In this document: positions 1 through 64,000 of the stretch, one piece after another
How positions within the stretch are numbered: the first letter of the stretch is position 1
Layout: every line of letters starts with the position of its first letter
Assembly (NCBI GenBank): GCA_000004985.1
Contig: GG738878.1
Strand: one strand, 5' to 3'
DNA: 64,000 bases
DNA from: Naegleria gruberi
Taxonomy: Eukaryota
The notes under the pieces: generated by a model
The model's database searches: none
What the model saw: the letters and a program-made list of their open reading frames with translations, nothing else
What the model was told of the DNA's origin: nothing
Made by a program: the position numbers and the translations under genes

Positions 1-262
1 TTAATATGTAATATTGAGTTGTTCCGTATGGATTTTCCATCAGTAATGAAATTTGCACTCCTAAATTTTCAACAGAATGAGTTGGATTATTGTCGGAATC
101 ATGATTCAAGGAGGATGGAAGTGGTTTTGTAGTCAAATCAAACCATTCAATTTTTCTCTCATCACGAAATTTACGATAATCCCAATATTCAATGGTCTGA
201 TCCTCTCGGATCTCCTCAAAGAGTTTGAGAAGGGAAGGGTCTAGCTGTTGATGTTGAGACAT
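1..262 (-). CDS. hypothetical protein, 5' part; the ORF runs off the window start
   Basis: The ATG is the reverse complement of 260-262. The frame stays open to position 1 without a stop (MSQHQQLDPSLLKLFEEIREDQTIEYWDYRKF...), and codon usage looks like coding sequence. The ORF track omits it because it is partial. I see no recognisable domain. Confidence 0.35.
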   Translation of the reverse strand, partial: MSQHQQLDPSLLKLFEEIREDQTIEYWDYRKFRDERKIEWFDLTTKPLPSSLNHDSDNNPTHSVENLGVQISLLMENPYGTTQYYIL

Positions 263-353
263 TTTTTTTGAAATGTTTGAAAAAGTTCATTTTACTGTTA
301 GGTCTATAAAGTAAATTGAAATTTTACAATTTGAAAAAAGTTTACAATAGTGT

Positions 354-2096
354 TTAATAACTTTCATTCATACGAATGGTTTCGAATCGTTTAATATTCC
401 ACAACCATCCCTTTCCAATATCTCCAATATCATTTTGAAAAATATCTAAAAATCTCAAACTTTTCAATTCTGTTGTCCGACAAATATATTCAACACCAAT
501 GAAGGATATTTGATTATCGCTTATATTAAGCTCTGACACATTATTGAGGTTTGTACTTTGTGCAAGGTATCTGACTCCTTCATCTGAAATTTTACATTTT
601 TGTAAAATGAGTTTTCTTAATTTGGAAAAGTTTTCATTCCTTGCAATGTGGAAAGCACCTTCTTTACCAATTGGATTACCAGATAATCTTATTACCGTTA
701 AATTAATCAAGTATTGGCTTTTACATAGAAAACTGCATCCTAAACTCGTAATTTCTGTCAATCGATAATCAAGACTTGTAAGGTTCACTAAGGTTGGAGC
801 ATTTGCAACTCTTTGACATCCATAATCACCTTCCTCATATATTCCCAGATATTTAACTTTTCCCATATTGTTTCCATTTAAAATTAGTTCGCAGAGTTCG
901 TCATTGATATGATGTAAGCAAATGTCAAGTTCGGTCAACTTGGAAAAATTGGTGCTTGACATTAATGATGTGAGACCTTCTTGAGTTAAATTATTGTAAT
1001 TGAGGGCAATAGACCGTAAGTTTCCAATAAATTCACTTTCAGCAATACACTTGACGGCTGGATCAGTAATTCCAATTTTACAAATATTCAATTTTACCAA
1101 ATTCTGAAAGGCAGGATTTCTTGCCATCTCAATAATTGGATCATTTCCAATTTCCACATTCCTGCTCAGAAACAAATTCTTCAAATTAGTGAAATTTTGA
1201 CTTGTTGCAAATGACATCATGCCATCAAAACCAATTTCACAATCGCATGCATTCAGAAGAGTTAAATTGGGCATTTTCTTACATTTTGCAATCGATCGCA
1301 TGCCTTCATCACCAATTTTTGTTTTTTCTACAAACAAATTTGTCAAGTTTTTGAAATTCTCTGAACTGCACAGAAAATTCATTCCAATTTTGGTAATGGC
1401 ACTTTGGCTAACATCCAAATGAGTTAATTTTGTTAAACATGGACTATTGGCAAGATGATTCATTCCTTCATCTGTAAAATCGTTGTATCCAATATCCAAA
1501 TATGTTAAATTTTTTAAATTTTCACAAATGGAAATTGATAAAATTCCCTTATCAGTAATGTAATTTCCATTCAAGTTTAAACTTGTTAAACTGTTAGTGA
1601 TATCTTCAACTATGAAAGTTTCCAAACTGTAGTCTTGAATTCGGTTCAATGGAATGTTCAGCGAACGTAGGTTTCGAATATGAGAATTGGACGAAATCAA
1701 ACGTATTCCACTATCTTCCAATCTTGATTCGTCTCTGAATTGACACGAAAAATCCAATTCTGTAATATTTGGAATAAATCTCGATTCTGAACTTGCCATT
1801 TTCTTTAGAATCGAATAAGCGCTTGTTGAACTCTTAATTTTATAGCTCAATTTGACGTGTTGCAGACTTTCGTATAACCATTGCTTGGAGATTAATGCAC
1901 AGGTGGTTAGAATAAACTTGAGATCGAGGAAGGTCATGATTTGATAGCAAATATCATCTGGAATATCGAGATGATTGAATTTAGTTTGAAGTTTCTTTCG
2001 TATAAAAAAGTTTGGACATGATTGGGGACTTGATGTGGAATATGGTGTTGAAATTGAAGAAACATCTAAGGTGTAAATTGGATAGGCAATCCTCAT
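354..2096 (-). CDS. F-box / leucine-rich-repeat protein (FBXL-like)
   Basis: A 580-aa intact ORF. The N-terminus has an F-box-like motif (LDIPDDICYQIMTFLDLKFILTTCALISKQWLYESL). It is followed by many LxxLxLxxN/C leucine-rich repeats (LTSLNLNGNYITDKG, LTYLDIGYNDFTDEG, ...). Confidence 0.8.
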   Translation of the reverse strand: MRIAYPIYTLDVSSISTPYSTSSPQSCPNFFIRKKLQTKFNHLDIPDDICYQIMTFLDLKFILTTCALISKQWLYESLQHVKLSYKIKSSTSAYSILKKMASSESRFIPNITELDFSCQFRDESRLEDSGIRLISSNSHIRNLRSLNIPLNRIQDYSLETFIVEDITNSLTSLNLNGNYITDKGILSISICENLKNLTYLDIGYNDFTDEGMNHLANSPCLTKLTHLDVSQSAITKIGMNFLCSSENFKNLTNLFVEKTKIGDEGMRSIAKCKKMPNLTLLNACDCEIGFDGMMSFATSQNFTNLKNLFLSRNVEIGNDPIIEMARNPAFQNLVKLNICKIGITDPAVKCIAESEFIGNLRSIALNYNNLTQEGLTSLMSSTNFSKLTELDICLHHINDELCELILNGNNMGKVKYLGIYEEGDYGCQRVANAPTLVNLTSLDYRLTEITSLGCSFLCKSQYLINLTVIRLSGNPIGKEGAFHIARNENFSKLRKLILQKCKISDEGVRYLAQSTNLNNVSELNISDNQISFIGVEYICRTTELKSLRFLDIFQNDIGDIGKGWLWNIKRFETIRMNESY

Positions 2097-2375
2097 TGTA
2101 TTTGTTGATATAATTTTTTTTAAAAACTAACTGGTTATATTTAGTAGGTAGTTTTTATTCGAAAGTTCATAACCATAGAACAATGAACTTCAAGTTACAA
2201 TTCAATTAATTTCTCAGTTTTCAAAACATCAAATGTTATTTCAATTTTGGTCGCATCTAAACGAAACCCAGAACGAAATTCGAAATTCTATTGAGAGAAT
2301 AAATAAATATTAAAAAATTCAACAATAGTTTCAGATAACAACAATTTGAATTTATCCTTTAGTATTTGAATTGAT

Positions 2376-3710
2376 TTATCCTGAAGCACCCTTCAAACCA
2401 CTTTCCAAATGATCAGCTTCACGATTTCTTCTAGTAGAATATTTATCACCAAAGTTTCTCAAATTATTAACCATTCCCTTATAATCATTCTTAGTCAATT
2501 GACCAAAAAATCCAGGAGTGGCCTTCTTAATACTTCCATATTGATGTTGGACACTGTAAGCAACTGATTGGACAGATGATGGCAAATCCTTGAAATTCTT
2601 GACAGCATTTGGATTTTTGGCAGCAGCTGCTTCATAATCTTTGGCCAAGGAGGCAAGTGACTTGTCCATAACTGCCTTATCAATGGCTTTAGCTTCAGCA
2701 GGTGATAGGGATAATGGATTCTTTGATAGGAAATTCTTGGCAGCTTGTTGTTTCAAACCAGTATATGGAGAAAGTTTATCGACTAAACTAGGTGAAAGTC
2801 CAAGAGATTTCAAACCCTTAACATTTTGTTGTCCAATATCGAAACCAGTACCAACAGTAACACCTGATTTACCAACGACAGTACCTGACTTGGATTGTGG
2901 AACGTAACCCTTAGTAGAGAATGCTTCATTCTTAGTAAGTAAACCCTTATCAATCTTGTAACCAGAAACAGTTGCAACAGAAGCAGCAGCAGGTTGTTGA
3001 GCTAGAGCTCTATTTTTGACAGATGTTTGAATGGCAGCAGCTGTCAACTTTCCAGTGACTGCAGGTTGAGCAGCAAAAGCAGCATTAAAACGAGCAGTTA
3101 ATGAATTGACACGTGGACCCTTAACATTCACAGCAGCAGCCTTAGCCATAGCAGAGAATGCCTTTGCCATATTTGGACCAACTAATCCAGTAAATGCCTT
3201 ACTCAATGTAGGACTAACTTTTGAGAATTTACTGGTAATTGAGTTGGCTAATTTGGAAAGAGAAGCACGAGCTTGAGCTGCTTTGAGACCTGCAGTACGA
3301 GTTCTACCTGCCATTCTACCTGCAAGACCCTTATTTGATTTGGTTGATTTGGAAGATGGTCCAGATCGTCCAGTTTTACCTGATGATCTACCATTGGATT
3401 TACCACCACTGGATCTTCCATTGGATCTACCTGATCTACCTGATCTACCTGATTGACCACTGGATCTTCCACCTCTGGAACCTCCTCTGCTACCAGAGCT
3501 ACCTCCACGGCTACCACCACCTCTGGAACCACCAGAACCTCCACGACCACCACCAGAACCACCGCCACCGCCACCGCCACTGGAACCACCCTTGTAAGAA
3601 TCTGCCAATTCGACAATTTCTGCCAAGAAGGAAGAGGATGCGGAAACTGCAATGATGGACACGGAAAGAATGGCCAAACAACACAAGATTGTGAATGAGA
3701 GTTTCTTCAT
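2376..3710 (-). CDS. secreted protein with a Gly/Ser/Arg-rich low-complexity region and a C-terminal phage-type (GH24) lysozyme-like domain
   Basis: A 444-aa ORF with an N-terminal signal peptide (MKKLSFTILCCLAILSVSIIAVSA) and an (RGG/SGG)n tract. The last ~190 aa resemble lambdoid and P21-type phage lysozymes. Examples are E..GYVP...SGVTVGTGFDIG against EG.SYIPYKD.VGVWTVCHGHTG, and NDYKGMVNNLRNFG...STRRNREADH against GDIKGACDQLRRW...TRREIERE. It is a paralog of 12966-14267. Confidence 0.7.
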   Translation of the reverse strand: MKKLSFTILCCLAILSVSIIAVSASSSFLAEIVELADSYKGGSSGGGGGGGSGGGRGGSGGSRGGGSRGGSSGSRGGSRGGRSSGQSGRSGRSGRSNGRSSGGKSNGRSSGKTGRSGPSSKSTKSNKGLAGRMAGRTRTAGLKAAQARASLSKLANSITSKFSKVSPTLSKAFTGLVGPNMAKAFSAMAKAAAVNVKGPRVNSLTARFNAAFAAQPAVTGKLTAAAIQTSVKNRALAQQPAAASVATVSGYKIDKGLLTKNEAFSTKGYVPQSKSGTVVGKSGVTVGTGFDIGQQNVKGLKSLGLSPSLVDKLSPYTGLKQQAAKNFLSKNPLSLSPAEAKAIDKAVMDKSLASLAKDYEAAAAKNPNAVKNFKDLPSSVQSVAYSVQHQYGSIKKATPGFFGQLTKNDYKGMVNNLRNFGDKYSTRRNREADHLESGLKGASG

Positions 3711-4530
3711 TTCGTTTCGAATATTTTTTTTTAGATGATGAAAGAGTAACTAAATGTTTTTGAGAGTGGATTATTTTGCTGTTTGGTGGTTACTATAATG
3801 TACTCGCAGATTCCTTATTTGGATATTTTTGATTTGAAAGATAAAGTAAGATAATCAATACCGATTACAAAAAGTGAAAGATTACAATTGTAAAATATTG
3901 TAAATTGGGAGAAGGTGGAATAATTTCATTAAGATTTGTTTTATTGAGATTTTTTCAAGATATTTGTAATTTTTATTGTAAAGTGTGAAACTGTAGTGAG
4001 TTTAGTTTTCTGGATTAGAAATGAAAATTTGAAATAATGCAATGTTTCATCCATATTTATATTGTTTATTCGAAATTTATTCTCCTTGAAACTGAAAATT
4101 ATTCAAAGAAACAAAGTCATGAAACTAATCCAAACTGTAAATTGAAACTGTAAATAATTGACAAATATTACAAAAGCATCTCATATCGTATAATTCTTCA
4201 GTGATGAGGGTTGATAACATGACGACTGCAGAATGCTGCAATTTTCCAATGGTTTGCTTTGGAAATGTCATTTTTATTCGAAACCAGCGCTTTTATGGAC
4301 AAAAATGGAAAGAAACATATTTGCTTGTTGATTCATATGTTATTGGCAATGAGAGGAATACAGTCCTATCAAGAATTAGTTTCGTCCATCTTTCGAATAA
4401 CTAGGCTCAAAGATGACCGATATAAAGTGAGACTAATGCGAATTAATACGCCAATGAAAGAAACCATGTTTAAATGTACGATTCTTCATATTGAGATGCC
4501 CAATTCATATCAATTCACTCAACAAAAAGA

Positions 4531-5520
4531 ATGTCATCATCACTATTCGAAACCTCATCTGAAATGAAACATTCTTCCACTTTCCAACAAGAAGATTCCC
4601 AACACAACAACATGTACTATCTAAACAATACCTCAAAGACAATCCAAGAAGAACAACCTGAGGTTTTCAAATATTGGAAACATGTCAAGATTCTTCTCAA
4701 GAACATTTTTATCCTAATCTACTTTTTCTCATCGAGTTTAATAACAAAAATTGTTACCATGTACATGGCCATTCCAAATGTTAAGATTTCTCAAGCACCT
4801 GCTCACGACATTCTTCTTTCCAACTTGACGAAACCTATTCGAATCGCCTTTACTTTATCAGAAACTATCACTGGCTTACTCGTTGTTATTCTCATCACCT
4901 TGTCAATATTTAACAAAACTCATCGATTCTCCATCATGAGTAGGTTGCTATTCATCGTGGCGAGTATCATGAATTTGAGAGCTGTTTGTATTGCTGTTAC
5001 AACTTTCAGCGTTCCAACAATCGAATATTTGCAAACTTGTGGTCAATTGCAATCGTTGAAACCAGACGAAAGGTTTGTGAGGGCTGTTAATATTTTTGGG
5101 TTTAGTGGAGGAGAAACGTGTGGAGATTATGTTTTTTCAGGGCATGCAACTTCGTTGAGTGTGGTTTGTTGGTTTGTTTGGTATTATTCGAATAAGGAAT
5201 GGGTTGGAAGAATCTGGACGAATCTCTTGCTGATTATTTTGCATATTGTTGGATGTTTGGGAATATTGTTGGCCAAAGAACATTACACAGTTGATGTTTT
5301 ACTTGCTTGCACTATTTCTCTTCTGGTTTGTCAATTGTATCATTCGTATTTGAAAGTTGCTTCGCTTGAACCACATTCGAAAGGTTTATTCTTTTCAGTA
5401 ATGGAATTTGACTTGAGTGAAGAAACTGAAAATGTGTTCGACAGCTCGATATTTGGTTATCTTTACGAAAAAATTGATGGAAACAAAACTAATTTCGATC
5501 TAATCTCAGACAATGTATAA
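4531..5520 (+). CDS. sphingomyelin synthase-like / PAP2-superfamily phosphotransferase
   Basis: A 329-aa multi-TM ORF. It carries the SMS-family D3 and D4 motifs CGDYVFSGHATSL and HYTVDVLLACTISLLVCQLYH, with the catalytic His-His-Asp triad pattern. Confidence 0.7.
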   Translation: MSSSLFETSSEMKHSSTFQQEDSQHNNMYYLNNTSKTIQEEQPEVFKYWKHVKILLKNIFILIYFFSSSLITKIVTMYMAIPNVKISQAPAHDILLSNLTKPIRIAFTLSETITGLLVVILITLSIFNKTHRFSIMSRLLFIVASIMNLRAVCIAVTTFSVPTIEYLQTCGQLQSLKPDERFVRAVNIFGFSGGETCGDYVFSGHATSLSVVCWFVWYYSNKEWVGRIWTNLLLIILHIVGCLGILLAKEHYTVDVLLACTISLLVCQLYHSYLKVASLEPHSKGLFFSVMEFDLSEETENVFDSSIFGYLYEKIDGNKTNFDLISDNV

Positions 5521-5559
5521 TACTAAACTCATTTCTAATAAAATTTATCACTAGGTTTA

Positions 5560-8309
5560 TTAAACTTTCACCTCATCAAGCTCTTGATTCTTTGCAATTG
5601 AAGATGATTTCACATTCGCATACGAAAAATCTGATTTCTGCGTAACTTTCAAATAAACTTCTTCCAAAGTTGTTTGAGAAATTCCCCAATCTTTAATTCC
5701 TAAAGTTGAATTTTCCAAATCTGAGATTAAATCCGATAATTCTGCAAGTTGCTGCTTGGGAATGTTAAAGATAAAGTTTCCAGCACTTTCGCTTACAATA
5801 TTTACATTCGAAATTCGAGAGTTGACCATTGAAATAACATGTTGCTCGTGTCCAGTGTTGGCCACAACCATGAGATTGTAACCACTTCCATATTGGGCTT
5901 TGATTGAAAGTGAATTTCCAACACATTTCAGTTGACCATGAGCCATGATAGCAATCTTGTCAGATAAATAATCGGCTTCGTCCATGGCATGTGTGGTAAG
6001 AATCATGGCTCTTCCTTCTTTCATTTTGTGAATTAAATTCCATGCTTTCTTTCTTGAATATGGATCCTAATGAGGTGAATAAAGAAAACTAAAGTTGTGA
6101 ATAAACTTACCAAACCAGTGGTTGGCTCATCTAAGAGAACCAACTTTGGATTACCAATACAAGCAATACAAATGGATAATCTTCTCTTCATACCACCTGA
6201 ATAAGTCTTTGTCAAGTGATGGCCAACTTTTGACAAGTCAACCGATTCCAAAAAGTTGCTAACTTGTTCAGTTCTTTGTTTTCTTGGAACTCCTTTCAAA
6301 TCTCCAAACAATTCCAAATGCTCCTCAGCTGTCAAATCGTCCCACAAAATATCATGTTGTGGACACATTCCCAATTGCTTTCGAATATCTTCCATCGAAT
6401 CTCTCACATTCAATCCAGCAATGAAAGCTTCACCAGATGATTGCTGGAACAGCCCAGTCAAAATATTCATTGTGGTTGATTTACCAGCTCCATTATGGCC
6501 CAACAAACTAACACATTGATTATCTTGCACAATTAAATTCAAACCTTTGAGAGCTTTCTTCTCAGAGAAGAATTTTCTAAATTTGGCGGGAAGAATTTTC
6601 AAAGCAATTTTGGCCAAGAATGAAGAAAATGTTCTTCTCAGTGAGATGATTCTGACAATGGCATTCTGATTGAAATCACGTGCCTTGGAAAACTCATTCT
6701 TTATATCTTGAGTTTCCATTTGATGCATATCAGTTTCGTCATTTGCATCAAGTTTCGACTTGGATTTCCATCTATTAATTCCCCAATACGAAGGATATAA
6801 GAAGAAAATTGGTGACTTTCTAACACCATTTCCATCAGAAATTACATTATCACAATACCAATACAAGACGAGAAACAATAACCCATTAAGGAAAAGTGTT
6901 AAAATTCCCAACCACGAACCAGGAACATAATCGTAAGTGTTCTTTCCAATAAATAAATCTTCGATTGTGTAACCTGGACCAGTAACGTACTTTCTTTGTG
7001 TGGAATCGTAAACTGGCAATGCTTTTACAGCAATGTCAATGAAAACCTTGGCAAAGTTGAAAGGTGGATAGAAGGAGAAGATTACAACTATGAGAGGAGT
7101 GATGGAAGAGGAATAGAGCATGTAGACAATGTTACTATTCGAAACTGTCAAGTTCAAAATCTGAATCATGTTAATTTGAATGTGATGTTAATGAATAGTA
7201 CTTACAAAGGAAATTGCCAAAACTGTAAATCCCAAAACTAGAGCAGATTTCGATTCCTTGATAAAAGTTGATAATAGGAAAGCTAAACAAATCAAGGAAA
7301 ATGTGAAACTAAAGAATAATACATAAAGAACAATAAAGTCAGTATTCAAAAAGATTGAAATTTGAAAGATCATGCCACCAATCACATTGACCAATGAGAA
7401 AACGGCACAGATAATCAAGAATGTAATGAACCATGATAGGAAATAGGCAGATTCTTTCATTCCCATCATAATCATGGCAAATCTTAGACGAAACTCCTTC
7501 TCAACAACCAAACTATTCAATGAAATAATCAAGACAATCATGGCTCCAATACTAAAGAAGGTTGGTCCTGAATAATTGTACAATAAAACTTCTCCATTCT
7601 TACTTTGAGGAGGTTGTGGAAAACTCTTAAAGTCAACCTGAATTGAATTTCTAGAATCAGCAAGTTCTTGAGTTCTGCCCAAATCTTTCATTCTCAAATA
7701 AACAATGTTATTGTCAATTAGATTTTGTAAGGAGAGGAGTGGAGTTTTCAAATCCTCTCTAGTTCTATTATAGTACATGGTATATGAAATGGTATCAATG
7801 GTATCTAGTGGACCATTTGGAATGAATGAAATACCAAACATGGTTTGATTTTGATGAGTGTACATCCAATTTTCCATCTCACTTTTGGTTGTAAACATTT
7901 TGTAATCAGTGTCTTGTTTCAAATTGTAATCAGAAATTAACAATTCCATTACCTTCTCTCCAAATGAAATACCATTAGCAGAATAAACTAATTTGTAACA
8001 AGCTCTTCCACCATTCGGTTTGCATTCGTAAAATTTTAAAGCAATTCCATTGTCATACGATTGTTGAGTTGGCACTTGAATTCCCTTATGAATTAGCTCA
8101 ATTGGCTGATGAATTGCACTCTCACCTGAAAAGTTAGCTTGCAAAACCTCCTTCATGACCACCAAAATCACCAAAATAATAATGGGAGACAGCAATTGCA
8201 TTCCAGTAGATTTCCATCTTCTTGTATAGAGCAGGAAATTCTTCTTTAACAAAATGAGCGTTTGTTTCAACACCTCCAACAGATAATTCATAATAATAGT
8301 ATTGAACAA
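5560..8309 (-). CDS. half-size ABCA-family ABC transporter (TMD-NBD), three exons
   Basis: Exons on the minus strand are 8309..7206, 7160..6111 and 6066..5560. Introns are 7205..7161 (45 nt, GTAAGT..CAG) and 6110..6067 (44 nt, GTAAGT..TAG), both phase 0. The N-terminus is ABCA-type (LLKKNFLLYTRRWKSTG). The TMD contains EKEFRLRFAMIMMGMKESAYFLSWF. The NBD has Walker A LLGHNGAGKSTT, signature YSGGMKRRLS, Walker B LVLLDEPTTGLDPYSRK and an H-loop LTTHAMDEAD. Confidence 0.8.
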
Positions 8310-8593
8310 GAAAGTGTTGTTGAGACTTTTTTCTAATTGAGAGAGGAAGCATATGTTTCATTGGCACACGATTTTGAATGAGCTGTGATTCGTAGGTGCG
8401 AACTTGTGGCAGTTAGCTGAGCTGTAAATTAGTTGGAGGTGAGAAGATCCTCCTTTTCAAACAATGTTAGAGAACGGAGAGTGCGATTGGAAGAGTCTGT
8501 TTGAACTTGTTGATAAGGGAGAAGCGAATTTGTTATTATTGTTTTTCATTAATCATTAAAAAACAAAAGTAAATCTCCAACCAATTAGATCAT

Positions 8594-11500
8594 ATGAAAG
8601 AAACAAAGATTTTGGATGAGAATAGTGGTGGTGCTACTGCTACTACTACTGGCCAATCAGTGACAACTCCCATCGATTGTGATGATTTGTTAATGAAGAG
8701 TCGTGCTGGTAAGGAGTTGAATCAAGTGAGAGCATTGTTGTACAAATCATTGATGTTGCAAATGAAGCAATACAAGTAGGTTATTTCATTGTTAATATTA
8801 GTATTCATGTATATTGTATTTTGTTCAACAAATACAGGTCAAATATTTGTCAATTGATATTCCCAGTCATTTGTTTAATGTTCATTTACGTTTTACAAAT
8901 AGTTGCAAATAGATTGATTGCAGGATTCTTTACAGGCAATGAGGGAGCTGCAGCAGTTGTTAGAATCAACTCTACATCTGTTGAACTTTCTCAACTCATG
9001 TATCAAGCAAAGATGCAAGCTCAAAACTTGACATTTAATCCTCCAGAGTCCCTCTTTTTCACCTCTGATAAGAATGACTATTTGAATAGTATTGGATTTG
9101 GTACCATGTCCTCTAATCAGTCTGGATCTAGTGGTTTCTTGGCTAATTTTTCTCCATGGTCCAGAAGTTCAGTCATGATGTTAGTGAATGGTACCTTTGA
9201 TGAGAAGGGAATGATTTCAATTCCATACTCTGTAACCTCTGCTTTTGGTAATGAAAGTACTATGGATGAAGTCATCTATGATAGAATGGGTGCTGTGGGA
9301 AAACTGAAAACTTGGATGCTGTTGGTGCCTATATTGTAAGAAAGTTGGACACCTCTGGTATCAATTACACTGTACAATTTGATTACCATGAAAAGACTCA
9401 ATTCTTTGCTGAATTCCTCTCAAAATCACCACTCACCTATATTGTTACAAGTGCTAGAGATGCTATTAGTGTTTCTCTTCAGAATTGGATGAATGATGCC
9501 TTCCTGAAAAATCTTACTGGCTCTTTCAGAATTAGAACCTATACAGCTCAAATGACCTATGATACTCAATTAATTTCCTTCAGACTTTCTGACATGTTAG
9601 GTTCCTTCTTCTTTCCACTAATTCTTTCTCTATTATTACCAACATTTACCTTTACCATTGTTATGGAGAAGCAATACAAGTTGAGAGAAATGATGAAATT
9701 GATGGGTATGAAGATGAGATATTACTTTTTGGTAACTTATGTATTTTTCTATGCAATGTATGCCCTCTCTGCTATTTTGTTCATCATCTTTTCTATTGCC
9801 TTTGATTTTAGATTTATAACCCAGACACATCCATTAATGTTAAGTAAGTATTCATTGCTTTTTCACATATATTTAACCAGGATACTTTAGTTTTCTTCTT
9901 CCTGTTGTGGGGAAATGTATTGATTAGTTTTTCATTCCTATTATCTTCGTTCATTGGTAAGACAATTGTAGCTACTATTGTTTCCTACTTGTTTGTTCTG
10001 ATTGGACCAATGGTTGGTGTCCTTCTTGAACAAGCTCTCTATCCAAGTGCACCAGATGCAAGATATGGTCTCCTCTTATTGTTCCCTCTCCAAATTACTC
10101 ACTTTGTCTTTGCTGCAACCAATTCATGTAATAACAATGCATGTTTGACAGATGTGGCTGATATTGTAAATAATGTATCTGTCCTCAGCTCACTTCTTTA
10201 CATGTTGGGAGTTTCAGTGTTGTACTTCATATTGGGTCTGTACTTTGATGCCATTATTCCACAAACATTTGGTATAAGTAAACATCCATTGTTCTTCCTG
10301 GAGTGGATGTGGAGGCCGTGTATTAAACGTCGTCTGAAGAGAGCTAAAAAGCACACTGAAAGTAAGAATCAAGTCCAACCATTTGGAGATGAAGAAGGTG
10401 CTATTGATTACAATACCTCCGAAGTAATGGACAGTGATGTAGCTGAGGAGTTTAACAAGGTTAATCCAAGTAATATCACAGACAATGAAATGCAAGAGCA
10501 TGCTAGAAAATTGAAGGAAGAGCATGGTGTTGTCCTTTTCAATTTGGAAAAGAGTTTTGGAGGTAATAAGGCTGTTAAAGGTACCTGTCTCACTATTGGC
10601 AAATCTGAATGCTTTGGTTTGCTAGGTCTTAATGGAGCTGGTAAATCAACAACCATCTCAATGTTAGCAGGAATGTTTGGTCCAAGTTCTGGAACTGCAT
10701 TTGTGTGCGGTAAAGATATTAGATATGACATGGACAGTATCCATCAAGTAATGGGCTTGACAGCACAATTTGATATTTTGTATCCTGATTTGAGTTGTGA
10801 AGACCATTTACTCTTCTATTCCAGAATGAAGGGTGTGAAAATCAAGCACGAGAAGGAACACGTCCAATCTCTATTAAAACAAGTAGGTCTAGATAATGAA
10901 ACTCTCAAAGTGAGATTCTCTCCAGCATCCAGCTCACTTTCAGGAGGTATGAAGAGAAGATTATCCATTGCCATTTCACTAATTGGTGATCCGAAAGTAA
11001 TCCTACTCGATGAGCCAACCACTGGACTGGATCCACTCTCCAAGAGACACTTGTGGGATATCATTCTCGCTCAAAAGAAGAATAGAACTGTCATTTTGAC
11101 CACTCACTCCATGGAAGAAGCTGATGCCTTATGTGATCGAATGACCATCATGGTAAAAGGTTCTTTCAAATGCTTAGGTTCTGGTTTAAGATTGAAAAAC
11201 AAGTTCGGAGATGGCTATTTGATGACCATCAGTTACCAACCAGAGAACCAAAACATTGCCGAGAAGTATGTCTACGATTACGTACCAGAGGCTGTGAAGG
11301 ATCTGACTCTGAGTGGCATAACCATCTTCAAAATACCTCACCTTAATGCTCCTCATTCTCATCAAATAACAACAACAACAACAACAAATCAAAACAGCAG
11401 CATAAGCCATAATAATAATAGTAGTGGGGAAAAGAATAGAACATTGGCTGGTTTGTTTAAACATATGGAAAGTGGAAAGGATCATCACGGAATTGAAGAG

Positions 11501-11632
11501 TGGGCTTTAAATCAAGTTTCATTAGAACAAGTCTTTTTGAATATAATTTCGAGTGATGCAAAGAGAAATCCATTGAAGGATGAATCCAAGTGGAAGCGAT
11601 TAGCAACCATGTTCAAGCAATGTATCCATTGA
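8594..11632 (+). CDS. half-size ABCA-family ABC transporter (TMD-NBD), three exons, with an apparent frameshift
   Basis: Exons are 8594..8775, 8838..9843 and 9891..11632. Introns are 8776..8837 (62 nt, GTAGGT..CAG, phase 2) and 9844..9890 (47 nt, GTAAGT..TAG, phase 1). The N-terminus is LYKSLMLQMKQYK|SNICQLIFPV. The TMD motif is MEKQYKLREMMKLMGMKMRYYFL. The NBD has Walker A LLGLNGAGKSTT, signature LSGGMKRRLSIAIS, Walker B ILLDEPTTGLDP and TTHSMEEAD. The reading frame shifts between 9285 and 9340 inside A-runs. This is a sequencing indel or a pseudogene lesion. Confidence 0.75.
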
Positions 11633-11894
11633 GAGACCATTCTGTGCACTGTGTAAATAATAAAATTGTGCTCATCACATGATGTATTTTATTTTAAAAA
11701 ATAATTTTAATTAAAAAATGGAAATTTGGATTGGCGAATACTCCATCTTACATGGTGGTTGTAAAAACTATATCACAATATTATTACAATGACATGGCAC
11801 AATGTCCAATTTGCTTCCATTTTCACAAATCATATTTTATGCTTTTTCCGGTTGGCTTCCAATCAAACTCTAAAAAAAAAAATAACAAGACAAT

Positions 11895-12725
11895 ATGAAG
11901 CAAACCTTTTTCATTTTGGTTGTTGCTTTGATATTAGCCTTCGTAGGAGGTTTGGTCAGCGCCGATGTGATCGATCACACCAATAGAATTCTCCCAGCGA
12001 CTACTCCATATCATATGGGTATTTTACATACTTTTGATCCATTTACTTCATCATGGTCCTTTTATTGTAATAGACCAGGTGCCGGACCTGGAACAAACGA
12101 TCAATTGGGTATTGTTGTTAATATGGGAAGTGATATTAGAATAATTGGTCCTAAAGTGTATAATGATGATAGTAATTTCCAAGTTGGTATTCAAGGGGGA
12201 GAGACTGGCAAGATTATTGATTTGGGTACTGAAGATGATGTCAGCAAAACTTATGGTTGTTCAAACTGTTTTACTGGTATTAAATTTAGTAGTGATGGAG
12301 TTGTTTCAGTTTTAGATAAGACAAAGAATTTGAAGCCAATTGACCTTACTGCCATGACAGTGGATCATGCTTCAATTAAAGTAGGTCATATTTACTTGGT
12401 CAAGATTAGCAATGGAAATGATGATACTGCTCTTTTTGTAAAGTTTATTGCTACCTCAGTTCTTTATGGAGCAAACAATGCTGTGGAAACTGTAACAATG
12501 AGACATCAACCAATGTATGTTAAAATTTCACAATCAACTGGAAGAGATTGCTCAGGTCATGTAGATCTTAATTCTGTTGTGGCTCAAGCTGAAACTGGAA
12601 TTAGTTTGGCTGTTATTGGATTGGTGGCTACCATTTTCATTGGTGTTGGAAATGTTGCCTTCTTAATTTATTATTTTGCATTTGCAAAGGGAAAGAGAGG
12701 TGGTGTTTATGGAACTCTCCAATAA
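11895..12725 (+). CDS. hypothetical secreted / C-terminally membrane-anchored protein
   Basis: A 276-aa ORF. It has an N-terminal signal peptide (MKQTFFILVVALILAFVGGLVSA) and a C-terminal hydrophobic segment (LAVIGLVATIFIGVGNVAFLIYYF). I recognise no family. Confidence 0.55.
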   Translation: MKQTFFILVVALILAFVGGLVSADVIDHTNRILPATTPYHMGILHTFDPFTSSWSFYCNRPGAGPGTNDQLGIVVNMGSDIRIIGPKVYNDDSNFQVGIQGGETGKIIDLGTEDDVSKTYGCSNCFTGIKFSSDGVVSVLDKTKNLKPIDLTAMTVDHASIKVGHIYLVKISNGNDDTALFVKFIATSVLYGANNAVETVTMRHQPMYVKISQSTGRDCSGHVDLNSVVAQAETGISLAVIGLVATIFIGVGNVAFLIYYFAFAKGKRGGVYGTLQ

Positions 12726-12965
12726 CTCAATAATAATAACATTCGAATGCTTTTAATATTTCTTATTTCACCATTTTGTAATAGTGTTGGGTATCATTAT
12801 TATAATCTGATTCCAATACATTATCTTGGAACATGTTAAAATACAAGAACTCATATTTCTGTCAAATTTCATTATAATCTCCACACGATTGCAATCATTG
12901 AATGATTTTGTATGGTTTAATTTTAGCCAACTGACATCTCCAGTTAACTCATCATTCAAAAAAAT

Positions 12966-14267
12966 ATGAAAACATCTCTCTTGGTTTTATGCACCTTGAT
13001 GGTACTCTGTGTATCCATTATGGCTGTGTCTGGCTCCTTCTTGGAACAAATTGTGGAAATGTCACTTTCTGATTCTAGAAGTTTCAAGTCGGGTGGTGGT
13101 AGCTCTGGAGGAGGTAGCAAATCTGGAAGCAGTAGCAGCAGCTCTGGAAAGTCATCCAGTAAGTCATCCTCATCCTCCAGTAAGAGTACTAGCTCTAGTA
13201 AAACCTCCACTTCAAAGAGTTATAGCAAGTCAACTGTCTCATCAAAGATGGCCTCAGCTTATTCTCAATATGCTAACAGTAGAATTGCTGGTATGAAGAA
13301 TCCAGCCAGCACCATGGCTGGTCTCAAAGCTGCCAATTTGAATGCTCGTTTAAGTGCTCAACCAACTGCTACTGTCAATGGTAAATTGACTGCTGCTGGT
13401 ATCAAGGCCTCTTATCAAAATCGATTGAATACAAGAGTTGCTGCTGCCTATCAACAATATGCTCAATCCAGAATGGCTGCTGCCAAACCAACTGCTAAGC
13501 CAACCAATATTGCTGCAGCTTATCAACAATACGCCCAATCTAGAATTGCTGGTATGAAGAATCCTGCTAGCACTTTGTCTAAACCAACTGCCAAACCTGC
13601 CAATATTGCTGCTGCCTATCAACAATATGCTCAGTCCAGAATTGCTGGTTTGAAGAATCCTGCCAGTACTCTCCCAGGTAGTTTCAAGATTGATAAGGGT
13701 TTGCTTACTGTTAATGAAGGTAAACCTGCCACTACTGGTTACGTTCCACAATCCAAGGCAGGTACTGTCATTGGTAAATCAGGTGTTACTGTTGGTACTG
13801 GATTCGATGTTGGTCAACAAAATGTTAAGGGTTTGAAAGCTCTTGGACTTTCACCAAGTTTAGTCGACAAGCTTTCTCCATACACTGGATTGAAGCAACA
13901 AGCAGCTAAGGACTTTTTGGCTAAGAATCCATTGTCCCTATCGCCTGCTGAAGTTGCATCCATTGATAAGGCAGTTATGGACAAGTTTTCTGCCAATTTG
14001 GCCAAAGATTATGCAGCTGCTGCTGCCAAGAATCCAACTGCTGTCAAGAATTTCAAGGATTTGCCAGCTCCTGTCCAATCAGTTGCTTACAGTGTCTACC
14101 ATCAATATGGAAGCTTCTCCAAGACTCCAAGCTTCATGAACAAGTTGGCCACCAATGATTACAATGGAATGGTTCATGAATTGAGAAACTTTGGTGATTC
14201 TTACTCAACAAGAAGAAATCGTGAAGCTGATCATTTGGAAAGTGGTTTGAAGGCTGCTTCAGGATAA
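12966..14267 (+). CDS. secreted protein with a Ser/Lys-rich region, 3x internal repeats and a C-terminal GH24 lysozyme-like domain (paralog of 2376-3710)
   Basis: A 433-aa ORF with signal peptide MKTSLLVLCTLMVLCVSIMAVSG. It has poly-S/K low complexity and three tandem copies of about AAAYQQYAQSRIAG(M/L)KNPASTL..KPTAKP. From FKIDKGLLT onward the C-terminal ~190 aa are about 75% identical to the other copy. They include the ...YSTRRNREADHLESGLK tail. Confidence 0.7.
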   Translation: MKTSLLVLCTLMVLCVSIMAVSGSFLEQIVEMSLSDSRSFKSGGGSSGGGSKSGSSSSSSGKSSSKSSSSSSKSTSSSKTSTSKSYSKSTVSSKMASAYSQYANSRIAGMKNPASTMAGLKAANLNARLSAQPTATVNGKLTAAGIKASYQNRLNTRVAAAYQQYAQSRMAAAKPTAKPTNIAAAYQQYAQSRIAGMKNPASTLSKPTAKPANIAAAYQQYAQSRIAGLKNPASTLPGSFKIDKGLLTVNEGKPATTGYVPQSKAGTVIGKSGVTVGTGFDVGQQNVKGLKALGLSPSLVDKLSPYTGLKQQAAKDFLAKNPLSLSPAEVASIDKAVMDKFSANLAKDYAAAAAKNPTAVKNFKDLPAPVQSVAYSVYHQYGSFSKTPSFMNKLATNDYNGMVHELRNFGDSYSTRRNREADHLESGLKAASG

Positions 14268-14363
14268 ATAAATTCTAATGTTGTTGCCATCTCTGAACAT
14301 ACTGGAATATTGTCTCAAGTTTTGAATGCCTAGATTATATATTTGAGAATTATCTTGGAATAG

Positions 14364-16191
14364 TTAAAATCTCTTCCTCCTAATCAATTCAACCACCTCA
14401 CTCATAAATTCCCTATCCTTGATGAGTTCTGGAGAAATAGATGTTAGAGAGCTGATTCCATGTATATTGAACAAATTCTCATCATGTTCCAACGCTGTGA
14501 GAACCACTTCCTTGTCCCTCTTAATTCTCTCATCGAACAATTGCAACAATGGGCCACTAATGGCTACAACTTGCAATGCAAATGATTTGTTGTGAAATAG
14601 TCCAGGTTGGAATAGCTTGAGTTTGAAAAGAGAGAAGGGATTTGACTTGCAAGCTTCGATAATCATATCAAAATCATCCTTGAATTTGGTCTTGTGAAGA
14701 AGATAGCCATTCTTTCTGATAGCTTCCAAGACGAAATCTCTGTTACCTGTTAGATCTGGGTGCAGGTAGCAATTTTCAGAATCTTTGGATCCAATCGAAT
14801 CAAGTACGAATTCCTTATTGAGTTGGAATGATTCGTGTGCGTATTCAAGTGCAGAGCTGTTCTGTTTCACTGCTGTTCGAATAATTTCCTCGTCCATCTT
14901 TAAATCATCACTAGCAAATTGTAAATCAGAACCTCTTCTTGCAACAGCTGTTAATACAATCTCTCTATCGCAGCGAAACCCTTCTGGTGTTACTGAGAGT
15001 GACATTCCATTCCTAACAAGGTTCATCACAACATTCCTATTCTTCATTAAAGAATCATTTATACCCTTCAAAGAGGTAATTTTGAAATTATCTAAACAAT
15101 GGTTAATAAACTCCTCGTCCTGTTTTAAATCTTTTGAAATGAAAGGAAATGCTTCCAAACTATTATTCATGGCTTCCAAAGCTATGACCTTATCTGATTT
15201 TAGAGATTGAGAAGCAAACTTTAACGATCCACCATTAGACTTAACTGCCTCTAAAACAATCTCCCTATCACTCCTTAACAGATCACTTGCATGATTCAAG
15301 TCATTTCCACAAGCTCTGACACATTTCAATACCAAATCTCTGTCCTCTCTGGCATCATCATTAAAGTAATCCAAACATCCACTTAATTCTACTCCAATAC
15401 ATGCTTCCATCACTTCCCTATCAGAGAAAACCTCAAATGGTAATTGATTAAGAGCAATCTTTGTTCCTTTCAAGGCTTCCAAAATCACAAATTTATCATT
15501 TTGCAAATCATCATCCAGCATTATGTAATTTCTAAAGTTATTCCTCACAGCTGTCAATATTAATTCTCTATCACTAACCAACAATTCATCACTGATATAC
15601 TCTGTAATAGAATGGCCAGTTTGAGCTGCAACCATCAACAATTCCCTATCATTGGAAATTAATTCGGAATAATCTTGCTCTTCTTCATCAGTGCGATGAG
15701 AGGATGGCAACGATTCCAAATAATTAAGCAATATATTAATACTCAAACCTCGCCTAATAGCTTGCAAGAATAATTCTCTACTACTTGGTGTTGTATTCAT
15801 CAAATAATCTTCATACAAGACACTTAATTTAGAGAGAAACTTTTCCGATTTGAAACACAATACATCATCATTACCTTCATCACTTGTCTGCATTGTAGAA
15901 TAATAGCTTGCACCAAAAATCAAAGGATTCCTTGATAAATTCATCATCCAAATAATCAAAGCAATCTAAATTGATGGTGGTAATGGCTTGAATAATCTTC
16001 TCTCGATCGGAAATGAATTTTACAAGTGATGGATATGAAGAAAGAGTTTTTAAGAGTTTGTTTTCGAGAATTTCAGTTTGATATTTGAATTGCAGTAAAT
16101 CTGAGGTTGATGATTGGAAATGATCGAGTAAAATTACGACTAGATGTTCCTTCATTTTTTTTGTCTTTTCAATATATTGATTTAGATGCAT
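14364..16191 (-). CDS. DUF4116-repeat protein; two overlapping ORFs joined by a frameshift
   Basis: The main ORF is 14364..15959, 531 aa. It has many DUF4116-type repeats (SDREIVLEAVKSNGGSLKFASQSLKSDKVIALEAM; GSDLQFASDDLKMDEEIIRTAVKQNSSALEYA). An upstream ORF at 15880..16191 (MHLNQYIEK...SDREKIIQAITT...) overlaps it in another frame. The frame switch falls at a T5 run (gatttttggtg). I read this as one gene with an indel, or a pseudogene. Confidence 0.6.
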
Positions 16192-16285
16192 CTGTTACTC
16201 ATCCGTAAGGTTTAAGTTGTTTCCTTAATAAATAAACATTGTTATTACATACTATATCATTGCATATTTCACAAATTTGATGTGA

Positions 16286-16359
16286 GCGCCGTTAGATCAG
16301 TTGGTTAGATCGTCAGCTTTACACGCTGAAGGTCAAGGGTTCGACTCCCTTACGGCGTA
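16286..16359 (+). tRNA. tRNA-Val (anticodon UAC)
   Basis: The sequence folds by hand into a cloverleaf. The acceptor stem is GCGCCGT/ACGGCGT with a G1-U72 wobble. U8 is present. The D-arm is GATC-AGTTGGTTA-GATC with G18G19. The anticodon arm is TCAGC-TTTACAC-GCTGA, with U33, anticodon TAC and A37. The variable loop is AGGTC. The T-arm is AAGGG-TTCGACT-CCCTT with a TTCGA T-loop. The discriminator is A. No CCA is encoded and there is no intron. Confidence 0.85.
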
Positions 16360-16367
16360 TCTTTTTT
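16360..16367 (+). terminator. RNA polymerase III terminator T-run
   Basis: A TCTTTTTT run follows the tRNA 3' end immediately. Confidence 0.5.
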
Positions 16368-16495
16368 AGGCCATCTTTTCCTTACTCCCTAAATCTTGCA
16401 AATTTTCTCTAAACTCTTATAAATTGTGTCAAATGATACCAATAATTTTTGTAAAGTTTACAATAAAATCTGTTTTAAAAAATAGCCCAAATTGA

Positions 16496-17815
16496 ATGAA
16501 GGAAATTATTCCCCTCTGTTTTGGACAATGTGGTATCAATATTGGCTCTGATTTTATTCAACAAATCTACAGGGAACATTTTTTCCCTTCCAAATCTTCA
16601 TCCTCATCAATTCATGATCGGAATGCTAATTATAATGAAAATGATGAATTGATGATGAATACAATGAGAGGAGAAGCCTCTATTTACTTTTCCGAATCAT
16701 CCAATAGTACATTCACCTCTCGGGGTCTTTTAATTGATTTACAAAGCCAATTTAAATATCAATCTAAATTGTTGAATAATGATGAAATACAAAATACAAT
16801 TGATTTGAATAATAATGTAATATTTCCAAGACAGAATGGTGTGTATTGCTCTCCAGATTGGCCAGGTGGTAAATATGAATCCGGAGCTGATTTATTTACC
16901 AATGATGTGATGGATCGAGTGAGGAAATTATTGGAGGATTGTGATTCGTTTCATGGATTTCAGTTTTTTCATGGGATGGTTGGATCTTCGAGTGGTTTCT
17001 ACTCGAGAATTTGTGCACATTTGAGAGAGGAGTATCCTGATAAGATGTTTTGGTCATGTAGTGTATTTCATGATTCCAAGAGTGAGGATAAAGCAGTGTG
17101 GATGTATGATTCCATATTGACCTTTCAGTACATGATGGAGCTCAATGATATGATTACCTGTGTGAGGAATAGTGAGCTAATTGATAAATGTGTACAGAAT
17201 GGAAAGGATTATCCAACTTATAGAGATTATAATAATGTGATTAGAAGCTTCTTTCCAAACATTACATCAGTTTTTAGGTATCCTTCTCAACAAGGATGTG
17301 ATTTGAGGAAAATGTGTCTCAATCTTGCACCTACCAGACACTGCTTGATTGAAGTTAGTGAAACTACTGCTTTACAAAATGAGACAACACCTATTTATGA
17401 AACAATTTATAATTTGAATAGTCAATTGATTCAACAAAAGAGTTCAGAGAAGATCCTTTCTGCCATTTCAATATTGAGAGCTAGTGGAACATTGGGCTTG
17501 GAAGCAGAAAGAAACCTTCGGAAATCAGTCAAAGATCATTCACAATCAGAATTTCCATTCAAACCCCTTGTTGTGAATCAACAATCAAGCGATAACACGA
17601 TCAGCAATACATTGCTTACCAACTCTTCATCAATTACCACGGCTCTGGAAAATATTTATGAAGTAACAGAAAGATTTTTCAGAAGGAAAACTTTCATTTA
17701 TGGATACACAAGAGGAGGATTAGAGGAAATGGAAATTACTGAATCTCAGTATTATCTTCGAGAGGCTATTGATACTTATACAGAGAGCGAACCTAAAGAA
17801 GATGAACTTGCTTAA
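16496..17815 (+). CDS. divergent tubulin-superfamily protein
   Basis: A 439-aa ORF that aligns to tubulin along its length. The N-terminus reads [24 protein letters not shown], compared with tubulin MREIVHIQAGQCGNQIG. The block [55 protein letters not shown] aligns with tubulin ..[42 protein letters not shown] and the C-terminal [25 protein letters not shown] (tubulin [24 protein letters not shown]) also match. The GGGTGSG GTP loop is degenerate (GMVGSSSG). Confidence 0.75.
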   Translation: [439 protein letters not shown]

Positions 17816-18176
17816 CCAGTTTGCTACTAATTAATTGGTCAACGTTTATTGTCTCCTTCGAGTGTCTTTATTTCTAAAAGTAATGAAATTTAAGACAACG
17901 ATGGGAGAGGAACAGTATTGCCATAGAAATATTCTCAGTTCAATACATATTAGAAAGTGGATCAATTAGTGACCTCAATGACGCCGTTTTCACACTTGAT
18001 GAATCACCAGAGGATGTGGAATTATCTACATTTGGAATGGTTTTCACACCTTTACAATACGTTGTTACTTGACTTACACTTATCATACAAAAATATAGCC
18101 ACCTTCGTTGCATTTCCACATCATGACAGTTCAATAAAACAATAGTACTCAATCAGTGAGTGGTAAAATAAAAACT

Positions 18177-18989
18177 TTACTTTCCTAAAGCAAGAGCCAA
18201 GAATCCAGTTTCCTCTGCCAAACAAATTTCATATCCATCACAATCAGAAATAATCACCACTTCAACATCGGCCTTTCCAGGTGTTGGTAAAACAATTGGT
18301 TCCTTAACAATGGAAATTCCAGTCGAAACAAAAACTTCCTCTTCCTTTGCTTTCAATACTTTTTGATGCATTTCCTTAATATCGACCTTTGATGAAATTG
18401 CCAATCGACCAAAAGCTTCTCCATGAATCAATTCCTCACTCTCACTCAATTGAACAAATTCAATTTTGGCTTGATCTTGAGCAAAACCTAATAGGGCTCT
18501 ATTTTCTCCTCTCTTGAAAACTTGCATTCCCAAAACTTGAGTATAGAATTGAATTTGTTTTTCCAAATTCTTGGTATGAAGTGAAATGTATTGAACTTGA
18601 TCATGTTCGAAAGAGTTTCTCTCACTTTCTTCCAAGTCTCTTTCTCTATTCACAAGCACATAGGTATATCCATTCGGATCAACAATAGTTTGCTTACTCT
18701 CAGCTGCCTTATCATGATGAATAACAATTTCTCTAAAATCATTACCCAACTTGTAACTCTTAATTCCATGATTTGCTGTCAATTCCAAAACAAAGTGAAG
18801 ATCTTCAGGTCCATATCCAATCATTGTCTTGGTCCAACTCAAATTATATCGACCATTACAAGCTGCTTCACATCCTGCATCAAATGATTCATGTCTCTGT
18901 TCAACCATGTTCAATTCCTTCTCATAGAATTGTTTAGACTTGGAATAGTTACCAATTTTGTGTACCCAATGAAGCATTCGGAATGACAT
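18177..18989 (-). CDS. glyoxalase-domain-containing protein 4 (GLOD4)-like VOC-family protein
   Basis: A 270-aa ORF. The segments HWVHKIGNYSKSKQFYEKELNMVEQRHESFDAGCEAACNGRYNLSWTKTMIGYGPEDLHFVLELTANHGIKSYKLGNDF and TPGKADVEVVIISDCDGYEICL match GLOD4 closely. Compare HFVFKVGNRF...[59 protein letters not shown]. Confidence 0.8.
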   Translation of the reverse strand: MSFRMLHWVHKIGNYSKSKQFYEKELNMVEQRHESFDAGCEAACNGRYNLSWTKTMIGYGPEDLHFVLELTANHGIKSYKLGNDFREIVIHHDKAAESKQTIVDPNGYTYVLVNRERDLEESERNSFEHDQVQYISLHTKNLEKQIQFYTQVLGMQVFKRGENRALLGFAQDQAKIEFVQLSESEELIHGEAFGRLAISSKVDIKEMHQKVLKAKEEEVFVSTGISIVKEPIVLPTPGKADVEVVIISDCDGYEICLAEETGFLALALGK

Positions 18990-20017
18990 GATGATGATGA
19001 TTAATTATTGATTATTATTAATATATTTGTTATCTTGTTATTAAATCTTTGATGATAATAAATTAATTTCTTCTCTCTTTAATTAAAATTATTAATAATA
19101 ATAAATATTAATTGATGATGATGATCAATAAGAAGAAGAATTTGATTTTTTTTCTGTTGTTTGGTTTGAAGGAGATGATAATCAACTAGATGATTTATTG
19201 TTTTTTCAAATGGATTGGAATTACGGAGTTGAAGAGGAGAAACTATTGGTTGGAATTTCAGACAAGTAACTCCTGAAGATTGTGAATGGTTCAACCTTCA
19301 TCAGGAGTAATAAGACTGAGGAGGAATGTTATTATGAATTTATTGTGTTGTGAACAAGTTCAAAGATTACATGAATTTGTTTGAATTGTACTTGTATGAT
19401 CTTATTTAGAGGGTTTATGTTGGTTGGTATCAACCTTCCACTTGTATTTTCTCCTTCTTCTGAAGATATTCTATGAATTATCTTCCTCACACTTGTTAGA
19501 TTCCTCAATAGCTTCCTCTGTTGATAATGTTCTTTGCCTTCTCAAATTATTGATGATGTTATGTTCAAGTACTTCTTTGCCTACCTTCTCAAAAGGTACC
19601 AATTTTACTTTTAATTATCGAGTTGTTGATGCTTGGAAGTGAAGACGCATCTTCCAACAATATTCTTCATAAGCAACTAATAGATGATGTGTACACGAAG
19701 TGAGAGTTGCTTTTCGATTTGTCTTCAGGCAATTAAATCCCCAAGATGATTTCCCTTCTGATGATGAATGGTTGTACACACTATAGTTGTTAGGCTTGCG
19801 TTCCGAATGTTATTGTATTCTTCATCCAATTAAAAGCCTTCCAATCCATCTGATAAACATCTTAACGATAACTTCAACAATTTTTATGTATTATTGTTCT
19901 TCTCTTTTCAAAGCCTTTTTGCCTTCTCTTCATCAAATTGGCTTGAAAAAATTTTCATTGTAAAAAGCGTGGATGAGCAAACAACTTTAAAAATTGTTCG
20001 AAAAAAAAAGTCAAAAA

Positions 20018-20629
20018 ATGGGCGCCTATAAGTACTTGAATGCCTTGTATAAGAAGAAGCAATCTGATGCTTTGAGATATTTGTTGAGAGTCCGTGCTTG
20101 GGAATTAAGACAATTGCCAGGTATCCACAGAGTTAACCACCCAACCAGACCAGACAAGGCTCACGCTCTTGGTTTCAAATCCAAGCAAGGTTACGTCATC
20201 TACAGAGTCAGAATTCGTAGAGGTGGTCGTAAAAAGCAAGTCCCAGGTGGTAGAGTCAATGGTAAGCCAGCTACTCAAGGTATCCACTTGAAGCCAAAGA
20301 GAAACTTGCAAGTTGTTGCTGAAGGCAGAGTTGGTAAGAGAATTGGTGGTTTGAGAATTTTGAACTCATACTGGGTTAACCAAGACGGTAGATACAAGTG
20401 GTTCGAAGTCATCTGTGTTGATCCATCTGCTGAATCAATCAGAGTTGATCCACAAGTTAACTGGATCGCTTCTCCAAAGCATAAGCACAGAGAAATGAGA
20501 GGTTTGACTTCCTCTGGTAAGAGACACAGAGGTCTCAGAACTAAGGGGTGTACCTCATCCAAGGTTAGACCATCCAGAAGAGGCGGTTGGAAGAGAAGAA
20601 ACACCACCAAGTTGCAAAGAAAGAGATAA
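20018..20629 (+). CDS. rpl15: 60S ribosomal protein L15e
   Basis: The whole sequence is the L15e family ([73 protein letters not shown]...). The true start is the ATG at 20018. The ORF-track start at 19994 is an upstream TTG. Confidence 0.9.
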
Positions 20630-21396
20630 ATCTGAGTGTTTGGTGTTCTCCTATAATAAAATCAATATTAAATTTAATTGTTGTTTTTTGGTTTTGTGTG
20701 ACAACAGGATAGTTTTGTTACTTGATTGAGCAAATGTTGTTGAAAATGTATTATCGCTGGATGGAGATTGGTTTTAATTAAATATTGAAAATATTGAATC
20801 TATGCTTTCTAGGGAAGTAAAACAGAATTTTTCATTGTCATTCACAGTGCAAAGGTGATGTCAATATGATTCCGAACTTTTTCATTCAATAAAATCAACA
20901 ATCTGTTTCAAACTAAGTGTGGTGAGCACACTATAAATTGTTATGGTTCCACAGCTAGCGTCTATTGTTATTGAAGATTTGATTTCTTCTTTGATTAATA
21001 GTAATGGAAGCATTGTCAATTAAATTGACCGAGGTCACTGTTGCGCTCAAAGAAACGATGGCAAAGTTACTGACACTCGAAAACCCTTTACCCAATATTC
21101 AATTATTTCTCAAACACAACATACTAAAGGTTTCTAATATTATTTAATGAAAGAAATGAATAGAAAAGTTCATTGTATTGTGCTGTATTTACAACTATTG
21201 ATCTTCAAAAGCCAAAAACAAGTTCGTATCAACCATCAACCTTCTTATTTGGAACATTACTCGAAATTTCTGCCACATTTCACTTTTCCATTGTTTTTAC
21301 TGCGATAGCATTTTGACATTTTCCATTTGAAAAAAACAAACACCAACAAGTATATTCACCCTTTCATATTTAATTTCTGCTTGATATCTCATTGAA

Positions 21397-22995
21397 ATGA
21401 TGTCAAATAATACAGTGACAGTTGGCAACTCAACAATTTGCCATGAATTTCTGTTTAATACAACATCGAGCAGAGAAATTCTACCTTCAATTGAATATGA
21501 TATCTGTCCTGATACCTACATTTCGTTTTGTAAGTTTCCCACAATCTCTACAATTGTGAATCCTAAACCAAACTAAACCTGTATTCGAAACAATACAATA
21601 GCCATACTGTTGGCCTTTCTCACTGGATACATTCTACTTCTCCTCATCACTACCATTCTTGTCATATGGAAACGAAACTCTGGACATATCCTTGCTCGTG
21701 ATCCAGCTCAGTTAATCTTAACCATGTTGACAGGATTTCAATTTGTGGCCATTTTCTCACTTCGAATAATTATTGGAAGAAAGATCTTTCCATGTGCCCT
21801 GTATTCATATTGTTTCTTTGTTGTGGGGCCTGTAATTTGTCTTCCTTCCATATGTAGAAGTTTAAAATTATATTTCCATTTCAAGTTAAATCTTCAGAAA
21901 ATGAAATTCTTCAAGGAAAGTGAAACTCCAGACGATTCTTCATCTGTATTTTCAAGTTCTGATTCCATGTCTCATAATTCAGTGAAACAGAAATTACCAA
22001 ATTTGAGAGTTTTGAAATTTTATCAATTTATGGTTAGCCACAAATTTATTATTGCAACCTATATCGGAGTTTTTATTATTCAAACCGCAATATGGGCTAT
22101 CGTTGGTGGAATTGATGAGATTTTATATTCACTCAATACGGATTTACAAAATAGGAAAAGGTTTTTTGTGAGTCCAGGATTTTTTGAATTTAAAATTGGA
22201 TGCAGTTTGACAAGTGGAATTTTAATTGTAATCTTGATTGAGTCAGTGTTTTATATTGCAGCTGAGGTGATTACATTGATAATGTGTATTAGATCTGATA
22301 GAGATACTTGGTCAATTAAGAAGGAAACTTTGATTTATGTCATTGTTCAATCAATTGGAATTTCTCTATTTGTCATTTCATCATTTATTGATATCATGTC
22401 AATATTGGTTGATTATTTCGTACCATATGCCTTGTTCATGTTTGGAGCTCTTGCTTTGGAAACTATCATTTGTGTGCTACTTCCTGTGTGTTATGCTATT
22501 AGAAAGGATTTCCACTCAACACATCACAATCCACAAGATAGCACTCTGGAAAGTATTTTGAAAAACAAGAAGGGATTCAAAACAATTCTCGATTTTGCTC
22601 GTAGATCCTATTGTCCAGAAGCAGTTCTCTGTTGGTCTGATATTCAGAGATTTAAGGATTGTAAGAAACGTGAGAAAAAGCTTGAAATTGCCAAGTATAT
22701 TATTGAGCATTATTTGACACCTTCCAGTTATTTAGAGTTAAATATGCCACAATTGGCAAATGTCAAGGAGGAATTAAGTTTGATGGTGATGGGTTCAGCA
22801 AGTACAGTTTCTAATGATGTATTCGATATGATTGAGAATCATTGTTTGCAGGATTTGGCTGATTTACAGCATAGATTGGTGAGCAGTGATAAATTTATCG
22901 CATCAATGGTGCAAGAATTGAAGGAATTACAAAGATTGAAAGCAAGCTGTGAAGAGAAGGTAGAAGAAACTTTCAATGTTGAATTGGAAATTTAA
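21397..22995 (+). CDS. seven-transmembrane receptor with a C-terminal RGS domain (7TM-RGS), two exons
   Basis: Exon 1 is 21397..21529 (MMSNNTVTVGNSTICHEFLFNTTSS..., an N-glycosylation-rich ectodomain). The intron is 21530..21601 (GTAAGT..ATAG, phase 1). Exon 2 is 21602..22995. There are seven hydrophobic helices, then an RGS-like segment (SILKNKKGFKTILDFARRSYCPEAVLCWSDIQRFKD...KLEIAKYIIEHYLTPSSYLELNM), then a coiled-coil tail. Confidence 0.7.
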
Positions 22996-25298
22996 AACTG
23001 TGACAAGTTGATGATTATTCCTCGCATTAGCTTGTCCGGTAATTTCTCAATCCTTGCATAATCAGTGAAGAGGAGTTTTTTGTTTGAGACTCCAAAGTTG
23101 ACCAGTTCATTAAGAATATTCTCAAATAAAGGGCAATTTAAATAATTTTCAAAACTTGATGCAAGATCAAAGTAATTATCAATTGTAATTATCAGCGTAC
23201 TTTTAAAATAATCAACAAAATAATGAATTTCATGAATGATTGCCATATCAATTAATGTAAAAAGTTTTGATGGATCTATCTCGTAAACTGGAATTCCATA
23301 ACAATATTTGATGATAATTTCTAATAATTCCAAATCCATTGAATCATCAGGTGTAAAGACATCATCACTAAGATCACTGAATGATGATCCACTTTCGAAT
23401 AATGCATTAAAAAATGTACTTTTGGAACTGAGTATTGTTTTGTGGCAGTATAAATACTTGTCTTGTCCCATTTTGATTTTAACGTCGCTTGCTTTTTCAT
23501 TATTAAATAATCTTTCAATTCCCTGTTGTTCAATTTCATTATCCTCCTGTATTTCAATTGGACTTGTAACATGTGTTTCCATTACAGATAAAATGTTAAA
23601 GCTATATCTCTTAATGATGGGATAAGACAAAAGTGTTTTTCCTGTAAGAGACTTTAACTGGATGGCAGAATATTCCAAACAATAATTGTTCAAATATTCA
23701 AGTAAATGATTTTGAATTTCTATTTCTTCATGACAAAGTTTGAGTAAATTATCAACTTGTTCCCATTTTGAAGGAAGTGTTTCCAGTGTGATGGAATTAA
23801 TAAATCCATGTACAAATGCTCTTTTAAAATCGATAAATTCACAATTCTTGAACATTCCTAAAATGAATAATACATTCAATATATCATATTCTCTAAATGA
23901 ATTCAATCTTTCAATCTCTGTAAATTGATATATATTTTCATATATCAATGAATCAATTAGTTTTTGTATAATTACTATTTGTTGCGAATTCATTGATTTC
24001 AATAGTTTTTCATTTTTCAATATTATTTTACAAAATTGTGGTGATAACTTTTCTATTAATGGAATAAATCCAATCAATTCCAATCCAAATAATTCATCTC
24101 TTGAATGTTTTTTCAATTGGATTTTTGGAATTATAGTATAATCATTTCCAATATGTGGATGCGATGAAAAATCAAATGGTGAATCACCTCCAAATCCTTC
24201 TTCACCATTTCCAGCAATTGTTTTAATTGTTCCATTTCTTAATATTTTTCTAATTCTATGATTTTCTGTATCAGCAATATAAACTTCATCATTTCGAGAA
24301 ACGAATATATTGTCTACATATGATATTTGTGCATTAATTGCAAGTCCTCCATCACCACTATATCCTTTAACTCCAGTTCCTGCAATTGTTGTAATATTGG
24401 CATTTCTTAATATTTTTCTAATTCTATAATTTCCACTATTCATAATATAAACTTCATTCGTTGATGAAACAAATACACCACATGGATGGTTAACTTGTGC
24501 ATTAATTGCAGGACCACCATCACCACTGAATCCTTCTTCTCCAGTTCCTGCAATTGTATTAATAATTCCATTTCTTAATATTTTTCTAATTCGATGATTG
24601 TTGTAATCTACAATATAAACTTCATCGTTATTAGAAACAAAAACACCACAAGGGCTGTCTAATTGTGCACTTGTTGCAGGGCCACCATCTCCACTAAATC
24701 CTTTTTCTCCAGTTCCTGCAATTGTTACAATAGTTCCATTTCTCAATATCTTTCTAATTCTATGATTTCCAAAATCAGAAAAATAAATTTCATCATTTTG
24801 AGAAACGAATATATTCTGTACATATGATATTTGTGCATTAATTGCAGGTCTACCATCACCACTATATCCTTTTTCTCCAGTTCCTGCAATTGTTACAATA
24901 TTGCCATTTCTTAATATTTTTCTAATTCTATAATTTCCACTATCAGCAAAAAAAACTTCATTCGTTGATGAAACAAATACACTACATGGATGGCTCAATT
25001 GTGCACTTGTTGCAGGATCACCGTCACCACTAAATCCTTCTTCTCCAGTTCCTGCGATGGTGACTATAGTTCCATCTTTTAATATTTTTCTCACCCTATG
25101 ATTTTGGCAATCTGCCATATAAACCTCATCATTCGGAGCAACAAACACTCCTCCCGGACAATTTAACATTGCTTTAGTGGCTAATTTTTTATTCATCATT
25201 TTAGCCTTTTTCTTTACTTTATTTTCGTCATTTTCATCATTTTCTGATGATGAAGAAGCCGATGATGATGCGGATGAAGAACAAAGGCTTCGTTTCAT
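22992..25298 (-). CDS. NHL-repeat beta-propeller + C-terminal BTB/POZ-like domain protein (paralog 1)
   Basis: A 768-aa ORF. The likely start is MKRSL at 25298, matching the paralogs. The ORF-track start at 25322 adds 8 upstream residues. Seven tandem NHL repeats follow (GDGGPA.SAQL..P.GVFV...NEVY.ADS.NHRIRKIL.NGTI.TIAGTGE.GFSG). Next come a linker of about 200 aa and a BTB-like domain (SDVKIKMGQDKYLYCHKTILSSKSTFFNALFESGSSFSDLSDDVFT). Confidence 0.8.
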   Translation of the reverse strand: MKRSLCSSSASSSASSSSENDENDENKVKKKAKMMNKKLATKAMLNCPGGVFVAPNDEVYMADCQNHRVRKILKDGTIVTIAGTGEEGFSGDGDPATSAQLSHPCSVFVSSTNEVFFADSGNYRIRKILRNGNIVTIAGTGEKGYSGDGRPAINAQISYVQNIFVSQNDEIYFSDFGNHRIRKILRNGTIVTIAGTGEKGFSGDGGPATSAQLDSPCGVFVSNNDEVYIVDYNNHRIRKILRNGIINTIAGTGEEGFSGDGGPAINAQVNHPCGVFVSSTNEVYIMNSGNYRIRKILRNANITTIAGTGVKGYSGDGGLAINAQISYVDNIFVSRNDEVYIADTENHRIRKILRNGTIKTIAGNGEEGFGGDSPFDFSSHPHIGNDYTIIPKIQLKKHSRDELFGLELIGFIPLIEKLSPQFCKIILKNEKLLKSMNSQQIVIIQKLIDSLIYENIYQFTEIERLNSFREYDILNVLFILGMFKNCEFIDFKRAFVHGFINSITLETLPSKWEQVDNLLKLCHEEIEIQNHLLEYLNNYCLEYSAIQLKSLTGKTLLSYPIIKRYSFNILSVMETHVTSPIEIQEDNEIEQQGIERLFNNEKASDVKIKMGQDKYLYCHKTILSSKSTFFNALFESGSSFSDLSDDVFTPDDSMDLELLEIIIKYCYGIPVYEIDPSKLFTLIDMAIIHEIHYFVDYFKSTLIITIDNYFDLASSFENYLNCPLFENILNELVNFGVSNKKLLFTDYARIEKLPDKLMRGIIINLSQF

Positions 25299-25341
25299 TT
25301 TTTTTGTAAAAAAAATCTTCAAATGAAAAGATCAAGTCAAC

Positions 25342-27776
25342 NNNNNNNNNNNNNNNNNNNNNNNNNNNNNNNNNNNNNNNNNNNNNNNNNNNNNNNNNNN
25401 NNNNNNNNNNNNNNNNNNNNNNNNNNNNNNNNNNNNNNNNNNNNNNNNNNNNNNNNNNNNNNNNNNNNNNNNNNNNNNNNNNNNNNNNNNNNNNNNNNNN
25501 NNNNNNNNNNNNNNNNNNNNNNNNNNNNNNNNNNNNNNNNNNNNNNNNNNNNNNNNNNNNNNNNNNNNNNNNNNNNNNNNNNNNNNNNNNNNNNNNNNNN
25601 NNNNNNNNNNNNNNNNNNNNNNNNNNNNNNNNNNNNNNNNNNNNNNNNNNNNNNNNNNNNNNNNNNNNNNNNNNNNNNNNNNNNNNNNNNNNNNNNNNNN
25701 NNNNNNNNNNNNNNNNNNNNNNNNNNNNNNNNNNNNNNNNNNNNNNNNNNNNNNNNNNNNNNNNNNNNNNNNNNNNNNNNNNNNNNNNNNNNNNNNNNNN
25801 NNNNNNNNNNNNNNNNNNNNNNNNNNNNNNNNNNNNNNNNNNNNNNNNNNNNNNNNNNNNNNNNNNNNNNNNNNNNNNNNNNNNNNNNNNNNNNNNNNNN
25901 NNNNNNNNNNNNNNNNNNNNNNNNNNNNNNNNNNNNNNNNNNNNNNNNNNNNNNNNNNNNNNNNNNNNNNNNNNNNNNNNNNNNNNNNNNNNNNNNNNNN
26001 NNNNNNNNNNNNNNNNNNNNNNNNNNNNNNNNNNNNNNNNNNNNNNNNNNNNNNNNNNNNNNNNNNNNNNNNNNNNNNNNNNNNNNNNNNNNNNNNNNNN
26101 NNNNNNNNNNNNNNNNNNNNNNNNNNNNNNNNNNNNNNNNNNNNNNNNNNNNNNNNNNNNNNNNNNNNNNNNNNNNNNNNNNNNNNNNNNNNNNNNNNNN
26201 NNNNNNNNNNNNNNNNNNNNNNNNNNNNNNNNNNNNNNNNNNNNNNNNNNNNNNNNNNNNNNNNNNNNNNNNNNNNNNNNNNNNNNNNNNNNNNNNNNNN
26301 NNNNNNNNNNNNNNNNNNNNNNNNNNNNNNNNNNNNNNNNNNNNNNNNNNNNNNNNNNNNNNNNNNNNNNNNNNNNNNNNNNNNNNNNNNNNNNNNNNNN
26401 NNNNNNNNNNNNNNNNNNNNNNNNNNNNNNNNNNNNNNNNNNNNNNNNNNNNNNNNNNNNNNNNNNNNNNNNNNNNNNNNNNNNNNNNNNNNNNNNNNNN
26501 NNNNNNNNNNNNNNNNNNNNNNNNNNNNNNNNNNNNNNNNNNNNNNNNNNNNNNNNNNNNNNNNNNNNNNNNNNNNNNNNNNNNNNNNNNNNNNNNNNNN
26601 NNNNNNNNNNNNNNNNNNNNNNNNNNNNNNNNNNNNNNNNNNNNNNNNNNNNNNNNNNNNNNNNNNNNNNNNNNNNNNNNNNNNNNNNNNNNNNNNNNNN
26701 NNNNNNNNNNNNNNNNNNNNNNNNNNNNNNNNNNNNNNNNNNNNNNNNNNNNNNNNNNNNNNNNNNNNNNNNNNNNNNNNNNNNNNNNNNNNNNNNNNNN
26801 NNNNNNNNNNNNNNNNNNNNNNNNNNNNNNNNNNNNNNNNNNNNNNNNNNNNNNNNNNNNNNNNNNNNNNNNNNNNNNNNNNNNNNNNNNNNNNNNNNNN
26901 NNNNNNNNNNNNNNNNNNNNNNNNNNNNNNNNNNNNNNNNNNNNNNNNNNNNNNNNNNNNNNNNNNNNNNNNNNNNNNNNNNNNNNNNNNNNNNNNNNNN
27001 NNNNNNNNNNNNNNNNNNNNNNNNNNNNNNNNNNNNNNNNNNNNNNNNNNNNNNNNNNNNNNNNNNNNNNNNNNNNNNNNNNNNNNNNNNNNNNNNNNNN
27101 NNNNNNNNNNNNNNNNNNNNNNNNNNNNNNNNNNNNNNNNNNNNNNNNNNNNNNNNNNNNNNNNNNNNNNNNNNNNNNNNNNNNNNNNNNNNNNNNNNNN
27201 NNNNNNNNNNNNNNNNNNNNNNNNNNNNNNNNNNNNNNNNNNNNNNNNNNNNNNNNNNNNNNNNNNNNNNNNNNNNNNNNNNNNNNNNNNNNNNNNNNNN
27301 NNNNNNNNNNNNNNNNNNNNNNNNNNNNNNNNNNNNNNNNNNNNNNNNNNNNNNNNNNNNNNNNNNNNNNNNNNNNNNNNNNNNNNNNNNNNNNNNNNNN
27401 NNNNNNNNNNNNNNNNNNNNNNNNNNNNNNNNNNNNNNNNNNNNNNNNNNNNNNNNNNNNNNNNNNNNNNNNNNNNNNNNNNNNNNNNNNNNNNNNNNNN
27501 NNNNNNNNNNNNNNNNNNNNNNNNNNNNNNNNNNNNNNNNNNNNNNNNNNNNNNNNNNNNNNNNNNNNNNNNNNNNNNNNNNNNNNNNNNNNNNNNNNNN
27601 NNNNNNNNNNNNNNNNNNNNNNNNNNNNNNNNNNNNNNNNNNNNNNNNNNNNNNNNNNNNNNNNNNNNNNNNNNNNNNNNNNNNNNNNNNNNNNNNNNNN
27701 NNNNNNNNNNNNNNNNNNNNNNNNNNNNNNNNNNNNNNNNNNNNNNNNNNNNNNNNNNNNNNNNNNNNNNNNNNNN
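25342..27776. other. assembly gap (N run, 2435 nt)
   Basis: Contiguous N. The gap truncates NHL-BTB paralog 2 and breaks the ORF-track X-run ORFs. Confidence 1.
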
Positions 27777-29188
27777 AAAATGAATAATACATTCAATATA
27801 TCATATACTCTAAATGAATTCAATCTTTCAACCTCTGTAAAATGATATATATTTTCATATATCAATGAATCAATTAGTTTTTGTATAATTTCTATTTGTT
27901 GCGAATTCATTGATCTCAATAGTTTTTCATTTTTCAATATTATTTTACAAAATTGTGGTGATAATTTTTCTATTAATGGAATAAATCCAATCAAATTCAA
28001 TCCAAATAATTCATCTCTTGAATGTTTTTTCAATTGGATTTTTGGAATTATAGTATAATCATTTCCAATATGTGGATGCGATGAAAAATCAAATGGTGAA
28101 TCACCTCCAAATCCTTTTTCACCATTTCCAGCAATTGTTTCAATTGTTCCATCTTTCAATATTTTTCTAATTCGATGATTATTTGTATCAGCAATATAAA
28201 CTTCATCATTTTGAGAAACAAATATATTCTCTACATATGATATTTGTGCATTAATTGCAAGTCCTCCATCACCACTATATCCTTTAACTCCAGTTCCTGC
28301 AATTGTTGTAATATTGCCATTTCTTAATATTTTCCTAATTCTATAATTATAACTATCAGTAATATAAACTTCATTCGTTGATGAAACAAATACACCACAT
28401 GGATGGCTCAATTGTGCACTTGTTGCAGGTCCTCCATCACCTCCAAATCCTTGTTCACCAGTTCCTGCAATTGTTATAATTGTTCCATCTTGCAACATCT
28501 TTCTAATTCGATGACTCTTGTAATCTACAATATAAACTTCATCGTTATTAGAAACAAAAACACCACAAGGGGTGTTTAATTTTGCATTAATTGCAGGACC
28601 ACCATCTCCACTAAATCCTTGTTCACCAGTTCCTGCAATTGTTACAATAGTTCCATTTCTCAATATCTTTCTAATTCTATGATTTCTAAAATCAGAAAAA
28701 TAAACTTCATCATTTTGAGAAACGAATATATTATTTACAGCTGATATTTGTGCATTAATTGCAGGTCCTCCATCTCCACTATATCCTTCTTCTCCAGTTC
28801 CTGCAATTGTTACAATATTGCCATTTCTTAATATTTTTCTAATTCTATAATTTCCAAAATCAGAAATATAAACTTCATTCGTTGATGAAACAAATACATC
28901 ACATGGATGGTTAAATTGTGCACTTGTTGCAGGTCCACCATCACCACTGAATCCTTCTCCTTCTTCTTCTCCAATTCCTGCAATGGTGACTATGGTTCCA
29001 TCTTTTAATATTTTTCTCACCCGATGATTTAGGTTATCAGCAATATAAATTTCATCATTCGGAGCAACAAACACTCCTCCTGGACAATTTAACATTGCAT
29101 CGGTGGCCATCATCATTTTGGCTTTTTTAAATTTATTTTCATCAGCAACATTTTCGTCATTATTAGAGGAAGCAAGACTTCGTTTCAT
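27777..29188 (-). CDS. NHL-repeat + BTB protein, paralog 2 (3' part lost in the gap)
   Basis: The start is MKRSLASSNNDEN at 29188. NHL repeats and the linker follow, down to the gap edge. The DNA next to the gap (27777-27990) is nearly identical to paralog 1 at about 23862-24080. Confidence 0.7.
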
Positions 29189-29908
29189 TTTTTTTTAACA
29201 TTTTCAATACAGGTTTACAATGAATATATTAGGTTACTGCTAAGACAAAATTGACTTTGGATTGTAAAAACAGTGTTTCATGTTTGCTTTCCAAAAATCT
29301 TGTTTTAAATTCTTTCTTAATGTAATAAAACTTTATTTTAAAAAAACTTAATATAGAAATAATAGATTCAGTGAAATTTTGATGTTGGATTGTGGATTTT
29401 GTTATTTAATGGATGGGTCTTGTGTAGCCTGTCTCCATCCATAGATATGCTATCATTGAAACTTGGCGATTACAAAAAAATTATCTGAAGTTGGGCCAAT
29501 TAGACAATGACTACAATAATAGCACACACTCTCTGGAGAAACTCTCTCGTCTTATCAGCAAAGACTCCTCAACTTTATTTGGGACAAGCACAAAAGAACA
29601 CCTAAGAACGTGGCAGCTTTAAAACACTTTAACTCTTGTTAATACATAATATTTGGTGTTGGTGGTAGACGAGACATCAAGTATGTCGATGTTATTACAA
29701 AACTGTGTGATGTTCGACTCATTTGATTTGGTCTGATTGTTTTTTTTGATCACGTTTAGCTGATTAAGTTTATCATGAGATTAGAAGTATCCCTATTCCT
29801 TGATTCGAATATGTTTTCAAATAAAGCTTGGAATCGAACTCATCAGATACAACAATTTCAAAATAGATAACTAGTCCTTTAAACTAATATTACAAAAAGT
29901 TTAAAAAA

Positions 29909-32275
29909 ATGAAACGAAGTCTTGCTACTACACATTCATCGGAATCGAATAATGGAGAAAGTTGTGATGCTGCTAATGATGAAAATAAATTAAAAAAGGC
30001 TAAAATGATGATGGCCACCGATGCAATGCTAAATTGTCCAGTGGAGGTATTTGTTGCTCCGAATGATGAAATTTATATTGCTGATAGAGATAATCATCGG
30101 GTGAGAAAAATACTAAAAGATGGAACAATGGTAACCATTGCAGGATGGAGTTTTGGTGGTTTTGGTGGTGATGGTGGTCCTGCAACGAGTGCAATGTTGG
30201 ATTTTCCCACAAGTATTGCTGTTTCTTCAGATAATGAAGTGTATATTGCTGATTTGGGAATTTATAGAATTAGGAAAATATTAAGAAATGGTAATATTGT
30301 AACAATTGCTGGAACTGGAGAAGAAGGATTTAGTGGTGATGGAGGACCTGCAATTAATGCACAAATATCAGCTGTGTGGAATATTGCCCTTTCTCAAAAT
30401 AATGAATTGTATTTTGTTGACTATTCAAACTGTAGAATCAGGAAAATATTAAGAAATGGAACTATTGTAACAATTGCAGGAACTGGAGAAGACGGATTTA
30501 GTGGAGATGGTGGACTCGCAATCAATGCAAAACTTGGCTATCCTTGCAGTGTTTTTGTTTCCAAAGATGATGAGGTGTATATTGCTGATAGCCAAAATAA
30601 TAGGGTGAGAAAAATATTGAGAAATGGAATTATTAATACAATTGCAGGAACTGGAGAAGAAGGATTCAGTGGTGATGGTGGACCTGCAACAAATGCACAA
30701 TTGAACGTTCCATGTGGTGTATTTGTTTCAGCAACGAATGAAGTTTATATTGTGGATAGTGGAAATTGTAGAATTAGAAAAATATTGAGAAATGGAATTA
30801 TTAATACAATTGCAGGAACTGGAGAAGAAGGATATAGTGGTGATGGAGGACCTGCAATTAATGCACAAATATCAAATGTATACAATATATTCGTTTCTCA
30901 AAATGATGAAGTTTATATTGCCGATACAAATAATCACAGAATTAGAAAAATATTGAAAGATGGAACAATTGAAACAATTGCTGGAAATGGTGAAAAAGGA
31001 TTCAGTGGTGATTCACCATTTGATTTTTCATCGCATCCACACATTGGAAATGATTATACTATAATTCCAAAAATCCAATTGAAAAAACATTCAAGAGATG
31101 AATTATTTGGATTGGAATTGATTGGATTTATTCCATTAATAGAAAAGTTATCACCACAATTTTGTAAAATAATATTGAAAAATGAAAAACTATTGAAATC
31201 AATGAATTCGCAACAAATAGAAATTATTCAAAAACTAATTGATTCATTGATATATGAAAATGTATATCATTTTACAGAGATTGAAAGATTGAATTCATTT
31301 AAAGAATATGATATATTGAATGTATTATTCATTTTAGGAATGTTCAAGAATTGTGAATTTATTGATTTTAAAAGAGTATTTGTAAACGCATTTATTAATT
31401 CCATCACGCTGGAAACACTTCCTTCAAAATGGGAACAAAGTGAGAATTTACTCAAATTTTGTCAAGAAATAGAAGTTGAAAATTACATATTGGAATATTT
31501 GAATAATTATTGTTTGGAATATTCTGCCATTCAATTGAGAAATCCACAATCAGCAAAACATCTTAAAACTGCACCAATCATTATGAGAAATAGTCTGAAT
31601 ATTGTATTAATGTTGGAAGTAACAACGACAAGTCCAATGCAAATAGAAGACACTGAAATTAAACTACAAGGAATGGAATCACTATTTAATGATGAGAAGT
31701 CCAGTGATGTTAAAATCAAAATAAGCAAAGACCAATATTTATATTGTCACAAATCAATACTAAGCAGTTCGTGTATTTTTTTTAATGCATTATTCGAAAG
31801 TGGATCATCATTCAGTGATCTTAGTGATGATGTCTTTACACCTGATGAATCAGAAGATTTAGAATTATTGGAAATTAGTATCAAAAGTTGTTATGGGATT
31901 CCAATCCATAACTCTTTTAGTTTTATTAGATTAATAGATATAGCTTTGAAACATGAAAATCAATGCCTAATTTATCATTGCAAGAAAAACTTTTCACTAA
32001 CAATTGATAATTATTTCGAAAAAGCCTTAGAATGTGGAAAATATTTTCATTTAGATTGTTTTTCAAGTTTTTTTGATACTTTTTTGAGCTTTGGAACACG
32101 AAATTGTGAAAAACTCTTCACAGATTGTGCAAAAGTTGGTCAATTACCAGAGCAACTTCGCAATGCCTTAATCATCGACTTTACACTAGTGTTGAGCTTT
32201 TCCTCGAGACCTGCTCTCACTTGGAGATATCCGAATGTTTATTATGATGACCCTGAGTTTGGTGTTCGTTTTTAA
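29909..32275 (+). CDS. NHL-repeat + C-terminal BTB/POZ-like protein (paralog 3)
   Basis: A 788-aa intact ORF (MKRSLATTHSSESNN...) with the same architecture. It has seven NHL repeats, a conserved linker (SPFDFSSHPHIGNDYTIIPKIQLKKHSRDELFGL...) and a BTB-like domain (SDVKIKISKDQYLYCHKSILSSSCIFFNALFESGSSF). Confidence 0.8.
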   Translation: MKRSLATTHSSESNNGESCDAANDENKLKKAKMMMATDAMLNCPVEVFVAPNDEIYIADRDNHRVRKILKDGTMVTIAGWSFGGFGGDGGPATSAMLDFPTSIAVSSDNEVYIADLGIYRIRKILRNGNIVTIAGTGEEGFSGDGGPAINAQISAVWNIALSQNNELYFVDYSNCRIRKILRNGTIVTIAGTGEDGFSGDGGLAINAKLGYPCSVFVSKDDEVYIADSQNNRVRKILRNGIINTIAGTGEEGFSGDGGPATNAQLNVPCGVFVSATNEVYIVDSGNCRIRKILRNGIINTIAGTGEEGYSGDGGPAINAQISNVYNIFVSQNDEVYIADTNNHRIRKILKDGTIETIAGNGEKGFSGDSPFDFSSHPHIGNDYTIIPKIQLKKHSRDELFGLELIGFIPLIEKLSPQFCKIILKNEKLLKSMNSQQIEIIQKLIDSLIYENVYHFTEIERLNSFKEYDILNVLFILGMFKNCEFIDFKRVFVNAFINSITLETLPSKWEQSENLLKFCQEIEVENYILEYLNNYCLEYSAIQLRNPQSAKHLKTAPIIMRNSLNIVLMLEVTTTSPMQIEDTEIKLQGMESLFNDEKSSDVKIKISKDQYLYCHKSILSSSCIFFNALFESGSSFSDLSDDVFTPDESEDLELLEISIKSCYGIPIHNSFSFIRLIDIALKHENQCLIYHCKKNFSLTIDNYFEKALECGKYFHLDCFSSFFDTFLSFGTRNCEKLFTDCAKVGQLPEQLRNALIIDFTLVLSFSSRPALTWRYPNVYYDDPEFGVRF

Positions 32276-32427
32276 TTCCCATGTTTTCTCTATGAAATTA
32301 TGAAATGTTTGGCAAACTGTATTTCTACTTCCAAAATAGAACTAATAGTTCAGCAGAACTTTTACCGTAAACACAAATAAAAGTAGCAATTCAGTTTGAG
32401 CTCCGTGAATGAGTTCTATTAAGAAAA

Positions 32428-32844
32428 ATGTCTTCACAACTGCCTGATAAATTGCTAGACAAACTCGCAACTCTAGACAAGACCATTCTCTCATTCTGGC
32501 AACACAAACAGCAATCCATTCGACAATTCAAACACTGGTTCGATTTATCGGTGGAACCTTATGTTTCTATTGAGGATTTTCCAACCCTATTGAAAACCAT
32601 CTCATCAGGAAATGTTTTCTGTGGCAGAGAAAAATTGTGCGGTTCTGAATGTTATGAAAGGATTGTGAAACATTTGGGTGATTATGTAAAATTAGTAAGA
32701 GAGTTGTTTCCAGAGTCGAATGTTAGGATATTTGATGATGAATATTATGCAGATTCGTGGGAAGGAGGTTTTGGATCATCGGAAGTGGTATTTATGGTAG
32801 AGGGAAAGTTTGCCTTGTTCTTTTGGGAGAAGGGTGATTGGTAG
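32428..32844 (+). CDS. hypothetical small protein
   Basis: A 138-aa ORF with an ATG start and coding-like composition. I recognise no domain. Confidence 0.4.
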   Translation: MSSQLPDKLLDKLATLDKTILSFWQHKQQSIRQFKHWFDLSVEPYVSIEDFPTLLKTISSGNVFCGREKLCGSECYERIVKHLGDYVKLVRELFPESNVRIFDDEYYADSWEGGFGSSEVVFMVEGKFALFFWEKGDW

Positions 32845-33023
32845 TATGTGTGTGAAATGGTGGAATTGTTTTCAACTTCCTTAATCTGGCGAAGATTAGA
32901 GAATTATGATTTGATTGGTTATCACTAAAATATCAATGAATTCACATGAGGTGAGATTGATGAAGCAACATTAGGTTGTAACAATACCAAACCAAGAGTC
33001 TTTTTTGTGAATACATCTTAATA

Positions 33024-34345
33024 TTACTTGGATTTTGGAAGAATCTTTTGTAAATATTCAAAAACTGTTTCTTTATCTTTTAAGTGAATTTTCAAGATTC
33101 CTGAATATAAATTTCCAAGTCTGATATCATTCTCTGCAAGAAGTTGCACAAATTCTTTCAAATCTCGACTGAAATCTGTAGACGAAAATGAATAATAGAT
33201 TAGAGATTTGTTAGACAATGATGCAGATAGCATTTGAATAACACTTTTCAATGTCTATCACCACGGAATACGCCACATCCCCAATTGCCTGTTGCTATTG
33301 TTGAATATTTGGAAAATGTAAAACCTGTTTGAGATTTTAAGATTTCCCTCTTAACATTTTGAGGTTCAAATTGAGAATTAGTATCCTTTCCAAAGAATGA
33401 TAAGGCATCAATGGCACAAATCTCATTAATGTGAGGACTCTCATCAACACATACTCCTTCATACTTGAAATCCTCTCCAAACCCTGAATAATGGGAATAT
33501 TTTCTAGCTCCATTAATGAGTATAGCTTCATTGTCGTTCATCTTTTCACAAATTAATCTGGCTATATTCTTTTCGAATGAAATGGAGAACATTATCTCTT
33601 CCTGTACACACCCATAAGAAAGAGATGCTCCTCCAATGAATTGATTGGCAAAATCCACATGCGTTGCGTTTGGTTCATCATTGATAGATCCGCTGGCTTT
33701 GATTTGAACTTGGCAAAGTCTTTCTTGTGATTTTTCGATAGATGGAATTGAATTTAAATGAACTCTACTAATTGTAATTACATCTTTTGAAATCCCATTC
33801 TGAATCACATTCCATTCCCTCTCCATTAATGAGAAATAGTTCAATACCAAGCATTTCACTCTGTAATTATTTCACAATACAATTATTCAAGTATAAACCT
33901 ACTCTTCACTTATTTCAGTACTATACATATCTGTAAAATTAATGGATGGAAATATTTCCCAACACTCCTCATAACAAGCTCTCTTCCACAAACAAAAAAA
34001 GCTATTTGCCAACAAAGAGGCAGCTGCCATCCTTGTAATTTCCACTGTCAAATTATTGCCTCTCCTCAAGTAAGGTAAACTATTCGGCTTTAGATATTTA
34101 TCACTTTCCAACACTAATTTTACAATGAATGGAATAACTTTTGAGAGTAGTCCAGTCTTTCCGTGATCCTTCTCATAATATTTCTTATCATACAAACTTA
34201 AAGCATTCACCAAAATTAAATAATTATCATCCAAATATTCGATCGGATCACCTGTAAAGGGATGAATCTTACTCGATAATTCATAAATGACCTTTGCAAC
34301 CATTCGGGATGTAATATTCTTTGGTTTTTCAATTAGTTTTTTCAA
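33024..34345 (-). CDS. parg: poly(ADP-ribose) glycohydrolase (PARG), two exons, with an apparent frameshift
   Basis: Exon A is 34345(34303)..33903. The intron is 33902..33861 (42 nt, GTAGGT..ACAG, phase 2). Exon B is 33860..33024. The PARG signature is clear. VDFANQFIGGASLSYGCVQEEIMFSISFE matches [36 protein letters not shown] / LKSVIQMLSAS matches [32 protein letters not shown] matches ASLLANAFFC. A -1 frame switch falls at 33248-33251 at a TT run (cattg where catttg is expected). The upstream start is uncertain. The frame is open to 34447 with no ATG before 34303. Confidence 0.8.
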
Positions 34346-34600
34346 AAGTTGTTCTATTGAATTCCATCTCTTTTCTTGATACGGAAATTGAACAAATTTT
34401 ACTGTTCCTTCTCTTTCATGATTGAGGAGGCCTCCTCTTGTTTCAGATCAACTTCAATCATGAATTTTTTTTAAATTATATTTACAGTAAGATTGGCGCC
34501 AAAAAACCAATTACCAAAATCAAAAAAAATTAACAAACACATCATTTCAGTTACAAGATGGTTTGAATTGTTATGGAATTGGACTAACCACAACAAAAAA

Positions 34601-35427
34601 ATGTCTTCAGGATCCTCTTCTTGCAGTTCATGTGCCCACTTGGATTTCAAGCTCCTGACGAGTGAATATGTAACACAGGCAGCAGTGTTGGCCACTCAAA
34701 CTTTTAGTTCAGGAGAGCCATTGTCTAAAGCCTTGAAATTCTCTCCTTTGGATATTTATTATTTCATGGAACATTATGCCAAGATTGCTGCTCGTGATGG
34801 TTTGGGTGCTGTTGCTGTGGATAGAAAATCAAAGTGAGTAATGTTAAATTGTTCATGATCATTCTAATTATTAATATTATTAATTAACAAATCAATTAAT
34901 TGGATATATTGGAAATTAGTATGGTTGTTGCTGCAATAATAGGAGAAGATTTAGTCAAGGGAGCAAAAGAAGGAGCAAAGGAAATTGAAGATCACTACTC
35001 TGTAGATGCTCCACTCTTTAAAGTTTTTGGATTATTGGATCATCTTCATGAAAAGTATTGGGAATTGAATACAAATCAATCAAAAGAAGCATTCTATGTA
35101 CCTGAAAATATCTCCAAAGTACTGCACATCTATGTTGGAGCTTCATATGAATTTGCTAGACGTGGAGGTGTTTCATTCGAATTGTCCAAATTTCTATTGA
35201 GAAGTGTTCGTGAAAGAGGCTATACAATGGCACTCTCGGAAGCTACATCAGCCTACTCACAAGGATTGAGAAGAAAATTGGGTTTTGAAAGCAAGGCCTC
35301 TATCTCATATTCTGATGAAGAAACCCAGAAGAAATTCCCTTTTACTGCCTTGATAGAAGAACCACACAAATCTGTGGAAATGATGTGGTGTATGGATTTA
35401 AACTCTAATTCAATTATTAATAATTAA
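34601..35427 (+). CDS. putative GNAT-family N-acetyltransferase, two exons
   Basis: Exon 1 is 34601..34833. The intron is 34834..34919 (86 nt, GTGAGT..TTAG, phase 2). Exon 2 is 34920..35427. The segment HIYVGASYEFARRGGVSFELSKFLLRSVRERGYTMALSEATSAYSQGLRRKLGFE resembles GNAT motif A/B. It is transcribed divergently from PARG. Confidence 0.5.
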
Positions 35428-35522
35428 ATTATCAATTAATTGAATTATATTCTAATAGAATCCATCCAATGAGAAAGATATCTTTCACCTCCAATTAAAT
35501 TCTAATTTAAAAATTTAAAAAA

Positions 35523-37670
35523 ATGGAAAAACGAAAATCATCTCATCAATTTCGTCATCATCACACAATAACAGCAAGGTCATCATTACTATTGATGAAT
35601 ATTTTTCTTCTGATGATATTCAATACAATAACAAATAACAATAATAATTGCTTTGTTTTGGGAGGTTTTTCTCTATTTCCTCCTTCCATTTCATATGCTC
35701 CGAGTTTCTTGTTTAGAAAATCAATATTATATGATGTGAGTCCGAATGTTGGATTTGAAGAATGGACAGGATATACAATAGAAGCTCTAGGTGATTTTAC
35801 CAATCAAAAAACAACAGACTTAATAACAGTTTCATCCGATAGAAAGGCCATTCAAATACTAGTTTGGAATACATACAAGTGGAAATTTGTAAATCATACA
35901 CAATTTGATTACCGATTGTCGAATTTAATTGATGAAAATGTGGAAATTGTGAGTCTGGTAGCTTCCGATTTTAATTATGATGGTGCTCTGGATTTGTTGG
36001 TTACTTTGATGGATCCGAGTAGTAGTGAACAACTTTACACACACCATTTCTTATTGGGTGATTTTAAGAGTCTTCGTGATGGTGGATTCTTGTCATCGAA
36101 AACAACCGATCAAATAAGTGTAGTTGATGTGAATGGAGATTTGCTTCCTGACTTATTTTCTACTGATGCATCAACAGGAAAACGAACATTTTGGATTAAT
36201 GATAATGTAGAATACAAGTCGAATGTGCTCAATTATACTCAAATTGACCAGGAGAGTTTTACAGAGACTGAAAATTTGAATCCTCTTGCCTTTCCAATGG
36301 CAGTAATTAATGTTGATATTGATGGAGATTGTGGATCCGATTTAATCATTATGAGTTGTTCACACGCATCGAGTAATACCACTTGTGATTCACCTCATTT
36401 GGAAATTTGGATTAATGAAATGGGAAAACTCAAGCTCAATACTACAATCAATCTTCCAAAGGGTGCCGGAAGACCTGTGATTTTGGACTTTGATCATGAT
36501 GGAGATATGGACATTTTGTATCCTGTTTGTTATCCTTTGGATACTTGTGAGGAAACAAATGAGCTTCATGTCATCTTTAATGACCAGCTACCACTCTGCA
36601 CCGGCATTACTATTGATGACACCAATTGTCGACAAGATACTGACCTCTGTAGGCAGAGTTCATTCTCACTTTCAAAGAGAGCTGTTATTGAATTGCCCGA
36701 CTCTAGAAAGAGAATATTGCACCACCTTGATAGTACTAAATTCCACTCAAGACCAGCTACCCTCAGAGTTGGAGATTTTAACCTTGATGGTTATCCAGAT
36801 CTTGTTGTCAGTGTTGTCAATACCAAGGATGATCACCAAGAGGTTGGAATTGAATTGTGGCAAAATGTTGAATGTCCAGAAGCAAGTTCTTCAGAAAATC
36901 AATTATTCAATTGTACCCACACAAGTACTTCCAGAACTTTCCAAGTTGTCTCTCAACATGTTGATGCCCTCAATGAGGCATCCATTGCAAAAGTGCCACC
37001 CAAAACAAAAATGAATGAAATGCCCAAGTTGGATGCCTTCTTTTTGGATATTGATGAAACAGGAGTATTGGATATTATTACAATTTATCACGATGAACAT
37101 CTTTACAATAGAACTTTGGGAGCTTTCTTTAATTGCTTCTTCAATGACGCCTACTTTTTAAAAACCATCTCAACCAATGGTGTTACCTCTAAAGATGGTA
37201 CATATTATTATGGTGTCAATGCTCCAGGTGTTACTATCAAATTTACCTCCACAAAATTAGATGGAACAAAACAAGCTAACATGCAATCACTCATCTCTCA
37301 AACTAATTATCTAGCTCTGGAAACGCCTTACAAATTATTTGGATTGGGAAGAACTAATGGCTATGTAGAGGAATTCTTTGTTGGTAAGGCACATGCCACT
37401 AAGGACAGCTCAACCAATTACAAATCATTTAGTGCCATTATTCCAAACTCTCAATTGGTCACTCTCAACACACCACCTAATAAGCCCGATTCTTGGGATG
37501 TTCAACTCTTTGTGAATCCATCAGGAGCTAGTTTGTGGGTAATTATTGCTGAAATTGTATCTCTCATCTTGTTGGCCATACCAATTCTGATTTTATGGTT
37601 CCGAGAACATAGAGAAGATAAGAGAGAAAAGGAGGAAGTGAGTAGGGAAATTAGCTCTGTGTTTATTTAA
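35523..37670 (+). CDS. FG-GAP-repeat membrane protein, ITFG1/TIP-like
   Basis: A 715-aa ORF with an N-terminal signal/anchor. It has several FG-GAP-like Ca-binding repeats (ASDFNYDGALDLLVT, VVDVNGDLLPDLF, INVDIDGDCGSDLIIM, LDFDHDGDMDILYP, VGDFNLDGYPDLVVSV). It also has a conserved NCFFNDAYFLK block and a single C-terminal TM (LWVIIAEIVSLILLAIPILILWF) followed by a short cytoplasmic tail. Confidence 0.65.
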   Translation: MEKRKSSHQFRHHHTITARSSLLLMNIFLLMIFNTITNNNNNCFVLGGFSLFPPSISYAPSFLFRKSILYDVSPNVGFEEWTGYTIEALGDFTNQKTTDLITVSSDRKAIQILVWNTYKWKFVNHTQFDYRLSNLIDENVEIVSLVASDFNYDGALDLLVTLMDPSSSEQLYTHHFLLGDFKSLRDGGFLSSKTTDQISVVDVNGDLLPDLFSTDASTGKRTFWINDNVEYKSNVLNYTQIDQESFTETENLNPLAFPMAVINVDIDGDCGSDLIIMSCSHASSNTTCDSPHLEIWINEMGKLKLNTTINLPKGAGRPVILDFDHDGDMDILYPVCYPLDTCEETNELHVIFNDQLPLCTGITIDDTNCRQDTDLCRQSSFSLSKRAVIELPDSRKRILHHLDSTKFHSRPATLRVGDFNLDGYPDLVVSVVNTKDDHQEVGIELWQNVECPEASSSENQLFNCTHTSTSRTFQVVSQHVDALNEASIAKVPPKTKMNEMPKLDAFFLDIDETGVLDIITIYHDEHLYNRTLGAFFNCFFNDAYFLKTISTNGVTSKDGTYYYGVNAPGVTIKFTSTKLDGTKQANMQSLISQTNYLALETPYKLFGLGRTNGYVEEFFVGKAHATKDSSTNYKSFSAIIPNSQLVTLNTPPNKPDSWDVQLFVNPSGASLWVIIAEIVSLILLAIPILILWFREHREDKREKEEVSREISSVFI

Positions 37671-37874
37671 ATAATGTGAATAATATTGAGTAACAACATA
37701 GATATCAGAAATTGGACTAATCTTTATTCGCTGAGCGAAGAATAAATGTAAATTCAGTAACTTCAGTTCAGTAGGGGTCAGTGATTGATAAAATATCGCA
37801 CCAATAACATCAAACCCTTCCTTCCTGTCACTGAACATGTCATCAGTATCTTTGAATTTTCCAACCAAAAAAAA

Positions 37875-39972
37875 ATGTTTGACGCCTCTCAACCACCAAC
37901 ACCGAAACCACAATCAAAAGGTTTCTTTCTCTCAGATGCAGAAAGTAGTATTGAAGAAGAAGCTCCCAACGACTATTCATCAACCTACTACAACAAGGAA
38001 AGAAAAGATTTAATTGGAGATGAGCTCATTCTCAAGGTTACTATCAAATCGTGTGATCATCTCATTTCTGCTGATTGGAATGGTTTTTCAGACCCATATA
38101 TTGGTGAGTTTTAGTAGAAATGGTTTAATAATTGATTGAAATTTTCATAATTTTTGATTATTTTCATATTTTGGACATTTTTGTATGAAAATTTATGAAA
38201 ATTTTGAAATACAATTCGAACGAATTTGTTTTTGAAATAATTGTAACGAATGAATGGATGAAAAATTGATAGAATGTAGATTGTTTGCATCAGTACCGAT
38301 TGCCATTGACAAAGTAACAAAATCATCAACGCAATTGTTACCCGAAGAGTCGAGTGCCATTCCATCAAATTTATCAATTATCCAAAATGCCAATGCATCA
38401 AATGTCAACACTGAAAAACCATCTCCATCCAACAGCCAACAAAATAGATCAGTTTCCTTCTTTCACAGCTCTAAAAACAAGACAAAATCCACATCAAACA
38501 TAAACAACATCTCACACAGCAATATCAAAGCTAAAACTCCTGACACTGATAAACCTCTGCACTCAGCTGAATCATCGCTTTCAATCAATCACAAAGATGA
38601 GGACGTTATTGATGAACAAATCAAATCAGAAATGCAAGAAGGTGAAGCAACTTTACCTGTCAAGTGGAATCAATTAGGAAAGTTTACAAAAACTTCAATC
38701 ATTTTCAAGAATTTGAATCCAAAATGGGGAGAAGCAGGAGAGGATTTAATCATGTTCATTGAGAAGGATATCTTTGAACAGGTGCTTTCTCAAAGACACA
38801 ATGTGAATAGAACTAAACTATTCCTCCGATTGGATGCATTCGATTATGATAAGTATACTAGGGATGATGTTCTAGGTCATTGTATTATAGATTTGGAAGC
38901 TGAGGATATTTACTCACTCCTGAATACTCCATCTCCGAAATCAATTACAAAACCATTGATTGGAGTCAAGCATGGTTCGATAAATTTCGACATTTCACTC
39001 ATGGAAGATCCAGCAATATTCAATGCTGAACTAGCTCACATTTTACAAAGAAGAAGAGAAAAAGGAAATCTCCTACCGAAATCAATTGACATTCTCTTTG
39101 ATTACGTTCTGGAAAATTGTTGTGAAATTGAAGGAGTGTTGAGAATTCCTGGAAATAGAGCTCATATTTTGAGATTAAAGAAAAAGATGGACGAAATGAT
39201 TATTCTCCCAGTTGGAACATTTATTGAGGAATTTGTTCCTGAAGAGACGACTGTAGAGTTTCTACACACTGCAGTTGGTGTTCTGAAAGAATATTTGAGA
39301 GTCATGCCAACTCCAATCATTCAATATGAGTTGTATGATGATTGTATTTCACTAATTGAAACCAAATCATTGAATTTGGAAAAATTGGAAAGTGTATTGA
39401 GGAGAGTTGAACGAGCTCACATTCCACTCTTTCACAAAACGATGCAATTCATGAAAAAGATTGCTGACAAGTCGTCAATCAATAGAATGACACCAAAGAA
39501 TATTGGTATTGTAATGGGTCCTAACATTCTCAGAAGAAGAAATCAAACAGCAGATTCTGCCCTTAGACACGTCAACCACATTACTGGATTTGTTGAATTT
39601 CTCATCAATTCACACGATCACATTATGAAAGTTTTGGATCAAATCATGTTTGAAGGAATGGATCAAGCAGGAAAATTCGAAACACTCATGAACGCTCTAG
39701 AAATTGTAACAGTCGAAGAGGAGGAGGATGTTCATTCGGAAAATACTGATCAAGATCAATCGACTATTCTTGCCGAATTGACTATCAATGAAAGTAGTAG
39801 TAGTAATTCAAATCTCAATCAAGAAGATACCATTTCAATTCTCTCAGAAAAACAGCTCACATCACCACCTACCCCAATTGACCATGCAGTAATTCCTTCA
39901 ACTTCCAACACTTCCCTAACCAATTCTTCACAACAAGATAATCAACAAGAACAGCCAACCATTGTTGAGTAA
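37875..39972 (+). CDS. C2-domain + RhoGAP-domain protein, two exons
   Basis: Exon 1 is 37875..38103 and ends in the C2 start LILKVTIKSCDHLISADWNGFSDPYI. The intron is 38104..38272 (GTGAGT..GATAG, phase 1). The alternative acceptor at 38293 is also in phase. Exon 2 is 38273..39972. It holds the rest of the C2 domain with an S/N-rich insert. The RhoGAP domain follows (LRIPGNRAHILRLKKKMD...FLHTAVGVLKEYLRVMPTPII...NRMTPKNIGIVMGPNILR). Confidence 0.7.
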
Positions 39973-40140
39973 AATTCTCAAATATTTCTTGACAAAACTT
40001 TTTGTTTTATCAATTTTTGATTATCCAACTTTGAAACGCACATAATTCTCTGCTTGGCAAACCAAAACCTATAAAAGCAAGCTAATTTGCTTGGGATTTG
40101 TTTTTTCAAACTTTTAAAAAACAACAACAAATCAAAATAG

Positions 40141-41571
40141 ATGAATACTCGTTCTACTTCAAACAAGATTGTTTTCAATGGACATTGTGAGTATGAAGCA
40201 ATTCCCTTCGAAACAGAATGTGACTTGTATTGTATGGCAACACTGCAAGGTCCATGTTTTGAACAACAAGCTCAGAAGGAGAGAAAGGGTGTTGATTTGG
40301 TTCTGGTGGTTGATAAGAGTGGCTCCATGGCTGGACAAAAGCTGGACATGGTCAAGTCAACACTCTCTTTCATGGTTGATCAGTTGAAAGAGAAGGATCG
40401 TGTGGCCATCGTTGAATTTGACACTCAAGTCAAAACCAATCTTGATCTGACCAAGATGGACATTGAAGGAAAGAAGAAAGCCAAGCAAGTTTCCTCAGCC
40501 ATTTCTCCTGGTAGTTGTACCAATCTTTCAGGTGCCCTCTTTACTAGTTTGAAACTATTGGCTTCCAGACAACAGGAAAAGAATGAAGTTACCTCTGTAA
40601 TCTTATTCACTGATGGTTTGGCCAACAGAGGTTTGATCTCCACAAACGAAATCCTTCAAAATATGCAAGATTTAATGGATGAATTGTTGTCCACATCTAA
40701 CGTGACCATTCATACCTTTGGTTTTGGCCAAGACACAGATGCTAACATGCTCACAAGCATTGCTCAAAAAGGAAATGGCTTGTATGATTACTTGGAAACC
40801 GCAGATGATATTCCAAAAGCTTTTGGTAATGTGATTGGAAATTTGGTGTCAGTTGTTGGACAAAATATCAAGATTCGAATTCAACCAAAGGCAAACATTA
40901 GTTTGAAGAAAGTTTTGACTGGTTTTAGAGTTTCAGATCTTCCAAATGGAGCTGGTTGTGAAATTAATGTTGGAGATGTGTATTCTGAAGAGAAGAAGGA
41001 TATTGTCTTTATATTATCCATTCCAAGACTTTACAATCCATTGGACATTCAAGAGCTAGCTCAAGTTTCACTTTCGTATTTCAACATTATTGAAACTGAA
41101 AGTGAATTAATTGGATTTGACATGACCATTCAAAGAAATAATATTTCAATCAAATCACAAGCCAACTACCAACTAGATGTCCAAAAGAATAGAGTTGAAG
41201 TCAGCCATGCTATGGCCACAGCCAAATCACTTTCAGATTCTCAAAAATTACAAGAAGGAAGAACTGTTTTAACTGAATCCATTTCCAAAGTTCAAAACTC
41301 TATCAGTGGACAAGATCACTTCTGTCAAAGCTTGATTCAAGATTTGAGAAAATGTCTACAAAACATGGAAGATAAGCAAAGTTACCAAACCATGGGTAAT
41401 AGATTATTGAATGCTTGTTGCATGCAAAATGTCCAACAAAGAGCTACCAGTAACAACATGTCCACTGCTCAATTATCATATGCAACACCTGTGCAACGTC
41501 TCTATGCTCATAATTTTGCCCAGAATGTTTCTTCAGAAACTCCAACAAAGAAGAGAAAGGAAGAGAAGTAA
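40141..41571 (+). CDS. von Willebrand factor A (vWA) domain protein
   Basis: A 476-aa ORF. The MIDAS motif is DLVLVVDKSGSMAG. ...SGALFTSLKLL... and ILFTDGLANRG follow it, which is the typical vWA order. Confidence 0.75.
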   Translation: MNTRSTSNKIVFNGHCEYEAIPFETECDLYCMATLQGPCFEQQAQKERKGVDLVLVVDKSGSMAGQKLDMVKSTLSFMVDQLKEKDRVAIVEFDTQVKTNLDLTKMDIEGKKKAKQVSSAISPGSCTNLSGALFTSLKLLASRQQEKNEVTSVILFTDGLANRGLISTNEILQNMQDLMDELLSTSNVTIHTFGFGQDTDANMLTSIAQKGNGLYDYLETADDIPKAFGNVIGNLVSVVGQNIKIRIQPKANISLKKVLTGFRVSDLPNGAGCEINVGDVYSEEKKDIVFILSIPRLYNPLDIQELAQVSLSYFNIIETESELIGFDMTIQRNNISIKSQANYQLDVQKNRVEVSHAMATAKSLSDSQKLQEGRTVLTESISKVQNSISGQDHFCQSLIQDLRKCLQNMEDKQSYQTMGNRLLNACCMQNVQQRATSNNMSTAQLSYATPVQRLYAHNFAQNVSSETPTKKRKEEK

Positions 41572-42714
41572 TTTCTATAAATATTTGAATAAAGATAATA
41601 ATTCCGAATATTCAAAGAATCAATAATTTCCAATTAATTTGTCGACATTTGTTATGCATTCCGAACAATAATTAAATTTTCCAAAGTTAGCTTCTTGCGT
41701 ATCCTCCCATTAAATTACTAGATTTTTTTTAATAATTTATTTTTGGGTTGTTTGGTTCTTTGCTTTCTTTTACAATGAATTTAAAAGTTATCAATCTAAT
41801 AATTTTTCTGGTATTCGAGCACATCAATAGAAGGATAGTATGGTTGATTTGATGCTTGTAGTCAATTAATTATCTAATGTAATAGTAAAGTTTTAAATGT
41901 AAAAATTGTAAAATCTTTAGTAGTGAAAATTAGATCAAAAGAAAATTATATGATGGAGAGAATACCTTTAGATACCACTTGTGACTTTTACTAGCTTTCT
42001 CTCGTTCTACATCATGAGAAAACACCAAAATTTCAGATATCCATGATTGTCGCAAATTACTAAACAAAGACTTGAAATTCTACTTTTAATAATTATTACT
42101 AAGAGTATCCTGTGTGGTTTTATTGTTGTTTGACTTGTTGTTAGGTCGGGAATCAACTTTGATGGGATGAAATATCGTAAATTGGTAAATCGAGCACATG
42201 AGGAAAATCTGATAATAAACATGATGTTTATTATCTATTTAAACAGTAGTACTAAAAGACATGATGCAAGTTGGTGAAGTACATGTTGAGTTATGGTCCA
42301 TTTTCTTTTATTTAACCAAAATTACATTACTATAAATTAATTTCCACAAATTCTATTATTATATTGATGGAAAAGAATAGGATGAAGGTTGGCGAATGAT
42401 CAGATGAAGGTCCACCCACTTGTGATTTTCCATCTTGAAAAATAATTTCCAACTTGATGATACTACTCCAATAGAAAAAATTTCCACTACTACTACTATT
42501 CAAATAATATCGAGATGGTTCTGCGAAAATATTGATATTTCATCATTAGAAACCACCCGAAGAATCAACAAATCCTAAAAGAACCCATTGTGAATATTTT
42601 TTGCTTTAATTTGTTATTTTTTAAAAAAACAAGAAATCAAAGAATTCATCCAACCATTCATTCATCAAAAAATTAACAACTCACAAACACCAACAATATC
42701 ATCACTACAATTGA

Positions 42715-43656
42715 ATGATGCGTCTTCTTCGTAAACAAGCCAAACCAGTGCAAATTAAATGTTCATCAGAGCCTATTGGAGATGTTGTTGATATATTTTC
42801 GCAAGTTCCTCATGAATTGATGGCCATTATTTGCCGATATTTGAAGCCTTGGGAATTTGTTTCATACTTATCCGGATTGAATTCGTATTATTATGGCTTG
42901 ACGTTGTCTTGTCATGAAGAATTGGATGAGGATGAACATTTCGGAAGGCTCATGTGGAAATATTATTATGAATTGTATTGTTTTGTAAATTGTTCATCAT
43001 TGGAAGAGAAGGATTACAAGACCAGATTCATGCAAGAGTATTTGAGATGGAGTAATCCAAAGGCATGTTTTGGAACAACAAAACATATTAATATTTCTAC
43101 AATGAAATTTCAAACTCTTTCAGTTCAGAACACTAGTAATAGAGCTTCTCTTGCCTTGCCGAGTGAATTTGGAATGACAAGTGGCAAATTTTACTTTAGA
43201 ATTGCCTTTGATTGTTGTAAATTAGCATCAGGTGTTGGAATTATTCGTGCCAGTGAAGCCAAAAAAAAGGAAGACCAAACATGTTGTACCTATATGAGAG
43301 ATGGATCTTGCATTTTGCATGATGGCGAAAAAATTACTGATCGAGTTAAGGAAGTGAAAGGAAAAAAGATGAGAGTTTATAATGTTGTGGAACCTGGTGA
43401 TGTAGTTGGAGTTTTTCTTGATATAGAGCAACAATTGGTAACATTTAGTGTGAATGGAAAGGAGGTTTTACACATAGTTGATGTTACACAATCATATCCA
43501 GGAGAAGCATTTCACTTATTCATTTTCCTACCACCAGAGCAATCTTACACCTTGTTACCTTGTCTTAAATCTCCAGATGAGATTAGAAATGAGAAACTGA
43601 TTTTGGAACATGTAAACTCTTCCTCCAGAGAACCTAGAGTGACTATGGGTATTTAA
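42715..43656 (+). CDS. F-box + SPRY/B30.2-domain protein
   Basis: A 313-aa ORF. The N-terminal F-box is FSQVPHELMAIICRYLKPWEFVSYLSGLN. The C-terminal half is SPRY-like (SGKFYFRIAFD...GVGIIRAS...GDVVGVFLDIEQQLVTFSVNGKEV). Confidence 0.7.
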   Translation: MMRLLRKQAKPVQIKCSSEPIGDVVDIFSQVPHELMAIICRYLKPWEFVSYLSGLNSYYYGLTLSCHEELDEDEHFGRLMWKYYYELYCFVNCSSLEEKDYKTRFMQEYLRWSNPKACFGTTKHINISTMKFQTLSVQNTSNRASLALPSEFGMTSGKFYFRIAFDCCKLASGVGIIRASEAKKKEDQTCCTYMRDGSCILHDGEKITDRVKEVKGKKMRVYNVVEPGDVVGVFLDIEQQLVTFSVNGKEVLHIVDVTQSYPGEAFHLFIFLPPEQSYTLLPCLKSPDEIRNEKLILEHVNSSSREPRVTMGI

Positions 43657-44107
43657 TCAGTGATATTCTCAATATTTGGTGATCACCATTCTATTTTCAA
43701 AAGTCTGTACAATTACCAAACATTGAACGTTTAATGAGATTACAAAATTATTAAACAGTTCTCTTTCGAATCATCTCAATTATGTACTTGCATGTAGTAA
43801 CAATGCAACAAGCAATTAATCGGAAAGACCATCCGTGATGATCAAGAACCAAGTGTAGAAGATCCTTTCTGTTATTAAGCTTCTTTTACGATGACAGCTG
43901 CATAATTTAAATTTTTAATTACGCATAATTCCCAAAAAGGAGAAAATTAAACAACTCGCCAGTTGTCTATTTAGCAATCAATTTCAAAAAAACGCCACAA
44001 CATTAGTTTTGGTAGACTTCCATATTGTTGTTCCTCGCCAGCATCATTCTTGAAGCCTTTATGCGAAACCTTCATCTCCCAACTAGTACACACTAACAAA
44101 GAAGAAG

Positions 44108-44816
44108 ATGAACAAAAGAAAAAGTCTTCATGCTAATTCTTCTAACAGCAGCAGATCATTCAGAGTATTAATATGTGGAGGTGGTGTGAGTGGTCTTGTA
44201 TTTGCTCATTACTTGCTCAATCAGGAAGGTTGTGAAGGAATGAAACTTCCAATTGAAATTACCTTTGTTGAGAAGGCAACTAGATATGCTCAGGTAGGAG
44301 CTTTGATTACTGTAGATGGTAGGTTCTTAGTTTGTTTTAATTGTTGTAGGCTAATATCTTTTTGAATGTTTATGAATGTAAACTAATCTAAATTACACTA
44401 AACTAACAATTACAAAAGGACAACAAACTTTGGATATTTTGGGAGATATTGGAGTTTCATCAACAACATTACACGTACCATTGGAGAAACATCACTATGT
44501 AGACTATAAGGGAAAATTAATTCGTGACTTTGATGCTTCGCTCATTCACAAATATAAGGATATTTCTAAACTATTCGAAAGGGCAACCGTACATTCGATT
44601 CTTTATGATAAAATTGGACCACAGATAGCAGATTTTAGATTTAAAACGGTGGTTCAGAGTATTTCTGAAACTTCTAGAGGACAAGGAGTCAAGATTCTTC
44701 TAGTTGACCGTAACACTTCATCATCAAATGATCGTTTATCCTTGGCGAGTGGAAGATGTGGAGTTTCACCTTCATTGCACATTGATCAGAATTTGTTAGG
44801 TCCTATTGATATCTGT
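44108..44816 (+). CDS. FAD-dependent monooxygenase, N-terminal part (exons 1-2) upstream of a transposon insertion
   Basis: Exon 1 is 44108..44318. It holds the Rossmann fingerprint RVLICGGGVSGLVFAHYL. The intron is 44319..44418 (GTAGGT..AAAG, phase 1). Exon 2 is 44419..44816 and ends at a stop (44817-44819). It lies just before the left inverted repeat of the piggyBac-like element. Confidence 0.65.
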
Positions 44817-44829
44817 TGAAAAGTTCACG

Positions 44830-47100
44830 CCGCTTTTTTGCAATGCTCCTTCAAACAATAGAATGCTCCCTTTTCCCGCCAATAAAAACCGTTTGGATTG
44901 TAAAAATGATAAAATTCTGTTCACTGTGAACGTGTAACTTCTATTCAAATATTCGTATGGATGAACGGTTAGAATTAATCAAAATGAAAAGAAAGAACGT
45001 AGACGCCTCCAGCACTAACAAAAAACAAGCTACACTCGATGGCTTTGTTACCTCCAATCAACAAAATAGCCAAGGAGGAACACAACAGGACCAACAAAAT
45101 AGCCAAGATCAGCAATCAAGCCAACTCAGTCCATCCAACGGCCAAAACCTAACACCTAAATACTCTGCTAAGCAGTTGGATGATGAAACTGATTGGATAG
45201 CATCTTTATTCAATTTTAACAAAGAAGGATTTGAAAAGGTTTCTTCCAACATTGTGTATCCTAAAATTACCGAAACTCCTACCACTCCTAAAACCATTCT
45301 GAGAAATGTAACTTGCACTGAGGTCAGCCTTGAACTTCTAATTTCAAACATGATTCCAAACCACTTTTGGCAAATACTATTGGACATATTAAACACTAAC
45401 TTGACCAGAGAGAGTACAACTGGAAAAGCATCTTCACACTCAAAGTATTACAATGATATTGATATCTCTCAGCTTTTCTCTTTTTTGGGAACTGTAATTA
45501 GCTTAGAAAACAACCATTCAAAGTTGAATGCCAATGCCAAAACCAATTTACAACAGCTTCGTGCAGAAAAGTTGGATAGCATGATTCCTGGTTATAGAAG
45601 ATACTTTTCTTTGATGAAATGTTTTGCTCCTTCTGACCAACAATTTGAATTGATTTCAACAGCATTAAACGATATCACTTTAAATGCTGTTACAATTGGT
45701 TCCAATTTTGTTGTGGACGAAACAGTGTATGCATATCAGATTTCCTCAATCGTTAAAGCAGAGGCTGAACTCTTGCAATGTCCAATTCCAGTAGTGTACA
45801 TTCCAAGAAAACCATATCCAAATGGACTTATGTCTTATAAGTTGTGTGTACTATTTCCTGGGTGTAGGAAACCTTATGTTTTAGCCATCCTTCCTCAATA
45901 CAAAGTTCCTATGGATTCCCCTCAGGAAGCAATGTTAAAATTGTTGAAAATGGTTCGTGAATGTACTGATCAAAACTTGCATATTACTGGTGATGCTGCA
46001 TTTGGTTCATTCACTATCTTTGATGAGCTAATCAAATTGAATGTTGTTGGCACTTTCTCTATTTCAGGTACTGAAAAGTCATGGATCTGGGATTTGTTGA
46101 AGAGAACACTCACTCATGGTAATTGGAAGGCTGCTGAATTTATTTCAAAATCTGTGATCGCTTCTATGCAAAGAAATCCTCAATACCAATCAGACAGAGA
46201 CAAGAAATATCACCATCTTGTTTCGAATGCATTTGATTTTGAACACTGCCAACCATTTCAGCAAACTCTTGCAAATATTCTACCTCCTTTTTGCAGAAAA
46301 ATACGGTGGAAAAATTGAAAGAAATTGGAAAGAAGGAACATATCAAATTAAGTAAGCTCACTAAGGATGAAATCATCCAGAAGATTCAATTTATTTGCAA
46401 CTCCACAAATGTAAAATCACTTCAACTACATGCTTTGCATTCGTTTGATCAGAATCAATTTAACGCTACCTCTGCTATCCATCATGACCATTATAGACGT
46501 ACTTTTAATCTTGTCGACATTCAAGATAAGTACCATTATAAGGCTAGATATGCCTATATCATCACTGAGTGGAGAACCAAATTGATGATCAGTTTATTGA
46601 ATGATCTATTTTATAACTTGTTCGCTATTATGAATGAAACTGTTCGAATCAAATATTCAGACTTTAGAAAACTGCTGGCCGAAACCTTTCTCTCTATGGG
46701 AAAGAAACTTGGCGCCAAAAAATAACTCTCCTTCCAATAAACTTCCATTTTAATTTAATTTCACACAAAAAAATTCACCAACTTTAACCAAGCATATCCT
46801 CCTTAATACGCAACTATTCGTAAAAAAAATTACATATGGTATTAGTATCTGATCTTATCTCTTACCACCACAAAATTCAATATTCGATATTAAGTAGTTG
46901 AGCGAAAAATCGCTTTTCCCAAAAAGGTATATGATGTCATAACTCACTAATTATCTCAATGAAAACAAAAGATTAAATATTCAAAAATGAATAGGATATA
47001 GTATACATGATATGAAATCATTCGTGTAAAATTCAAGATGTTATACCATGTATTAAACTAAATATTTCCTTTTAAAGAGGGAGCACTAGAAAAAAGCGGG
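44830..47100 (+). mobile_element. piggyBac-like DNA transposon (about 2.27 kb) with imperfect terminal or subterminal inverted repeats
   Basis: The left repeat CCGCTTTTTTGCAATGCTCC (44830-44849) and the right repeat GGGAGCACTAGAAAAAAGCGGG (47079-47100, whose reverse complement is CCCGCTTTTTTCTAGTGCTCCC) match at about 17 of 22 positions. They bracket one transposase-like coding region. I could not identify TTAA target-site duplications. Confidence 0.6.
44957..46725 (+). CDS. piggyBac-family (DDE_Tnp_1_7-like) transposase; two ORFs joined by a frameshift
   Basis: The ORFs are 44957..46318 (453 aa) and 46291..46725 (144 aa) in different frames. The switch falls at A-runs near 46291-46318. Hallmarks match piggyBac. 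ISQLFSFLGTVISLEN matches EIYAFFGILVMTAV. FVVDETVYAYQ matches LSIDESMIPFKGR (first D). PVVYIPRKPYPNGLMSYKLCVLF matches RQYIPNKPAKYGIKILMMCD. HITGDAAFGSFTIFDEL...VVGTFSI matches NITCDNWFTSIPLAKNL...IVGTVRSN (third D). The second catalytic Asp appears replaced (LFPGC against MMCDSG). I see no Cys-rich C-terminal domain. Confidence 0.7.
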
Positions 47101-47214
47101 AAAAACATTTCCACAGATATTGAAGAAGATGAGATTCAAGAAACTCCAAACAACAATCCCTCCACTCCAATCAAGTTCGAGGAGCCTCCTTCAAGTTTCA
47201 ACGAATTTAATCCA

Positions 47215-48411
47215 ATGAGGAGGGAGAATAGTCTTGGAACTCCAACCATGATGAAAGGTTCAGCTTCATTCTCTTCTCTTTCATCACTAAGTTCTCCATC
47301 TTCAAATCCTAACATGAGTCAACCAAATTTACTCATTGAAGAATTTGATTTGGTTGTTGGAGCTGATGGAATCAATTCTCAAACTAGAAATTTAGTATTT
47401 GGACCAGATATTCAATTTAAAAAGTATTTAAATGTAGGATATATGTGTTTCATGGTTGATTTGGTAAATGATGCAAACGATATGGATCCTGCAATAACTG
47501 GAGAGAAAATATCATTGGAACATTGTAAAATATTGAGTAAGAAAGTGAAGGAAGGAATTGAAAGTTCTCACACTGTGTCTTTCCTTCTCGATAAGGGACG
47601 ATACATGACCATTTCGAGAAATAAGAATCGTTGCTATGTTTCTTGTGCATTCACTTTGGATGAGATGGCTTCACAGAGTGAGGAATCAAATGAAGGAAAT
47701 ACTGAGAGCAGTAAGAAGGACAAGGAAAAACGAACAAGCACATCTGGATCTTCATCTGGCTCATCTGATGAAGATAAAGACAAGAGCTCAGCATCTTCAT
47801 CATCTGGTAGTAGAAAACTCTACACTCGACAAAACAAGTTGGATATTGATGTTGTCAAGAGAAAGCAATTCCTTGTGGAAAAGTTTGCAGATGTTCAACA
47901 CCTCTTCCCTCAACTGATTCAGTTATTGGGTAATTCAAATTCAATTTACTATGATGATTTGGCTCAAATTCACATTGACAAGTGGCATAAGGGAAGAATA
48001 GTCTTGTTGGGAGACAGTTGTCAAGCACTGACTCCACTCAGTGGTAAAGGTGCTTCAATGGCTCTTGTTGGGGCCAAGACTCTTGCTGACGAACTGAAAC
48101 GAGTACTAGTTCAACATGCCAAGATGGATGGTGTCGATTATATTCGTGACATTCCTGTGGAAAAATTACTCAATCATCAGGATATGCCATATTTGAAAGA
48201 TGCTCTCGAATCATATGAACGTAAAATGCTGGATCGTATCAAGGAAATCCAGAGGAAAACAATTAGAGAAGGAGATTTCTTTTTAACAACCTCTGCCTTT
48301 AAGCAATTCATTAGAAACTCGACACTGAAATACATGCCTAAAAAACTATTCCTAAAGCTTTCCAAAAAGGATGCTCAATCCAATGAAGATCTTCAATCTT
48401 CCAAACCTTAA
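47215..48411 (+). CDS. FAD-dependent monooxygenase, C-terminal part, downstream of the transposon
   Basis: The frame is open from 47062, and the ORF-track start is 47215. It holds the FAD-monooxygenase motifs DLVVGADGINSQTRNLVFG (DG/GADG motif) and GRIVLLGDSCQALTPLSGKGASMALVGAKTLADEL (the GD...H/GxG C-terminal FAD motif). Together with 44108-44816 this makes one complete aromatic-ring-hydroxylase-type enzyme. Confidence 0.7.
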   Translation: MRRENSLGTPTMMKGSASFSSLSSLSSPSSNPNMSQPNLLIEEFDLVVGADGINSQTRNLVFGPDIQFKKYLNVGYMCFMVDLVNDANDMDPAITGEKISLEHCKILSKKVKEGIESSHTVSFLLDKGRYMTISRNKNRCYVSCAFTLDEMASQSEESNEGNTESSKKDKEKRTSTSGSSSGSSDEDKDKSSASSSSGSRKLYTRQNKLDIDVVKRKQFLVEKFADVQHLFPQLIQLLGNSNSIYYDDLAQIHIDKWHKGRIVLLGDSCQALTPLSGKGASMALVGAKTLADELKRVLVQHAKMDGVDYIRDIPVEKLLNHQDMPYLKDALESYERKMLDRIKEIQRKTIREGDFFLTTSAFKQFIRNSTLKYMPKKLFLKLSKKDAQSNEDLQSSKP

Positions 48412-48592
48412 TGTATTATAATAAAGAAGACCTACTATTCCAACATTAAATAACAAACCAATCACTGTTTCATATTTTGTTCGGCATGTGTGTCGTTGTT
48501 TCTTATCCTGGATAAATAAATTTCAGTAGCTGTTAAGTTTTGGCGGGAAGCAAGTACAAACGCCTCAATCTCTCCAAAAAAAAGGACAAAAC

Positions 48593-50265
48593 ATGCCACC
48601 AAACAACAAGGTTCGACCAGTCTCATCGAATACGACCACAACAACAGCATCGGAATCTAAATCTACTAAAGCATCATCGCCTCCTTCAACAAGTGCCTCA
48701 GTTAATAATCAACAAAATTCCTTGAATAATACAGTTGCATCAAATGCTGATACATCCTCTTCGTATACAACAACAACAAGATCTAATTATGATAACATGT
48801 CCGATTCGGGTGATGAGACTGGTATTAAAGTTGTGGTGAGAATGAGACCTTTCAATGATAGAGAAATGAAATTGAAAGCACAACCTTGTATAACAATAAC
48901 AAAAGCGAATAGAGAAGTTCTTATTAAGAGAAAAGACAAGGAAGATAAGAAATTCTATTTTGACGATGTGTTTGATGAGAATTCTACGCAACAGGAAGTT
49001 TATTCATCAACTGGTCAGAGAGTTTTAGATAGATATGTGTTAGGTTTTAATGTACGTATTAATTTGATGAGCAATTCTGAACTGTTTCAAAATATTTTAC
49101 ATATTTATTTCTGGATTAGGCTTGTATATTTGCGTATGGTCAAACTGGATCTGGTAAATCTGTAAGTAATCCATCTCTCTATTCAATGTGACAATTTAAA
49201 TAGTGGACAATGCAAGGTATGAAAGGAAATCAAGAAAAGGAAGGAATCATGTCAAGATTTGTCAGAGAATTGTTTGGATATGTGGAACGAGAAAAGGAAA
49301 AGACTGACATCACTATTAAGGCATCCTATTTGGAAATTTACAATGAAAATATTTTGGACTTGTTGAATCCTCATAGTGGAAGAGTGAGTTATGAAATAAG
49401 AGAAGACAAAGTGAAAGGAACATATATTACAAACCTTATTGAAAAACCAATCACGACAGATACTGAGCTGAATGAAATTTTGGATGAGGGTGCAACAAGG
49501 AGAACTGTTGGAGAAACAAAAATGAATCAAGAATCGTCCAGATCTCATGGTATTCTTCAAATTTGTATGGAACAGGTTGATAAGGGAGATGAGGATGGTT
49601 TCAGCTATAGATCCAATAAGATTTCACTCGTTGACTTGGCTGGTTCTGAAAGACAATCAGCTACTGAAGCAACAGGTGATAGATTGAAGGAAGGAGCTAA
49701 AATCAACTTGTCACTCTCCAACTTGGGTAATGTCATTAATGCACTTGTAAAGAAGACAAACTTTGTACCATATCGTAACTCCAAATTGACCAGATTATTG
49801 AAAGATTCAATTGGTGGTAACTCCTATACGTTGTTGGTTGTTTGTGTGAGTCCTGCCGATGTCAACGCTGAAGAATCATTGAGCACTCTGTATTTTGCTG
49901 ATAGGGCTAAACAAATCAAGAACAAACTCAAGGTTTCTAGAGGAGATCCTCGATTGGAAAAGATTGCAGAACTTCTCGAGATTGAAAAGCAATTGAGAGC
50001 TAGGGTTTTAGAACTGGAAACTGAATTATCGAAATATACCACTGTCCCTCCACCAGTGCAAAAGAGTCTTGCCACGAGTTCGACGGCGGTTGGTGAATCC
50101 ATTAGTGCTTCTCAATTTGCCAAAATTAAGAATGACATGAAGGGAGAATCAAAAATTGTACAAACTGATCCAGTTCAATTCGCGGATGGAAAAACATATG
50201 AACCCCTCGATATTGAAAATCCTCAACAACCACCAAAGAAGCAGGGTTGTTGTTGCATTCAATAA
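48593..50265 (+). CDS. kinesin-like motor protein, three exons
   Basis: Exon 1 is 48593..49051. Intron 1 is 49052..49119 (68 nt, GTACGT..TTAG). Exon 2 is 49120..49161 and encodes the P-loop ACIFAYGQTGSGKS. Intron 2 is 49162..49203 (42 nt, GTAAGT..ATAG). Exon 3 is 49204..50265. The motor motifs are IKVVVRMRPFNDRE, GQTGSGKSWTMQG, SSRSHGILQI (switch I), LVDLAGSER (switch II) and VPYRNSKLTRLLKDS. A short coiled coil follows. The C-terminus is ...KKQGCCCIQ. Confidence 0.85.
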
Positions 50266-50544
50266 ATACCTCTGCCCTTACTTTGTGAAAGATTCTTTAA
50301 AGCAAGGACTAAATTCTCCTTAATCAACGGTCCTACGGAGAAACATATATGAATGAAAAAGAAGGTTCAATTTCAGGAGTCTTGAAGTTTTCTTGTCCTT
50401 ATGATCAGTACTATTCTCTGCAACACAATAAAAAATCAACACCCTCATGTCCTTCCTCTAAATTCCGAGTGTGTTTCATTGTTGCTTTCTTTTCAAACAA
50501 AATTCTCCATCATATTCAACAAAAAGAAAAAGCAACAAGACAAG

Positions 50545-51903
50545 ATGAAGAAAATGTTTAGCACATCTTCCCTATTTCGATCCAAAGGAGTTAAGGAACC
50601 AACTATCACTGAATATTATACACTCGATGTGGATGATGAAACAACCTATAAGAGAATCGATCAGAAGAAAACCATCTTATCGAATTTGTATTGTCGAATC
50701 ATGATTGGATTATCAATTACTTGTTGTTTACTATCTTTTGGATTTTTAGTATTATTTCTGATAACTTGGTTTTCGGTGGCTGATTATTTGTGGAATGTAG
50801 TGTTTTCTGTGAATCCAGCTGTGAATTGTGGACTTCCCTACTGATTAAATACTCCTTCAAATTATACGATTCAGACCAAGTGTCCATATTTTGAGGAACC
50901 AACATCACAGTGGCATGATAAATTGAAGAAGTATTTTGTGGATCAGGGAAATTATGAAACTGTTAGTTTTATGAGTAGAGATGCTGATTGGATTGAGGGA
51001 GGAATTGGTATGTTCTCCATATTCTGTTTATGGAACATTTAAACTTGCTAATTTTTTTGATATTATAGGAAAAGTGAAAGTGGTTGGAACTCTTTACAAA
51101 CAACCAATTATCAATTCAACATCAAGATTTATAGTCACAGTTCATGGATACACAGCTTGTAGATTTAAATACGAAACCATGTTAGCGAGTACAATGCTGT
51201 ATCATATGGGATTTAACATTTTACAGATCGATTTGAGAAATCATGGAGATACTGGAATATTTAAAAAATTACCGTATGCTTCCTTTGGATCTTTTGAACA
51301 TTTGGATGTTTTAGGAGCTTTGGATTATCTTCAACAAAAATATCCATTTTTGGATAATAACTCTTTTGGAATTTTTGGAACTTCGATGGTGAGTTTAATT
51401 TATTTGAAATTTGACTAAATAATTTCAAATAGGGAGCTGCAACTTCACTCATTGCATTCTCAAAAGATAAACGAATCAAACAAGCTTTCGTTGACAGTCC
51501 TCCAATTGACATATTCGAAACAATTCATGATGGAGCAAAACAAATTGTAGGAAGTTCTGTTGCTAGAATTGCCATTGATGCTCTCAAAAGTATCGTTCCT
51601 CATAAGGCTCAATTGATGGGATTTCCTCCATTTCACAATGATGTGAAATCATTATTGGAGAAGGTTGACTTGTCAAATGACAGGAAAATATTCTTGATGC
51701 ATGTAGAGGGCGATTTGGTTGTTCCAACATTTAATTATTACGAATTTTGGAAAGCTGTAAATACTTCCCTTGTAAATAACAAGTATTCACCTTCTAGTGT
51801 GGAAACTTTCCTTGGGCAAGTTGACTATTCCTACAATGACAGAACAAGAAAGCATTGTAGCAAACATTTAAATAGAAGAAGTTGGTCTATTGAAATCAAA
51901 TAA
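50545..51903 (+). CDS. alpha/beta-hydrolase-fold protein with an N-terminal TM segment, four exons
   Basis: Exons are 50545..50820, 50875..51007, 51069..51388 and 51433..51903. Introns are 50821..50874 (GTGAAT..TCAG), 51008..51068 (GTATGT..ATAG, phase 1) and 51389..51432 (GTGAGT..ATAG, phase 0). The nucleophile elbow GTSMG (IFGTSM|GAATSL) is split by intron 3. The segment HGYTACRF...DLRNHGDTG resembles dienelactone-hydrolase or S9-like enzymes. Confidence 0.65.
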
Positions 51904-52000
51904 ATTCAAATTGAGTAAGTATTTGAATTGAATTGTTGGTGTTTTTTGAATCCGTTTTAATTCGAGATATTTTTGCTTTTACATGATGAGATTTTTGTTT

Positions 52001-52942
52001 TCAATTCATTGAAGCAAAATTAGGAATATAATATGTTGATAGCTCAACAAGAGCCATATAATTAGATTCTCCAATAAGATTCTTAATTCCATTCTCATCA
52101 ACAATTACAAGAGTTACATTCTTTGGAACTTGAATTTGTTGCGAACCCACTTTAGGTCTATCAATAATACTTCCTTCATAAAATACTCCCAATAATTCTT
52201 TTTCTAGTTTGCATCTATAAAACATGGTAAAAATTATCTTGACGTTTGGTGGAAAATCTTTCAACTTGTCAATTTCTCCATAAAGTTCAGTAAAACTAAA
52301 CTCTGACTTATTTTTGTCTTGAATACACCACCACAAATCTTGTTCAAAAACAATAAACATATCTGGCCCACGTGATTTTTCTTTCATAATAGAAAGTCTG
52401 TTCTGATAAGCACTAAAATGTAAATGAACTTTCTTCCATTCGCTTTCAGCGTTTTCTCTTGTACGCTTATTTGTTATCATGGTAGGAAAATTAATGCAAA
52501 GCTTATCAGCTAAAGTTGTACCTGTTAAAAAAGGGAAAACACTTCCGAAATTAGAGTTTTGGAGAAGACCCAGTTTAGATTTCCAAACAATAAATGATCC
52601 AATTAATATCTCAAATGTTGCTCCCTTATCCAAAAATTGAGGAATTGTTTTTACAAATCGTTGAATTGAAAATGATGGTCCATAAATTCCTAAATACTTC
52701 CTGATTGTTCTTCTTGGAAATGCAAGTCTAATATTTCCATTGTTTTCATTAGTCACATAACAATTTAATGCTACAGCCAAGGTGCTCAAATCAACTTCTT
52801 TGACATCTTCAAGACCGCTAATTTTTGTAAACTCAAACATTGTTGTATTAAATTTCAAATCAGATTTTAAATCAGTAACTACTTGACCTATAAACATTAG
52901 AAATGTGTAAACTTGGCCAGCAAAACTCTTCCAAAAATCCAC
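52001..52942 (-). CDS. hypothetical protein; last gene before the telomere-like repeat block; possibly 5'-truncated
   Basis: A 313-aa ORF whose first in-frame ATG is 15 codons in. The ORF-track start is a GTG. The upstream sequence runs straight into the GGGTTT-type repeats. I recognise no domain. Confidence 0.45.
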   Translation of the reverse strand: MDFWKSFAGQVYTFLMFIGQVVTDLKSDLKFNTTMFEFTKISGLEDVKEVDLSTLAVALNCYVTNENNGNIRLAFPRRTIRKYLGIYGPSFSIQRFVKTIPQFLDKGATFEILIGSFIVWKSKLGLLQNSNFGSVFPFLTGTTLADKLCINFPTMITNKRTRENAESEWKKVHLHFSAYQNRLSIMKEKSRGPDMFIVFEQDLWWCIQDKNKSEFSFTELYGEIDKLKDFPPNVKIIFTMFYRCKLEKELLGVFYEGSIIDRPKVGSQQIQVPKNVTLVIVDENGIKNLIGESNYMALVELSTYYIPNFASMN

Positions 52943-52980
52943 AAATCAAGAAAGGTTTGCCAAACAAATCAAGAAAGGCA

Positions 52981-53010
52981 GGGGGTTGGGTTTGGGTTTG
53001 GGTATGGCGA
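52981..53010 (+). repeat. short degenerate telomere-like block (GGGGGTTGGGTTTGGGTTTGGGTATGG)
   Basis: Read directly from the sequence. It lies about 290 bp upstream of the long array. Confidence 0.8.
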
Positions 53011-53297
53011 AAACCTAATCACATAAAACGAACGGCTAATATTGGCTATCCAGTTCTTATATATGTATTATTAAATACATTAATATATCTATTCTGTAAT
53101 ACACGTGAAAAAACTCCCCGTAGTTATTGAGATAATCAAAAATGGTCAACTCAAAAATTCATAGTATATCTATTATCTCTGCGACGAGAACGTTCCGGGT
53201 TATGATTCACTCAAATATCAATCTATATGAGTTTTGGAAGAAATGATAGAAAATACTAATTTTTTTAATTCGCCGTTCCCGAGATAATTGAGTCCTT

Positions 53298-53540
53298 GGG
53301 TTTGGGTTTGGGTTTGGGTTTGGATTTGGGTTTGGGTTTGGGTTTGGGTTTGGGTTTGGGTTTGGGTTTGGGTTTGGGTTTGGGTTTGGGTTTGGGTTTG
53401 GGTTTGGGTTTGGTTTAGGTTTGGGTTTGGGTTTGGGTTTGGGTTTGGGTTTGGGTTTGGGTTTGGGTTTGGGTTTGGGTTTGGGTTTGGGTTTGGGTTT
53501 GGGTTTGGGTTTGGGTTTGGGTTTGGGTTTGGGTTTGGGT
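53298..53540 (+). repeat. (GGGTTT)n telomere-like hexamer array 1, about 40 units, running into an N gap
   Basis: Read directly. The only variant unit is GGTTTAGGTTT at 53411. The array ends at the gap at 53541-54836. Confidence 0.95.
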
Positions 53541-54836
53541 NNNNNNNNNNNNNNNNNNNNNNNNNNNNNNNNNNNNNNNNNNNNNNNNNNNNNNNNNNNN
53601 NNNNNNNNNNNNNNNNNNNNNNNNNNNNNNNNNNNNNNNNNNNNNNNNNNNNNNNNNNNNNNNNNNNNNNNNNNNNNNNNNNNNNNNNNNNNNNNNNNNN
53701 NNNNNNNNNNNNNNNNNNNNNNNNNNNNNNNNNNNNNNNNNNNNNNNNNNNNNNNNNNNNNNNNNNNNNNNNNNNNNNNNNNNNNNNNNNNNNNNNNNNN
53801 NNNNNNNNNNNNNNNNNNNNNNNNNNNNNNNNNNNNNNNNNNNNNNNNNNNNNNNNNNNNNNNNNNNNNNNNNNNNNNNNNNNNNNNNNNNNNNNNNNNN
53901 NNNNNNNNNNNNNNNNNNNNNNNNNNNNNNNNNNNNNNNNNNNNNNNNNNNNNNNNNNNNNNNNNNNNNNNNNNNNNNNNNNNNNNNNNNNNNNNNNNNN
54001 NNNNNNNNNNNNNNNNNNNNNNNNNNNNNNNNNNNNNNNNNNNNNNNNNNNNNNNNNNNNNNNNNNNNNNNNNNNNNNNNNNNNNNNNNNNNNNNNNNNN
54101 NNNNNNNNNNNNNNNNNNNNNNNNNNNNNNNNNNNNNNNNNNNNNNNNNNNNNNNNNNNNNNNNNNNNNNNNNNNNNNNNNNNNNNNNNNNNNNNNNNNN
54201 NNNNNNNNNNNNNNNNNNNNNNNNNNNNNNNNNNNNNNNNNNNNNNNNNNNNNNNNNNNNNNNNNNNNNNNNNNNNNNNNNNNNNNNNNNNNNNNNNNNN
54301 NNNNNNNNNNNNNNNNNNNNNNNNNNNNNNNNNNNNNNNNNNNNNNNNNNNNNNNNNNNNNNNNNNNNNNNNNNNNNNNNNNNNNNNNNNNNNNNNNNNN
54401 NNNNNNNNNNNNNNNNNNNNNNNNNNNNNNNNNNNNNNNNNNNNNNNNNNNNNNNNNNNNNNNNNNNNNNNNNNNNNNNNNNNNNNNNNNNNNNNNNNNN
54501 NNNNNNNNNNNNNNNNNNNNNNNNNNNNNNNNNNNNNNNNNNNNNNNNNNNNNNNNNNNNNNNNNNNNNNNNNNNNNNNNNNNNNNNNNNNNNNNNNNNN
54601 NNNNNNNNNNNNNNNNNNNNNNNNNNNNNNNNNNNNNNNNNNNNNNNNNNNNNNNNNNNNNNNNNNNNNNNNNNNNNNNNNNNNNNNNNNNNNNNNNNNN
54701 NNNNNNNNNNNNNNNNNNNNNNNNNNNNNNNNNNNNNNNNNNNNNNNNNNNNNNNNNNNNNNNNNNNNNNNNNNNNNNNNNNNNNNNNNNNNNNNNNNNN
54801 NNNNNNNNNNNNNNNNNNNNNNNNNNNNNNNNNNNN
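53541..54836. other. assembly gap (N run, 1296 nt)
   Basis: Contiguous N. Confidence 1.
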
Positions 54837-55529
54837 CTGATATACCATGATTAATTGATCTATATATGATATTATAATTGAAAGATTTTAAAATTAATAT
54901 GATTTCATTATATTGACATTCATAATTCTCATGATTACACTCCTTACATGTTGAATGATTTCAAATTGTGATGAAACTGATACAGTGGTGTTTATTCACC
55001 ATTAGTAAGGTACTGTACCAATTTCATGATGATCTGTATAGTACATGTCATTGTCACATCCCTGTAGGTATCAAGTGGATCAGCCATGTACCATGTATGA
55101 TATGGATGAATGTCAAAATGATATTAATGTATTTAATTATCATGTATATATGTATTGGAAGTGAATTGAAGTGGTATAGATTTCTATCTTCAATGTTAGT
55201 ATAGGTCAGTTGACAAGTTGAATAGTAAATTTCTTGAAATGATACCAAAGTATTTGAAATTGATATATATTGTTATTAACATGATTTATAAGATGATATA
55301 TTGATTTGAAATGATTTTGAAATGTTTTCATTGATATTCTTATTGTCTAATCTATTATATGAAATTAACTTATATTAGTCATGATAATGATGTAATATTA
55401 TGTTATAATATGATTATATATTCAATTTGGAGTATATTGATATATAATATATTGATTTATAATGAGTATTTATTGAGATAATTAATTAAGATGAATAAAA
55501 GTCAAAAGGTTGGGTCTGACCTTAGTCGT

Positions 55530-55796
55530 GGGTTTGGGTTTGGGTTTGGGTTTGGGTTTGGGTTTGGGTTTGGGTTTGGGTTTGGGTTTGGGTTTGGGTT
55601 TGGGTTTGGGTTTGGGTTTGGGTTTGGGTTTGGGTTTGGGTTTGGGTTTTGGTTTTGGGTTTGGGTTTGGGTTTGGGTTTGGGTTTGGGTTGGGTTTGGG
55701 TTTGGGTTTGGGTTTGGGTTTGGGTTTGGGTTTGGGTTTGGGTTTGGGTTTGGGTTTGGGTTTGGGTTTGGGTTTGGGTTTGGGTTTGGGTTTGGA
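55530..55796 (+). repeat. (GGGTTT)n telomere-like array 2, running into a 50-N gap
   Basis: Read directly. Variants are GGGTTTTGGTTTTGGG at about 55645 and GGGTTGGGTTT at about 55686. A gap of exactly 50 N follows (55797-55846), which is the usual placeholder for an unknown-size gap. Confidence 0.95.
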
Positions 55797-56435
55797 NNNN
55801 NNNNNNNNNNNNNNNNNNNNNNNNNNNNNNNNNNNNNNNNNNNNNNAGTACATGAAATTGAATTCTATATCATTATAGATCATTTACATCATTTTGGTAA
55901 AGTTTCAATAGGTTTTCCTTTTTCAAGATTTCATCTTTTTGTCATAGTTGACCATATGATGATTGAGGGAAGAAATCTTTAAATATGAAAGTTAAAATAA
56001 ATTTGATATTCGATGTTTACTCATCAAATGGAACATTTTCATATTAGGATTCAATATGTTTTGATGAGAAACTCAAAAGTTATTGTTGACCTCTTTTACC
56101 TCACATCTCCCTTTTCACTCAATACTTTTATATCTACAGACATGAACTTTTGAAATTTCATATGAAAGTGATTATGAATGTTGTTAACGATGATATTGAC
56201 TATATAATCTTATTAAACGATTTTGAAATTATCATTCTTCCTATGGTTTCATTTTAACAATTTTAATCTGACATTATTTACAAAGTTAATATTTTATAAA
56301 TTGAAAAACTAAATATACTGCGTTGTTCTACTCATCATTTCCTATCGAATGATATAAAATTTAATGATATTTGAATAAGTTTATAATTTTGGGCTAGGGT
56401 TTGAAGGTTGGGTTTAGAAGAATTCTATTTTTAGT

Positions 56436-56728
56436 TTTGGGTTTGGGTTTGGGTTTGGGTTTGGGTTTGGGTTTGGGTTTGGGTTTGGGTTTGGGTTTGG
56501 GTTTGGGTTTGGGTTTGGGTTTGGGTTTGGGTTTGGGTTTGGGTTTGGGTTTGGGTTTGGGTTTGGGTTTGGGTTTGGGTTTGGGTTTGGGTTTGGGTTT
56601 GGGTTTGGGTTTGGGTTTGGGTTGGGTTTTGGTTTTGGTTTGGGTTGGGTTTGGGTTTGGGTTTGGGGTTGGGTTTGGGTTTGGGTTTGGGTTTGGGTTT
56701 GGGTTTGGGTTTGGGTTTGGGTTTGGGT
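56436..56728 (+). repeat. (GGGTTT)n telomere-like array 3, running into a 5.3-kb N gap
   Basis: Read directly. Degenerate units (GGGCTAGGGTTTGAAGGTTGGGTTTAG) lie just before it at 56391-56418. Internal variants are GGGTTGGGTTTTGGTTTTGGTTTGGGTTGGG. The gap is 56729-62006. Confidence 0.95.
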
Positions 56729-59700
56729 NNNNNNNNNNNNNNNNNNNNNNNNNNNNNNNNNNNNNNNNNNNNNNNNNNNNNNNNNNNNNNNNNNNNNNNN
56801 NNNNNNNNNNNNNNNNNNNNNNNNNNNNNNNNNNNNNNNNNNNNNNNNNNNNNNNNNNNNNNNNNNNNNNNNNNNNNNNNNNNNNNNNNNNNNNNNNNNN
56901 NNNNNNNNNNNNNNNNNNNNNNNNNNNNNNNNNNNNNNNNNNNNNNNNNNNNNNNNNNNNNNNNNNNNNNNNNNNNNNNNNNNNNNNNNNNNNNNNNNNN
57001 NNNNNNNNNNNNNNNNNNNNNNNNNNNNNNNNNNNNNNNNNNNNNNNNNNNNNNNNNNNNNNNNNNNNNNNNNNNNNNNNNNNNNNNNNNNNNNNNNNNN
57101 NNNNNNNNNNNNNNNNNNNNNNNNNNNNNNNNNNNNNNNNNNNNNNNNNNNNNNNNNNNNNNNNNNNNNNNNNNNNNNNNNNNNNNNNNNNNNNNNNNNN
57201 NNNNNNNNNNNNNNNNNNNNNNNNNNNNNNNNNNNNNNNNNNNNNNNNNNNNNNNNNNNNNNNNNNNNNNNNNNNNNNNNNNNNNNNNNNNNNNNNNNNN
57301 NNNNNNNNNNNNNNNNNNNNNNNNNNNNNNNNNNNNNNNNNNNNNNNNNNNNNNNNNNNNNNNNNNNNNNNNNNNNNNNNNNNNNNNNNNNNNNNNNNNN
57401 NNNNNNNNNNNNNNNNNNNNNNNNNNNNNNNNNNNNNNNNNNNNNNNNNNNNNNNNNNNNNNNNNNNNNNNNNNNNNNNNNNNNNNNNNNNNNNNNNNNN
57501 NNNNNNNNNNNNNNNNNNNNNNNNNNNNNNNNNNNNNNNNNNNNNNNNNNNNNNNNNNNNNNNNNNNNNNNNNNNNNNNNNNNNNNNNNNNNNNNNNNNN
57601 NNNNNNNNNNNNNNNNNNNNNNNNNNNNNNNNNNNNNNNNNNNNNNNNNNNNNNNNNNNNNNNNNNNNNNNNNNNNNNNNNNNNNNNNNNNNNNNNNNNN
57701 NNNNNNNNNNNNNNNNNNNNNNNNNNNNNNNNNNNNNNNNNNNNNNNNNNNNNNNNNNNNNNNNNNNNNNNNNNNNNNNNNNNNNNNNNNNNNNNNNNNN
57801 NNNNNNNNNNNNNNNNNNNNNNNNNNNNNNNNNNNNNNNNNNNNNNNNNNNNNNNNNNNNNNNNNNNNNNNNNNNNNNNNNNNNNNNNNNNNNNNNNNNN
57901 NNNNNNNNNNNNNNNNNNNNNNNNNNNNNNNNNNNNNNNNNNNNNNNNNNNNNNNNNNNNNNNNNNNNNNNNNNNNNNNNNNNNNNNNNNNNNNNNNNNN
58001 NNNNNNNNNNNNNNNNNNNNNNNNNNNNNNNNNNNNNNNNNNNNNNNNNNNNNNNNNNNNNNNNNNNNNNNNNNNNNNNNNNNNNNNNNNNNNNNNNNNN
58101 NNNNNNNNNNNNNNNNNNNNNNNNNNNNNNNNNNNNNNNNNNNNNNNNNNNNNNNNNNNNNNNNNNNNNNNNNNNNNNNNNNNNNNNNNNNNNNNNNNNN
58201 NNNNNNNNNNNNNNNNNNNNNNNNNNNNNNNNNNNNNNNNNNNNNNNNNNNNNNNNNNNNNNNNNNNNNNNNNNNNNNNNNNNNNNNNNNNNNNNNNNNN
58301 NNNNNNNNNNNNNNNNNNNNNNNNNNNNNNNNNNNNNNNNNNNNNNNNNNNNNNNNNNNNNNNNNNNNNNNNNNNNNNNNNNNNNNNNNNNNNNNNNNNN
58401 NNNNNNNNNNNNNNNNNNNNNNNNNNNNNNNNNNNNNNNNNNNNNNNNNNNNNNNNNNNNNNNNNNNNNNNNNNNNNNNNNNNNNNNNNNNNNNNNNNNN
58501 NNNNNNNNNNNNNNNNNNNNNNNNNNNNNNNNNNNNNNNNNNNNNNNNNNNNNNNNNNNNNNNNNNNNNNNNNNNNNNNNNNNNNNNNNNNNNNNNNNNN
58601 NNNNNNNNNNNNNNNNNNNNNNNNNNNNNNNNNNNNNNNNNNNNNNNNNNNNNNNNNNNNNNNNNNNNNNNNNNNNNNNNNNNNNNNNNNNNNNNNNNNN
58701 NNNNNNNNNNNNNNNNNNNNNNNNNNNNNNNNNNNNNNNNNNNNNNNNNNNNNNNNNNNNNNNNNNNNNNNNNNNNNNNNNNNNNNNNNNNNNNNNNNNN
58801 NNNNNNNNNNNNNNNNNNNNNNNNNNNNNNNNNNNNNNNNNNNNNNNNNNNNNNNNNNNNNNNNNNNNNNNNNNNNNNNNNNNNNNNNNNNNNNNNNNNN
58901 NNNNNNNNNNNNNNNNNNNNNNNNNNNNNNNNNNNNNNNNNNNNNNNNNNNNNNNNNNNNNNNNNNNNNNNNNNNNNNNNNNNNNNNNNNNNNNNNNNNN
59001 NNNNNNNNNNNNNNNNNNNNNNNNNNNNNNNNNNNNNNNNNNNNNNNNNNNNNNNNNNNNNNNNNNNNNNNNNNNNNNNNNNNNNNNNNNNNNNNNNNNN
59101 NNNNNNNNNNNNNNNNNNNNNNNNNNNNNNNNNNNNNNNNNNNNNNNNNNNNNNNNNNNNNNNNNNNNNNNNNNNNNNNNNNNNNNNNNNNNNNNNNNNN
59201 NNNNNNNNNNNNNNNNNNNNNNNNNNNNNNNNNNNNNNNNNNNNNNNNNNNNNNNNNNNNNNNNNNNNNNNNNNNNNNNNNNNNNNNNNNNNNNNNNNNN
59301 NNNNNNNNNNNNNNNNNNNNNNNNNNNNNNNNNNNNNNNNNNNNNNNNNNNNNNNNNNNNNNNNNNNNNNNNNNNNNNNNNNNNNNNNNNNNNNNNNNNN
59401 NNNNNNNNNNNNNNNNNNNNNNNNNNNNNNNNNNNNNNNNNNNNNNNNNNNNNNNNNNNNNNNNNNNNNNNNNNNNNNNNNNNNNNNNNNNNNNNNNNNN
59501 NNNNNNNNNNNNNNNNNNNNNNNNNNNNNNNNNNNNNNNNNNNNNNNNNNNNNNNNNNNNNNNNNNNNNNNNNNNNNNNNNNNNNNNNNNNNNNNNNNNN
59601 NNNNNNNNNNNNNNNNNNNNNNNNNNNNNNNNNNNNNNNNNNNNNNNNNNNNNNNNNNNNNNNNNNNNNNNNNNNNNNNNNNNNNNNNNNNNNNNNNNNN

Positions 59701-62006
59701 NNNNNNNNNNNNNNNNNNNNNNNNNNNNNNNNNNNNNNNNNNNNNNNNNNNNNNNNNNNNNNNNNNNNNNNNNNNNNNNNNNNNNNNNNNNNNNNNNNNN
59801 NNNNNNNNNNNNNNNNNNNNNNNNNNNNNNNNNNNNNNNNNNNNNNNNNNNNNNNNNNNNNNNNNNNNNNNNNNNNNNNNNNNNNNNNNNNNNNNNNNNN
59901 NNNNNNNNNNNNNNNNNNNNNNNNNNNNNNNNNNNNNNNNNNNNNNNNNNNNNNNNNNNNNNNNNNNNNNNNNNNNNNNNNNNNNNNNNNNNNNNNNNNN
60001 NNNNNNNNNNNNNNNNNNNNNNNNNNNNNNNNNNNNNNNNNNNNNNNNNNNNNNNNNNNNNNNNNNNNNNNNNNNNNNNNNNNNNNNNNNNNNNNNNNNN
60101 NNNNNNNNNNNNNNNNNNNNNNNNNNNNNNNNNNNNNNNNNNNNNNNNNNNNNNNNNNNNNNNNNNNNNNNNNNNNNNNNNNNNNNNNNNNNNNNNNNNN
60201 NNNNNNNNNNNNNNNNNNNNNNNNNNNNNNNNNNNNNNNNNNNNNNNNNNNNNNNNNNNNNNNNNNNNNNNNNNNNNNNNNNNNNNNNNNNNNNNNNNNN
60301 NNNNNNNNNNNNNNNNNNNNNNNNNNNNNNNNNNNNNNNNNNNNNNNNNNNNNNNNNNNNNNNNNNNNNNNNNNNNNNNNNNNNNNNNNNNNNNNNNNNN
60401 NNNNNNNNNNNNNNNNNNNNNNNNNNNNNNNNNNNNNNNNNNNNNNNNNNNNNNNNNNNNNNNNNNNNNNNNNNNNNNNNNNNNNNNNNNNNNNNNNNNN
60501 NNNNNNNNNNNNNNNNNNNNNNNNNNNNNNNNNNNNNNNNNNNNNNNNNNNNNNNNNNNNNNNNNNNNNNNNNNNNNNNNNNNNNNNNNNNNNNNNNNNN
60601 NNNNNNNNNNNNNNNNNNNNNNNNNNNNNNNNNNNNNNNNNNNNNNNNNNNNNNNNNNNNNNNNNNNNNNNNNNNNNNNNNNNNNNNNNNNNNNNNNNNN
60701 NNNNNNNNNNNNNNNNNNNNNNNNNNNNNNNNNNNNNNNNNNNNNNNNNNNNNNNNNNNNNNNNNNNNNNNNNNNNNNNNNNNNNNNNNNNNNNNNNNNN
60801 NNNNNNNNNNNNNNNNNNNNNNNNNNNNNNNNNNNNNNNNNNNNNNNNNNNNNNNNNNNNNNNNNNNNNNNNNNNNNNNNNNNNNNNNNNNNNNNNNNNN
60901 NNNNNNNNNNNNNNNNNNNNNNNNNNNNNNNNNNNNNNNNNNNNNNNNNNNNNNNNNNNNNNNNNNNNNNNNNNNNNNNNNNNNNNNNNNNNNNNNNNNN
61001 NNNNNNNNNNNNNNNNNNNNNNNNNNNNNNNNNNNNNNNNNNNNNNNNNNNNNNNNNNNNNNNNNNNNNNNNNNNNNNNNNNNNNNNNNNNNNNNNNNNN
61101 NNNNNNNNNNNNNNNNNNNNNNNNNNNNNNNNNNNNNNNNNNNNNNNNNNNNNNNNNNNNNNNNNNNNNNNNNNNNNNNNNNNNNNNNNNNNNNNNNNNN
61201 NNNNNNNNNNNNNNNNNNNNNNNNNNNNNNNNNNNNNNNNNNNNNNNNNNNNNNNNNNNNNNNNNNNNNNNNNNNNNNNNNNNNNNNNNNNNNNNNNNNN
61301 NNNNNNNNNNNNNNNNNNNNNNNNNNNNNNNNNNNNNNNNNNNNNNNNNNNNNNNNNNNNNNNNNNNNNNNNNNNNNNNNNNNNNNNNNNNNNNNNNNNN
61401 NNNNNNNNNNNNNNNNNNNNNNNNNNNNNNNNNNNNNNNNNNNNNNNNNNNNNNNNNNNNNNNNNNNNNNNNNNNNNNNNNNNNNNNNNNNNNNNNNNNN
61501 NNNNNNNNNNNNNNNNNNNNNNNNNNNNNNNNNNNNNNNNNNNNNNNNNNNNNNNNNNNNNNNNNNNNNNNNNNNNNNNNNNNNNNNNNNNNNNNNNNNN
61601 NNNNNNNNNNNNNNNNNNNNNNNNNNNNNNNNNNNNNNNNNNNNNNNNNNNNNNNNNNNNNNNNNNNNNNNNNNNNNNNNNNNNNNNNNNNNNNNNNNNN
61701 NNNNNNNNNNNNNNNNNNNNNNNNNNNNNNNNNNNNNNNNNNNNNNNNNNNNNNNNNNNNNNNNNNNNNNNNNNNNNNNNNNNNNNNNNNNNNNNNNNNN
61801 NNNNNNNNNNNNNNNNNNNNNNNNNNNNNNNNNNNNNNNNNNNNNNNNNNNNNNNNNNNNNNNNNNNNNNNNNNNNNNNNNNNNNNNNNNNNNNNNNNNN
61901 NNNNNNNNNNNNNNNNNNNNNNNNNNNNNNNNNNNNNNNNNNNNNNNNNNNNNNNNNNNNNNNNNNNNNNNNNNNNNNNNNNNNNNNNNNNNNNNNNNNN
62001 NNNNNN
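56729..62006. other. assembly gap (N run, 5278 nt)
   Basis: Contiguous N. Confidence 1.
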
Positions 62007-62304
62007 TTATCCACAATTTTCTGAATCCAACATAGATAATGCAAAGATTAGATATATTAAGGATATTTTCTTTATTGAATTCAATGGCTTATTTTATGCG
62101 ATTAGCAGTTGTCATAATGTGAGATATGTGGTGGATGCTTCAAAAGAATTTGATGGAATTCCTGGAAACAATTATCAAGTTACTGCACACTCAAGAACAG
62201 TTGTTTTTTACAAAACATGTTCAGCAGTCATTTATCCCAAGTTAGCTACTCATCTTCAAAATCGATCAATACTCACTGATTGCTATTTTCAGTTTGAATC
62301 ATGA
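62007..62304 (+). CDS. 3' fragment of an unidentified gene emerging from the gap
   Basis: The frame is open from the gap edge to a stop at 62302-62304 (YPQFSESNIDNAKIRYIKDIFFIEFNGLFYAISSCHNVRYVVDASKEF...). Composition is coding-like and I recognise no domain. Confidence 0.35.
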
Positions 62305-62511
62305 TTTGTAAGGTGAATATTGCAAATGAAAACACTCTATTTACATGTGGAACATTGAGATTACTTATCAAAATAAGTTTCTGGTCTGTGCTAAACTGAA
62401 ATTGAGGTCAATTTTACAAAGATGTTATTGAGAACCGAAGTTGGGTACTGCTGTGAAGAAAACTATGCAATTTGTAAATGAACCTTTCCATAATTATAGT
62501 TATCAAAAAAA

Positions 62512-63276
62512 ATGTCAACAATTAAAGAAGAGGATTCATCATGGATTGATGAATATCAAACTTCGGAACAGAAAGAGGATTTTGGATTTAAATATGAAGA
62601 GGAAATTCCACTTTCGTATAATTTTTCATCTCATAAAGTTGAAACTCTTTCGGATCACATTTCTGCTGAAATATTCGAGAATTATGATAAGACTCAAATT
62701 AAAGTTGTAGATTTGTTTCCAAATAATCGAATGGGGTTAACTGGATTTTTAATAGAAAATTGTTTTTCATCAGACGAATGCCAACTAATGATTAAAGCAA
62801 TGGAAACGGTTGGACTTGATTTCAAGTTGAGTGGAAATCGTCATTGCTTTAGAAAATCAATCATGGATGAGAAGCTCTCTGAAATTCTATTCGAAAGAAG
62901 TCGAGACTTTCTTCCACAATCTTACAAAGTTTCTGGAATTGATAGACCTCTTCAAGGCCTCAATCCCATGATTCGATACATCAAGTATCTCCACAAGAAA
63001 TTCGGTCACAAATTCGGACCTCACGTAGATGCTGCCAATCATTCCAACAATTGTAAAAGTTTCTTTACATTCATGGTTTATTTGAATGATGATTTTGAGG
63101 GAGGAGAAACTGTCTTTCTAGAGAAGGGTTTCCAAGCTCGTATTAAACCAAAAACTGGAACTGTTTGTGTATTTGAGCAAGATGTAAGACAACTCTTACA
63201 CGAAGGTCTGGAAGTTGAAGGAGACGAAAATTGTAAAAAGTACATTCTCAGATCAGATGTCATGTACCGTCCTTAA
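62512..63276 (+). CDS. 2-oxoglutarate/Fe(II)-dependent dioxygenase, prolyl-4-hydroxylase-like
   Basis: A 254-aa ORF. It has the HxD...H iron triad and the 2OG-binding RxS (FGPHVDAANH...FTFMVYLNDDFEGGETVF...LLHEGLEVEG...KYILRSDVMY), as in the P4Hc fold. Confidence 0.75.
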   Translation: MSTIKEEDSSWIDEYQTSEQKEDFGFKYEEEIPLSYNFSSHKVETLSDHISAEIFENYDKTQIKVVDLFPNNRMGLTGFLIENCFSSDECQLMIKAMETVGLDFKLSGNRHCFRKSIMDEKLSEILFERSRDFLPQSYKVSGIDRPLQGLNPMIRYIKYLHKKFGHKFGPHVDAANHSNNCKSFFTFMVYLNDDFEGGETVFLEKGFQARIKPKTGTVCVFEQDVRQLLHEGLEVEGDENCKKYILRSDVMYRP

Positions 63277-63700
63277 TTGATGAGGAGAACAATGCAATTT
63301 CACAATAAACATCTAGCTCTACATCTGGACAACTTATTTTCAAAGCAGCAATTTTTGATTCCTTTCCATTACGTCATTTACAATATGAACGTTGAAAATG
63401 TTTCAGAAATTTCAAACTTCACTTACCAGATGCAGCTTGGAGGGAAATTAGAAGCAAAATTTAAAAAAAAAGCAAACAACGTTAAGCGTAAACATTAGGA
63501 AGATCTTTTAGAATCGTATTAAACATTTATTATCATCATAGTAATAATATAAATATTAATAGTGAGAGAATCATATTTGTGTTATTGTTGGTGAAAAGGA
63601 ATAACAAATAGAAGATCAATTTTGATAAATATTATAATTTAATATTATAACGGAAAATAATTAAAAACAAATCAACAACAATTCTCGGAGAAGGAAGAAA

Positions 63701-64000
63701 ATGGTCAAAATTTACGGATTATTCATCTTGAAACAACAACATTCAAGCAAACCTTTAGTGTTGAGTAGTAATGTAGATAGTGGATGGTATAGTTTCTTCT
63801 ATACTGATCAAATCACAGAAATTACAGTCTTTTTGGCTAAATTATTGGCAGAAAAGACTCAACCTGGATTGAGACAACAAGTTGAAAAGGATGATTTGGT
63901 TGGTTATGTACAAAAAACAAAGGAAGGAATGAGTTGTGTATTGGTCACTGATAAGGATTATCCATTAAGAGTGGCTTTTGATTTGGTTAGATATACTTGA
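63701..64000 (+). CDS. ykt6: YKT6-type longin-domain SNARE, N-terminal part; runs off the window end
   Basis: MVKIYGLFILKQQHSSKPLVLSSNVD..SFFYTDQITEITVFLAKLLAEKTQPG...DDLVGYVQKTKEGMSCVLVTDKDYPLRVAFDLV parallels YKT6 MKLYSLSVLYKG..KVVLLKAAYDVSSFSFFQRSSVQEFMTF...ADNEYPSRVAFTLLEKV. Confidence 0.75.
   Translation: MVKIYGLFILKQQHSSKPLVLSSNVDSGWYSFFYTDQITEITVFLAKLLAEKTQPGLRQQVEKDDLVGYVQKTKEGMSCVLVTDKDYPLRVAFDLVRYT

Follow-up and report, generated by a model that had tools for sequence, protein, structure and literature searches.

Two genes of Naegleria gruberi encode proteins whose C-terminal domain belongs to the pesticin family, has a predicted fold related to that of lysozymes, and keeps the residues on which the activity of pesticin depends. 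We consider it likely that both proteins are active pesticin-type muramidases, acquired horizontally and directed at bacterial prey or competitors. The domain call is already present in GenBank and UniProt and is not new; as annotation, our analysis adds nothing, and its worth lies in the biology.

Two gene copies in a eukaryotic genomic context

The stretch of DNA analyzed (64,000 nt, hereafter the window) originates from Naegleria gruberi NEG-M, where the exact protein was matched in the assembly on a 395-kb scaffold, in line with the initial annotation, which had guessed a bacterivorous amoeba as the host. Paralog 1 (XP_002675482.1 / EFC42738.1 / D2VKR0_NAEGR) and paralog 2 (EFC42638.1 / XP_002675382.1) both carry the database name 'pesticin domain protein'. 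They share 80.5% identity over the 195 C-terminal residues (tblastn E=1e-99), bearing out the earlier claim of two paralogs, and the motifs quoted for paralog 1, NEAFSTKGYVP, SGVTVGTGFDIG, and NDYKGMVNNLRNFGDKYSTRRNREADH, are all present in the translation of its ORF. Both proteins begin with a hydrophobic signal and a disordered linker (Gly/Ser/Arg in paralog 1, Ser/Lys in paralog 2); a basic region rich in Ala then leads into the C-terminal domain, which comprises ~195 aa (Table 1). The GenBank model of paralog 2 comprises 422 aa and begins at Met12 (position 12999), cutting off half of the signal peptide.

Table 1. Coordinates of the two pesticin-type genes and their parts within the window.
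Feature	Coordinates	Strand	Length or basis
Paralog 1, whole single-exon ORF	2376..3710	(-)	444 aa, ORF span includes the stop codon; ORF list and exact-sequence match
Paralog 1 residues 1-24, MKKLSFTILCCLAILSVSIIAVSA, putative signal peptide	3639..3710	(-)	Inspection; AlphaFold helix 2-24; resembles the paralog 2 N-terminus
Paralog 1 residues 25-41, short acidic segment SSSFLAEIVELADSYKG	3588..3638	(-)	Pairwise alignment, charge table, predicted helix 26-40
Paralog 1 residues 42-128, disordered Gly/Ser/Arg (RGG-like) linker	3327..3587	(-)	Composition, pLDDT
Paralog 1 residues 129-247, Ala-rich basic region	2970..3326	(-)	Composition, AlphaFold, homolog search
Paralog 1 residues 248-444, pesticin-type muramidase domain (Pfam envelope 252-411)	2379..2969	(-)	PF16754, pesticin alignment, pLDDT, Foldseek
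Paralog 1 key codons E262; T285; D291	2925-2927; 2856-2858; 2838-2840	(-)	
Paralog 2, whole ORF	12966..14267	(+)	433 aa
Paralog 2 residues 43-236, Ser/Lys linker (43-95), then Ala/Gln-rich basic region	13092..13673	(+)	Composition, motif positions
Paralog 2 residues 237-433, pesticin-type muramidase domain (Pfam envelope 241-400)	13674..14264	(+)	PF16754, residue positions

The two diverged copies lie 9 kb apart on the same scaffold, and the flanking ORFs comprise LRR, PAP2_C, split (multi-exon) ABC-transporter, and DUF4116 genes. A further flanking ORF of 276 aa is unassigned and encodes a protein that is secreted or membrane-bound. The GC3 of the paralogs (0.25-0.33) is host-like, compared with 0.24-0.36 for their neighbors, and introns are absent from both. 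By neighborhood and base composition alike, the Naegleria pesticin genes are therefore genuine residents of a eukaryotic genome. Contamination with bacterial or phage DNA, or a faulty assembly, could be suspected from the intronless genes and from the nearest relatives, which within the best 150 of 1804 clusters come solely from bacteria, phages, or metagenomes. However, such an origin is scarcely credible in view of the two diverged copies amid these neighbors, the matching GC3, the eukaryote-style signals and low-complexity linkers that the bacterial homologs lack, and a top bacterial identity of only ~47% within the best 150 of 1804 clusters.

The domain belongs to the pesticin family and has a lysozyme-related fold

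Both paralogs matched the whole PF16754 (Pesticin) model, paralog 1 with E=1.3e-70 and 236.7 bits (model positions 1-156 of 156) and paralog 2 with E=7.2e-69 and 231.1 bits, against a curated gathering cut-off of 25.8 bits. A phmmer comparison of paralog 1 with pesticin (4aqn) gave E=1e-13, covering pesticin residues 178-347 only and running ungapped across the active site. The AlphaFold model of the paralog 1 domain has pLDDT values above 90. In Foldseek searches with the predicted domain, the pesticin structures 4epf and 4aqn came first (E ~3e-10, rmsd 2.6-3.0 Å over 192-196 columns), followed more weakly by T4 lysozyme (T4L) and the phage 21 endolysin R21 (3hde), with E values of 4e-3 to 1e-2 and target-normalised TM-scores of 0.52-0.63. 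Because of the PF16754 E values and the Foldseek E value for pesticin, the lysozyme resemblance of the C-terminal domain is far beyond chance.

The initial annotation had likened the domain to lambdoid/P21-type GH24 lysozymes. The predicted structure retains this likeness as a T4-like fold; at the sequence level, the GH24 assignment gave way to PF16754. Neither paralog matched PF00959 in hmmscan, even at E<=10, and the hhalign comparison of the family profile with T4 lysozyme aligned the C-terminal lobe alone (E=0.085, probability 0.7%). We thus dropped PF00959/GH24 membership at the sequence level, and the lysozyme claim survives at the level of the fold only. Of the two outcomes named in the initial annotation as refuting it, the lack of a PF00959 match was observed, whereas a fold unrelated to lysozyme was not. 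NCBIfam contained no family for either paralog.

The active site follows the pesticin arrangement

The substitutions E178A, T201A, and D207A each inactivate pesticin, and P187A and Q301A weaken it about tenfold (PMC3390615). The Glu and Thr are structurally equivalent to those of T4L, and the essential Asp, D207, is located six residues past the catalytic T201 and has no counterpart in T4L; P187, Q301, and R339/R340 are strictly conserved among pesticin homologs (PMC3390615). In the pesticin-like T6SS effector VgrG3cp, the equivalent substitution of the Asp, D867A, abolished peptidoglycan degradation (PMC9927483).

Residues E262, T285, and D291 of paralog 1 align with pesticin E178, T201, and D207 in the ungapped phmmer alignment, and the catalytic residues of paralog 2 are E251, T275, and D281. 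The other conserved pesticin residues are also kept, namely P271, Q390, and R427/R428 in paralog 1 and P261, Q380, and R416/R417 in paralog 2, with Q390 aligning to T4L Q105 in hhalign. The canonical Asp was previously noted as seemingly missing, and the Glu-to-Thr segment YVPQSKSGTVVGKSGVT indeed contains no Asp, unlike the D20 position of T4L or the D44 position of R21. However, this is a trait of the whole pesticin family (PMC3390615) rather than a loss; D291 and D281 are the equivalents of D207.

The initial annotation also raised the alternative of catalytically dead binding proteins. On this reading, the two would bind peptidoglycan, for instance as pattern-recognition lectins, and would have retained a lysozyme fold without hydrolysis. 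The lack of an Asp at the T4/P21 site could be read in this way, and so could the dN/dS of 0.36 between the paralog domains, which is not very low; in favor of an active enzyme, it counts as moderate constraint only. Yet both paralogs possess all five residues that were probed by mutagenesis in pesticin, an alignment of 19 homologs shows no variation at T285 and D291, and the Naegleria active site is indistinguishable from those of the bacterial enzymes, which makes a binding protein devoid of activity very improbable. The catalytic residues are intact in both paralogs, which leaves little of the dead-enzyme idea. The low dS of the paralog domains may reflect gene conversion instead of long-term selection.

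The nearest relatives found are bacterial, phage, or metagenomic

The homolog search returned 1804 clusters, and the nearest relatives outside Naegleria among the best 150 of them reached ~47% identity and were metagenomic or bacterial. IMG/VR viral contigs carry 386 relatives, and phrog_24780 was matched with E=1.6e-42. A profile search of contigs found relatives at 33-44% identity in genomes of Pseudomonas, Marinomonas, Glaciecola, Shewanella, Planctomycetes, and Bdellovibrionota. The bacterial homologs are mostly 180-300 aa long and start at the domain, lacking a eukaryote-style signal and low-complexity linker. The only other eukaryote among the best 150 of 1804 clusters was the acorn worm Saccoglossus, which is not the nearest neighbor of the Naegleria pair in a tree of neighbor-joining distances for the best 150 of 1804 cluster representatives, a tree without support values in which most representatives are unnamed. 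Ten further nearest-neighbor clusters consist of metagenome proteins, some with IMG labels such as 'lysozyme-like predicted toxin'. Within the best 150 of 1804 clusters, the nearest relatives thus appear to be prokaryotic or viral, and the eukaryotic presence seems patchy. We infer the direction and the source of the transfer from these comparisons and leave the donor lineage at a bacterium or a phage.

An acid-free polycationic extension precedes the domain

By eye, both N-termini have a Lys-containing start and a hydrophobic stretch of 17-19 residues followed by a small-residue site (AVSA/AVSG), which supports the earlier view that both are of the secretion type. The 19-residue hydrophobic core of the paralog 1 N-terminus could alternatively be a signal anchor rather than a signal peptide. 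Segment 25-41 of paralog 1, conserved between the paralogs as SFL-x-x-IVE, is the sole acidic stretch upstream of the domain; it may function in sorting or as a pro-segment.

The long flexible RGG or poly-Ser linkers pointed out in the initial annotation were confirmed by composition and by pLDDT values below 50 across paralog 1 residues 41-132. The paralog 1 linker consists of 43% Gly, 30% Ser, and 14% Arg, with a net charge of +17 and no Asp or Glu; the paralog 2 linker contains 57% Ser, 15% Lys, and 15% Gly. The Ala-rich region of paralog 1 likewise has a net charge of +17 and no Asp or Glu, and its helices (130-238) were modelled by AlphaFold at low confidence (pLDDT 53-66). In the basic region of paralog 2, the motif A-x-AY-x-QYA-x-SR-x-A-x-x-K occurs four times, at positions 96, 159, 183, and 215. 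The acid-free extension spans 206 residues with a net charge of +34 in paralog 1 and 194 residues with a net charge of +25 in paralog 2. A profile of the N-terminal module from both paralogs found no homologs (0 at E<=0.01) among 4247 word-sharing candidates, and the region had no Pfam or NCBIfam match. This acid-free polycationic extension without detectable homologs is a previously unremarked feature.

We also considered an amphipathic design of the Ala-rich region resembling antimicrobial peptides, which was not supported by the hydrophobic-moment scan. A single segment, paralog 1 residues 156-173, was clearly amphipathic (µH 0.49, reached by 1/500 shuffles); for the remaining segments, the observed value was reached by fractions of ~0.02 to 0.55 of the shuffles.

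Discussion

We propose that the products of the two Naegleria gruberi genes are peptidoglycan hydrolases of the secretory pathway. Their catalytic module would be an N-acetylmuramidase of the pesticin type that adopts a T4-lysozyme-like fold, with the Glu serving as the general acid and the Thr and Asp being essential. The domain would have reached the amoeba lineage by horizontal transfer, with a bacterium or phage as the donor; a eukaryotic signal sequence and the long acid-free polycationic extension would have been added afterwards, followed by a local duplication. The most likely role would be to cut the murein of eaten or competing bacteria, inside the phagolysosome or once secreted.

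Certain lysozyme-fold enzymes cleave chitin-like substrates, and the Naegleria proteins could conceivably be active glycosidases whose substrate is endogenous or at least not murein, such as the amoeba's own cyst wall, which they would remodel, or chitin-like polymers. The N-terminal extension without a bacterial counterpart would be compatible with such a function. However, pesticin and VgrG3cp, the characterized members of the family, all act on peptidoglycan, and the cleft residues Q301 and R339/R340 of pesticin are kept as Q390 and R427/R428, so we regard a non-murein substrate as very improbable and favor bacterial murein.

The activity domain of Yersinia pestis pesticin (PDB 4AQN/4EPF) shares PF16754 membership, ~25% identity (2.6 Å over 192 columns), and an identical arrangement of the catalytic Glu, Thr, and Asp with the Naegleria domain, in which the Pro, Gln, and Arg-Arg residues are kept as well. 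Pesticin, however, is a bacteriocin with an N-terminal TonB-box translocation domain, an FyuA receptor-binding domain, and an immunity protein. The TonB-box and FyuA domains are absent from the Naegleria proteins, which bear a eukaryotic signal and the acid-free low-complexity extension in their place; an immunity protein would not be needed in Naegleria because it is a eukaryote without peptidoglycan. T4 lysozyme and R21 (GH24, PF00959) resemble the Naegleria domain in the overall two-lobed fold but have no significant sequence similarity to it, and their Asp precedes the Thr, whereas in Naegleria and pesticin it follows.

To our knowledge, two families of antibacterial cell-wall hydrolases have passed to eukaryotes, GH25 lysozymes and Tae/Dae amidases. 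The Naegleria and Saccoglossus genes would add a third, pesticin-type muramidases, to such transfers from bacteria or phages. Ticks are said to carry 'domesticated amidase effectors', reportedly the subject of work by Chou et al. in 2015. GH25 muramidases are antibacterial enzymes against the cell wall that eukaryotes obtained by horizontal transfer (Metcalf et al., 2014; PMC4241558), and this article mentions neither pesticin nor Naegleria. The GH25 and tick examples resemble Naegleria in the pattern of a bacterial or phage murein hydrolase that occurs patchily in a eukaryote, with its active site kept and adapted for secretion. Both belong to other enzyme families, and antibacterial activity has been demonstrated for GH25, whereas for the Naegleria proteins it is predicted.

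The proteins of Saccoglossus kowalevskii (LOC100370085, LOC100370384) likewise contain the pesticin domain with its catalytic motifs, and XP_002740238.1 has a signal peptide. They differ from the Naegleria proteins, to which they are 33-36% identical, in having three or four tandem domains and Cys-rich modules. Because of this low identity and because the two are not nearest neighbors in distance, independent acquisition in Saccoglossus and Naegleria appears likely. The searched literature contained no discussion of the Naegleria or Saccoglossus pesticin genes, no mention of their six accessions, and no enzymatic, localization, or expression data for the Naegleria pair; pesticin with Naegleria yielded one irrelevant reference-list match and pesticin with Saccoglossus none, and in the Naegleria pangenome paper, lysozymes come up in general terms only.

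'Artilysins' are engineered fusions of polycations with endolysins that let lysozyme kill Gram-negative bacteria from outside. A more far-reaching idea, which we hold to be doubtful, is that the polycationic extension is a naturally evolved module that breaches the outer membrane or binds LPS or teichoic acid, and that two distant eukaryotes, Naegleria and the hemichordate Saccoglossus, each put the pesticin domain to use in immunity or feeding on their own. If so, the Naegleria proteins would be a natural counterpart of Artilysins. The acid-free cationic extension is a candidate natural route for lysozyme across the Gram-negative outer membrane and would be of practical interest for endolysin engineering.

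The closest sequences among the best 150 of 1804 clusters are bacterial and phage stand-alone muramidases resembling the pesticin C-terminus (phrog_24780, WP_300000787.1), with which the Naegleria proteins share 38-47% identity, the motifs GYVP...SGVT[VI]GTGFD[IL]GQ and LRNFGD.Y.TRRNREAD, and presumably the same chemistry. The pesticin-domain T6SS effectors VgrG3cp and TssI2 are counted with these muramidases here. Unlike the Naegleria proteins, the bacterial and phage muramidases work within bacterial systems, none has the Naegleria N-terminal architecture, and some bacterial pesticin domains are fused to VgrG. On one viral contig, the pesticin-type gene adjoins membrane-protein genes and lies between tail genes, and on one bacterial chromosome, the ORF after the pesticin-type gene overlaps it and is a possible immunity gene.

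Pesticin-type catalytic domain

The C-terminal domain of both paralogs was shown to be a pesticin-type module of lysozyme fold in an amoeba genome, with its active site intact. The initial annotation had reported a domain with the layout of GH24 phage lysozymes. Its finding is real, all the motifs that it cited were found in the ORF translation, and its interpretation is right at the level of the fold; however, the family is Pesticin (PF16754) and not GH24 (PF00959). In hmmscan, PF16754 matched both paralogs over model positions 1-156 of 156 (E=1.3e-70 for paralog 1 and 7.2e-69 for paralog 2), whereas the expected PF00959 was absent from both even at E<=10. The sole phmmer match among the PDB sequences was Yersinia pestis pesticin (4aqn, 4epf and mutants; E ~1e-13), covering its residues 178-347, the activity domain.

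An AlphaFold2 model of paralog 1 built from a 19-sequence alignment reached pLDDT >90 throughout residues 245-444, and its superposition confirmed a lysozyme-type fold. Eleven pesticin chains took the top ranks in Foldseek against the PDB (E 3e-10 to 6e-9; rmsd 2.6-3.2 Å over 192-196 columns, 24-26% identity). They were followed by an Acinetobacter phage endolysin (8app), T4 lysozyme and the phage 21 endolysin R21, the last two at E 4e-3 to 1e-2 and TM 0.52-0.63 on target. The family profile did not match the T4 lysozyme sequence significantly (E=0.085); in the aligned part, Q390 of paralog 1 stood opposite T4 lysozyme Q105. The catalytic domains are basic (pI 9.5-9.8).

Active-site residues

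In pesticin, E178A, T201A and D207A each abolish activity, whereas P187A and Q301A reduce it about tenfold (Patzer et al. 2012, PMC3390615), and the corresponding mutation D867A in the pesticin-like type VI effector VgrG3cp abolishes peptidoglycan degradation (PMC9927483). These five pesticin residues are strictly conserved among its homologs, and E178 and T201 are structurally equivalent to E11 and T26 of T4 lysozyme (PMC3390615). Since the phmmer alignment to pesticin contains no gap from E178 to beyond D207, E178, P187, T201 and D207 map to E262, P271, T285 and D291 of paralog 1, in which Q390 corresponds to Q301 and R427/R428 to R339/R340. The equivalents in paralog 2 are E251, P261, T275, D281, Q380 and R416/R417. 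P271, T285 and D291 were invariant and Q390 nearly invariant in the 19-sequence alignment, and the catalytic Glu was invariant among 138 aligned sequences. The suggested QSKSG insertion in place of the canonical Asp turned out to be an ordinary loop of the pesticin family, the essential Asp lying within GTGFDIG. Nor was there any sign of the loss of function considered earlier, as all pesticin residues tested by mutagenesis are kept in both paralogs; judged by sequence, the catalytic machinery is complete in both.

Gene models and divergence of the paralogs

A tblastn search of the window with the last 214 residues of paralog 1 found, besides paralog 1 itself, only the second domain copy listed in the table. 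The two genes are divergently oriented with 9 kb between them. By exact-sequence look-up, paralog 1 is XP_002675482.1 / EFC42738.1 / D2VKR0_NAEGR, "pesticin domain protein [Naegleria gruberi strain NEG-M]". Paralog 2 is XP_002675382.1 / EFC42638.1, a "pesticin domain-containing protein" of 422 aa; the domain call for both exact proteins is thus already public in the GenBank and UniProt names. The deposited model of paralog 2 starts at Met12 of the ORF, which halves the hydrophobic N-terminus (12966-13001). Translation from the in-frame upstream ATG at 12966 yields MKTSLLVLCTLMVLCVSIMAVSG, which parallels MKKLSFTILCCLAILSVSIIAVSA of paralog 1 and restores the full hydrophobic signal sequence; the deposited model therefore probably lacks part of the N-terminus.

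Features of the window
Feature	Position	Strand	Details
Paralog 1	2376..3710	-	single uninterrupted ORF, 444 aa, stop codon included
XP_002675381.1	11895-12725	+	276-aa predicted protein directly upstream of paralog 2
Paralog 2	12966..14267	+	ORF of 433 aa
Four imperfect ~16-residue motif copies	13251-13673	+	paralog 2 residues 96-236; ASAYSQYANSRIAGMK, AAAYQQYAQSRMAAAK, AAAYQQYAQSRIAGMK, AAAYQQYAQSRIAGLK
Second domain copy	13683..14264	+	80.5% identity over 195 residues, E=1e-99
DUF4116-repeat ORF	14364-15959	-	531 aa, eight repeats, E=2e-84
Assembly gaps (N runs)	25342-27776, 53541-54836, 55797-55846, 56729-62006		9059 bases in total

The DNA of the paralogs could be aligned only over the domain, with 84.6% identity over 603 nt reaching 12 nt beyond the stop codon (2364-2966 and 13681-14279). 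Similarity is confined to the domain, where dS is 0.37, whereas well-aligned signal-peptide codons are saturated; this pattern suggests that the paralogs underwent gene conversion or exchanged the domain more recently. dN/dS between the two domains was 0.36 (Nei-Gojobori).

N-terminal extensions and proposed function

The hydrophobic N-terminus is followed by a short acidic segment kept between the paralogs (SFLAEIVEL / SFLEQIVEM), a disordered linker and an Ala-rich basic region. As described before, long flexible linkers precede the domain in both proteins. By composition, Gly/Ser/Arg prevail in that of paralog 1, for which AlphaFold also indicates disorder, and Ser/Lys in its counterpart. 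The Ala-rich region was modelled as long low-confidence helices (pLDDT 53-66). The motif copies of paralog 2 share the consensus A-x-AY-x-QYA-x-SR-x-A-x-x-K, and their region gave neither a Pfam match nor a homolog. No homolog of the N-terminal region was found in a search that likewise missed the window's own two proteins, so that close Naegleria orthologs may be missed.

Residues 42-247 of paralog 1 (net +34) and 43-236 of paralog 2 (net +25) contain no Asp or Glu; at the domain's acidic frequency (7.6%), 206 acid-free residues have a probability of ~8e-8, although this calculation assumes random sampling, which does not hold for sequence of low complexity. One segment excepted, the amphipathicity of the extension is unremarkable. 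From family knowledge, the domain would hydrolyse the MurNAc-GlcNAc bond of murein; the N-terminus suggests entry into the secretory or endolysosomal pathway and, with the organism's life style, action on bacteria ingested or nearby. Engineered polycation-endolysin fusions reach murein through the outer membrane. By analogy, we speculate, with considerable doubt, that the polycationic extension might bind anionic envelopes and help the enzyme to reach murein in this way; a simple flexible spacer, possibly glycosylated, is equally possible.

Relatives and origin

When 1.84 billion cluster representatives were scanned in full with HMMER, 1804 clusters matched (E<=1e-3). Two Saccoglossus kowalevskii proteins, XP_077870017.1 and XP_002740238.1, scored best after the Naegleria pair at 33-36% identity because they contain four and three tandem domains, respectively; other relatives among the best 150 clusters were at most 48% identical. 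Both are encoded on one 394-kb contig and retain the catalytic motifs; one of them carries Cys-rich modules at its C-terminus as well as a signal peptide. Named relatives in the clusters examined included a cyanobacterial "pesticin C-terminus-like muramidase" and an IMG "lysozyme-like predicted toxin", the rest being metagenome proteins. Bacterial versions mostly comprise 180-300 aa and begin at the domain; in some, the domain is joined to modules of a peptidoglycan-binding, lectin-like or giant toxin type. Among GTDB species genomes, LRNFGD...RRNREAD occurred chiefly in Gammaproteobacteria (Pseudomonas, Marinomonas, Glaciecola, Shewanella, Alteromonadaceae), and also in Alphaproteobacteria, one planctomycete and one Bdellovibrionota MAG, all at 33-44% identity.

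At least 386 relatives were present in IMG/VR, and phrog_24780 matched at E=1.6e-42. On one viral contig, the pesticin-type gene lies between tail sheath/tube-like genes and two membrane-protein genes followed by a tape-measure-like gene, a placement compatible, from ORF inspection, with a lysis function. At 7001-8247 of a 1.49-Mb bacterial contig, a stand-alone pesticin-domain gene is followed, with an overlap of 4 nt, by a 213-aa ORF without a Pfam match, a candidate immunity gene in a layout like that of a toxin-immunity pair.

Neighbour-joining of the best 150 of the 1804 cluster representatives (BLOSUM62 distances, 184 trimmed columns, no support values) placed the two Naegleria domains in one tight group and the seven from Saccoglossus in another. 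As the next neighbours of each are bacterial or metagenomic, our reading of this tree without support values is that bacteria or phages donated the domain twice, independently. The literature searched mentions neither the Naegleria proteins nor the Saccoglossus genes, nor pesticin together with Saccoglossus. The cationic extension and the role of this lysozyme family in eukaryotes are thus leads that are unexplored, if modest.

Genomic setting

Paralog 1 sits on a 395-kb N. gruberi scaffold, and two ORFs in its neighbourhood are N. gruberi predicted proteins too. Contamination as the source of the genes is very unlikely, because the flanking genes are typically eukaryotic (genes for an LRR and a PAP2_C protein, a multi-exon gene for an ABC transporter, and the gene for the DUF4116-repeat protein) and the GC content of the two paralogs at third codon positions (0.25 and 0.33) is within the neighbours' range (0.24-0.36). 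The assembly gaps give rise to long ORFs that are artefacts, and they account for the stretches of zero or low GC in the composition profile. XP_002675381.1 matched no Pfam family; it has a hydrophobic N-terminal signal and a hydrophobic C-terminal segment, and a near-identical copy occurs in an ENA metagenome contig.

Follow-up and report, generated by a model that had tools for sequence, protein, structure and literature searches.

Naegleria is the classic system for the multi-tubulin hypothesis, and work on it has covered the tubulins of its flagella and of mitosis. In N. gruberi, gamma-, delta- and epsilon-tubulin are each encoded by a single conserved gene (PMC9081340). Earlier work also reported a set of 'bonus', 'highly divergent' N. 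gruberi tubulins (Fritz-Laylin 2010; Fulton 2022; PMC9081340, PMC9036621, PMC4202323). Three divergent proteins from this genome, also annotated as beta-tubulin, XP_002670151.1 (D2W0C0), XP_002673357.1 (D2VRJ5) and XP_002671050.1 (D2VY59), resemble beta along their full length and have lengthened H1-S2 loops and atypical C-terminal tails. Their identity to canonical beta is 34-48%, between 35 and 46 of the 55 universal positions survive in them, and their T4 loops are altered, reading GGGSGSG, GGGCGSG and IGGSGSG.

The ciliates have comparable genes. Tetrahymena BLT1-6, Paramecium theta and iota, and the Paramecium betas that lack the P-loop are beta derivatives confined to their lineages that evolve fast and lack motifs for tail modification, and they carry substitutions in the GTP pocket, the M-loop and the interfaces (PMC3382179, PMC4202323). 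BLT1 and BLT4 keep GGGTGSG and 56-65% identity to canonical beta, and enter nuclear microtubules (Pucciarelli 2012, PMC3382179), while for the P-loop-less Paramecium proteins the proposal was that they are structural units that do not polymerise (PMC4202323). In published trees the ciliate and Naegleria sequences lie together at the base of beta; in every tree of Findeisen 2014 the group falls inside beta or at its base (PMC4202323). The gene described here, 88212, shares with the three N. gruberi proteins the full-length likeness to beta, the long H1-S2 loop, an altered T4 and an atypical tail, and with the ciliate genes the fast, lineage-specific divergence, the lack of tail modification motifs and the substitutions in pocket, M-loop and interfaces. 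It is the most divergent member of the N. gruberi lineage-specific beta-tubulin-like expansion. Unlike the other N. gruberi beta-likes, it has only about 26% identity to beta, 28 of the 55 universal positions, no Tubulin_C match, a 10-residue M-loop deletion, and far more degenerate T3, T4 and T5 loops.

The 88212 gene and its class

A first-pass annotation had placed a divergent tubulin-family ORF in a 64,000-nucleotide stretch of N. gruberi DNA (the window), and the ORF call, Pfam and phmmer all bear this out: a single continuous plus-strand ORF of 439 codons runs from ATG to TAA (Table 1). Its product is a 100% match to the database entry 'beta-tubulin [Naegleria gruberi]' (XP_002675383.1, UniProt D2VKR7, JGI 88212), the only difference being the length of a Ser run, which has two additional residues in the window. 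The gene was thus already known and annotated before this analysis. A literature search for its accessions found no paper naming them, and a contig index searched for exact copies of the window protein or of its database twin gave no match and no RNA-seq-derived contig. Its neighbours on either side are a tRNA-Val(TAC) gene and a GLOD4-like glyoxalase gene. The annotation is a plain "beta-tubulin", which, left bare, claims more than the sequence supports.

Table 1. Positions in the window of the 88212 coding sequence and of its structural features
Feature	Residues	Coordinates	Strand	Observation
Complete intronless CDS	439 aa + stop	16496..17815	+	ORF call, Pfam, phmmer, sequence match to XP_002675383.1/D2VKR7
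T1 loop GQCGINIG	10-17	16523..16546	+	G10, Q11, C12, G13 kept; N14 = Ile, Q15 = Asn
Ser/Asn-rich enlarged H1-S2 loop	28-62	16577..16681	+	Modelled with low confidence; alleles differ by in-frame indels
T3 region	110-126	16823..16873	+	GQSGAGNNWAKGH substituted; 4-aa insertion; A97, N99, A102 lost
T4 signature loop	159-169	16970..17002	+	G141 deleted, T143 = Ser, G144 = Ser
T5 loop + H5 start	189-206	17060..17113	+	SVVPSPKVSDTVVEPYNA substituted; D177 kept; P171, E181, P182, N184 lost
T7 loop + H8	263-280	17282..17335	+	Beta-type D-L-R-K kept; among best-conserved stretches
S7-H9 (M-loop) region	290-298	17363..17389	+	10-residue deletion vs canonical alpha, beta, gamma
H11-H12 region	394-430	17675..17785	+	Clearly beta-like
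C-terminal tail SEPKEDELA	9 residues	17786..17812	+	No poly-Glu E-hook

Pfam Tubulin (PF00091) matches residues 3-232 with 93.4 bits (E=2.9e-26). Tubulin_C (PF03953), a model on which canonical beta reaches 150 bits and the other divergent N. gruberi beta-likes 67-93 bits, gives no match at E<=1. In phmmer searches of the PDB, residues 1-431 aligned with beta-tubulin residues 1-425, so that the tubulin alignment from N-terminus to C-terminal helix proposed at first pass holds, and holds with beta end to end. All 60 PDB matches listed were beta chains, headed by yeast Tub2 (5w3f_B, 152 bits, E=2e-43), though identity to beta-tubulin is only 25-27%. By class, phmmer gave beta 122-152 bits and gamma 68, while alpha ranged over 55-98, delta over 45-50 and epsilon over 48-51. 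Beta was also the top class when genuine gamma, delta or epsilon sequences served as query, with margins much smaller than for 88212. A true delta query found gamma about as well as beta in the PDB, and beta over the N-domain only, whereas 88212 matches beta throughout; neither delta nor epsilon is represented by a PDB chain, and hence there is no structural reference for those classes.

Further comparisons agree on beta. It is the top-scoring class for each of the N-terminal, intermediate and C-terminal regions (for residues 380-439, 27.8 bits versus 10.3 for alpha), and of the 150 representatives nearest to 88212 in a set of 1.84 billion, 148 belong to the beta class. Class-specific positions matched by 88212 number 6/33 for beta, 1/36 for alpha, 0/46 for gamma and 6/126 for delta, the beta matches including R271 and K272 of T7, where alpha has T-E and gamma I-G. 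The T7 Lys stands where alpha has its catalytic Glu, as in beta. In addition to T7 DLRK, 88212 and canonical beta share length, T1 GQCG, an MREI-type N-terminus, which the first-pass annotation had noticed and which reads MKEII here, and the H11-H12 pattern FRRKxF...G..EME.TE. In sum, 88212 derives from, or is closest to, beta-tubulin across its entire length. The first-pass statement that it is not a canonical alpha, beta or gamma tubulin is correct insofar as it lies outside the canonical crowns (Kimura distance to beta 1.83, compared with 1.09 for alpha-beta and 1.31 for beta-gamma), but its scores and T7 point to descent from beta. A more fitting description is a lineage-specific paralogue derived from beta, one of the already reported 'highly divergent' N. 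gruberi tubulins.

The predicted structure is consistent with this assignment. The AlphaFold2 model (pLDDT 89.7, pTM 0.91) predicts that 88212 adopts the tubulin fold, and its intermediate-domain region is folded with confidence despite the missing Tubulin_C match. The best 50 Foldseek matches of the model in the PDB were all beta chains (TM 0.81-0.88), and the fold is like that of canonical beta, as represented by pig, yeast, and the N. gruberi flagellar (83350) and mitotic (55748/55900) proteins.

A neighbour-joining bootstrap tree was built from 94 sequences (425 columns, 300 replicates). The backbone was star-like, with alpha, gamma and delta all split from beta plus 88212 in just 86 of 300 replicates, and the long branch of 88212 invites long-branch attraction, so that the tree is informative for near-neighbours only. 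The sisters of 88212 were Stentor and environmental proteins; its neighbours included N. gruberi XP_002673357 and XP_002671050 and Stentor OMJ71007, and its closest full-length relative was a member of the N. gruberi XP_002670151 cluster. These near-neighbours agree with Findeisen 2014 and with a published supplementary maximum-likelihood tree that includes 88212. In the latter, 88212 has a branch of 2.5 substitutions/site and is grouped with divergent ciliate tubulins (support 84.1/0.996/91), adjoining the other N. gruberi beta-likes. The grouping with ciliate genes is likely due to long-branch attraction. An orthologue search of two protein collections found nothing of 34-90% identity to 88212.

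Could 88212 instead belong to a separate ancient class (delta, epsilon, zeta, or a cryptic class with ciliate theta and iota) and not be a beta derivative? Its distance to beta nears the value of about 2.2 that separates delta from the other classes, the published tree joins it to the divergent ciliate tubulins, and its neighbour-joining sisters point the same way. Its overall distance from alpha, beta and gamma is comparable to that of delta- and epsilon-tubulin, which also lack an acidic tail, and bee delta-tubulin likewise has no Tubulin_C match; the bee protein, however, keeps AGGTGSG. The delta or epsilon identity put forward at first pass was rejected, given scores of 45-51 bits versus 122-152 for beta, the preference of all regions for beta, and the retained beta-specific R-K of T7; the single conserved delta and epsilon genes of N. 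gruberi (PMC9081340) also count against it. Against an ancient class more generally stand the few delta-specific positions matched, the beta-type T7 and H11-H12 motifs, the placement by Findeisen et al. (PMC4202323), and the fact that clustering of very long branches is an expected artefact; we consider such a class very improbable. A Misato/DML1-type protein is barely credible. Misato and 88212 share the tubulin superfamily and a degenerate nucleotide signature, and Pfam Tubulin_3 (PF14881, Misato-type) matches residues 127-199 with 33.4 bits (canonical beta, 14 bits), marginally above the 30-bit cut-off. The overlapping Tubulin match is far higher, at 93 bits, and Misat_Tub_SegII (PF10644) gives no match at E<=1, though canonical beta itself reaches 25 bits. 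Unlike Misato, 88212 thus lacks the segment II domain and has a full-length beta-like architecture whose alignment takes in the beta-type C-terminal helix pair, H11-H12.

Nucleotide pocket and lateral contact loops

The first-pass report that the tubulin signature GGGTGSG is replaced by GMVGSSSG was confirmed by alignment to beta. The T4 loop reads V-GSSSG against GGGTGSG; one residue is missing from it, and 3 of the 7 signature positions are unchanged. A hidden exon or mis-called intron that would restore GGGTGSG, the case named at first pass as refuting the claim, was considered and rejected: the ORF is continuous, the motif [GAS]GG[TS]G[SAT]G is encoded in no frame of the 64-kb window, and an independent metagenome allele has the identical degenerate loop. 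The loop is therefore not a gene-model artefact. Substitutions extend to the other loops, with E69 = Gln in T2, the NN motif of T3 gone (N99 = Pro), and E181 = Trp and N184 = Asp in T5. The Mg2+- and phosphate-holding residues of T2, T3, T4 and T5 are lost, while the base- and ribose-contacting residues D177, N204, Y222 and N226 are retained. Overall, 88212 loses 27 of the 55 alpha/beta/gamma-invariant positions, 13 of them within loops T1-T6; bee delta-tubulin loses 22 of the same 55. Because the GTP-binding loops are degenerate, impaired GTP binding is plausible, judging from the sequence. The first-pass idea of a non-GTP-binding tubulin-like protein is sustained to that extent, but the base contacts and parts of T1 and T4 survive, and some nucleotide binding may therefore still occur.

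The M-loop and the H1-S2 loop are the two partners of the lateral protofilament contact, and both are changed in 88212. The S7-H9 segment has 12 residues versus 21 in canonical tubulins. The H1-S2 segment has 52 residues where pig beta has 38, and the loop is unalignable to canonical tubulins. A 40-residue Ser/Asn-rich insertion had been claimed here at first pass; the loop is indeed enlarged and Ser/Asn-rich, but the net gain is only about 14-16 residues. Among the 94 aligned tubulins the 88212 M-loop is near the shortest and the H1-S2 loop near the longest. At the C-terminus W397 = Gly, and the short tail described at first pass was found to be 9 residues long, differing from canonical beta in the absence of the acidic E-hook, the part that bears glutamylation and glycylation sites.

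Selection and possible role

To judge constraint, 88212 was compared with the syntenic metagenome allele. The two differ by 9 synonymous and 8 non-synonymous changes, giving dN 0.0076, dS 0.035 and dN/dS 0.22 (binomial p=0.0025), an estimate with just 17 differences behind it. The coding sequence has diverged by 1.3%, versus 2.4-3.0% for the flanks, and every indel keeps the reading frame and lies in the H1-S2 loop. This evidence of purifying selection, from 17 differences in one allele pair, argues that 88212 is a functional, selectively maintained gene.

It might still be asked whether 88212 is a decaying beta-tubulin duplicate, under relaxed constraint and without present function, on the way to becoming a pseudogene. 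Its extreme divergence from beta, the loss of nearly half of the universally invariant positions (27/55), the lack, in a collection of 15 billion proteins, of any relative above 34% identity that comes from beyond the N. gruberi complex, and the 'LOW QUALITY PROTEIN' label that it carries in one source would fit such decay, and Fulton considers these paralogues unlikely to assemble (PMC9081340). A decaying gene, however, would not be expected to show the synonymous excess, the lower divergence of the coding sequence than of its flanks and indels that are all in frame, nor an intact 439-codon ORF in an AT-rich genome of 35% GC. The high-confidence predicted fold also speaks against decay, as does conservation that is patterned (T1, S4, H4-S5, T7-H8, H11-H12) where decay would give uniform loss; we regard decay as quite unlikely. 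A polymerising beta isotype that pairs with a divergent N. gruberi alpha-like tubulin in a specialised array is unlikely as well. BLT1 and BLT4 offer a precedent, since they have altered pockets and M-loops and no tail motifs, yet are found in macronuclear and micronuclear arrays (PMC3382179); 88212 keeps T7 DLRK, H11-H12, Y222, N226 and N204, and the alpha and beta genes of N. gruberi, 13 and 9 in number, include highly divergent ones (PMC9036621). But the BLTs retain the signature loop and more than twice the identity to canonical beta, whereas T3, T4 and T5 of 88212 are rewritten, its M-loop has lost 10 residues, its lengthened H1-S2 loop is polymorphic, and mitosis in Naegleria has already been assigned to other tubulin genes that diverge far less (PMC9036621).

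Since so much of its pocket for the GTP phosphates and of its loop for side contacts is gone, 88212 is probably not building ordinary microtubules. The reading we prefer, and think probable, is that 88212 is a maintained, beta-derived N. gruberi tubulin with impaired GTP handling that acts outside the ordinary lattice. It would probably dock by its minus-end face (T7/H8) on an alpha or alpha-like subunit, while its own nucleotide site would not bind, exchange or sense GTP normally and the canonical lateral lattice contacts would be missing. A protein with neither normal GTP handling nor those contacts would have a structural role, cap or sequester other subunits, or build a non-canonical assembly, and would not be an ordinary microtubule building block. 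More tentatively, 88212 may be kept by purifying selection because it partners, caps or sequesters one of the divergent alpha-like tubulins of N. gruberi and does not itself polymerise; if true, the tubulin fold would here serve regulation, in a way not yet demonstrated for any beta-like tubulin. With its confidently predicted fold, beta-type T7, rewritten pocket, M-loop deletion and signs of purifying selection, 88212 is the extreme among the extra divergent N. gruberi tubulins, and, if expressed, would be a natural experiment on the tubulin fold without normal GTP handling or lattice contacts. No alpha-like tubulin partner gene is encoded in the 64-kb window, where the sole cytoskeletal gene besides 88212 is a kinesin, 31 kb downstream.

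Gene identity and class

The tubulin-like gene is an open reading frame of 439 codons that runs from ATG to TAA without interruption. Its product, the window protein, matched Pfam Tubulin (PF00091) at 93 bits (E=2.9e-26). In a PDB search its residues 1-431 aligned with beta-tubulin residues 1-425; yeast Tub2 was the best match (152 bits, E=2e-43), and 60/60 among the matches listed were beta chains. A search of 5.8 billion proteins gave a 100% match to 'beta-tubulin [Naegleria gruberi]' (XP_002675383.1 / EFC42639.1 / UniProt D2VKR7 / JGI 88212), a protein tagged 'LOW QUALITY PROTEIN' in one source. The sole difference was SKSSSSSIH in the window versus SKSSSIH in the database, so XP_002675383.1 derives from a sequence that differs from the window. 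The motifs quoted in the first-pass annotation, which had proposed a divergent tubulin with a degenerate glycine loop, were all found (MKEII, [32 protein letters not shown], tail SEPKEDELA). Because no frame of the window encodes the canonical signature, the degenerate T4 loop is not due to a faulty gene model, such as the mis-called intron that the annotation had entertained.

Class references came from the alignments of Velle et al., human gamma from the PDB, a named bee delta and a named vertebrate epsilon. The window protein scored 122-152 bits against beta by phmmer, 55-98 against alpha, 68 against gamma, 48-51 against epsilon and 45-50 against delta, and beta was preferred by residues 1-226, 227-395 and 380-439 separately. 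True gamma, delta and epsilon queries also score highest against beta, with margins of 1.1-1.3-fold versus at least 1.6-fold for the window protein. When 1.84 billion cluster representatives were scanned exhaustively with phmmer, the best 150 were beta-class (148) or gamma (2). At class-specific positions (invariant in a single class and found in no other), the window protein matched 6/33 for beta, 1/36 for alpha, 0/46 for gamma and 6/126 for delta. Among the beta matches are R and K of loop T7; the corresponding residues are T-E in alpha and I-G in gamma. Identity to beta is 25-27%, and the Kimura distance to beta is 1.83, compared with 1.09 for alpha-beta and 1.31 for beta-gamma. The delta and epsilon identities suggested earlier gave the lowest scores of the five classes. 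Misato is excluded: the Tubulin_3 match was marginal (33.4 bits, cut-off 30) beneath the 93-bit Tubulin match, and there was no Misato segment II domain.

A phylogeny, also suggested by the annotation, succeeded in part: neighbor-joining bootstrap of aligned tubulins identified neighbors of the window protein, and the backbone was not resolved. The neighbors were an unnamed Logan protein (47%), Stentor coeruleus OMJ71007 (23%) and the N. gruberi 'beta-tubulins' XP_002670151, XP_002673357 and XP_002671050. The best full-length match in the exhaustive search was the cluster of XP_002670151 (31% identity, 153 bits). Neither protein collection searched held relatives at 34-90% identity, and hence no recognisable orthologue was found outside the N. 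gruberi complex. In the full maximum-likelihood tree of Velle et al. (Data S3), the accession has a branch length of 2.52 substitutions/site. Its sister group there consists of divergent sequences from Oxytricha, Stylonychia and Paramecium (support 84.1/0.996/91), and it adjoins other divergent N. gruberi beta-likes; it is missing from their pruned tree file (Data S4), and a literature search found it named in no paper. Previous work described 'bonus' highly divergent N. gruberi tubulins, 7 alpha and 5 beta, with gaps and additions that make assembly unlikely, and one conserved gene each for gamma, delta and epsilon (Fulton; PMC9081340). Findeisen et al. placed divergent Naegleria tubulins and ciliate 'theta/iota' at the base of beta (PMC4202323).

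Residues, fold and selection

By pig beta sequential numbering, the window protein keeps G10, Q11, C12 and G13 of T1, D67, G142, S145 and G146 of T4, and D177, Y183, N204, Y222 and N226, a set that includes the ribose and guanine contacts known from tubulin structures (e.g. PDB 1JFF). Also kept are D249-L-R-K252 of T7 with most of H8, the core segments H3 end-S4 and H4-S5, and H11-H12. Altered are Q15 (to Asn), E69 (Gln), D203 (Arg) and W397 (Gly); T3, where GAGNNWAKG became YCSPDWPGG with a 4-residue insertion just before; T4, where GGGTGSG became V-GSSSG; and, in T5, P171 (His), E181 (Trp), P182 (Met) and N184 (Asp). A 10-residue deletion affects S7-H9 (the M-loop), the S9 region is also shorter, and the E-hook is absent. 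The 40-residue insertion reported after helix H1 proved to be a net lengthening, by about 14-16 residues, of a non-alignable H1-S2 loop (residues 28-62). Pfam Tubulin_C, which scores 150 bits on canonical beta, gave no match in the window protein. The alpha, beta and gamma references share 55 invariant positions, of which the window protein has lost 27 (about half of these in loops T1-T6); bee delta-tubulin loses 22, and the other divergent beta-likes examined 9-20.

T4 is more degenerate than in the window protein in only 1 among 94 aligned tubulins. Paramecium beta-tubulins without a P-loop were reported by Findeisen et al. (PMC4202323), and T4 is likewise degenerate here. P0067, a cluster representative from outside the window, is a beta-like in which T4 (AGYVGNF) has degenerated still further; of the references, a Naegleria mitotic beta matches it best (45% identity). 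P-loop loss thus recurs among divergent beta-likes.

The structure prediction recommended by the annotation, an AlphaFold2 model built from a 74-sequence alignment, was confident (pLDDT 89.7, pTM 0.91), with low values limited to the H1-S2 loop (59-79). The best 50 Foldseek matches in the PDB were all beta chains (TM 0.81-0.88).

A syntenic metagenome allele, L001, lies on a 3,020-bp contig (ENA ERZ929261) in the same context, with tRNA-Val upstream and a glyoxalase gene downstream. Of the 17 differences between the two coding sequences, 9 are synonymous and 8 non-synonymous (dN 0.0076, dS 0.035, dN/dS 0.22); tested against neutrality, this gave a binomial p=0.0025. Coding divergence is 1.3% versus 2.4-3.0% in flanking non-coding DNA. 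The two indels are in frame and confined to the Ser/Asn/His-rich loop, in which L001 has additional HHDR and N residues. This small sample, 17 differences in one allele pair, points to purifying selection.

Interpretation

The gene is very probably a real, maintained, beta-derived, lineage-specific paralogue. Its product has a beta-derived tubulin fold in which base-binding residues and a minus-end loop (T7/H8) of beta type are retained. The phosphate/Mg2+ loops are rewritten, both lateral-contact elements are changed (M-loop deleted, H1-S2 loop enlarged and variable), and there is no modifiable tail. A specific mechanism, with impaired GTP handling and an off-lattice role, is offered tentatively from sequence. 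The protein may still sit atop an alpha or alpha-like subunit in beta fashion; normal GTP binding, exchange and sensing, and joining the canonical lattice, are probably beyond it, and these losses would leave it to serve as a subunit with a structural, capping or sequestering role, or as part of a non-microtubule assembly.

A specialised polymerising isotype akin to BLT1/BLT4, Tetrahymena beta-like tubulins that enter nuclear microtubules (PMC3382179), would suit the retained minus-end loop, would have to accommodate the altered lateral contacts, and is rather unlikely. A decaying duplicate, which the lost invariant positions could suggest and the allele comparison argues against, is unlikely. 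A separate ancient tubulin class might be read from the distance to beta; given the preference of every part for beta, it is highly improbable.

The first-pass observation was thus correct and ordinary in kind: this is a known, uncharacterised divergent paralogue, whose gene, 'beta-tubulin' annotation and long-branch position were already public. New here are its residue-level description, the exclusion of delta, epsilon and Misato identities, the confident fold model and a first hint of purifying selection. The interest is modest, and future functional work would supply it.

Other contents of the window

Features of the window
Feature	Position (strand)	Remarks
Pesticin C-terminal domain (PF16754) gene	2376-3710 (-)	E=1e-70
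Pesticin C-terminal domain (PF16754) gene, paralogue	12966-14267 (+)	E=7e-69
DUF4116 protein	14364-15959 (-)	eight repeats, E=2e-84; long ORF begins at TTG
Overlapping upstream ORF	15880-16191 (-)	
tRNA-Val (anticodon TAC)	16286-16359 (+)	136 bp upstream of tubulin-like start codon
Tubulin-like ORF	16496-17815 (+)	
Loop	16577-16681	low-complexity, indel-prone
Ser run	16598-16612	SSSSS in window and L001, SSS in database entry (P0001)
N runs	25342-27776, 53541-54836, 55797-55846, 56729-62006	total 9,059 bases
NHL-repeat genes	28000-29188 (-), 29909-32275 (+)	flank first N gap
Kinesin motor ORFs	48593-49165, 49210-50265 (+)	Pfam positions 1-78, 92-327

The region is AT-rich, gene-dense and clearly eukaryotic; neighboring genes include RPL15e, a GLOD4-like glyoxalase, an RGS protein, ABC transporters, a kinesin and a RhoGAP. 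The loop lies within an otherwise constrained gene. The tRNA-Val is 100% identical in L001, and the spacer around it differs by about 3%. PF16754 is a phage-lysozyme-like bacterial toxin domain, unusual in a eukaryote, and the gene pair may have arisen by horizontal acquisition and later duplication. The ORF overlapping the DUF4116 gene suggests a first exon and short intron of that gene. In the mechanical ORF list, the four scaffold N runs show up as long 'ORFs' that are spurious. Besides the tubulin-like gene, the 64-kb window has one cytoskeletal gene, the kinesin; its motor domain is split over two ORFs, most simply two exons with a short intron between.

What the first reader, a model, noticed from the sequence alone, without database searches (positions are those of the whole stretch)
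44108..48411. piggyBac-like transposase sits between the two halves of an FAD-dependent monooxygenase gene, flanked by imperfect inverted repeats
The Rossmann/GxGxxG half of the monooxygenase (44108-44816) and the half carrying the GADG motif (47062-48411) are in the same orientation. Together they make one complete enzyme. Between them lies 2.3 kb holding a single piggyBac-family transposase reading frame. It is bracketed by CCGCTTTTTTGCAATGCTCC (44830) and the inverted match GGGAGCACTAGAAAAAAGCGGG (47079). Introns elsewhere in the window are 42-190 nt, so this is not an ordinary intron. Either the insertion disrupts the gene, or the transposon now sits inside a giant intron and must be spliced out. 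The transposase itself is unusual. By eye the second catalytic Asp of the DDD triad is replaced (KLCVLFPGC against piggyBac ILMMCDSG). I see no Cys-rich C-terminal domain and no TTAA target duplications. That pattern could mean a decaying or domesticated PGBD-like copy.
Basis: partly seen in the sequence, partly recalled or inferred. Interest (0 to 1): 0.75.

Follow-up and report, generated by a model that had tools for sequence, protein, structure and literature searches.

The report
Young piggyBac-like transposon splitting a monooxygenase gene
A recently inserted, already broken copy of an unusual piggyBac-type jumping gene sits inside the coding sequence of a Naegleria gruberi flavin monooxygenase gene; this is an ordinary gene disruption, and the more interesting part is the little-described transposon family it belongs to.

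Summary
The window comes from Naegleria gruberi. The described layout is real. A 2,304-bp element (44813-47116) lies between the two halves of one FAD monooxygenase gene. The Willaertia magna orthologue is a single compact gene with nothing at that position. The inverted repeat is longer than reported, at 44 nt per arm, and it ends in ATAT on both sides. Removing the element plus one ATAT restores a 631-aa reading frame, so the insertion hit an exon, not an old intron.

The encoded protein belongs to the piggyBac superfamily by profile and by predicted fold. It has no Cys-rich C-terminal domain, and a SAP-like module lies before the third Asp.

The 453-aa/144-aa ORF break is a private 13-nt deletion. 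At least two more N. gruberi copies and one metagenome copy read straight through it. Homology between copies stops exactly at ...ACAGATAT. Substitutions between copies are almost all synonymous.

My verdict is a young, low-copy transposon family and a defective copy that disrupts a gene, not a domesticated gene. Removal of the element from the mRNA is possible in frame, but the donor site is poor. Interest is modest.

The parts
44108..44318 (+). Monooxygenase exon 1 (start codon, Rossmann GGGVSG dinucleotide-binding motif)
   Evidence: This is the ORF. It aligns to Willaertia magna P0014 residues 10-100.
44319..44418 (+). Monooxygenase intron 1, 100 nt, GTAGGT...AAAAG
   Evidence: Removing it joins the frames and gives ...ITVDGQQTLDILG, which matches W. 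magna ...LTLAGQEIVDILN. W. magna has a small intron at the same position.
44419..44812 (+). Monooxygenase exon 2, left part, up to and including the left ATAT (44809-44812)
   Evidence: The ORF stays open up to the element. The first stop codon, TGA at 44817-44819, lies inside the element's terminal repeat.
44809..44812 (.). Left copy of the ATAT tetranucleotide (putative 4-bp target-site duplication)
   Evidence: It is a direct repeat of 47117-47120. Removing 44813-47120 restores a 631-aa ORF.
44813..47116 (+). Transposon body, 2,304 bp, with termini CTGT...ACAG
   Evidence: The body is bounded by the 44-nt inverted repeat. The right boundary is confirmed by a second copy, L004, whose homology ends at window 47120.
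44813..44852 (+). Left terminal inverted repeat; the motif AATGCTCC recurs at 44842 and 44862
44957..46243 (+). Transposase coding sequence upstream of the deletion. The start is at 44957 or at 44984 (MKRKN, as in the JGI model and in P0002). D1 is the codon at 45716-45718 and D2 the codon at 45992-45994.
   Evidence: This stretch is 100% identical to NAEGRDRAFT_80349. D254 and D346 are invariant in the 12-sequence alignment. D346 aligns to piggyBac D346.
46243..46244 (+). Site of the private 13-nt deletion (ACCTCACTAATTT is present in the other copies); it causes the frame 2 to frame 1 shift
   Evidence: The DNA alignment with L004 shows it. P0022, P0023 and P0024 all read FDFETS(L/P)ISLPTISANSCKYSTSFLQKN straight through this point. 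Re-inserting the 13 nt gives a 593-aa ORF.
46244..46725 (+). Transposase coding sequence downstream of the deletion (frame 1). It holds a SAP-like module at about 46300-46400, the D3 codon at 46516-46518 (FNLVDIQD) and the stop at 46723-46725.
   Evidence: The family profile hits the Ku70 SAP domain 1jjr at E=7.5e-7, and 4 of 12 members hit PF02037. The LVD motif aligns to piggyBac GGVD, which holds D447.
47077..47116 (-). Right terminal inverted repeat
47117..47120 (.). Right copy of ATAT
   Evidence: ATAT also follows ...CCACAG in the independent copy L004, and the flanks are unrelated beyond it.
47121..48411 (+). Monooxygenase exon 2, right part (GADG and GD(x)6P..G motifs, stop at 48409-48411). 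The annotated model NAEGRDRAFT_69502 begins only at the Met at 47215.

Best explanation
The region holds one gene for a class A FAD-dependent monooxygenase of Naegleria gruberi. Its second exon has been hit by a cut-and-paste DNA transposon of the piggyBac superfamily.

The element is 2.3 kb long and has imperfect terminal inverted repeats of about 40 bp that begin CTGT and end ACAG. It sits at an ATAT tetranucleotide that is now present on both sides. I read this as a 4-bp palindromic target duplication made by a 4-nt staggered cut, analogous to TTAA in canonical piggyBac.

Its single gene encodes a transposase of about 593 aa with an intact DDD triad and the piggyBac fold. It has no C-terminal Cys-rich domain. 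A SAP-like helix-extended-helix module lies between the beta-stranded insertion domain and the helix that carries the third Asp. I infer that this module replaces the Cys-rich domain as the accessory DNA-binding part.

The family is young and low in copy number in N. gruberi. Its transposase evolved under purifying selection, but this particular copy carries a 13-nt deletion that separates D1 and D2 from D3. It therefore cannot make an active enzyme and could move only with help from another copy.

In the assembled haplotype the insertion puts a stop codon 5 nt into the element, so the monooxygenase is most likely inactivated. The insertion falls in a poorly conserved, low-complexity linker of the enzyme.

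Shown here: gene identity, insertion boundaries, family membership by profile and fold, the intact triad, the deletion, the multiple copies and the selection pattern. Inferred: ATAT as target duplication, the role of the SAP module and the loss of host gene function.
For: - Organism and gene models: the ORFs are 100% identical to N. gruberi NAEGRDRAFT_80349 and NAEGRDRAFT_69502.
- One gene, not two: W. magna P0014 (700 aa) aligns to both halves, its residues 10-184 to the N-terminal half and 362-698 to the C-terminal half. Its locus is 2,206 nt for 700 aa, with only two small introns and nothing in the linker. The reconstituted protein scores higher on PF01494, with two matched stretches.
- Insertion into an exon: the ORFs abut the element on both sides, and removing 44813-47120 gives an uninterrupted 631-aa ORF.
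- Terminal repeats: 44-nt arms; the 20-mer match is expected 0.00 times by chance.
- Right end: the independent copy L004 aligns at 95% up to window 47120 and is unrelated beyond it.
- Family membership: the 12-sequence profile hits piggyBac 6x67 at E=3e-7 and piggyBat 9c0f at E=3e-6. Seven of 12 members hit PF13843, best E=9e-12. The AlphaFold model of homologue P0002 (pLDDT 77, pTM 0.73) has piggyBac (E=1e-12) and piggyBat (E=4e-9) as its top Foldseek PDB hits, followed by Tn5.
- Catalytic triad: D254 and D346 are invariant and D521 (D525 in the repaired protein) is present in at least 90% of sequences. The alignment to piggyBac D346 and D447 is shown, and the piggyBac triad itself is given in PMC7351741.
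- Further copies: P0022, P0023 and P0024. P0023 differs from the repaired window protein at 3 of 512 aligned residues, and P0022 at 3 of 190.
- Deletion.
- Selection: between the window copy and L004 there are 14 synonymous and 1 nonsynonymous single-site differences in 1,187 coding nt. L004 has four private deletions.
Against: - Only one copy shows both ends. ATAT could therefore be the last 4 nt of the inverted repeat rather than a target duplication; a 2-bp TG duplication would also restore the frame.
- The window protein alone hits Pfam DDE_Tnp_1_7 only at E=9e-4, 19 bits, below the gathering score of 22.4. Membership rests on the family profile and on the model of a homologue that is 36% identical.
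- No transcript data were available, so loss of monooxygenase function is inferred, not shown.
- The full N. gruberi assembly could not be searched. The copy number (at least 3) comes from annotated proteins only.
- The homologue P0002 sits between other genes with no clear inverted repeats, so some members of the clade might be immobile.
Confidence: 0.8

Rival explanations
1. The element behaves as an intron, in the manner of an introner. Its ends provide GT (44815) and AG (47116). Splicing there would leave CT plus one ATAT, 6 nt in all, and add two codons (PIDI-YI-EEDE). The monooxygenase would then stay functional, and the transposon would be a tolerated giant intron of 2,302 nt.
For: The GT at 44815 and the AG at 47116 lie at the outer ends of the inverted repeat, and using them keeps the frame, giving a 633-aa protein. 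Because the first 4 nt of both repeats are CTGT, the same GT/AG geometry and 6-nt remnant would arise in either orientation (sequence). Introners that add codons on insertion have been described (PMC9860276). The insertion lies in a non-conserved linker where two extra residues would be harmless.
Against: The three donor sites I could verify in this window are GTAGGT, GTACGT and GTAAGT. The candidate GTTGAA differs from them at positions +3, +5 and +6. Many other GT/AG pairs also keep the frame, so being in frame is weak evidence. Known introns here are 42-100 nt, against 2,302 nt for this one. No spliced protein model or transcript-derived protein was found. Only one copy is shown to lie within a gene.
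Confidence: 0.08
2. The element is removed from the mRNA by a route that does not use the spliceosome and is triggered by pairing of the inverted repeats. This would resemble the SOS splicing described for DNA transposons in C. elegans and human cells, and would partly rescue the host gene.
For: As RNA the two 44-nt arms can form a duplex of -42 kcal/mol, against -15 +/- 3.3 for shuffled arms. The element is in the same orientation as the host gene, so it would be transcribed through. [quoted passage not shown]
Against: The system is described only in animals. I did not test whether Naegleria has the factors involved. I found no transcript evidence.
Confidence: 0.05
3. This is a domesticated piggyBac-derived host gene (PGBD-like) nested inside a long intron, kept for a cellular function rather than for mobility.
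For: Substitutions between copies are almost all synonymous. The distant homologue P0002 is an intact 624-aa ORF at one fixed locus in three metagenome samples, with no clear inverted repeats.
Against: The 44-nt terminal repeats are kept. There are at least three near-identical copies in one genome plus one elsewhere, at different sites. Frameshifting indels are private to single copies. No annotated orthologue from other Naegleria species appeared in two searches. An excess of synonymous changes is also what an active transposon lineage would show.
Confidence: 0.03
4. The two halves are separate genes, or the arrangement is an assembly artefact.
For: The public annotation lists only the C-terminal half as a gene (P0013) and does not annotate the N-terminal half.
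Against: The W. magna orthologue spans both halves in one gene, and the first intron position is conserved. The frames match exactly across the element. The boundaries coincide with the inverted repeats, and the right end also with the end of homology to an independent copy.
Confidence: 0.02

Closest known systems
piggyBac superfamily DNA transposons (Trichoplusia ni piggyBac, Myotis piggyBat; Pfam DDE_Tnp_1_7)
   Same: It shares the RNase H-like DDD transposase with a three-stranded beta insertion domain and flanking helical DNA-binding region. piggyBac and piggyBat are its best profile and fold matches. All three catalytic Asp residues are conserved. It is a single-gene element with terminal inverted repeats and a 4-bp palindromic A/T-only flanking repeat, and precise removal would restore the host sequence.
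   Different: The flanking tetranucleotide is ATAT, not TTAA. The termini are CTGT...ACAG, not CCC...GGG. There is no C-terminal Cys-rich domain, which piggyBac needs for activity (PMC7351741). A SAP-like module is inserted before the helix that carries D3. About 13 extra residues lie between D1 and the PIPVVYIPRKP motif. The window protein on its own falls below the Pfam gathering score.
Domesticated piggyBac-derived genes (human PGBD1-5, ciliate PiggyMac and Tpb2)
   Different: Those genes lack their own terminal repeats, sit at fixed positions and are conserved as host genes. Here the repeats are present, copies lie at several sites, and individual copies carry private frameshifts.
Introners (intron-generating DNA transposons; PMC9860276, PMC12130899)
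   Same: It is a DNA transposon with terminal repeats lying inside a coding exon in the sense orientation. Its ends contain GT and AG in a geometry that would leave a multiple of 3 nt.
   Different: Introners are short, non-autonomous and present in tens to thousands of copies, and they are seen to be spliced. This is a 2.3-kb transposase-coding element known from a handful of copies, with a poor donor site and no splicing evidence.
Kolobok superfamily (reported in Naegleria; PMC9587614)
   Same: It is a DDD/E cut-and-paste element with a 4-bp A/T palindromic target, and Kolobok elements occur in this genus.
   Different: Kolobok elements have TTAA duplications and 5'-RR...YY-3' termini. The protein here matches piggyBac and piggyBat, and then Tn5, by profile and fold. 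I ran no comparison against Kolobok transposases.

Membership tests
piggyBac superfamily | Transposase homologous to DDE_Tnp_1_7, with the piggyBac fold (RNase H-like core plus beta insertion domain) | tested here: met
   The family profile hits 6x67 at E=3e-7 and 9c0f at E=3e-6. Seven of 12 members hit PF13843. The Foldseek top hits for the P0002 model are 6x67 (E=1e-12) and 9c0f (E=4e-9). Caveat: the window protein alone gives E=9e-4, below the gathering score.
piggyBac superfamily | DDD catalytic triad (D268, D346, D447 in T. ni piggyBac) | tested here: met
   The triad is D254 (VDET), D346 (GDAAF) and D521 (D525 in the repaired protein; NLVD). The first two are invariant and the third is present in at least 90% of sequences. 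D2 and D3 are aligned directly to piggyBac. D1 is assigned from the DExxxx[FY] motif and from its position on a predicted strand.
piggyBac superfamily | TTAA target-site duplication | tested here: not met
   The flanks are ...ATTG ATAT|CTGT... and ...ACAG|ATAT TGAA.... The independent copy L004 also has ACAG|ATAT. So a 4-bp palindrome is present, but it is ATAT.
piggyBac superfamily | C-terminal Cys-rich (zinc-binding) domain | tested here: not met
   The C-terminus after D3 has no Cys cluster in any of the 12 aligned members. In the P0002 model it is helical to the end.
piggyBac superfamily | Terminal inverted repeats, with precise excision | tested here: inconclusive
   Repeats are present: 44 nt, 77% complementary. 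Precise removal would restore the ORF, but excision itself cannot be tested with these tools.
Domesticated piggyBac-derived gene (PGBD-like) | Loss of terminal repeats, a single fixed locus, and an intact ORF kept as a host gene | tested here: not met
   The repeats are kept. There are at least 3 copies in N. gruberi plus one in a metagenome, at other sites. This copy is frameshifted.
Introner | Element is removed by the spliceosome using splice sites provided by its ends or target duplication | not testable with these tools
   An in-frame GT(44815)/AG(47116) pair exists. The donor GTTGAA does not match the verified GTANGT donors. No RNA data were available.
Introner | Many near-identical copies located inside genes | tested here: inconclusive
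   Only annotated proteins could be searched. They reveal a few copies, and only this one is shown to lie inside a gene. There are no further copies in the 64-kb window.
Class A flavoprotein monooxygenase (Pfam FAD_binding_3, PF01494) | N-terminal GxGxxG Rossmann motif, DG (GADG) motif and C-terminal GD motif in one polypeptide | tested here: met
   The motifs GGGVSG, VVGADG and GDSCQALTPLSGKG are present in the reconstituted 631-aa protein. It hits PF01494 at E=4e-13, 49.7 bits, against a cut-off of 22.
SOS-splicing substrate | Inverted terminal repeats able to base-pair in the host transcript | tested here: met
   The duplex energy is -42 kcal/mol, against -15 +/- 3.3 for shuffled arms. Host factors and actual excision were not tested.

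The most novel reading that the evidence does not exclude
The element could be a transposase-coding 'proto-introner'. Both repeats begin CTGT and the target duplication is 4 bp. An insertion in either orientation would therefore carry GT 3 nt in from one end and AG at the other, and removal from the mRNA would leave exactly 6 nt. Removal could be by the spliceosome or by pairing of the repeats. Exon insertions would then be survivable, and this piggyBac-like clade could be a source of new introns in Heterolobosea.
Probability: 0.08. Interest if true: 0.75.

Novelty: new variant of a known kind. Interest (0 to 1): 0.33.

Why it matters
For the genome itself the result is mostly corrective.
- NAEGRDRAFT_69502 is a truncated model of a monooxygenase gene split by a transposon.
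- NAEGRDRAFT_80349 is a frameshifted transposase.
- NAEGRDRAFT_76570 is probably a chimeric model that fuses a transposase to a downstream gene.

More broadly, the element represents a divergent branch of the piggyBac superfamily with three departures from the canonical type: an ATAT flank instead of TTAA, a SAP-like module, and no Cys-rich domain. This branch is abundant in environmental protist data. It has 258 clusters (at 50% identity) with E<=1e-30, and none of the ten I looked up has a functional name.

If its target preference really is ATAT, it would be a natural example of altered tetranucleotide specificity in a transposase family that is widely used for genome engineering. It would also be a candidate tool for Naegleria, for which I believe (from my own knowledge, not checked here) few genetic tools exist. 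As a biological surprise it is modest, because a transposon in a gene is ordinary.

Tried and rejected
1. An intron inside the transposase gene (GT at 46220 to AG at 46296, 77 nt) joins the two ORFs in frame. I rejected it because homologues conserve HHLxxNAF across that donor site and no other GT lies in the interval.
2. A one-base slip or programmed frameshift at the T5 run (46288-46292) would give a 589-aa protein. The DNA alignment with L004 and the proteins P0022, P0023 and P0024 supersede this idea. The true lesion is a 13-nt deletion 45 nt upstream.
3. An automatic splice-site model built by EM over ORF-bridging GT..AG candidates in the window converged on coding-like noise, and I discarded it. 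I used three introns verified by hand instead.
4. I looked for terminal repeats around the homologue P0002 (locus L001). No convincing pair turned up, only a weak resemblance: AATATCTGTCGAAGCGT at 1499-1515 against the window's ATATCTGTKGAAAWGTT.
5. A shared ATAT or CTGT end among distant relatives was not seen. L012, L016 and L054 have their own, different repeats, and their duplications could not be read from the short contigs.
6. Scans of viral and prokaryotic genome collections with a degenerate repeat pattern found 0 matches.
7. Retrieval of DNA for the other N. gruberi copies failed; the proteins are not on record in the contig index.
8. Insertion into a pre-existing intron is rejected. 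The coding frames run right up to the element on both sides, and the flanks offer no room for splice signals.

Full report
**Source and layout.** The window is from Naegleria gruberi. ORF 44957-46318 is identical to NAEGRDRAFT_80349, and ORF 47215-48411 is identical to NAEGRDRAFT_69502. G+C content is about 35% throughout, with no compositional break at the element.

**The host gene.**
- An ORF starts at 44108 and carries a Rossmann GGGVSG motif. It is interrupted by a 100-nt intron (44319-44418, GTAGGT...AG) and continues to 44812.
- A second ORF on the same strand is open from inside the insert to 48411. It carries VVGADG and GDSCQALTPLSGKG and hits Pfam FAD_binding_3.
- The Willaertia magna protein P0014 (700 aa) aligns to both halves: its residues 10-184 to the N-terminal half (E=1e-25) and residues 362-698 to the C-terminal half (E=1e-55). 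A non-conserved, low-complexity linker lies between them.
- The W. magna locus is 2,206 nt for 700 aa. It has two small introns, one at the same position as N. gruberi intron 1, and nothing in the linker.
- The reconstituted N. gruberi protein scores 49.7 bits on PF01494 with two matched stretches, against 33 bits for the C-terminal half alone.
- So this is one gene that has been split. The public annotation keeps only the C-terminal part.

**The insertion boundaries.**
- It is part of a 44-nt repeat, 77% complementary, with arms 44809-44852 and 47077-47120.
- The outermost four bases of both arms are ATAT. Because ATAT is a palindrome, it is also a direct repeat.
- Removing 44813-47120 (the element plus one ATAT) gives an uninterrupted 631-aa ORF reading ...GPIDIEEDEIQ....
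- The first stop codon in the upstream frame lies 5 nt inside the element.
- A 1,658-bp metagenome contig (L004, ENA ERZ929261) carries another copy. It aligns at 95% from window 45536 to exactly 47120 (...TTTCCACAGATAT) and is unrelated beyond that point.
- This fixes the right end of the element. It also shows that ATAT follows ACAG at an independent insertion site.
- I read ATAT as a 4-bp target duplication by analogy with TTAA. With only one two-ended copy available, I cannot exclude that ATAT belongs to the repeat, in which case a TG duplication would also fit.

**The transposase.**
- Alone, the 453-aa ORF hits DDE_Tnp_1_7 only weakly (E=9e-4, below the gathering score).
- It has a set of relatives at 22-36% identity. 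Seven of the 12 aligned members hit PF13843, with a best E-value of 9e-12, and four hit the SAP domain.
- A profile of the 12 sequences hits T. ni piggyBac (6x67, E=3e-7), piggyBat (9c0f, E=3e-6) and the Ku70 SAP domain (1jjr, E=7.5e-7).
- An AlphaFold model of the intact homologue P0002 (pLDDT 77, pTM 0.73) has piggyBac and piggyBat as its best Foldseek PDB matches (E=1e-12 and 4e-9), followed by Tn5.
- In the alignment, D254 (VDET) and D346 (GDAAF) are invariant. The Asp of NLVD (D521, or D525 in the repaired protein) is present in at least 90% of sequences.
- HMMER aligns GDAAF to piggyBac ITCDNWF (D346) and NLVD to GGVD (D447). The piggyBac triad D268/D346/D447 is taken from PMC7351741.
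The triad is intact.
- There is no Cys-rich C-terminal domain.
- In the model, three beta strands (the insertion domain) are followed by a disordered linker, a helix-extended-helix SAP-like module, and then the helices that carry D3.
- That the SAP module replaces the Cys-rich domain in binding the transposon ends is my inference.

**Why there are two ORFs.** I first tried an intron and then a slip at a T5 run. Both are wrong.
- A profile search and a cluster look-up revealed further copies: NAEGRDRAFT_61752 (P0022), NAEGRDRAFT_76570 (P0023) and the metagenome protein P0024.
- All three read FDFETS(L/P)ISLPTISANSCKYSTSFLQKN straight through the break.
- The DNA alignment with L004 shows that the window copy lacks 13 nt (ACCTCACTAATTT) between 46243 and 46244.
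- Re-inserting these 13 nt gives a continuous 593-aa protein.
- The window copy therefore encodes D1 and D2 in one frame and D3 in another, and is defective.

**Age and selection.**
- The repaired window protein differs from P0023 at 3 of 512 aligned residues, plus an 11-aa indel at a 33-nt tandem repeat. It differs from P0022 at 3 of 190 residues.
- Against L004 there are 15 single-site differences in 1,187 coding nt. Fourteen are synonymous. Two of the 15 fall in one codon and together give L to F, so at most 2 codons change the protein.
- There are also 9 differences in 395 non-coding nt.
- L004 has private deletions of 1, 17, 23 and 2 nt.
- This is the pattern of a transposon lineage whose transposase was under selection until recently and whose individual copies are now decaying. 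It is not the pattern of a domesticated gene.

**The wider family.**
- A full HMMER scan of 1.84 billion representative proteins finds 258 clusters at E<=1e-30 and 1,058 at E<=1e-10.
- The ten top clusters I looked up are unnamed metagenome proteins on contigs of about 2-5 kb.
- Fifty-nine metagenome loci encode relatives. Some have their own terminal repeats: 29 nt perfect in L012, about 41 nt in L016, and 17 plus 15 nt in L054.
- P0002 lies between genes and has no clear repeats.
- PiggyBac-class repeats have been counted in N. lovaniensis by RepeatMasker (PMC6125883). The presence of the superfamily in the genus is therefore not new.

**Is the insert removed from the mRNA?**
- GT at 44815 and AG at 47116 sit at the outer ends of the repeats. 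Using them keeps the frame, gives 633 aa and leaves 6 extra nt. By the symmetry of the CTGT termini, the same would hold in either orientation.
- Against this, the three donors I could verify by conserved protein sequence are GTAGGT, GTACGT and GTAAGT. GTTGAA fits them poorly. Dozens of other GT/AG pairs also keep the frame, and 2.3 kb is far outside the local intron size range.
- The arms could pair as RNA (-42 kcal/mol against -15 +/- 3.3 for shuffled arms). This is the trigger for SOS splicing in animals (PMC12779559), but nothing shows that such a system exists in Naegleria.
- No transcript-derived sequences could be retrieved.
- I rate simple disruption of this haplotype's gene as most likely.

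**Verdict.** This is a young, defective copy of a divergent piggyBac-superfamily transposon inserted in an exon. It is not a domesticated gene and its catalytic triad is not broken. The departures from canonical piggyBac make the family a new variant of a known kind: ATAT flanks, CTGT...ACAG ends, a SAP-like module and no Cys-rich domain. The insertion event itself is ordinary.

Noticed in passing
window 45059-45107: A 33-nt tandem duplication (CAACAAAATAGCCAAG occurs twice, 33 nt apart) lies in the low-complexity N-terminus of the transposase. The paralogue P0023 lacks one unit, giving an 11-aa indel.
   Followed up: partly
N. gruberi protein P0023 (NAEGRDRAFT_76570, 9.8-kb scaffold): This 721-aa gene model follows the transposase up to ...LVDIQDKY. 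It then continues into an unrelated Ser/Asn-rich sequence with a C-terminal hydrophobic stretch that looks like a transmembrane segment. It is probably a chimeric model that splices from a GT inside the transposase (AAG|GTACCA) into a neighbouring gene. If so, that copy also lies next to or inside a gene in the same orientation.
   Followed up: no
L064 about 3300-3360, compared with window 44319-44418: The first intron of the monooxygenase gene is at the same position in Willaertia magna and N. gruberi, after ...L(T/I)(L/V)(A/D) and before G. The W. magna intron is in frame and free of stop codons, so it reads through as VSFLFKKKCKIIVRIKLKK in the raw ORF.
   Followed up: partly
window 44108-44819: The N-terminal half of the monooxygenase is not represented by any annotated N. 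gruberi protein among the search hits. The public model NAEGRDRAFT_69502 starts at an internal Met (47215) and lacks the FAD-binding Rossmann motif.
   Followed up: yes
L001 1441-1515: Upstream of the homologue P0002 there are two short motifs, CCTGTTGAAAATCG and AATATCTGTCGAAGCGT. They resemble the outer 17 nt of the N. gruberi repeats (ATATCTGTKGAAAWGTT) and lie at a similar distance from the start codon. No matching partner was found downstream.
   Followed up: partly
metagenome relatives P0025-P0165: The ten top relatives I looked up sit on contigs of about 1.8-5 kb, roughly the size of one element. This would fit assemblies that break at a repeated sequence. None of these proteins has a functional name.
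   Followed up: no
window 44842-44869 and 47079-47085: There are sub-terminal repeats inside the ends. AATGCTCC occurs twice on the left (44842 and 44862). TGCTCCC occurs once on each end in inverted orientation. CCCGC is also present on both ends. These could be transposase binding sites arranged asymmetrically, as in piggyBac.
   Followed up: no
window 48593-50265: The downstream neighbour is a kinesin motor gene with 68-nt and 42-nt introns (49052-49119 and 49162-49203). I used it only as a source of verified splice sites.
   Followed up: partly

What the first reader, a model, noticed from the sequence alone, without database searches (positions are those of the whole stretch)
52943..62006. 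Three same-orientation (GGGTTT)n telomere-like arrays, each running into an assembly gap, separated by short AT-rich unique segments
Arrays at 53298-53540, 55530-55796 and 56436-56728 all have the G-rich strand on + and all end at an N-run. Each is preceded by degenerate units (GGGGGTTGGGTTTGGGTATGG at 52981, GGGCTAGGGTTTGAAGGTTGGGTTTAG at 56391), as is typical of telomere-proximal decay. With the G-strand pointing 3' to the right, each array looks like a right-hand chromosome end. Two readings fit. First, the scaffolder chained several chromosome termini or telomere-bearing contigs together. Second, they are genuine interstitial telomeric sequences or a very abundant hexamer satellite that breaks the assembly. 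A 6-nt T3G3 unit is not one of the common textbook telomere repeats, so this may document the telomere motif of this organism. The gene at 52001-52942 abuts the first block and lacks a clear ATG start, so it may have been truncated by terminal healing.
Basis: partly seen in the sequence, partly recalled or inferred. Interest (0 to 1): 0.7.

Follow-up and report, generated by a model that had tools for sequence, protein, structure and literature searches.

The report
Naegleria telomere-repeat blocks beside assembly gaps
Three blocks of the already-published candidate telomere repeat (TTTGGG)n of the amoeba Naegleria gruberi lie in an unresolved 8.5 kb stretch of the draft genome, next to a recently duplicated, inverted gene block, so this is a known repeat in a badly assembled spot and not a new telomere motif.

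Summary
Three near-perfect (GGGTTT)n arrays of 41-49 units lie with the G-strand on +, and each stops at an N-run. Two short degenerate telomere-like blocks share that orientation. The window comes from a 395,411-bp Naegleria gruberi NEG-M scaffold.

TTTGGG was proposed as this species' candidate telomere repeat in 2013, from this same assembly, so the motif is not new.

The two inner contigs are 960 and 882 bp, about one Sanger read each. The visible array lengths are therefore probably set by read length.

New here: the sequence right of the arrays is one copy of a near-identical inverted duplication. Its twin (P0130 and a second 2OG oxidoreductase gene) lies just left of the window, about 62 kb away. 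The arrays thus sit at the boundary between single-copy DNA and a duplicated block.

The neighbouring gene (52001-52942) has an upstream stop and two in-frame ATGs, so it does not look truncated.

My best reading, at about 0.5, is genuine interstitial telomere-repeat arrays: old chromosome-end remnants at a duplication junction, too long for Sanger reads to cross. The main rival, at about 0.3-0.35, is a scaffolding error that chained one or more real chromosome ends. Only mate-pair or long-read data can decide. Interest is low to moderate.

The parts
52001..52942 (-). Orphan gene P0001 (EFC42744.1, NAEGRDRAFT_69505). The annotated protein is 279 aa and starts at the second in-frame ATG. Its 5' end faces the arrays.
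   Evidence: The only database hit is itself, at 100% identity, in N. gruberi. An upstream in-frame stop and two ATGs are present. No Pfam domain was found.
52982..53007 (+). Short degenerate telomere-like block, GGGGGTT (GGGTTT)2 GGGTAT GG. It is truly interstitial, because it is flanked by unique sequence inside one contig.
53008..53295 (.). Spacer U1: 288 bp of unique non-coding sequence, 30.9% GC.
   Evidence: No significant similarity to the rest of the window. No open frame longer than chance.
53296..53540 (+). Array A1: 41 TTGGGT/GGGTTT units, 97% perfect, with an abrupt junction (gagtcc|ttgggttt). It is cut off by the end of the contig.
53541..54836 (.). Assembly gap of 1296 N.
54837..55528 (.). 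Spacer U2: 692 bp, unique, 24.6% GC, non-coding. It forms the left part of a 960-bp contig.
55529..55796 (+). Array A2: 44.5 units. A cluster of variant units (GGGTTTT GGTTTT ... GGGTT) lies about 810-850 nt from the start of the contig.
55797..55846 (.). Assembly gap of 50 N. I infer this is a floor or placeholder value.
55847..56435 (.). Spacer U3: 589 bp, unique, 25.1% GC, non-coding. It contains a degenerate telomere-like block at 56391-56417 and forms the left part of an 882-bp contig.
56436..56728 (+). Array A3: 49 units. A cluster of variant units lies about 770-815 nt from the start of the contig.
56729..62006 (.). Assembly gap of 5278 N. It must hold at least the first ~295 codons of the P0130-like gene.
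62007..62304 (+). C-terminal 98 codons of an unannotated gene that runs out of the gap. It matches residues 296-392 of P0130 (EFC42736.1, NAEGRDRAFT_69480) at 94 of 97 positions. P0130 is encoded on the same scaffold but outside the window.
   Evidence: The frame is open over its full length (p=0.006). phmmer against 1.84 billion representatives gave the P0130 hit. tblastn finds only this one site in the window.
62512..63276 (+). 2OG-Fe(II) oxygenase gene, identical to P0134 (EFC42653.1, NAEGRDRAFT_69506). Its twin P0002 (EFC42735.1), next to P0130, differs by one residue (Q20L).

Best explanation
The arrays are blocks of the Naegleria gruberi telomere-type repeat (TTTGGG)n. They lie inside a chromosome, at the junction between about 62 kb of single-copy DNA and a recently duplicated, inverted gene block.

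Most likely they are remnants of one or more former chromosome ends that became internal when a copy of the block P0130-2OG oxygenase(-...) was attached distal to the old telomere. This is the same logic as the internal (TTAGGG)n islands found at the borders of human subtelomeric duplicated blocks. The alternation of array, AT-rich spacer and array, all in one orientation, would record repeated rounds of terminal addition and re-capping.

Each array is longer than a Sanger read anchored in the flank could cross, so the assembler stopped inside it and left a gap. The visible lengths of 245-293 bp are therefore lower bounds set by the reads.

What is shown: the arrays, their single orientation, the organism, the earlier publication of the motif, the read-sized contigs, and the inverted near-identical duplication. 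What is inferred: that the scaffold order is correct, that the arrays continue into the gaps, and the historical mechanism.
For: (1) The motif matches the published candidate telomere repeat of this species.

(2) All five telomere-like blocks are on the + strand. Two of them, 52982-53007 and 56391-56417, are demonstrably interstitial within contiguous sequence. Telomere-type sequence inside non-telomeric DNA is therefore real at this locus, in the same orientation.

(3) The right flank is a duplicated block. The fragment at 62008-62304 is 94/97 identical to the end of P0130. The window's 2OG gene is P0134, and its twin P0002 differs by 1 aa. Coordinate-ordered UniProt and JGI numbering gives D2VKQ7 = P0002, D2VKQ8 = P0130, D2VKR0 = window 2376-3710, D2VKR1 = window 4531-5520, then D2VKT3/T4/T5 = hydrolase, P0001, P0134. 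The strand-sorted EFC numbers agree. Together they place the twin immediately left of the window, on the opposite strand and with reversed gene order.

(4) The gap sizes of 1296, 50 and 5278 N are specific estimates of the kind produced by 3-kb and 8-kb clone mates. This implies that physical clones link left contig to U2, U2 to U3, and U3 to the right contig. This step rests on my own knowledge of JGI Sanger/JAZZ scaffolding, not on a test here.

(5) If U2 and U3 were the tips of other chromosomes, they should be attached to their own long unique contigs. Instead they are stranded in read-sized contigs.

(6) Fulneckova et al. note that most genomes with terminal telomere repeats also show internal blocks longer than 100 bp.
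Against: No read or contig crosses any of the three arrays, so internal position is not shown for A1-A3.

The left edges of the U2, U3 and right-hand contigs carry no GGGTTT units. If an array abutted them directly, junction reads should have added some.

The two inner contigs are about one read long, which implies very low coverage and few mate links.

At 97% perfect, the arrays look young or telomerase-maintained, not like decayed interstitial sequence.

A near-identical duplication is exactly the setting in which scaffolders make errors.

Synteny with N. lovaniensis could not confirm that the two flanks are neighbours. Their orthologues lie on different contigs, and no neighbouring gene is conserved on either side.
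Confidence: 0.5

Rival explanations
1. Scaffolding artefact. Array A1, and possibly A2 and A3, is a genuine right-hand chromosome terminus. The two read-sized contigs and the duplicated right-hand block were chained after it by a few spurious, chimeric or repeat-confounded mate pairs.
For: The orientation is that of a right-hand chromosome end for the left flank, and all matches are on +.

Every array ends at a gap.

The junction into A1 is abrupt. Contig-terminal (GGGTTT)n telomeres in environmental contigs have the same look. Some of those also carry a short same-orientation block just proximal to the array, like 52982-53007 plus A1.

The inner contigs are single-read sized, so they may rest on one link each.

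The arrays are 97% pure, as expected for maintained telomeres.

The right flank is a near-identical duplicate, a classic cause of misjoins.

The N. lovaniensis orthologues of left- and right-flank genes lie on different contigs. This is weak evidence, because there is no local synteny at all.
Against: The scaffold continues with gene-dense sequence, and the gap sizes are specific estimates. Several independent erroneous links would be needed.

Confusing the two duplicate copies does not by itself predict a join to the right end of the 62-kb segment. True mates of the left copy would fall near window position 1.

Terminal pieces of other chromosomes should sit in long contigs of their own.
Confidence: 0.33
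2. Staggered chromosome ends among homologous copies. In the polyploid, heterozygous NEG-M strain, different homologues or subclones end at 53295, 55528 and 56435 with newly added telomeres, while another copy continues into the duplicated block. The assembler strung these alternative ends along one path.
For: All arrays share one orientation and are ordered by distance from the same flank.

The junctions are abrupt, and short TG-rich seed sequences lie just upstream of A2 and A3.

The very small contigs fit falling copy number along the region.
Against: Under this model the continuing, non-telomeric branches, such as the sequence following 53295, should also have been assembled, yet they appear only as Ns.

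There is no direct evidence here for ploidy or heterozygosity at this locus, and none of it can be tested without reads.
Confidence: 0.08
3. Telomere-associated mobile elements. The spacers would be ends of retroelements that insert at or into telomere arrays, like Penelope-like Athena elements, TRAS/SART or GilT, each re-capped by telomerase.
For: Same-orientation arrays separated by non-telomeric DNA is the architecture produced by such elements. This comparison rests on my own knowledge of Gladyshev & Arkhipova 2007, not on a test here.
Against: U1, U2 and U3 share no significant similarity with each other or with the rest of the window.

They have no Pfam hit and no open frame beyond chance, and no Rfam match.

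The only gene emerging from the gaps is an ordinary cellular gene with a weak RCC1-like match, not a reverse transcriptase.
Confidence: 0.04

Closest known systems
Candidate telomere repeat (TTTGGG)n of Naegleria gruberi (Fulneckova et al. 2013, Genome Biol Evol, PMC3622300)
   Same: Same organism, same public assembly and same hexamer. That survey also noted that internal blocks longer than 100 bp commonly accompany terminal arrays.
   Different: The paper reports the motif from the position and orientation of arrays at scaffold ends. It does not describe this locus, and it states that experimental confirmation is still needed.
Interstitial telomeric sequences at the borders of subtelomeric duplicated blocks, as in human subtelomeres (own knowledge: work of Riethman and colleagues)
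   Same: Telomere-motif arrays are oriented like the terminal array. They lie between blocks, and at least one of those blocks is a recent segmental duplication.
   Different: Here the arrays are long (at least 41-49 units) and 97% pure. The twin of the duplicated block lies only about 62 kb away on the same scaffold, in inverted orientation. Internal position is unproven because every array ends in a gap.
T3G3-containing ciliate telomeres. Paramecium uses mixed TTGGGG/TTTGGG (own knowledge). The metagenome contig set JAESGV01 found here is a further example.
   Same: The same hexamer serves as a true terminal repeat. All 21 JAESGV01 contigs end in (GGGTTT)n in the correct orientation with abrupt junctions.
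   Different: It is a different lineage. Open reading frame content of those contigs rises 4.6-fold under the ciliate genetic code, and they share no sequence with this window.
Repeat-induced gaps and misjoins in Sanger whole-genome shotgun scaffolds
   Same: The contigs stop inside simple repeats, read-sized contigs are captured inside gaps, and a near-identical duplicate lies beside the gap. The window's other gap, 25342-27776, also falls inside repeated NHL-repeat genes.
   Different: Whether there is an actual misjoin here is untested.

Membership tests
Terminal telomere array (true chromosome end) | Tandem array of the species' telomerase-type repeat | tested here: met
   There are 41-49 units of GGGTTT at 97% purity. 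The motif equals the published candidate for N. gruberi. Its telomere function has not been shown experimentally in any paper I could find.
Terminal telomere array (true chromosome end) | G-rich strand runs 5'->3' towards the end of the molecule | tested here: met
   All arrays have the G-strand on +, which fits a right-hand end for the left flank.
Terminal telomere array (true chromosome end) | Nothing lies distal to the array (terminal position) | tested here: inconclusive
   As the scaffold is drawn, sequence continues after each array, but only across N-runs. No contiguous sequence leaves any array on its distal side.
Terminal telomere array (true chromosome end) | BAL31 sensitivity and heterogeneous length of terminal fragments | not testable with these tools
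   This needs wet-lab work or long reads.
Interstitial telomeric sequence (ITS) | Telomere-motif block flanked on both sides by non-telomeric DNA in contiguous sequence | tested here: inconclusive
   Met for the two short degenerate blocks, 52982-53007 and 56391-56417. Not demonstrable for A1-A3, whose distal sides are gaps.
Interstitial telomeric sequence (ITS) | Association with a rearrangement or segmental-duplication junction (subtelomeric-type or fusion-type ITS) | tested here: met
   The right flank is one copy of a near-identical inverted duplication: 94/97 and 253/254 aa identity to twins on the same scaffold.
Head-to-head telomere fusion site | Arrays in opposite orientation, (GGGTTT)n followed by (CCCAAA)n | tested here: not met
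   There is no CCCAAA array in the window, and all 137 pattern matches are on +.
Telomere-specific retroelements (Athena-type Penelope-like elements, TRAS/SART, GilT) | Spacers belong to a repeated element family and encode a reverse transcriptase | tested here: not met
   The spacers are mutually unrelated. They have no Pfam domain and no significant open frame. The caveat is that 6.6 kb of the region is unsequenced.

The most novel reading that the evidence does not exclude
The scaffold is correct, and the locus records a recent chromosome-end rearrangement in Naegleria. A former telomere at the end of a 62-kb single-copy segment would have been extended by copying, in inverted orientation, a block that lies 62 kb upstream on the same chromosome, by fold-back or break-induced replication. 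Earlier rounds of spacer capture and re-capping would have left nested, still nearly perfect telomere arrays. A related variant is that homologues in the polyploid strain end at staggered healed breakpoints here. Either version would give the first sequence-level view of how chromosome ends are remodelled in a heterolobosean.
Probability: 0.15. Interest if true: 0.55.

Novelty: already known. Interest (0 to 1): 0.25.

Why it matters
The main value is practical. This stretch of the N. gruberi reference scaffold (window 52.9-62.0 kb, plus its twin just left of the window) should be treated as unresolved. The apparent ORFs through the arrays (GLGL..., WVWV...) are artefacts, and no gene model is annotated between IDs 69505 and 69506.

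The biological value is modest. If long reads confirm the order, the locus gives a dated example of telomere-type arrays trapped at a young inverted duplication. It would also give three unique probes (U1-U3) to test experimentally whether TTTGGG is the functional telomere of Naegleria, which appears never to have been verified at the bench.

Tried and rejected
(1) Getting more of the scaffold or independent N. gruberi contigs by exact-protein lookup failed. Five lookups returned 'not on record'.

(2) I tested synteny with N. lovaniensis around the right-flank 2OG oxygenase (P0003, locus L001) and the left-flank hydrolase (P0123, locus L002). Only the query genes match. No neighbouring gene is conserved, and neither 20-kb locus contains telomere arrays. 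This is uninformative about whether the flanks are adjacent.

(3) I looked for a shared subtelomeric element. The spacers U1-U3 are not related to each other or to the rest of the window. The best match is 74 bp at 73% identity, E=0.01.

(4) I tested whether the spacers are coding or RNA-derived. There are no Pfam hits, no open frames beyond chance and no Rfam match at E<=1 across 50-64 kb.

(5) I considered a retroelement or mobile family in the large gap. The gene emerging from it is a cellular paralogue, P0130, with a weak RCC1-like match and no reverse transcriptase.

(6) The literature search found no paper in the held library beyond Fulneckova 2013 that treats Naegleria telomeres. The N. 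fowleri nanopore paper does not mention them, and the 2010 genome paper and Joseph et al. 2021 are not held.

(7) A metagenome scan for (GGGTTT)8 shows the motif is terminal and correctly oriented in many contigs (41 correct against 10 wrong, p=1.5e-5). None is related to this window, and the main source looks like a ciliate.

(8) Truncation of gene 52001-52942 by healing is rejected.

(9) A head-to-head telomere fusion is rejected, because there is no opposite-strand array.


Full report
**1. What is there**

Reading the sequence and running Tandem Repeats Finder confirm three hexamer arrays with GGGTTT on the + strand:
- A1 at 53296-53540: 41 copies, 97% matches.
- A2 at 55529-55795: 44.5 copies.
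- A3 at 56436-56728: 49.2 copies.

Each runs straight into an N-run: 1296 N, 50 N and 5278 N respectively.

A 15-nt telomere pattern with up to 3 mismatches matches 137 times. Every match is on the + strand and lies between 52982 and 56727. Dinucleotide-preserving shuffles give 1.07 on average and at most 6. There is no CCCAAA array anywhere in the window.

Two short degenerate telomere-like blocks also occur inside contiguous sequence:
- GGGGGTT(GGGTTT)2GGGTATGG at 52982-53007, 288 bp before A1.
- GGGCTAGGGTTTGAAGGTTGGGTTTAG at 56391-56417, about 20 bp before A3.

The sequenced spacers are U1 (53008-53295, 31% GC), U2 (54837-55528, 24.6% GC) and U3 (55847-56435, 25.1% GC). They share no significant similarity with each other or with the rest of the window. 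They have no Pfam hit, no open frame longer than chance and no Rfam match.

**2. Whose genome, and is the motif new?**

The window is compact, intron-poor, 34% GC and uses the standard genetic code. It encodes kinesin, RhoGAP, VWA, ITFG1-like and NHL-repeat proteins.

The gene beside the arrays is 100% identical to a Naegleria gruberi predicted protein on a 395,411-bp scaffold. Six further window proteins carry N. gruberi NEG-M accessions from the same scaffold.

Fulneckova et al. 2013 (PMC3622300) scanned this same assembly and named TTTGGG as the unexpected candidate telomere repeat of N. gruberi. They judged this from position and orientation at scaffold ends. They added that most genomes with terminal arrays also have internal blocks longer than 100 bp, and that experiments are still needed. 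I found no later paper in the held library that tests it. The motif is therefore already in the literature, and this locus does not newly document it.

As independent context, I scanned metagenome contigs for (GGGTTT)8. Arrays lay at a contig or locus end in telomere-correct orientation 41 times and in the wrong orientation 10 times (binomial p=1.5e-5). Another 69 were internal. One contig set, JAESGV01, accounts for 21 of the correct cases with none wrong. The open reading frame content of those contigs rises 4.6-fold under the ciliate code, against 1.8-fold for this window. They are therefore probably from a ciliate and not a Naegleria relative. None shares sequence with the spacers here.

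**3. The neighbouring gene is not truncated**

The ORF at 52001-52942 (minus strand) is preceded by an in-frame stop at about 52946-52948. It has ATG codons at ORF positions 16 and 35, and the annotated 279-aa protein (P0001) starts at the second. It has no homologue other than itself, so nothing can be said about a missing N-terminus. It is also separated from A1 by 38 bp, the mini-array and U1. The terminal-healing idea has no support.

**4. Why every array ends at a gap**

The window's contigs are 1-25341, 27777-53540, 54837-55796 (960 bp), 55847-56728 (882 bp) and 62007-64000. The two inner contigs are about the length of one Sanger read.

The clusters of variant units in A2 and A3 (GGGTTTT GGTTTT, GGGTT, GGGGTT) lie 770-850 nt from the contig starts. 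Sanger base-calling degrades at that distance (this is inference).

From my own knowledge, this genome was a JGI Sanger shotgun assembled with JAZZ, in which N-run lengths are mate-pair estimates. If so, the visible array lengths of 245-293 bp are limits set by reads anchored in the flank. They are lower bounds, not biological lengths.

The window's other gap (25342-27776) also falls in repeated DNA, between paralogous NHL-repeat genes built from 168-bp units.

**5. The new finding: the right flank is a duplicated, inverted block**

The contig that resumes at 62007 starts in the middle of an open frame of 98 codons, open over its whole length (p=0.006).

An exhaustive phmmer search found P0130, a 392-aa N. 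gruberi protein (EFC42736.1, NAEGRDRAFT_69480, D2VKQ8). Its last 97 residues match the fragment at 94 of 97 positions. P0130 is encoded on the same scaffold, but its gene is not in the window.

The next gene, the 2OG-Fe(II) oxygenase at 62512-63276, is exactly P0134 (EFC42653.1, NAEGRDRAFT_69506, D2VKT5). A second copy on the same scaffold, P0002 (EFC42735.1, D2VKQ7), differs by one residue.

I calibrated the numbering with other window genes:
- Window 2376-3710(-) is EFC42738 / D2VKR0.
- Window 4531-5520(+) is EFC42635 / D2VKR1.
- Window 18177-18989(-) is EFC42741 / D2VKR8.
- The hydrolase is D2VKT3, P0001 is D2VKT4 and P0134 is D2VKT5.

UniProt and JGI numbers therefore follow coordinates, and EFC numbers are sorted by strand. 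On that basis P0002 (Q7) and P0130 (Q8) are minus-strand genes immediately left of the window, in the order 2OG then P0130. In the window the order is P0130-like then 2OG, on the plus strand. This is a near-identical inverted duplication whose two copies bracket about 62 kb of single-copy DNA. The telomere-type arrays sit at the inner edge of the right copy.

IDs 69505 and 69506 are consecutive, so no gene model was called in the array region. The duplication also explains the 5.3-kb gap.

**6. Weighing the readings**

The following favour a genuine internal cluster:
- Telomere-type blocks are demonstrably interstitial at two places in this locus, in the same orientation.
- The gap sizes are specific estimates compatible with 3-kb and 8-kb clones, which implies physical links across each gap.
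- Tips of other chromosomes should be embedded in their own long contigs, not stranded as read-sized pieces.
- Internal telomere-repeat islands at the borders of duplicated blocks are a known pattern.

The following count against it and favour a misjoin:
- Nothing crosses any array.
- The left edges of U2, U3 and the right-hand contig carry no repeat units.
- The inner contigs are so small that few links can support them.
- The arrays are 97% pure, like maintained telomeres.
- A1 has the abrupt junction and the proximal mini-block also seen at true terminal arrays in other organisms.
- A near-identical duplicate next door is a classic source of scaffolding error.

The synteny test was uninformative. 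The N. lovaniensis orthologues of a left-flank and a right-flank gene lie on different contigs, but no neighbouring gene is conserved around either.

A head-to-head fusion is excluded by orientation. A retroelement origin for the spacers finds no support.

My probabilities are about 0.5 for genuine interstitial arrays at a duplication junction and about 0.33 for a scaffolding artefact involving at least one true chromosome end. I put about 0.08 on staggered healed ends among homologues and about 0.04 on telomere-associated elements.

**7. Verdict**

This is a correct observation of a known repeat in a known problem type of region. The motif is already published for this organism, so there is no new kind of system here.

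The added value is the identification of the organism, the rejection of the gene-truncation idea, and the discovery that the arrays border a young inverted duplication. That last point makes the locus a good, specific target for the long-read data that now exist for this species.

Interest is 0.25. The most novel reading still open is a recent fold-back or telomere-capture rearrangement, or staggered ends. I rate that at about 0.15 probability and moderate interest.

Noticed in passing
window 62007-63276, and the scaffold just left of window position 1: There is a near-identical inverted segmental duplication. The P0130-like fragment plus 2OG oxygenase (P0134) in the window match P0002 plus P0130 immediately left of the window, at 94/97 and 253/254 aa identity. 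The two copies bracket about 62 kb of single-copy DNA. The full extent of the duplication is unknown.
   Followed up: partly
window 22992-32275: This is a cluster of three paralogous NHL-repeat genes built from 168-bp (56-aa) tandem units, and one carries a BTB domain. Two genes are on the minus strand and one on the plus strand, arranged divergently. A 2435-N assembly gap (25342-27776) lies between the minus-strand copies.
   Followed up: no
window 2376-3710 (-): This gene is annotated in GenBank as 'pesticin domain protein' (EFC42738.1). Pesticin is a bacterial toxin/lysozyme-type domain, so its presence in a eukaryote makes it a possible horizontal-transfer candidate.
   Followed up: no
window 62512-63276 (+): Apart from N. 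lovaniensis (50% identity), the closest relatives of the 2OG-Fe(II) oxygenase are bacterial or metagenomic prolyl-4-hydroxylase-like proteins at 34-41% identity, for example from Bacteroidota, Chryseobacterium and Uabimicrobium. The N-terminal ~70 residues are Naegleria-specific.
   Followed up: no
window 44957-46318 (+): A 453-aa ORF has a weak match (E=9e-4, below the gathering score) to the piggyBac-type transposase family DDE_Tnp_1_7. It could be a domesticated or decayed transposase.
   Followed up: no
window 52943-52980: A 14-15 bp direct repeat, CAAATCAAGAAAGG, occurs twice 21 bp apart. It lies between the upstream stop of gene P0001 and the telomere-like mini-array.
   Followed up: no
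loci L005, L013, L014, L020, L025, L039-L042, L051, L058, L060, L064, L070, L080, L085, L088, L089, L093, L101, L108 (WGS set JAESGV01): All 21 contigs end in (GGGTTT)n in telomere-correct orientation with abrupt junctions. GC is 20-39%. Open reading frame content rises 4.6-fold under genetic code 6, so these probably come from an uncharacterised ciliate with pure T3G3 telomeres and short chromosomes.
   Followed up: partly
window 11895-12725 and 18177-18989: Proteins at least 90% identical to these two N. gruberi proteins occur on short ENA/Logan contigs of 1.3 and 3.0 kb (P0138, P0140). N. gruberi-like DNA therefore exists in other public sequencing runs.
   Followed up: no
window 13434-13670: A 96-bp unit (1.9 copies) and a 36-bp unit (3.3 copies) form tandem repeats inside the ORF at 12966-14267.
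   Followed up: no
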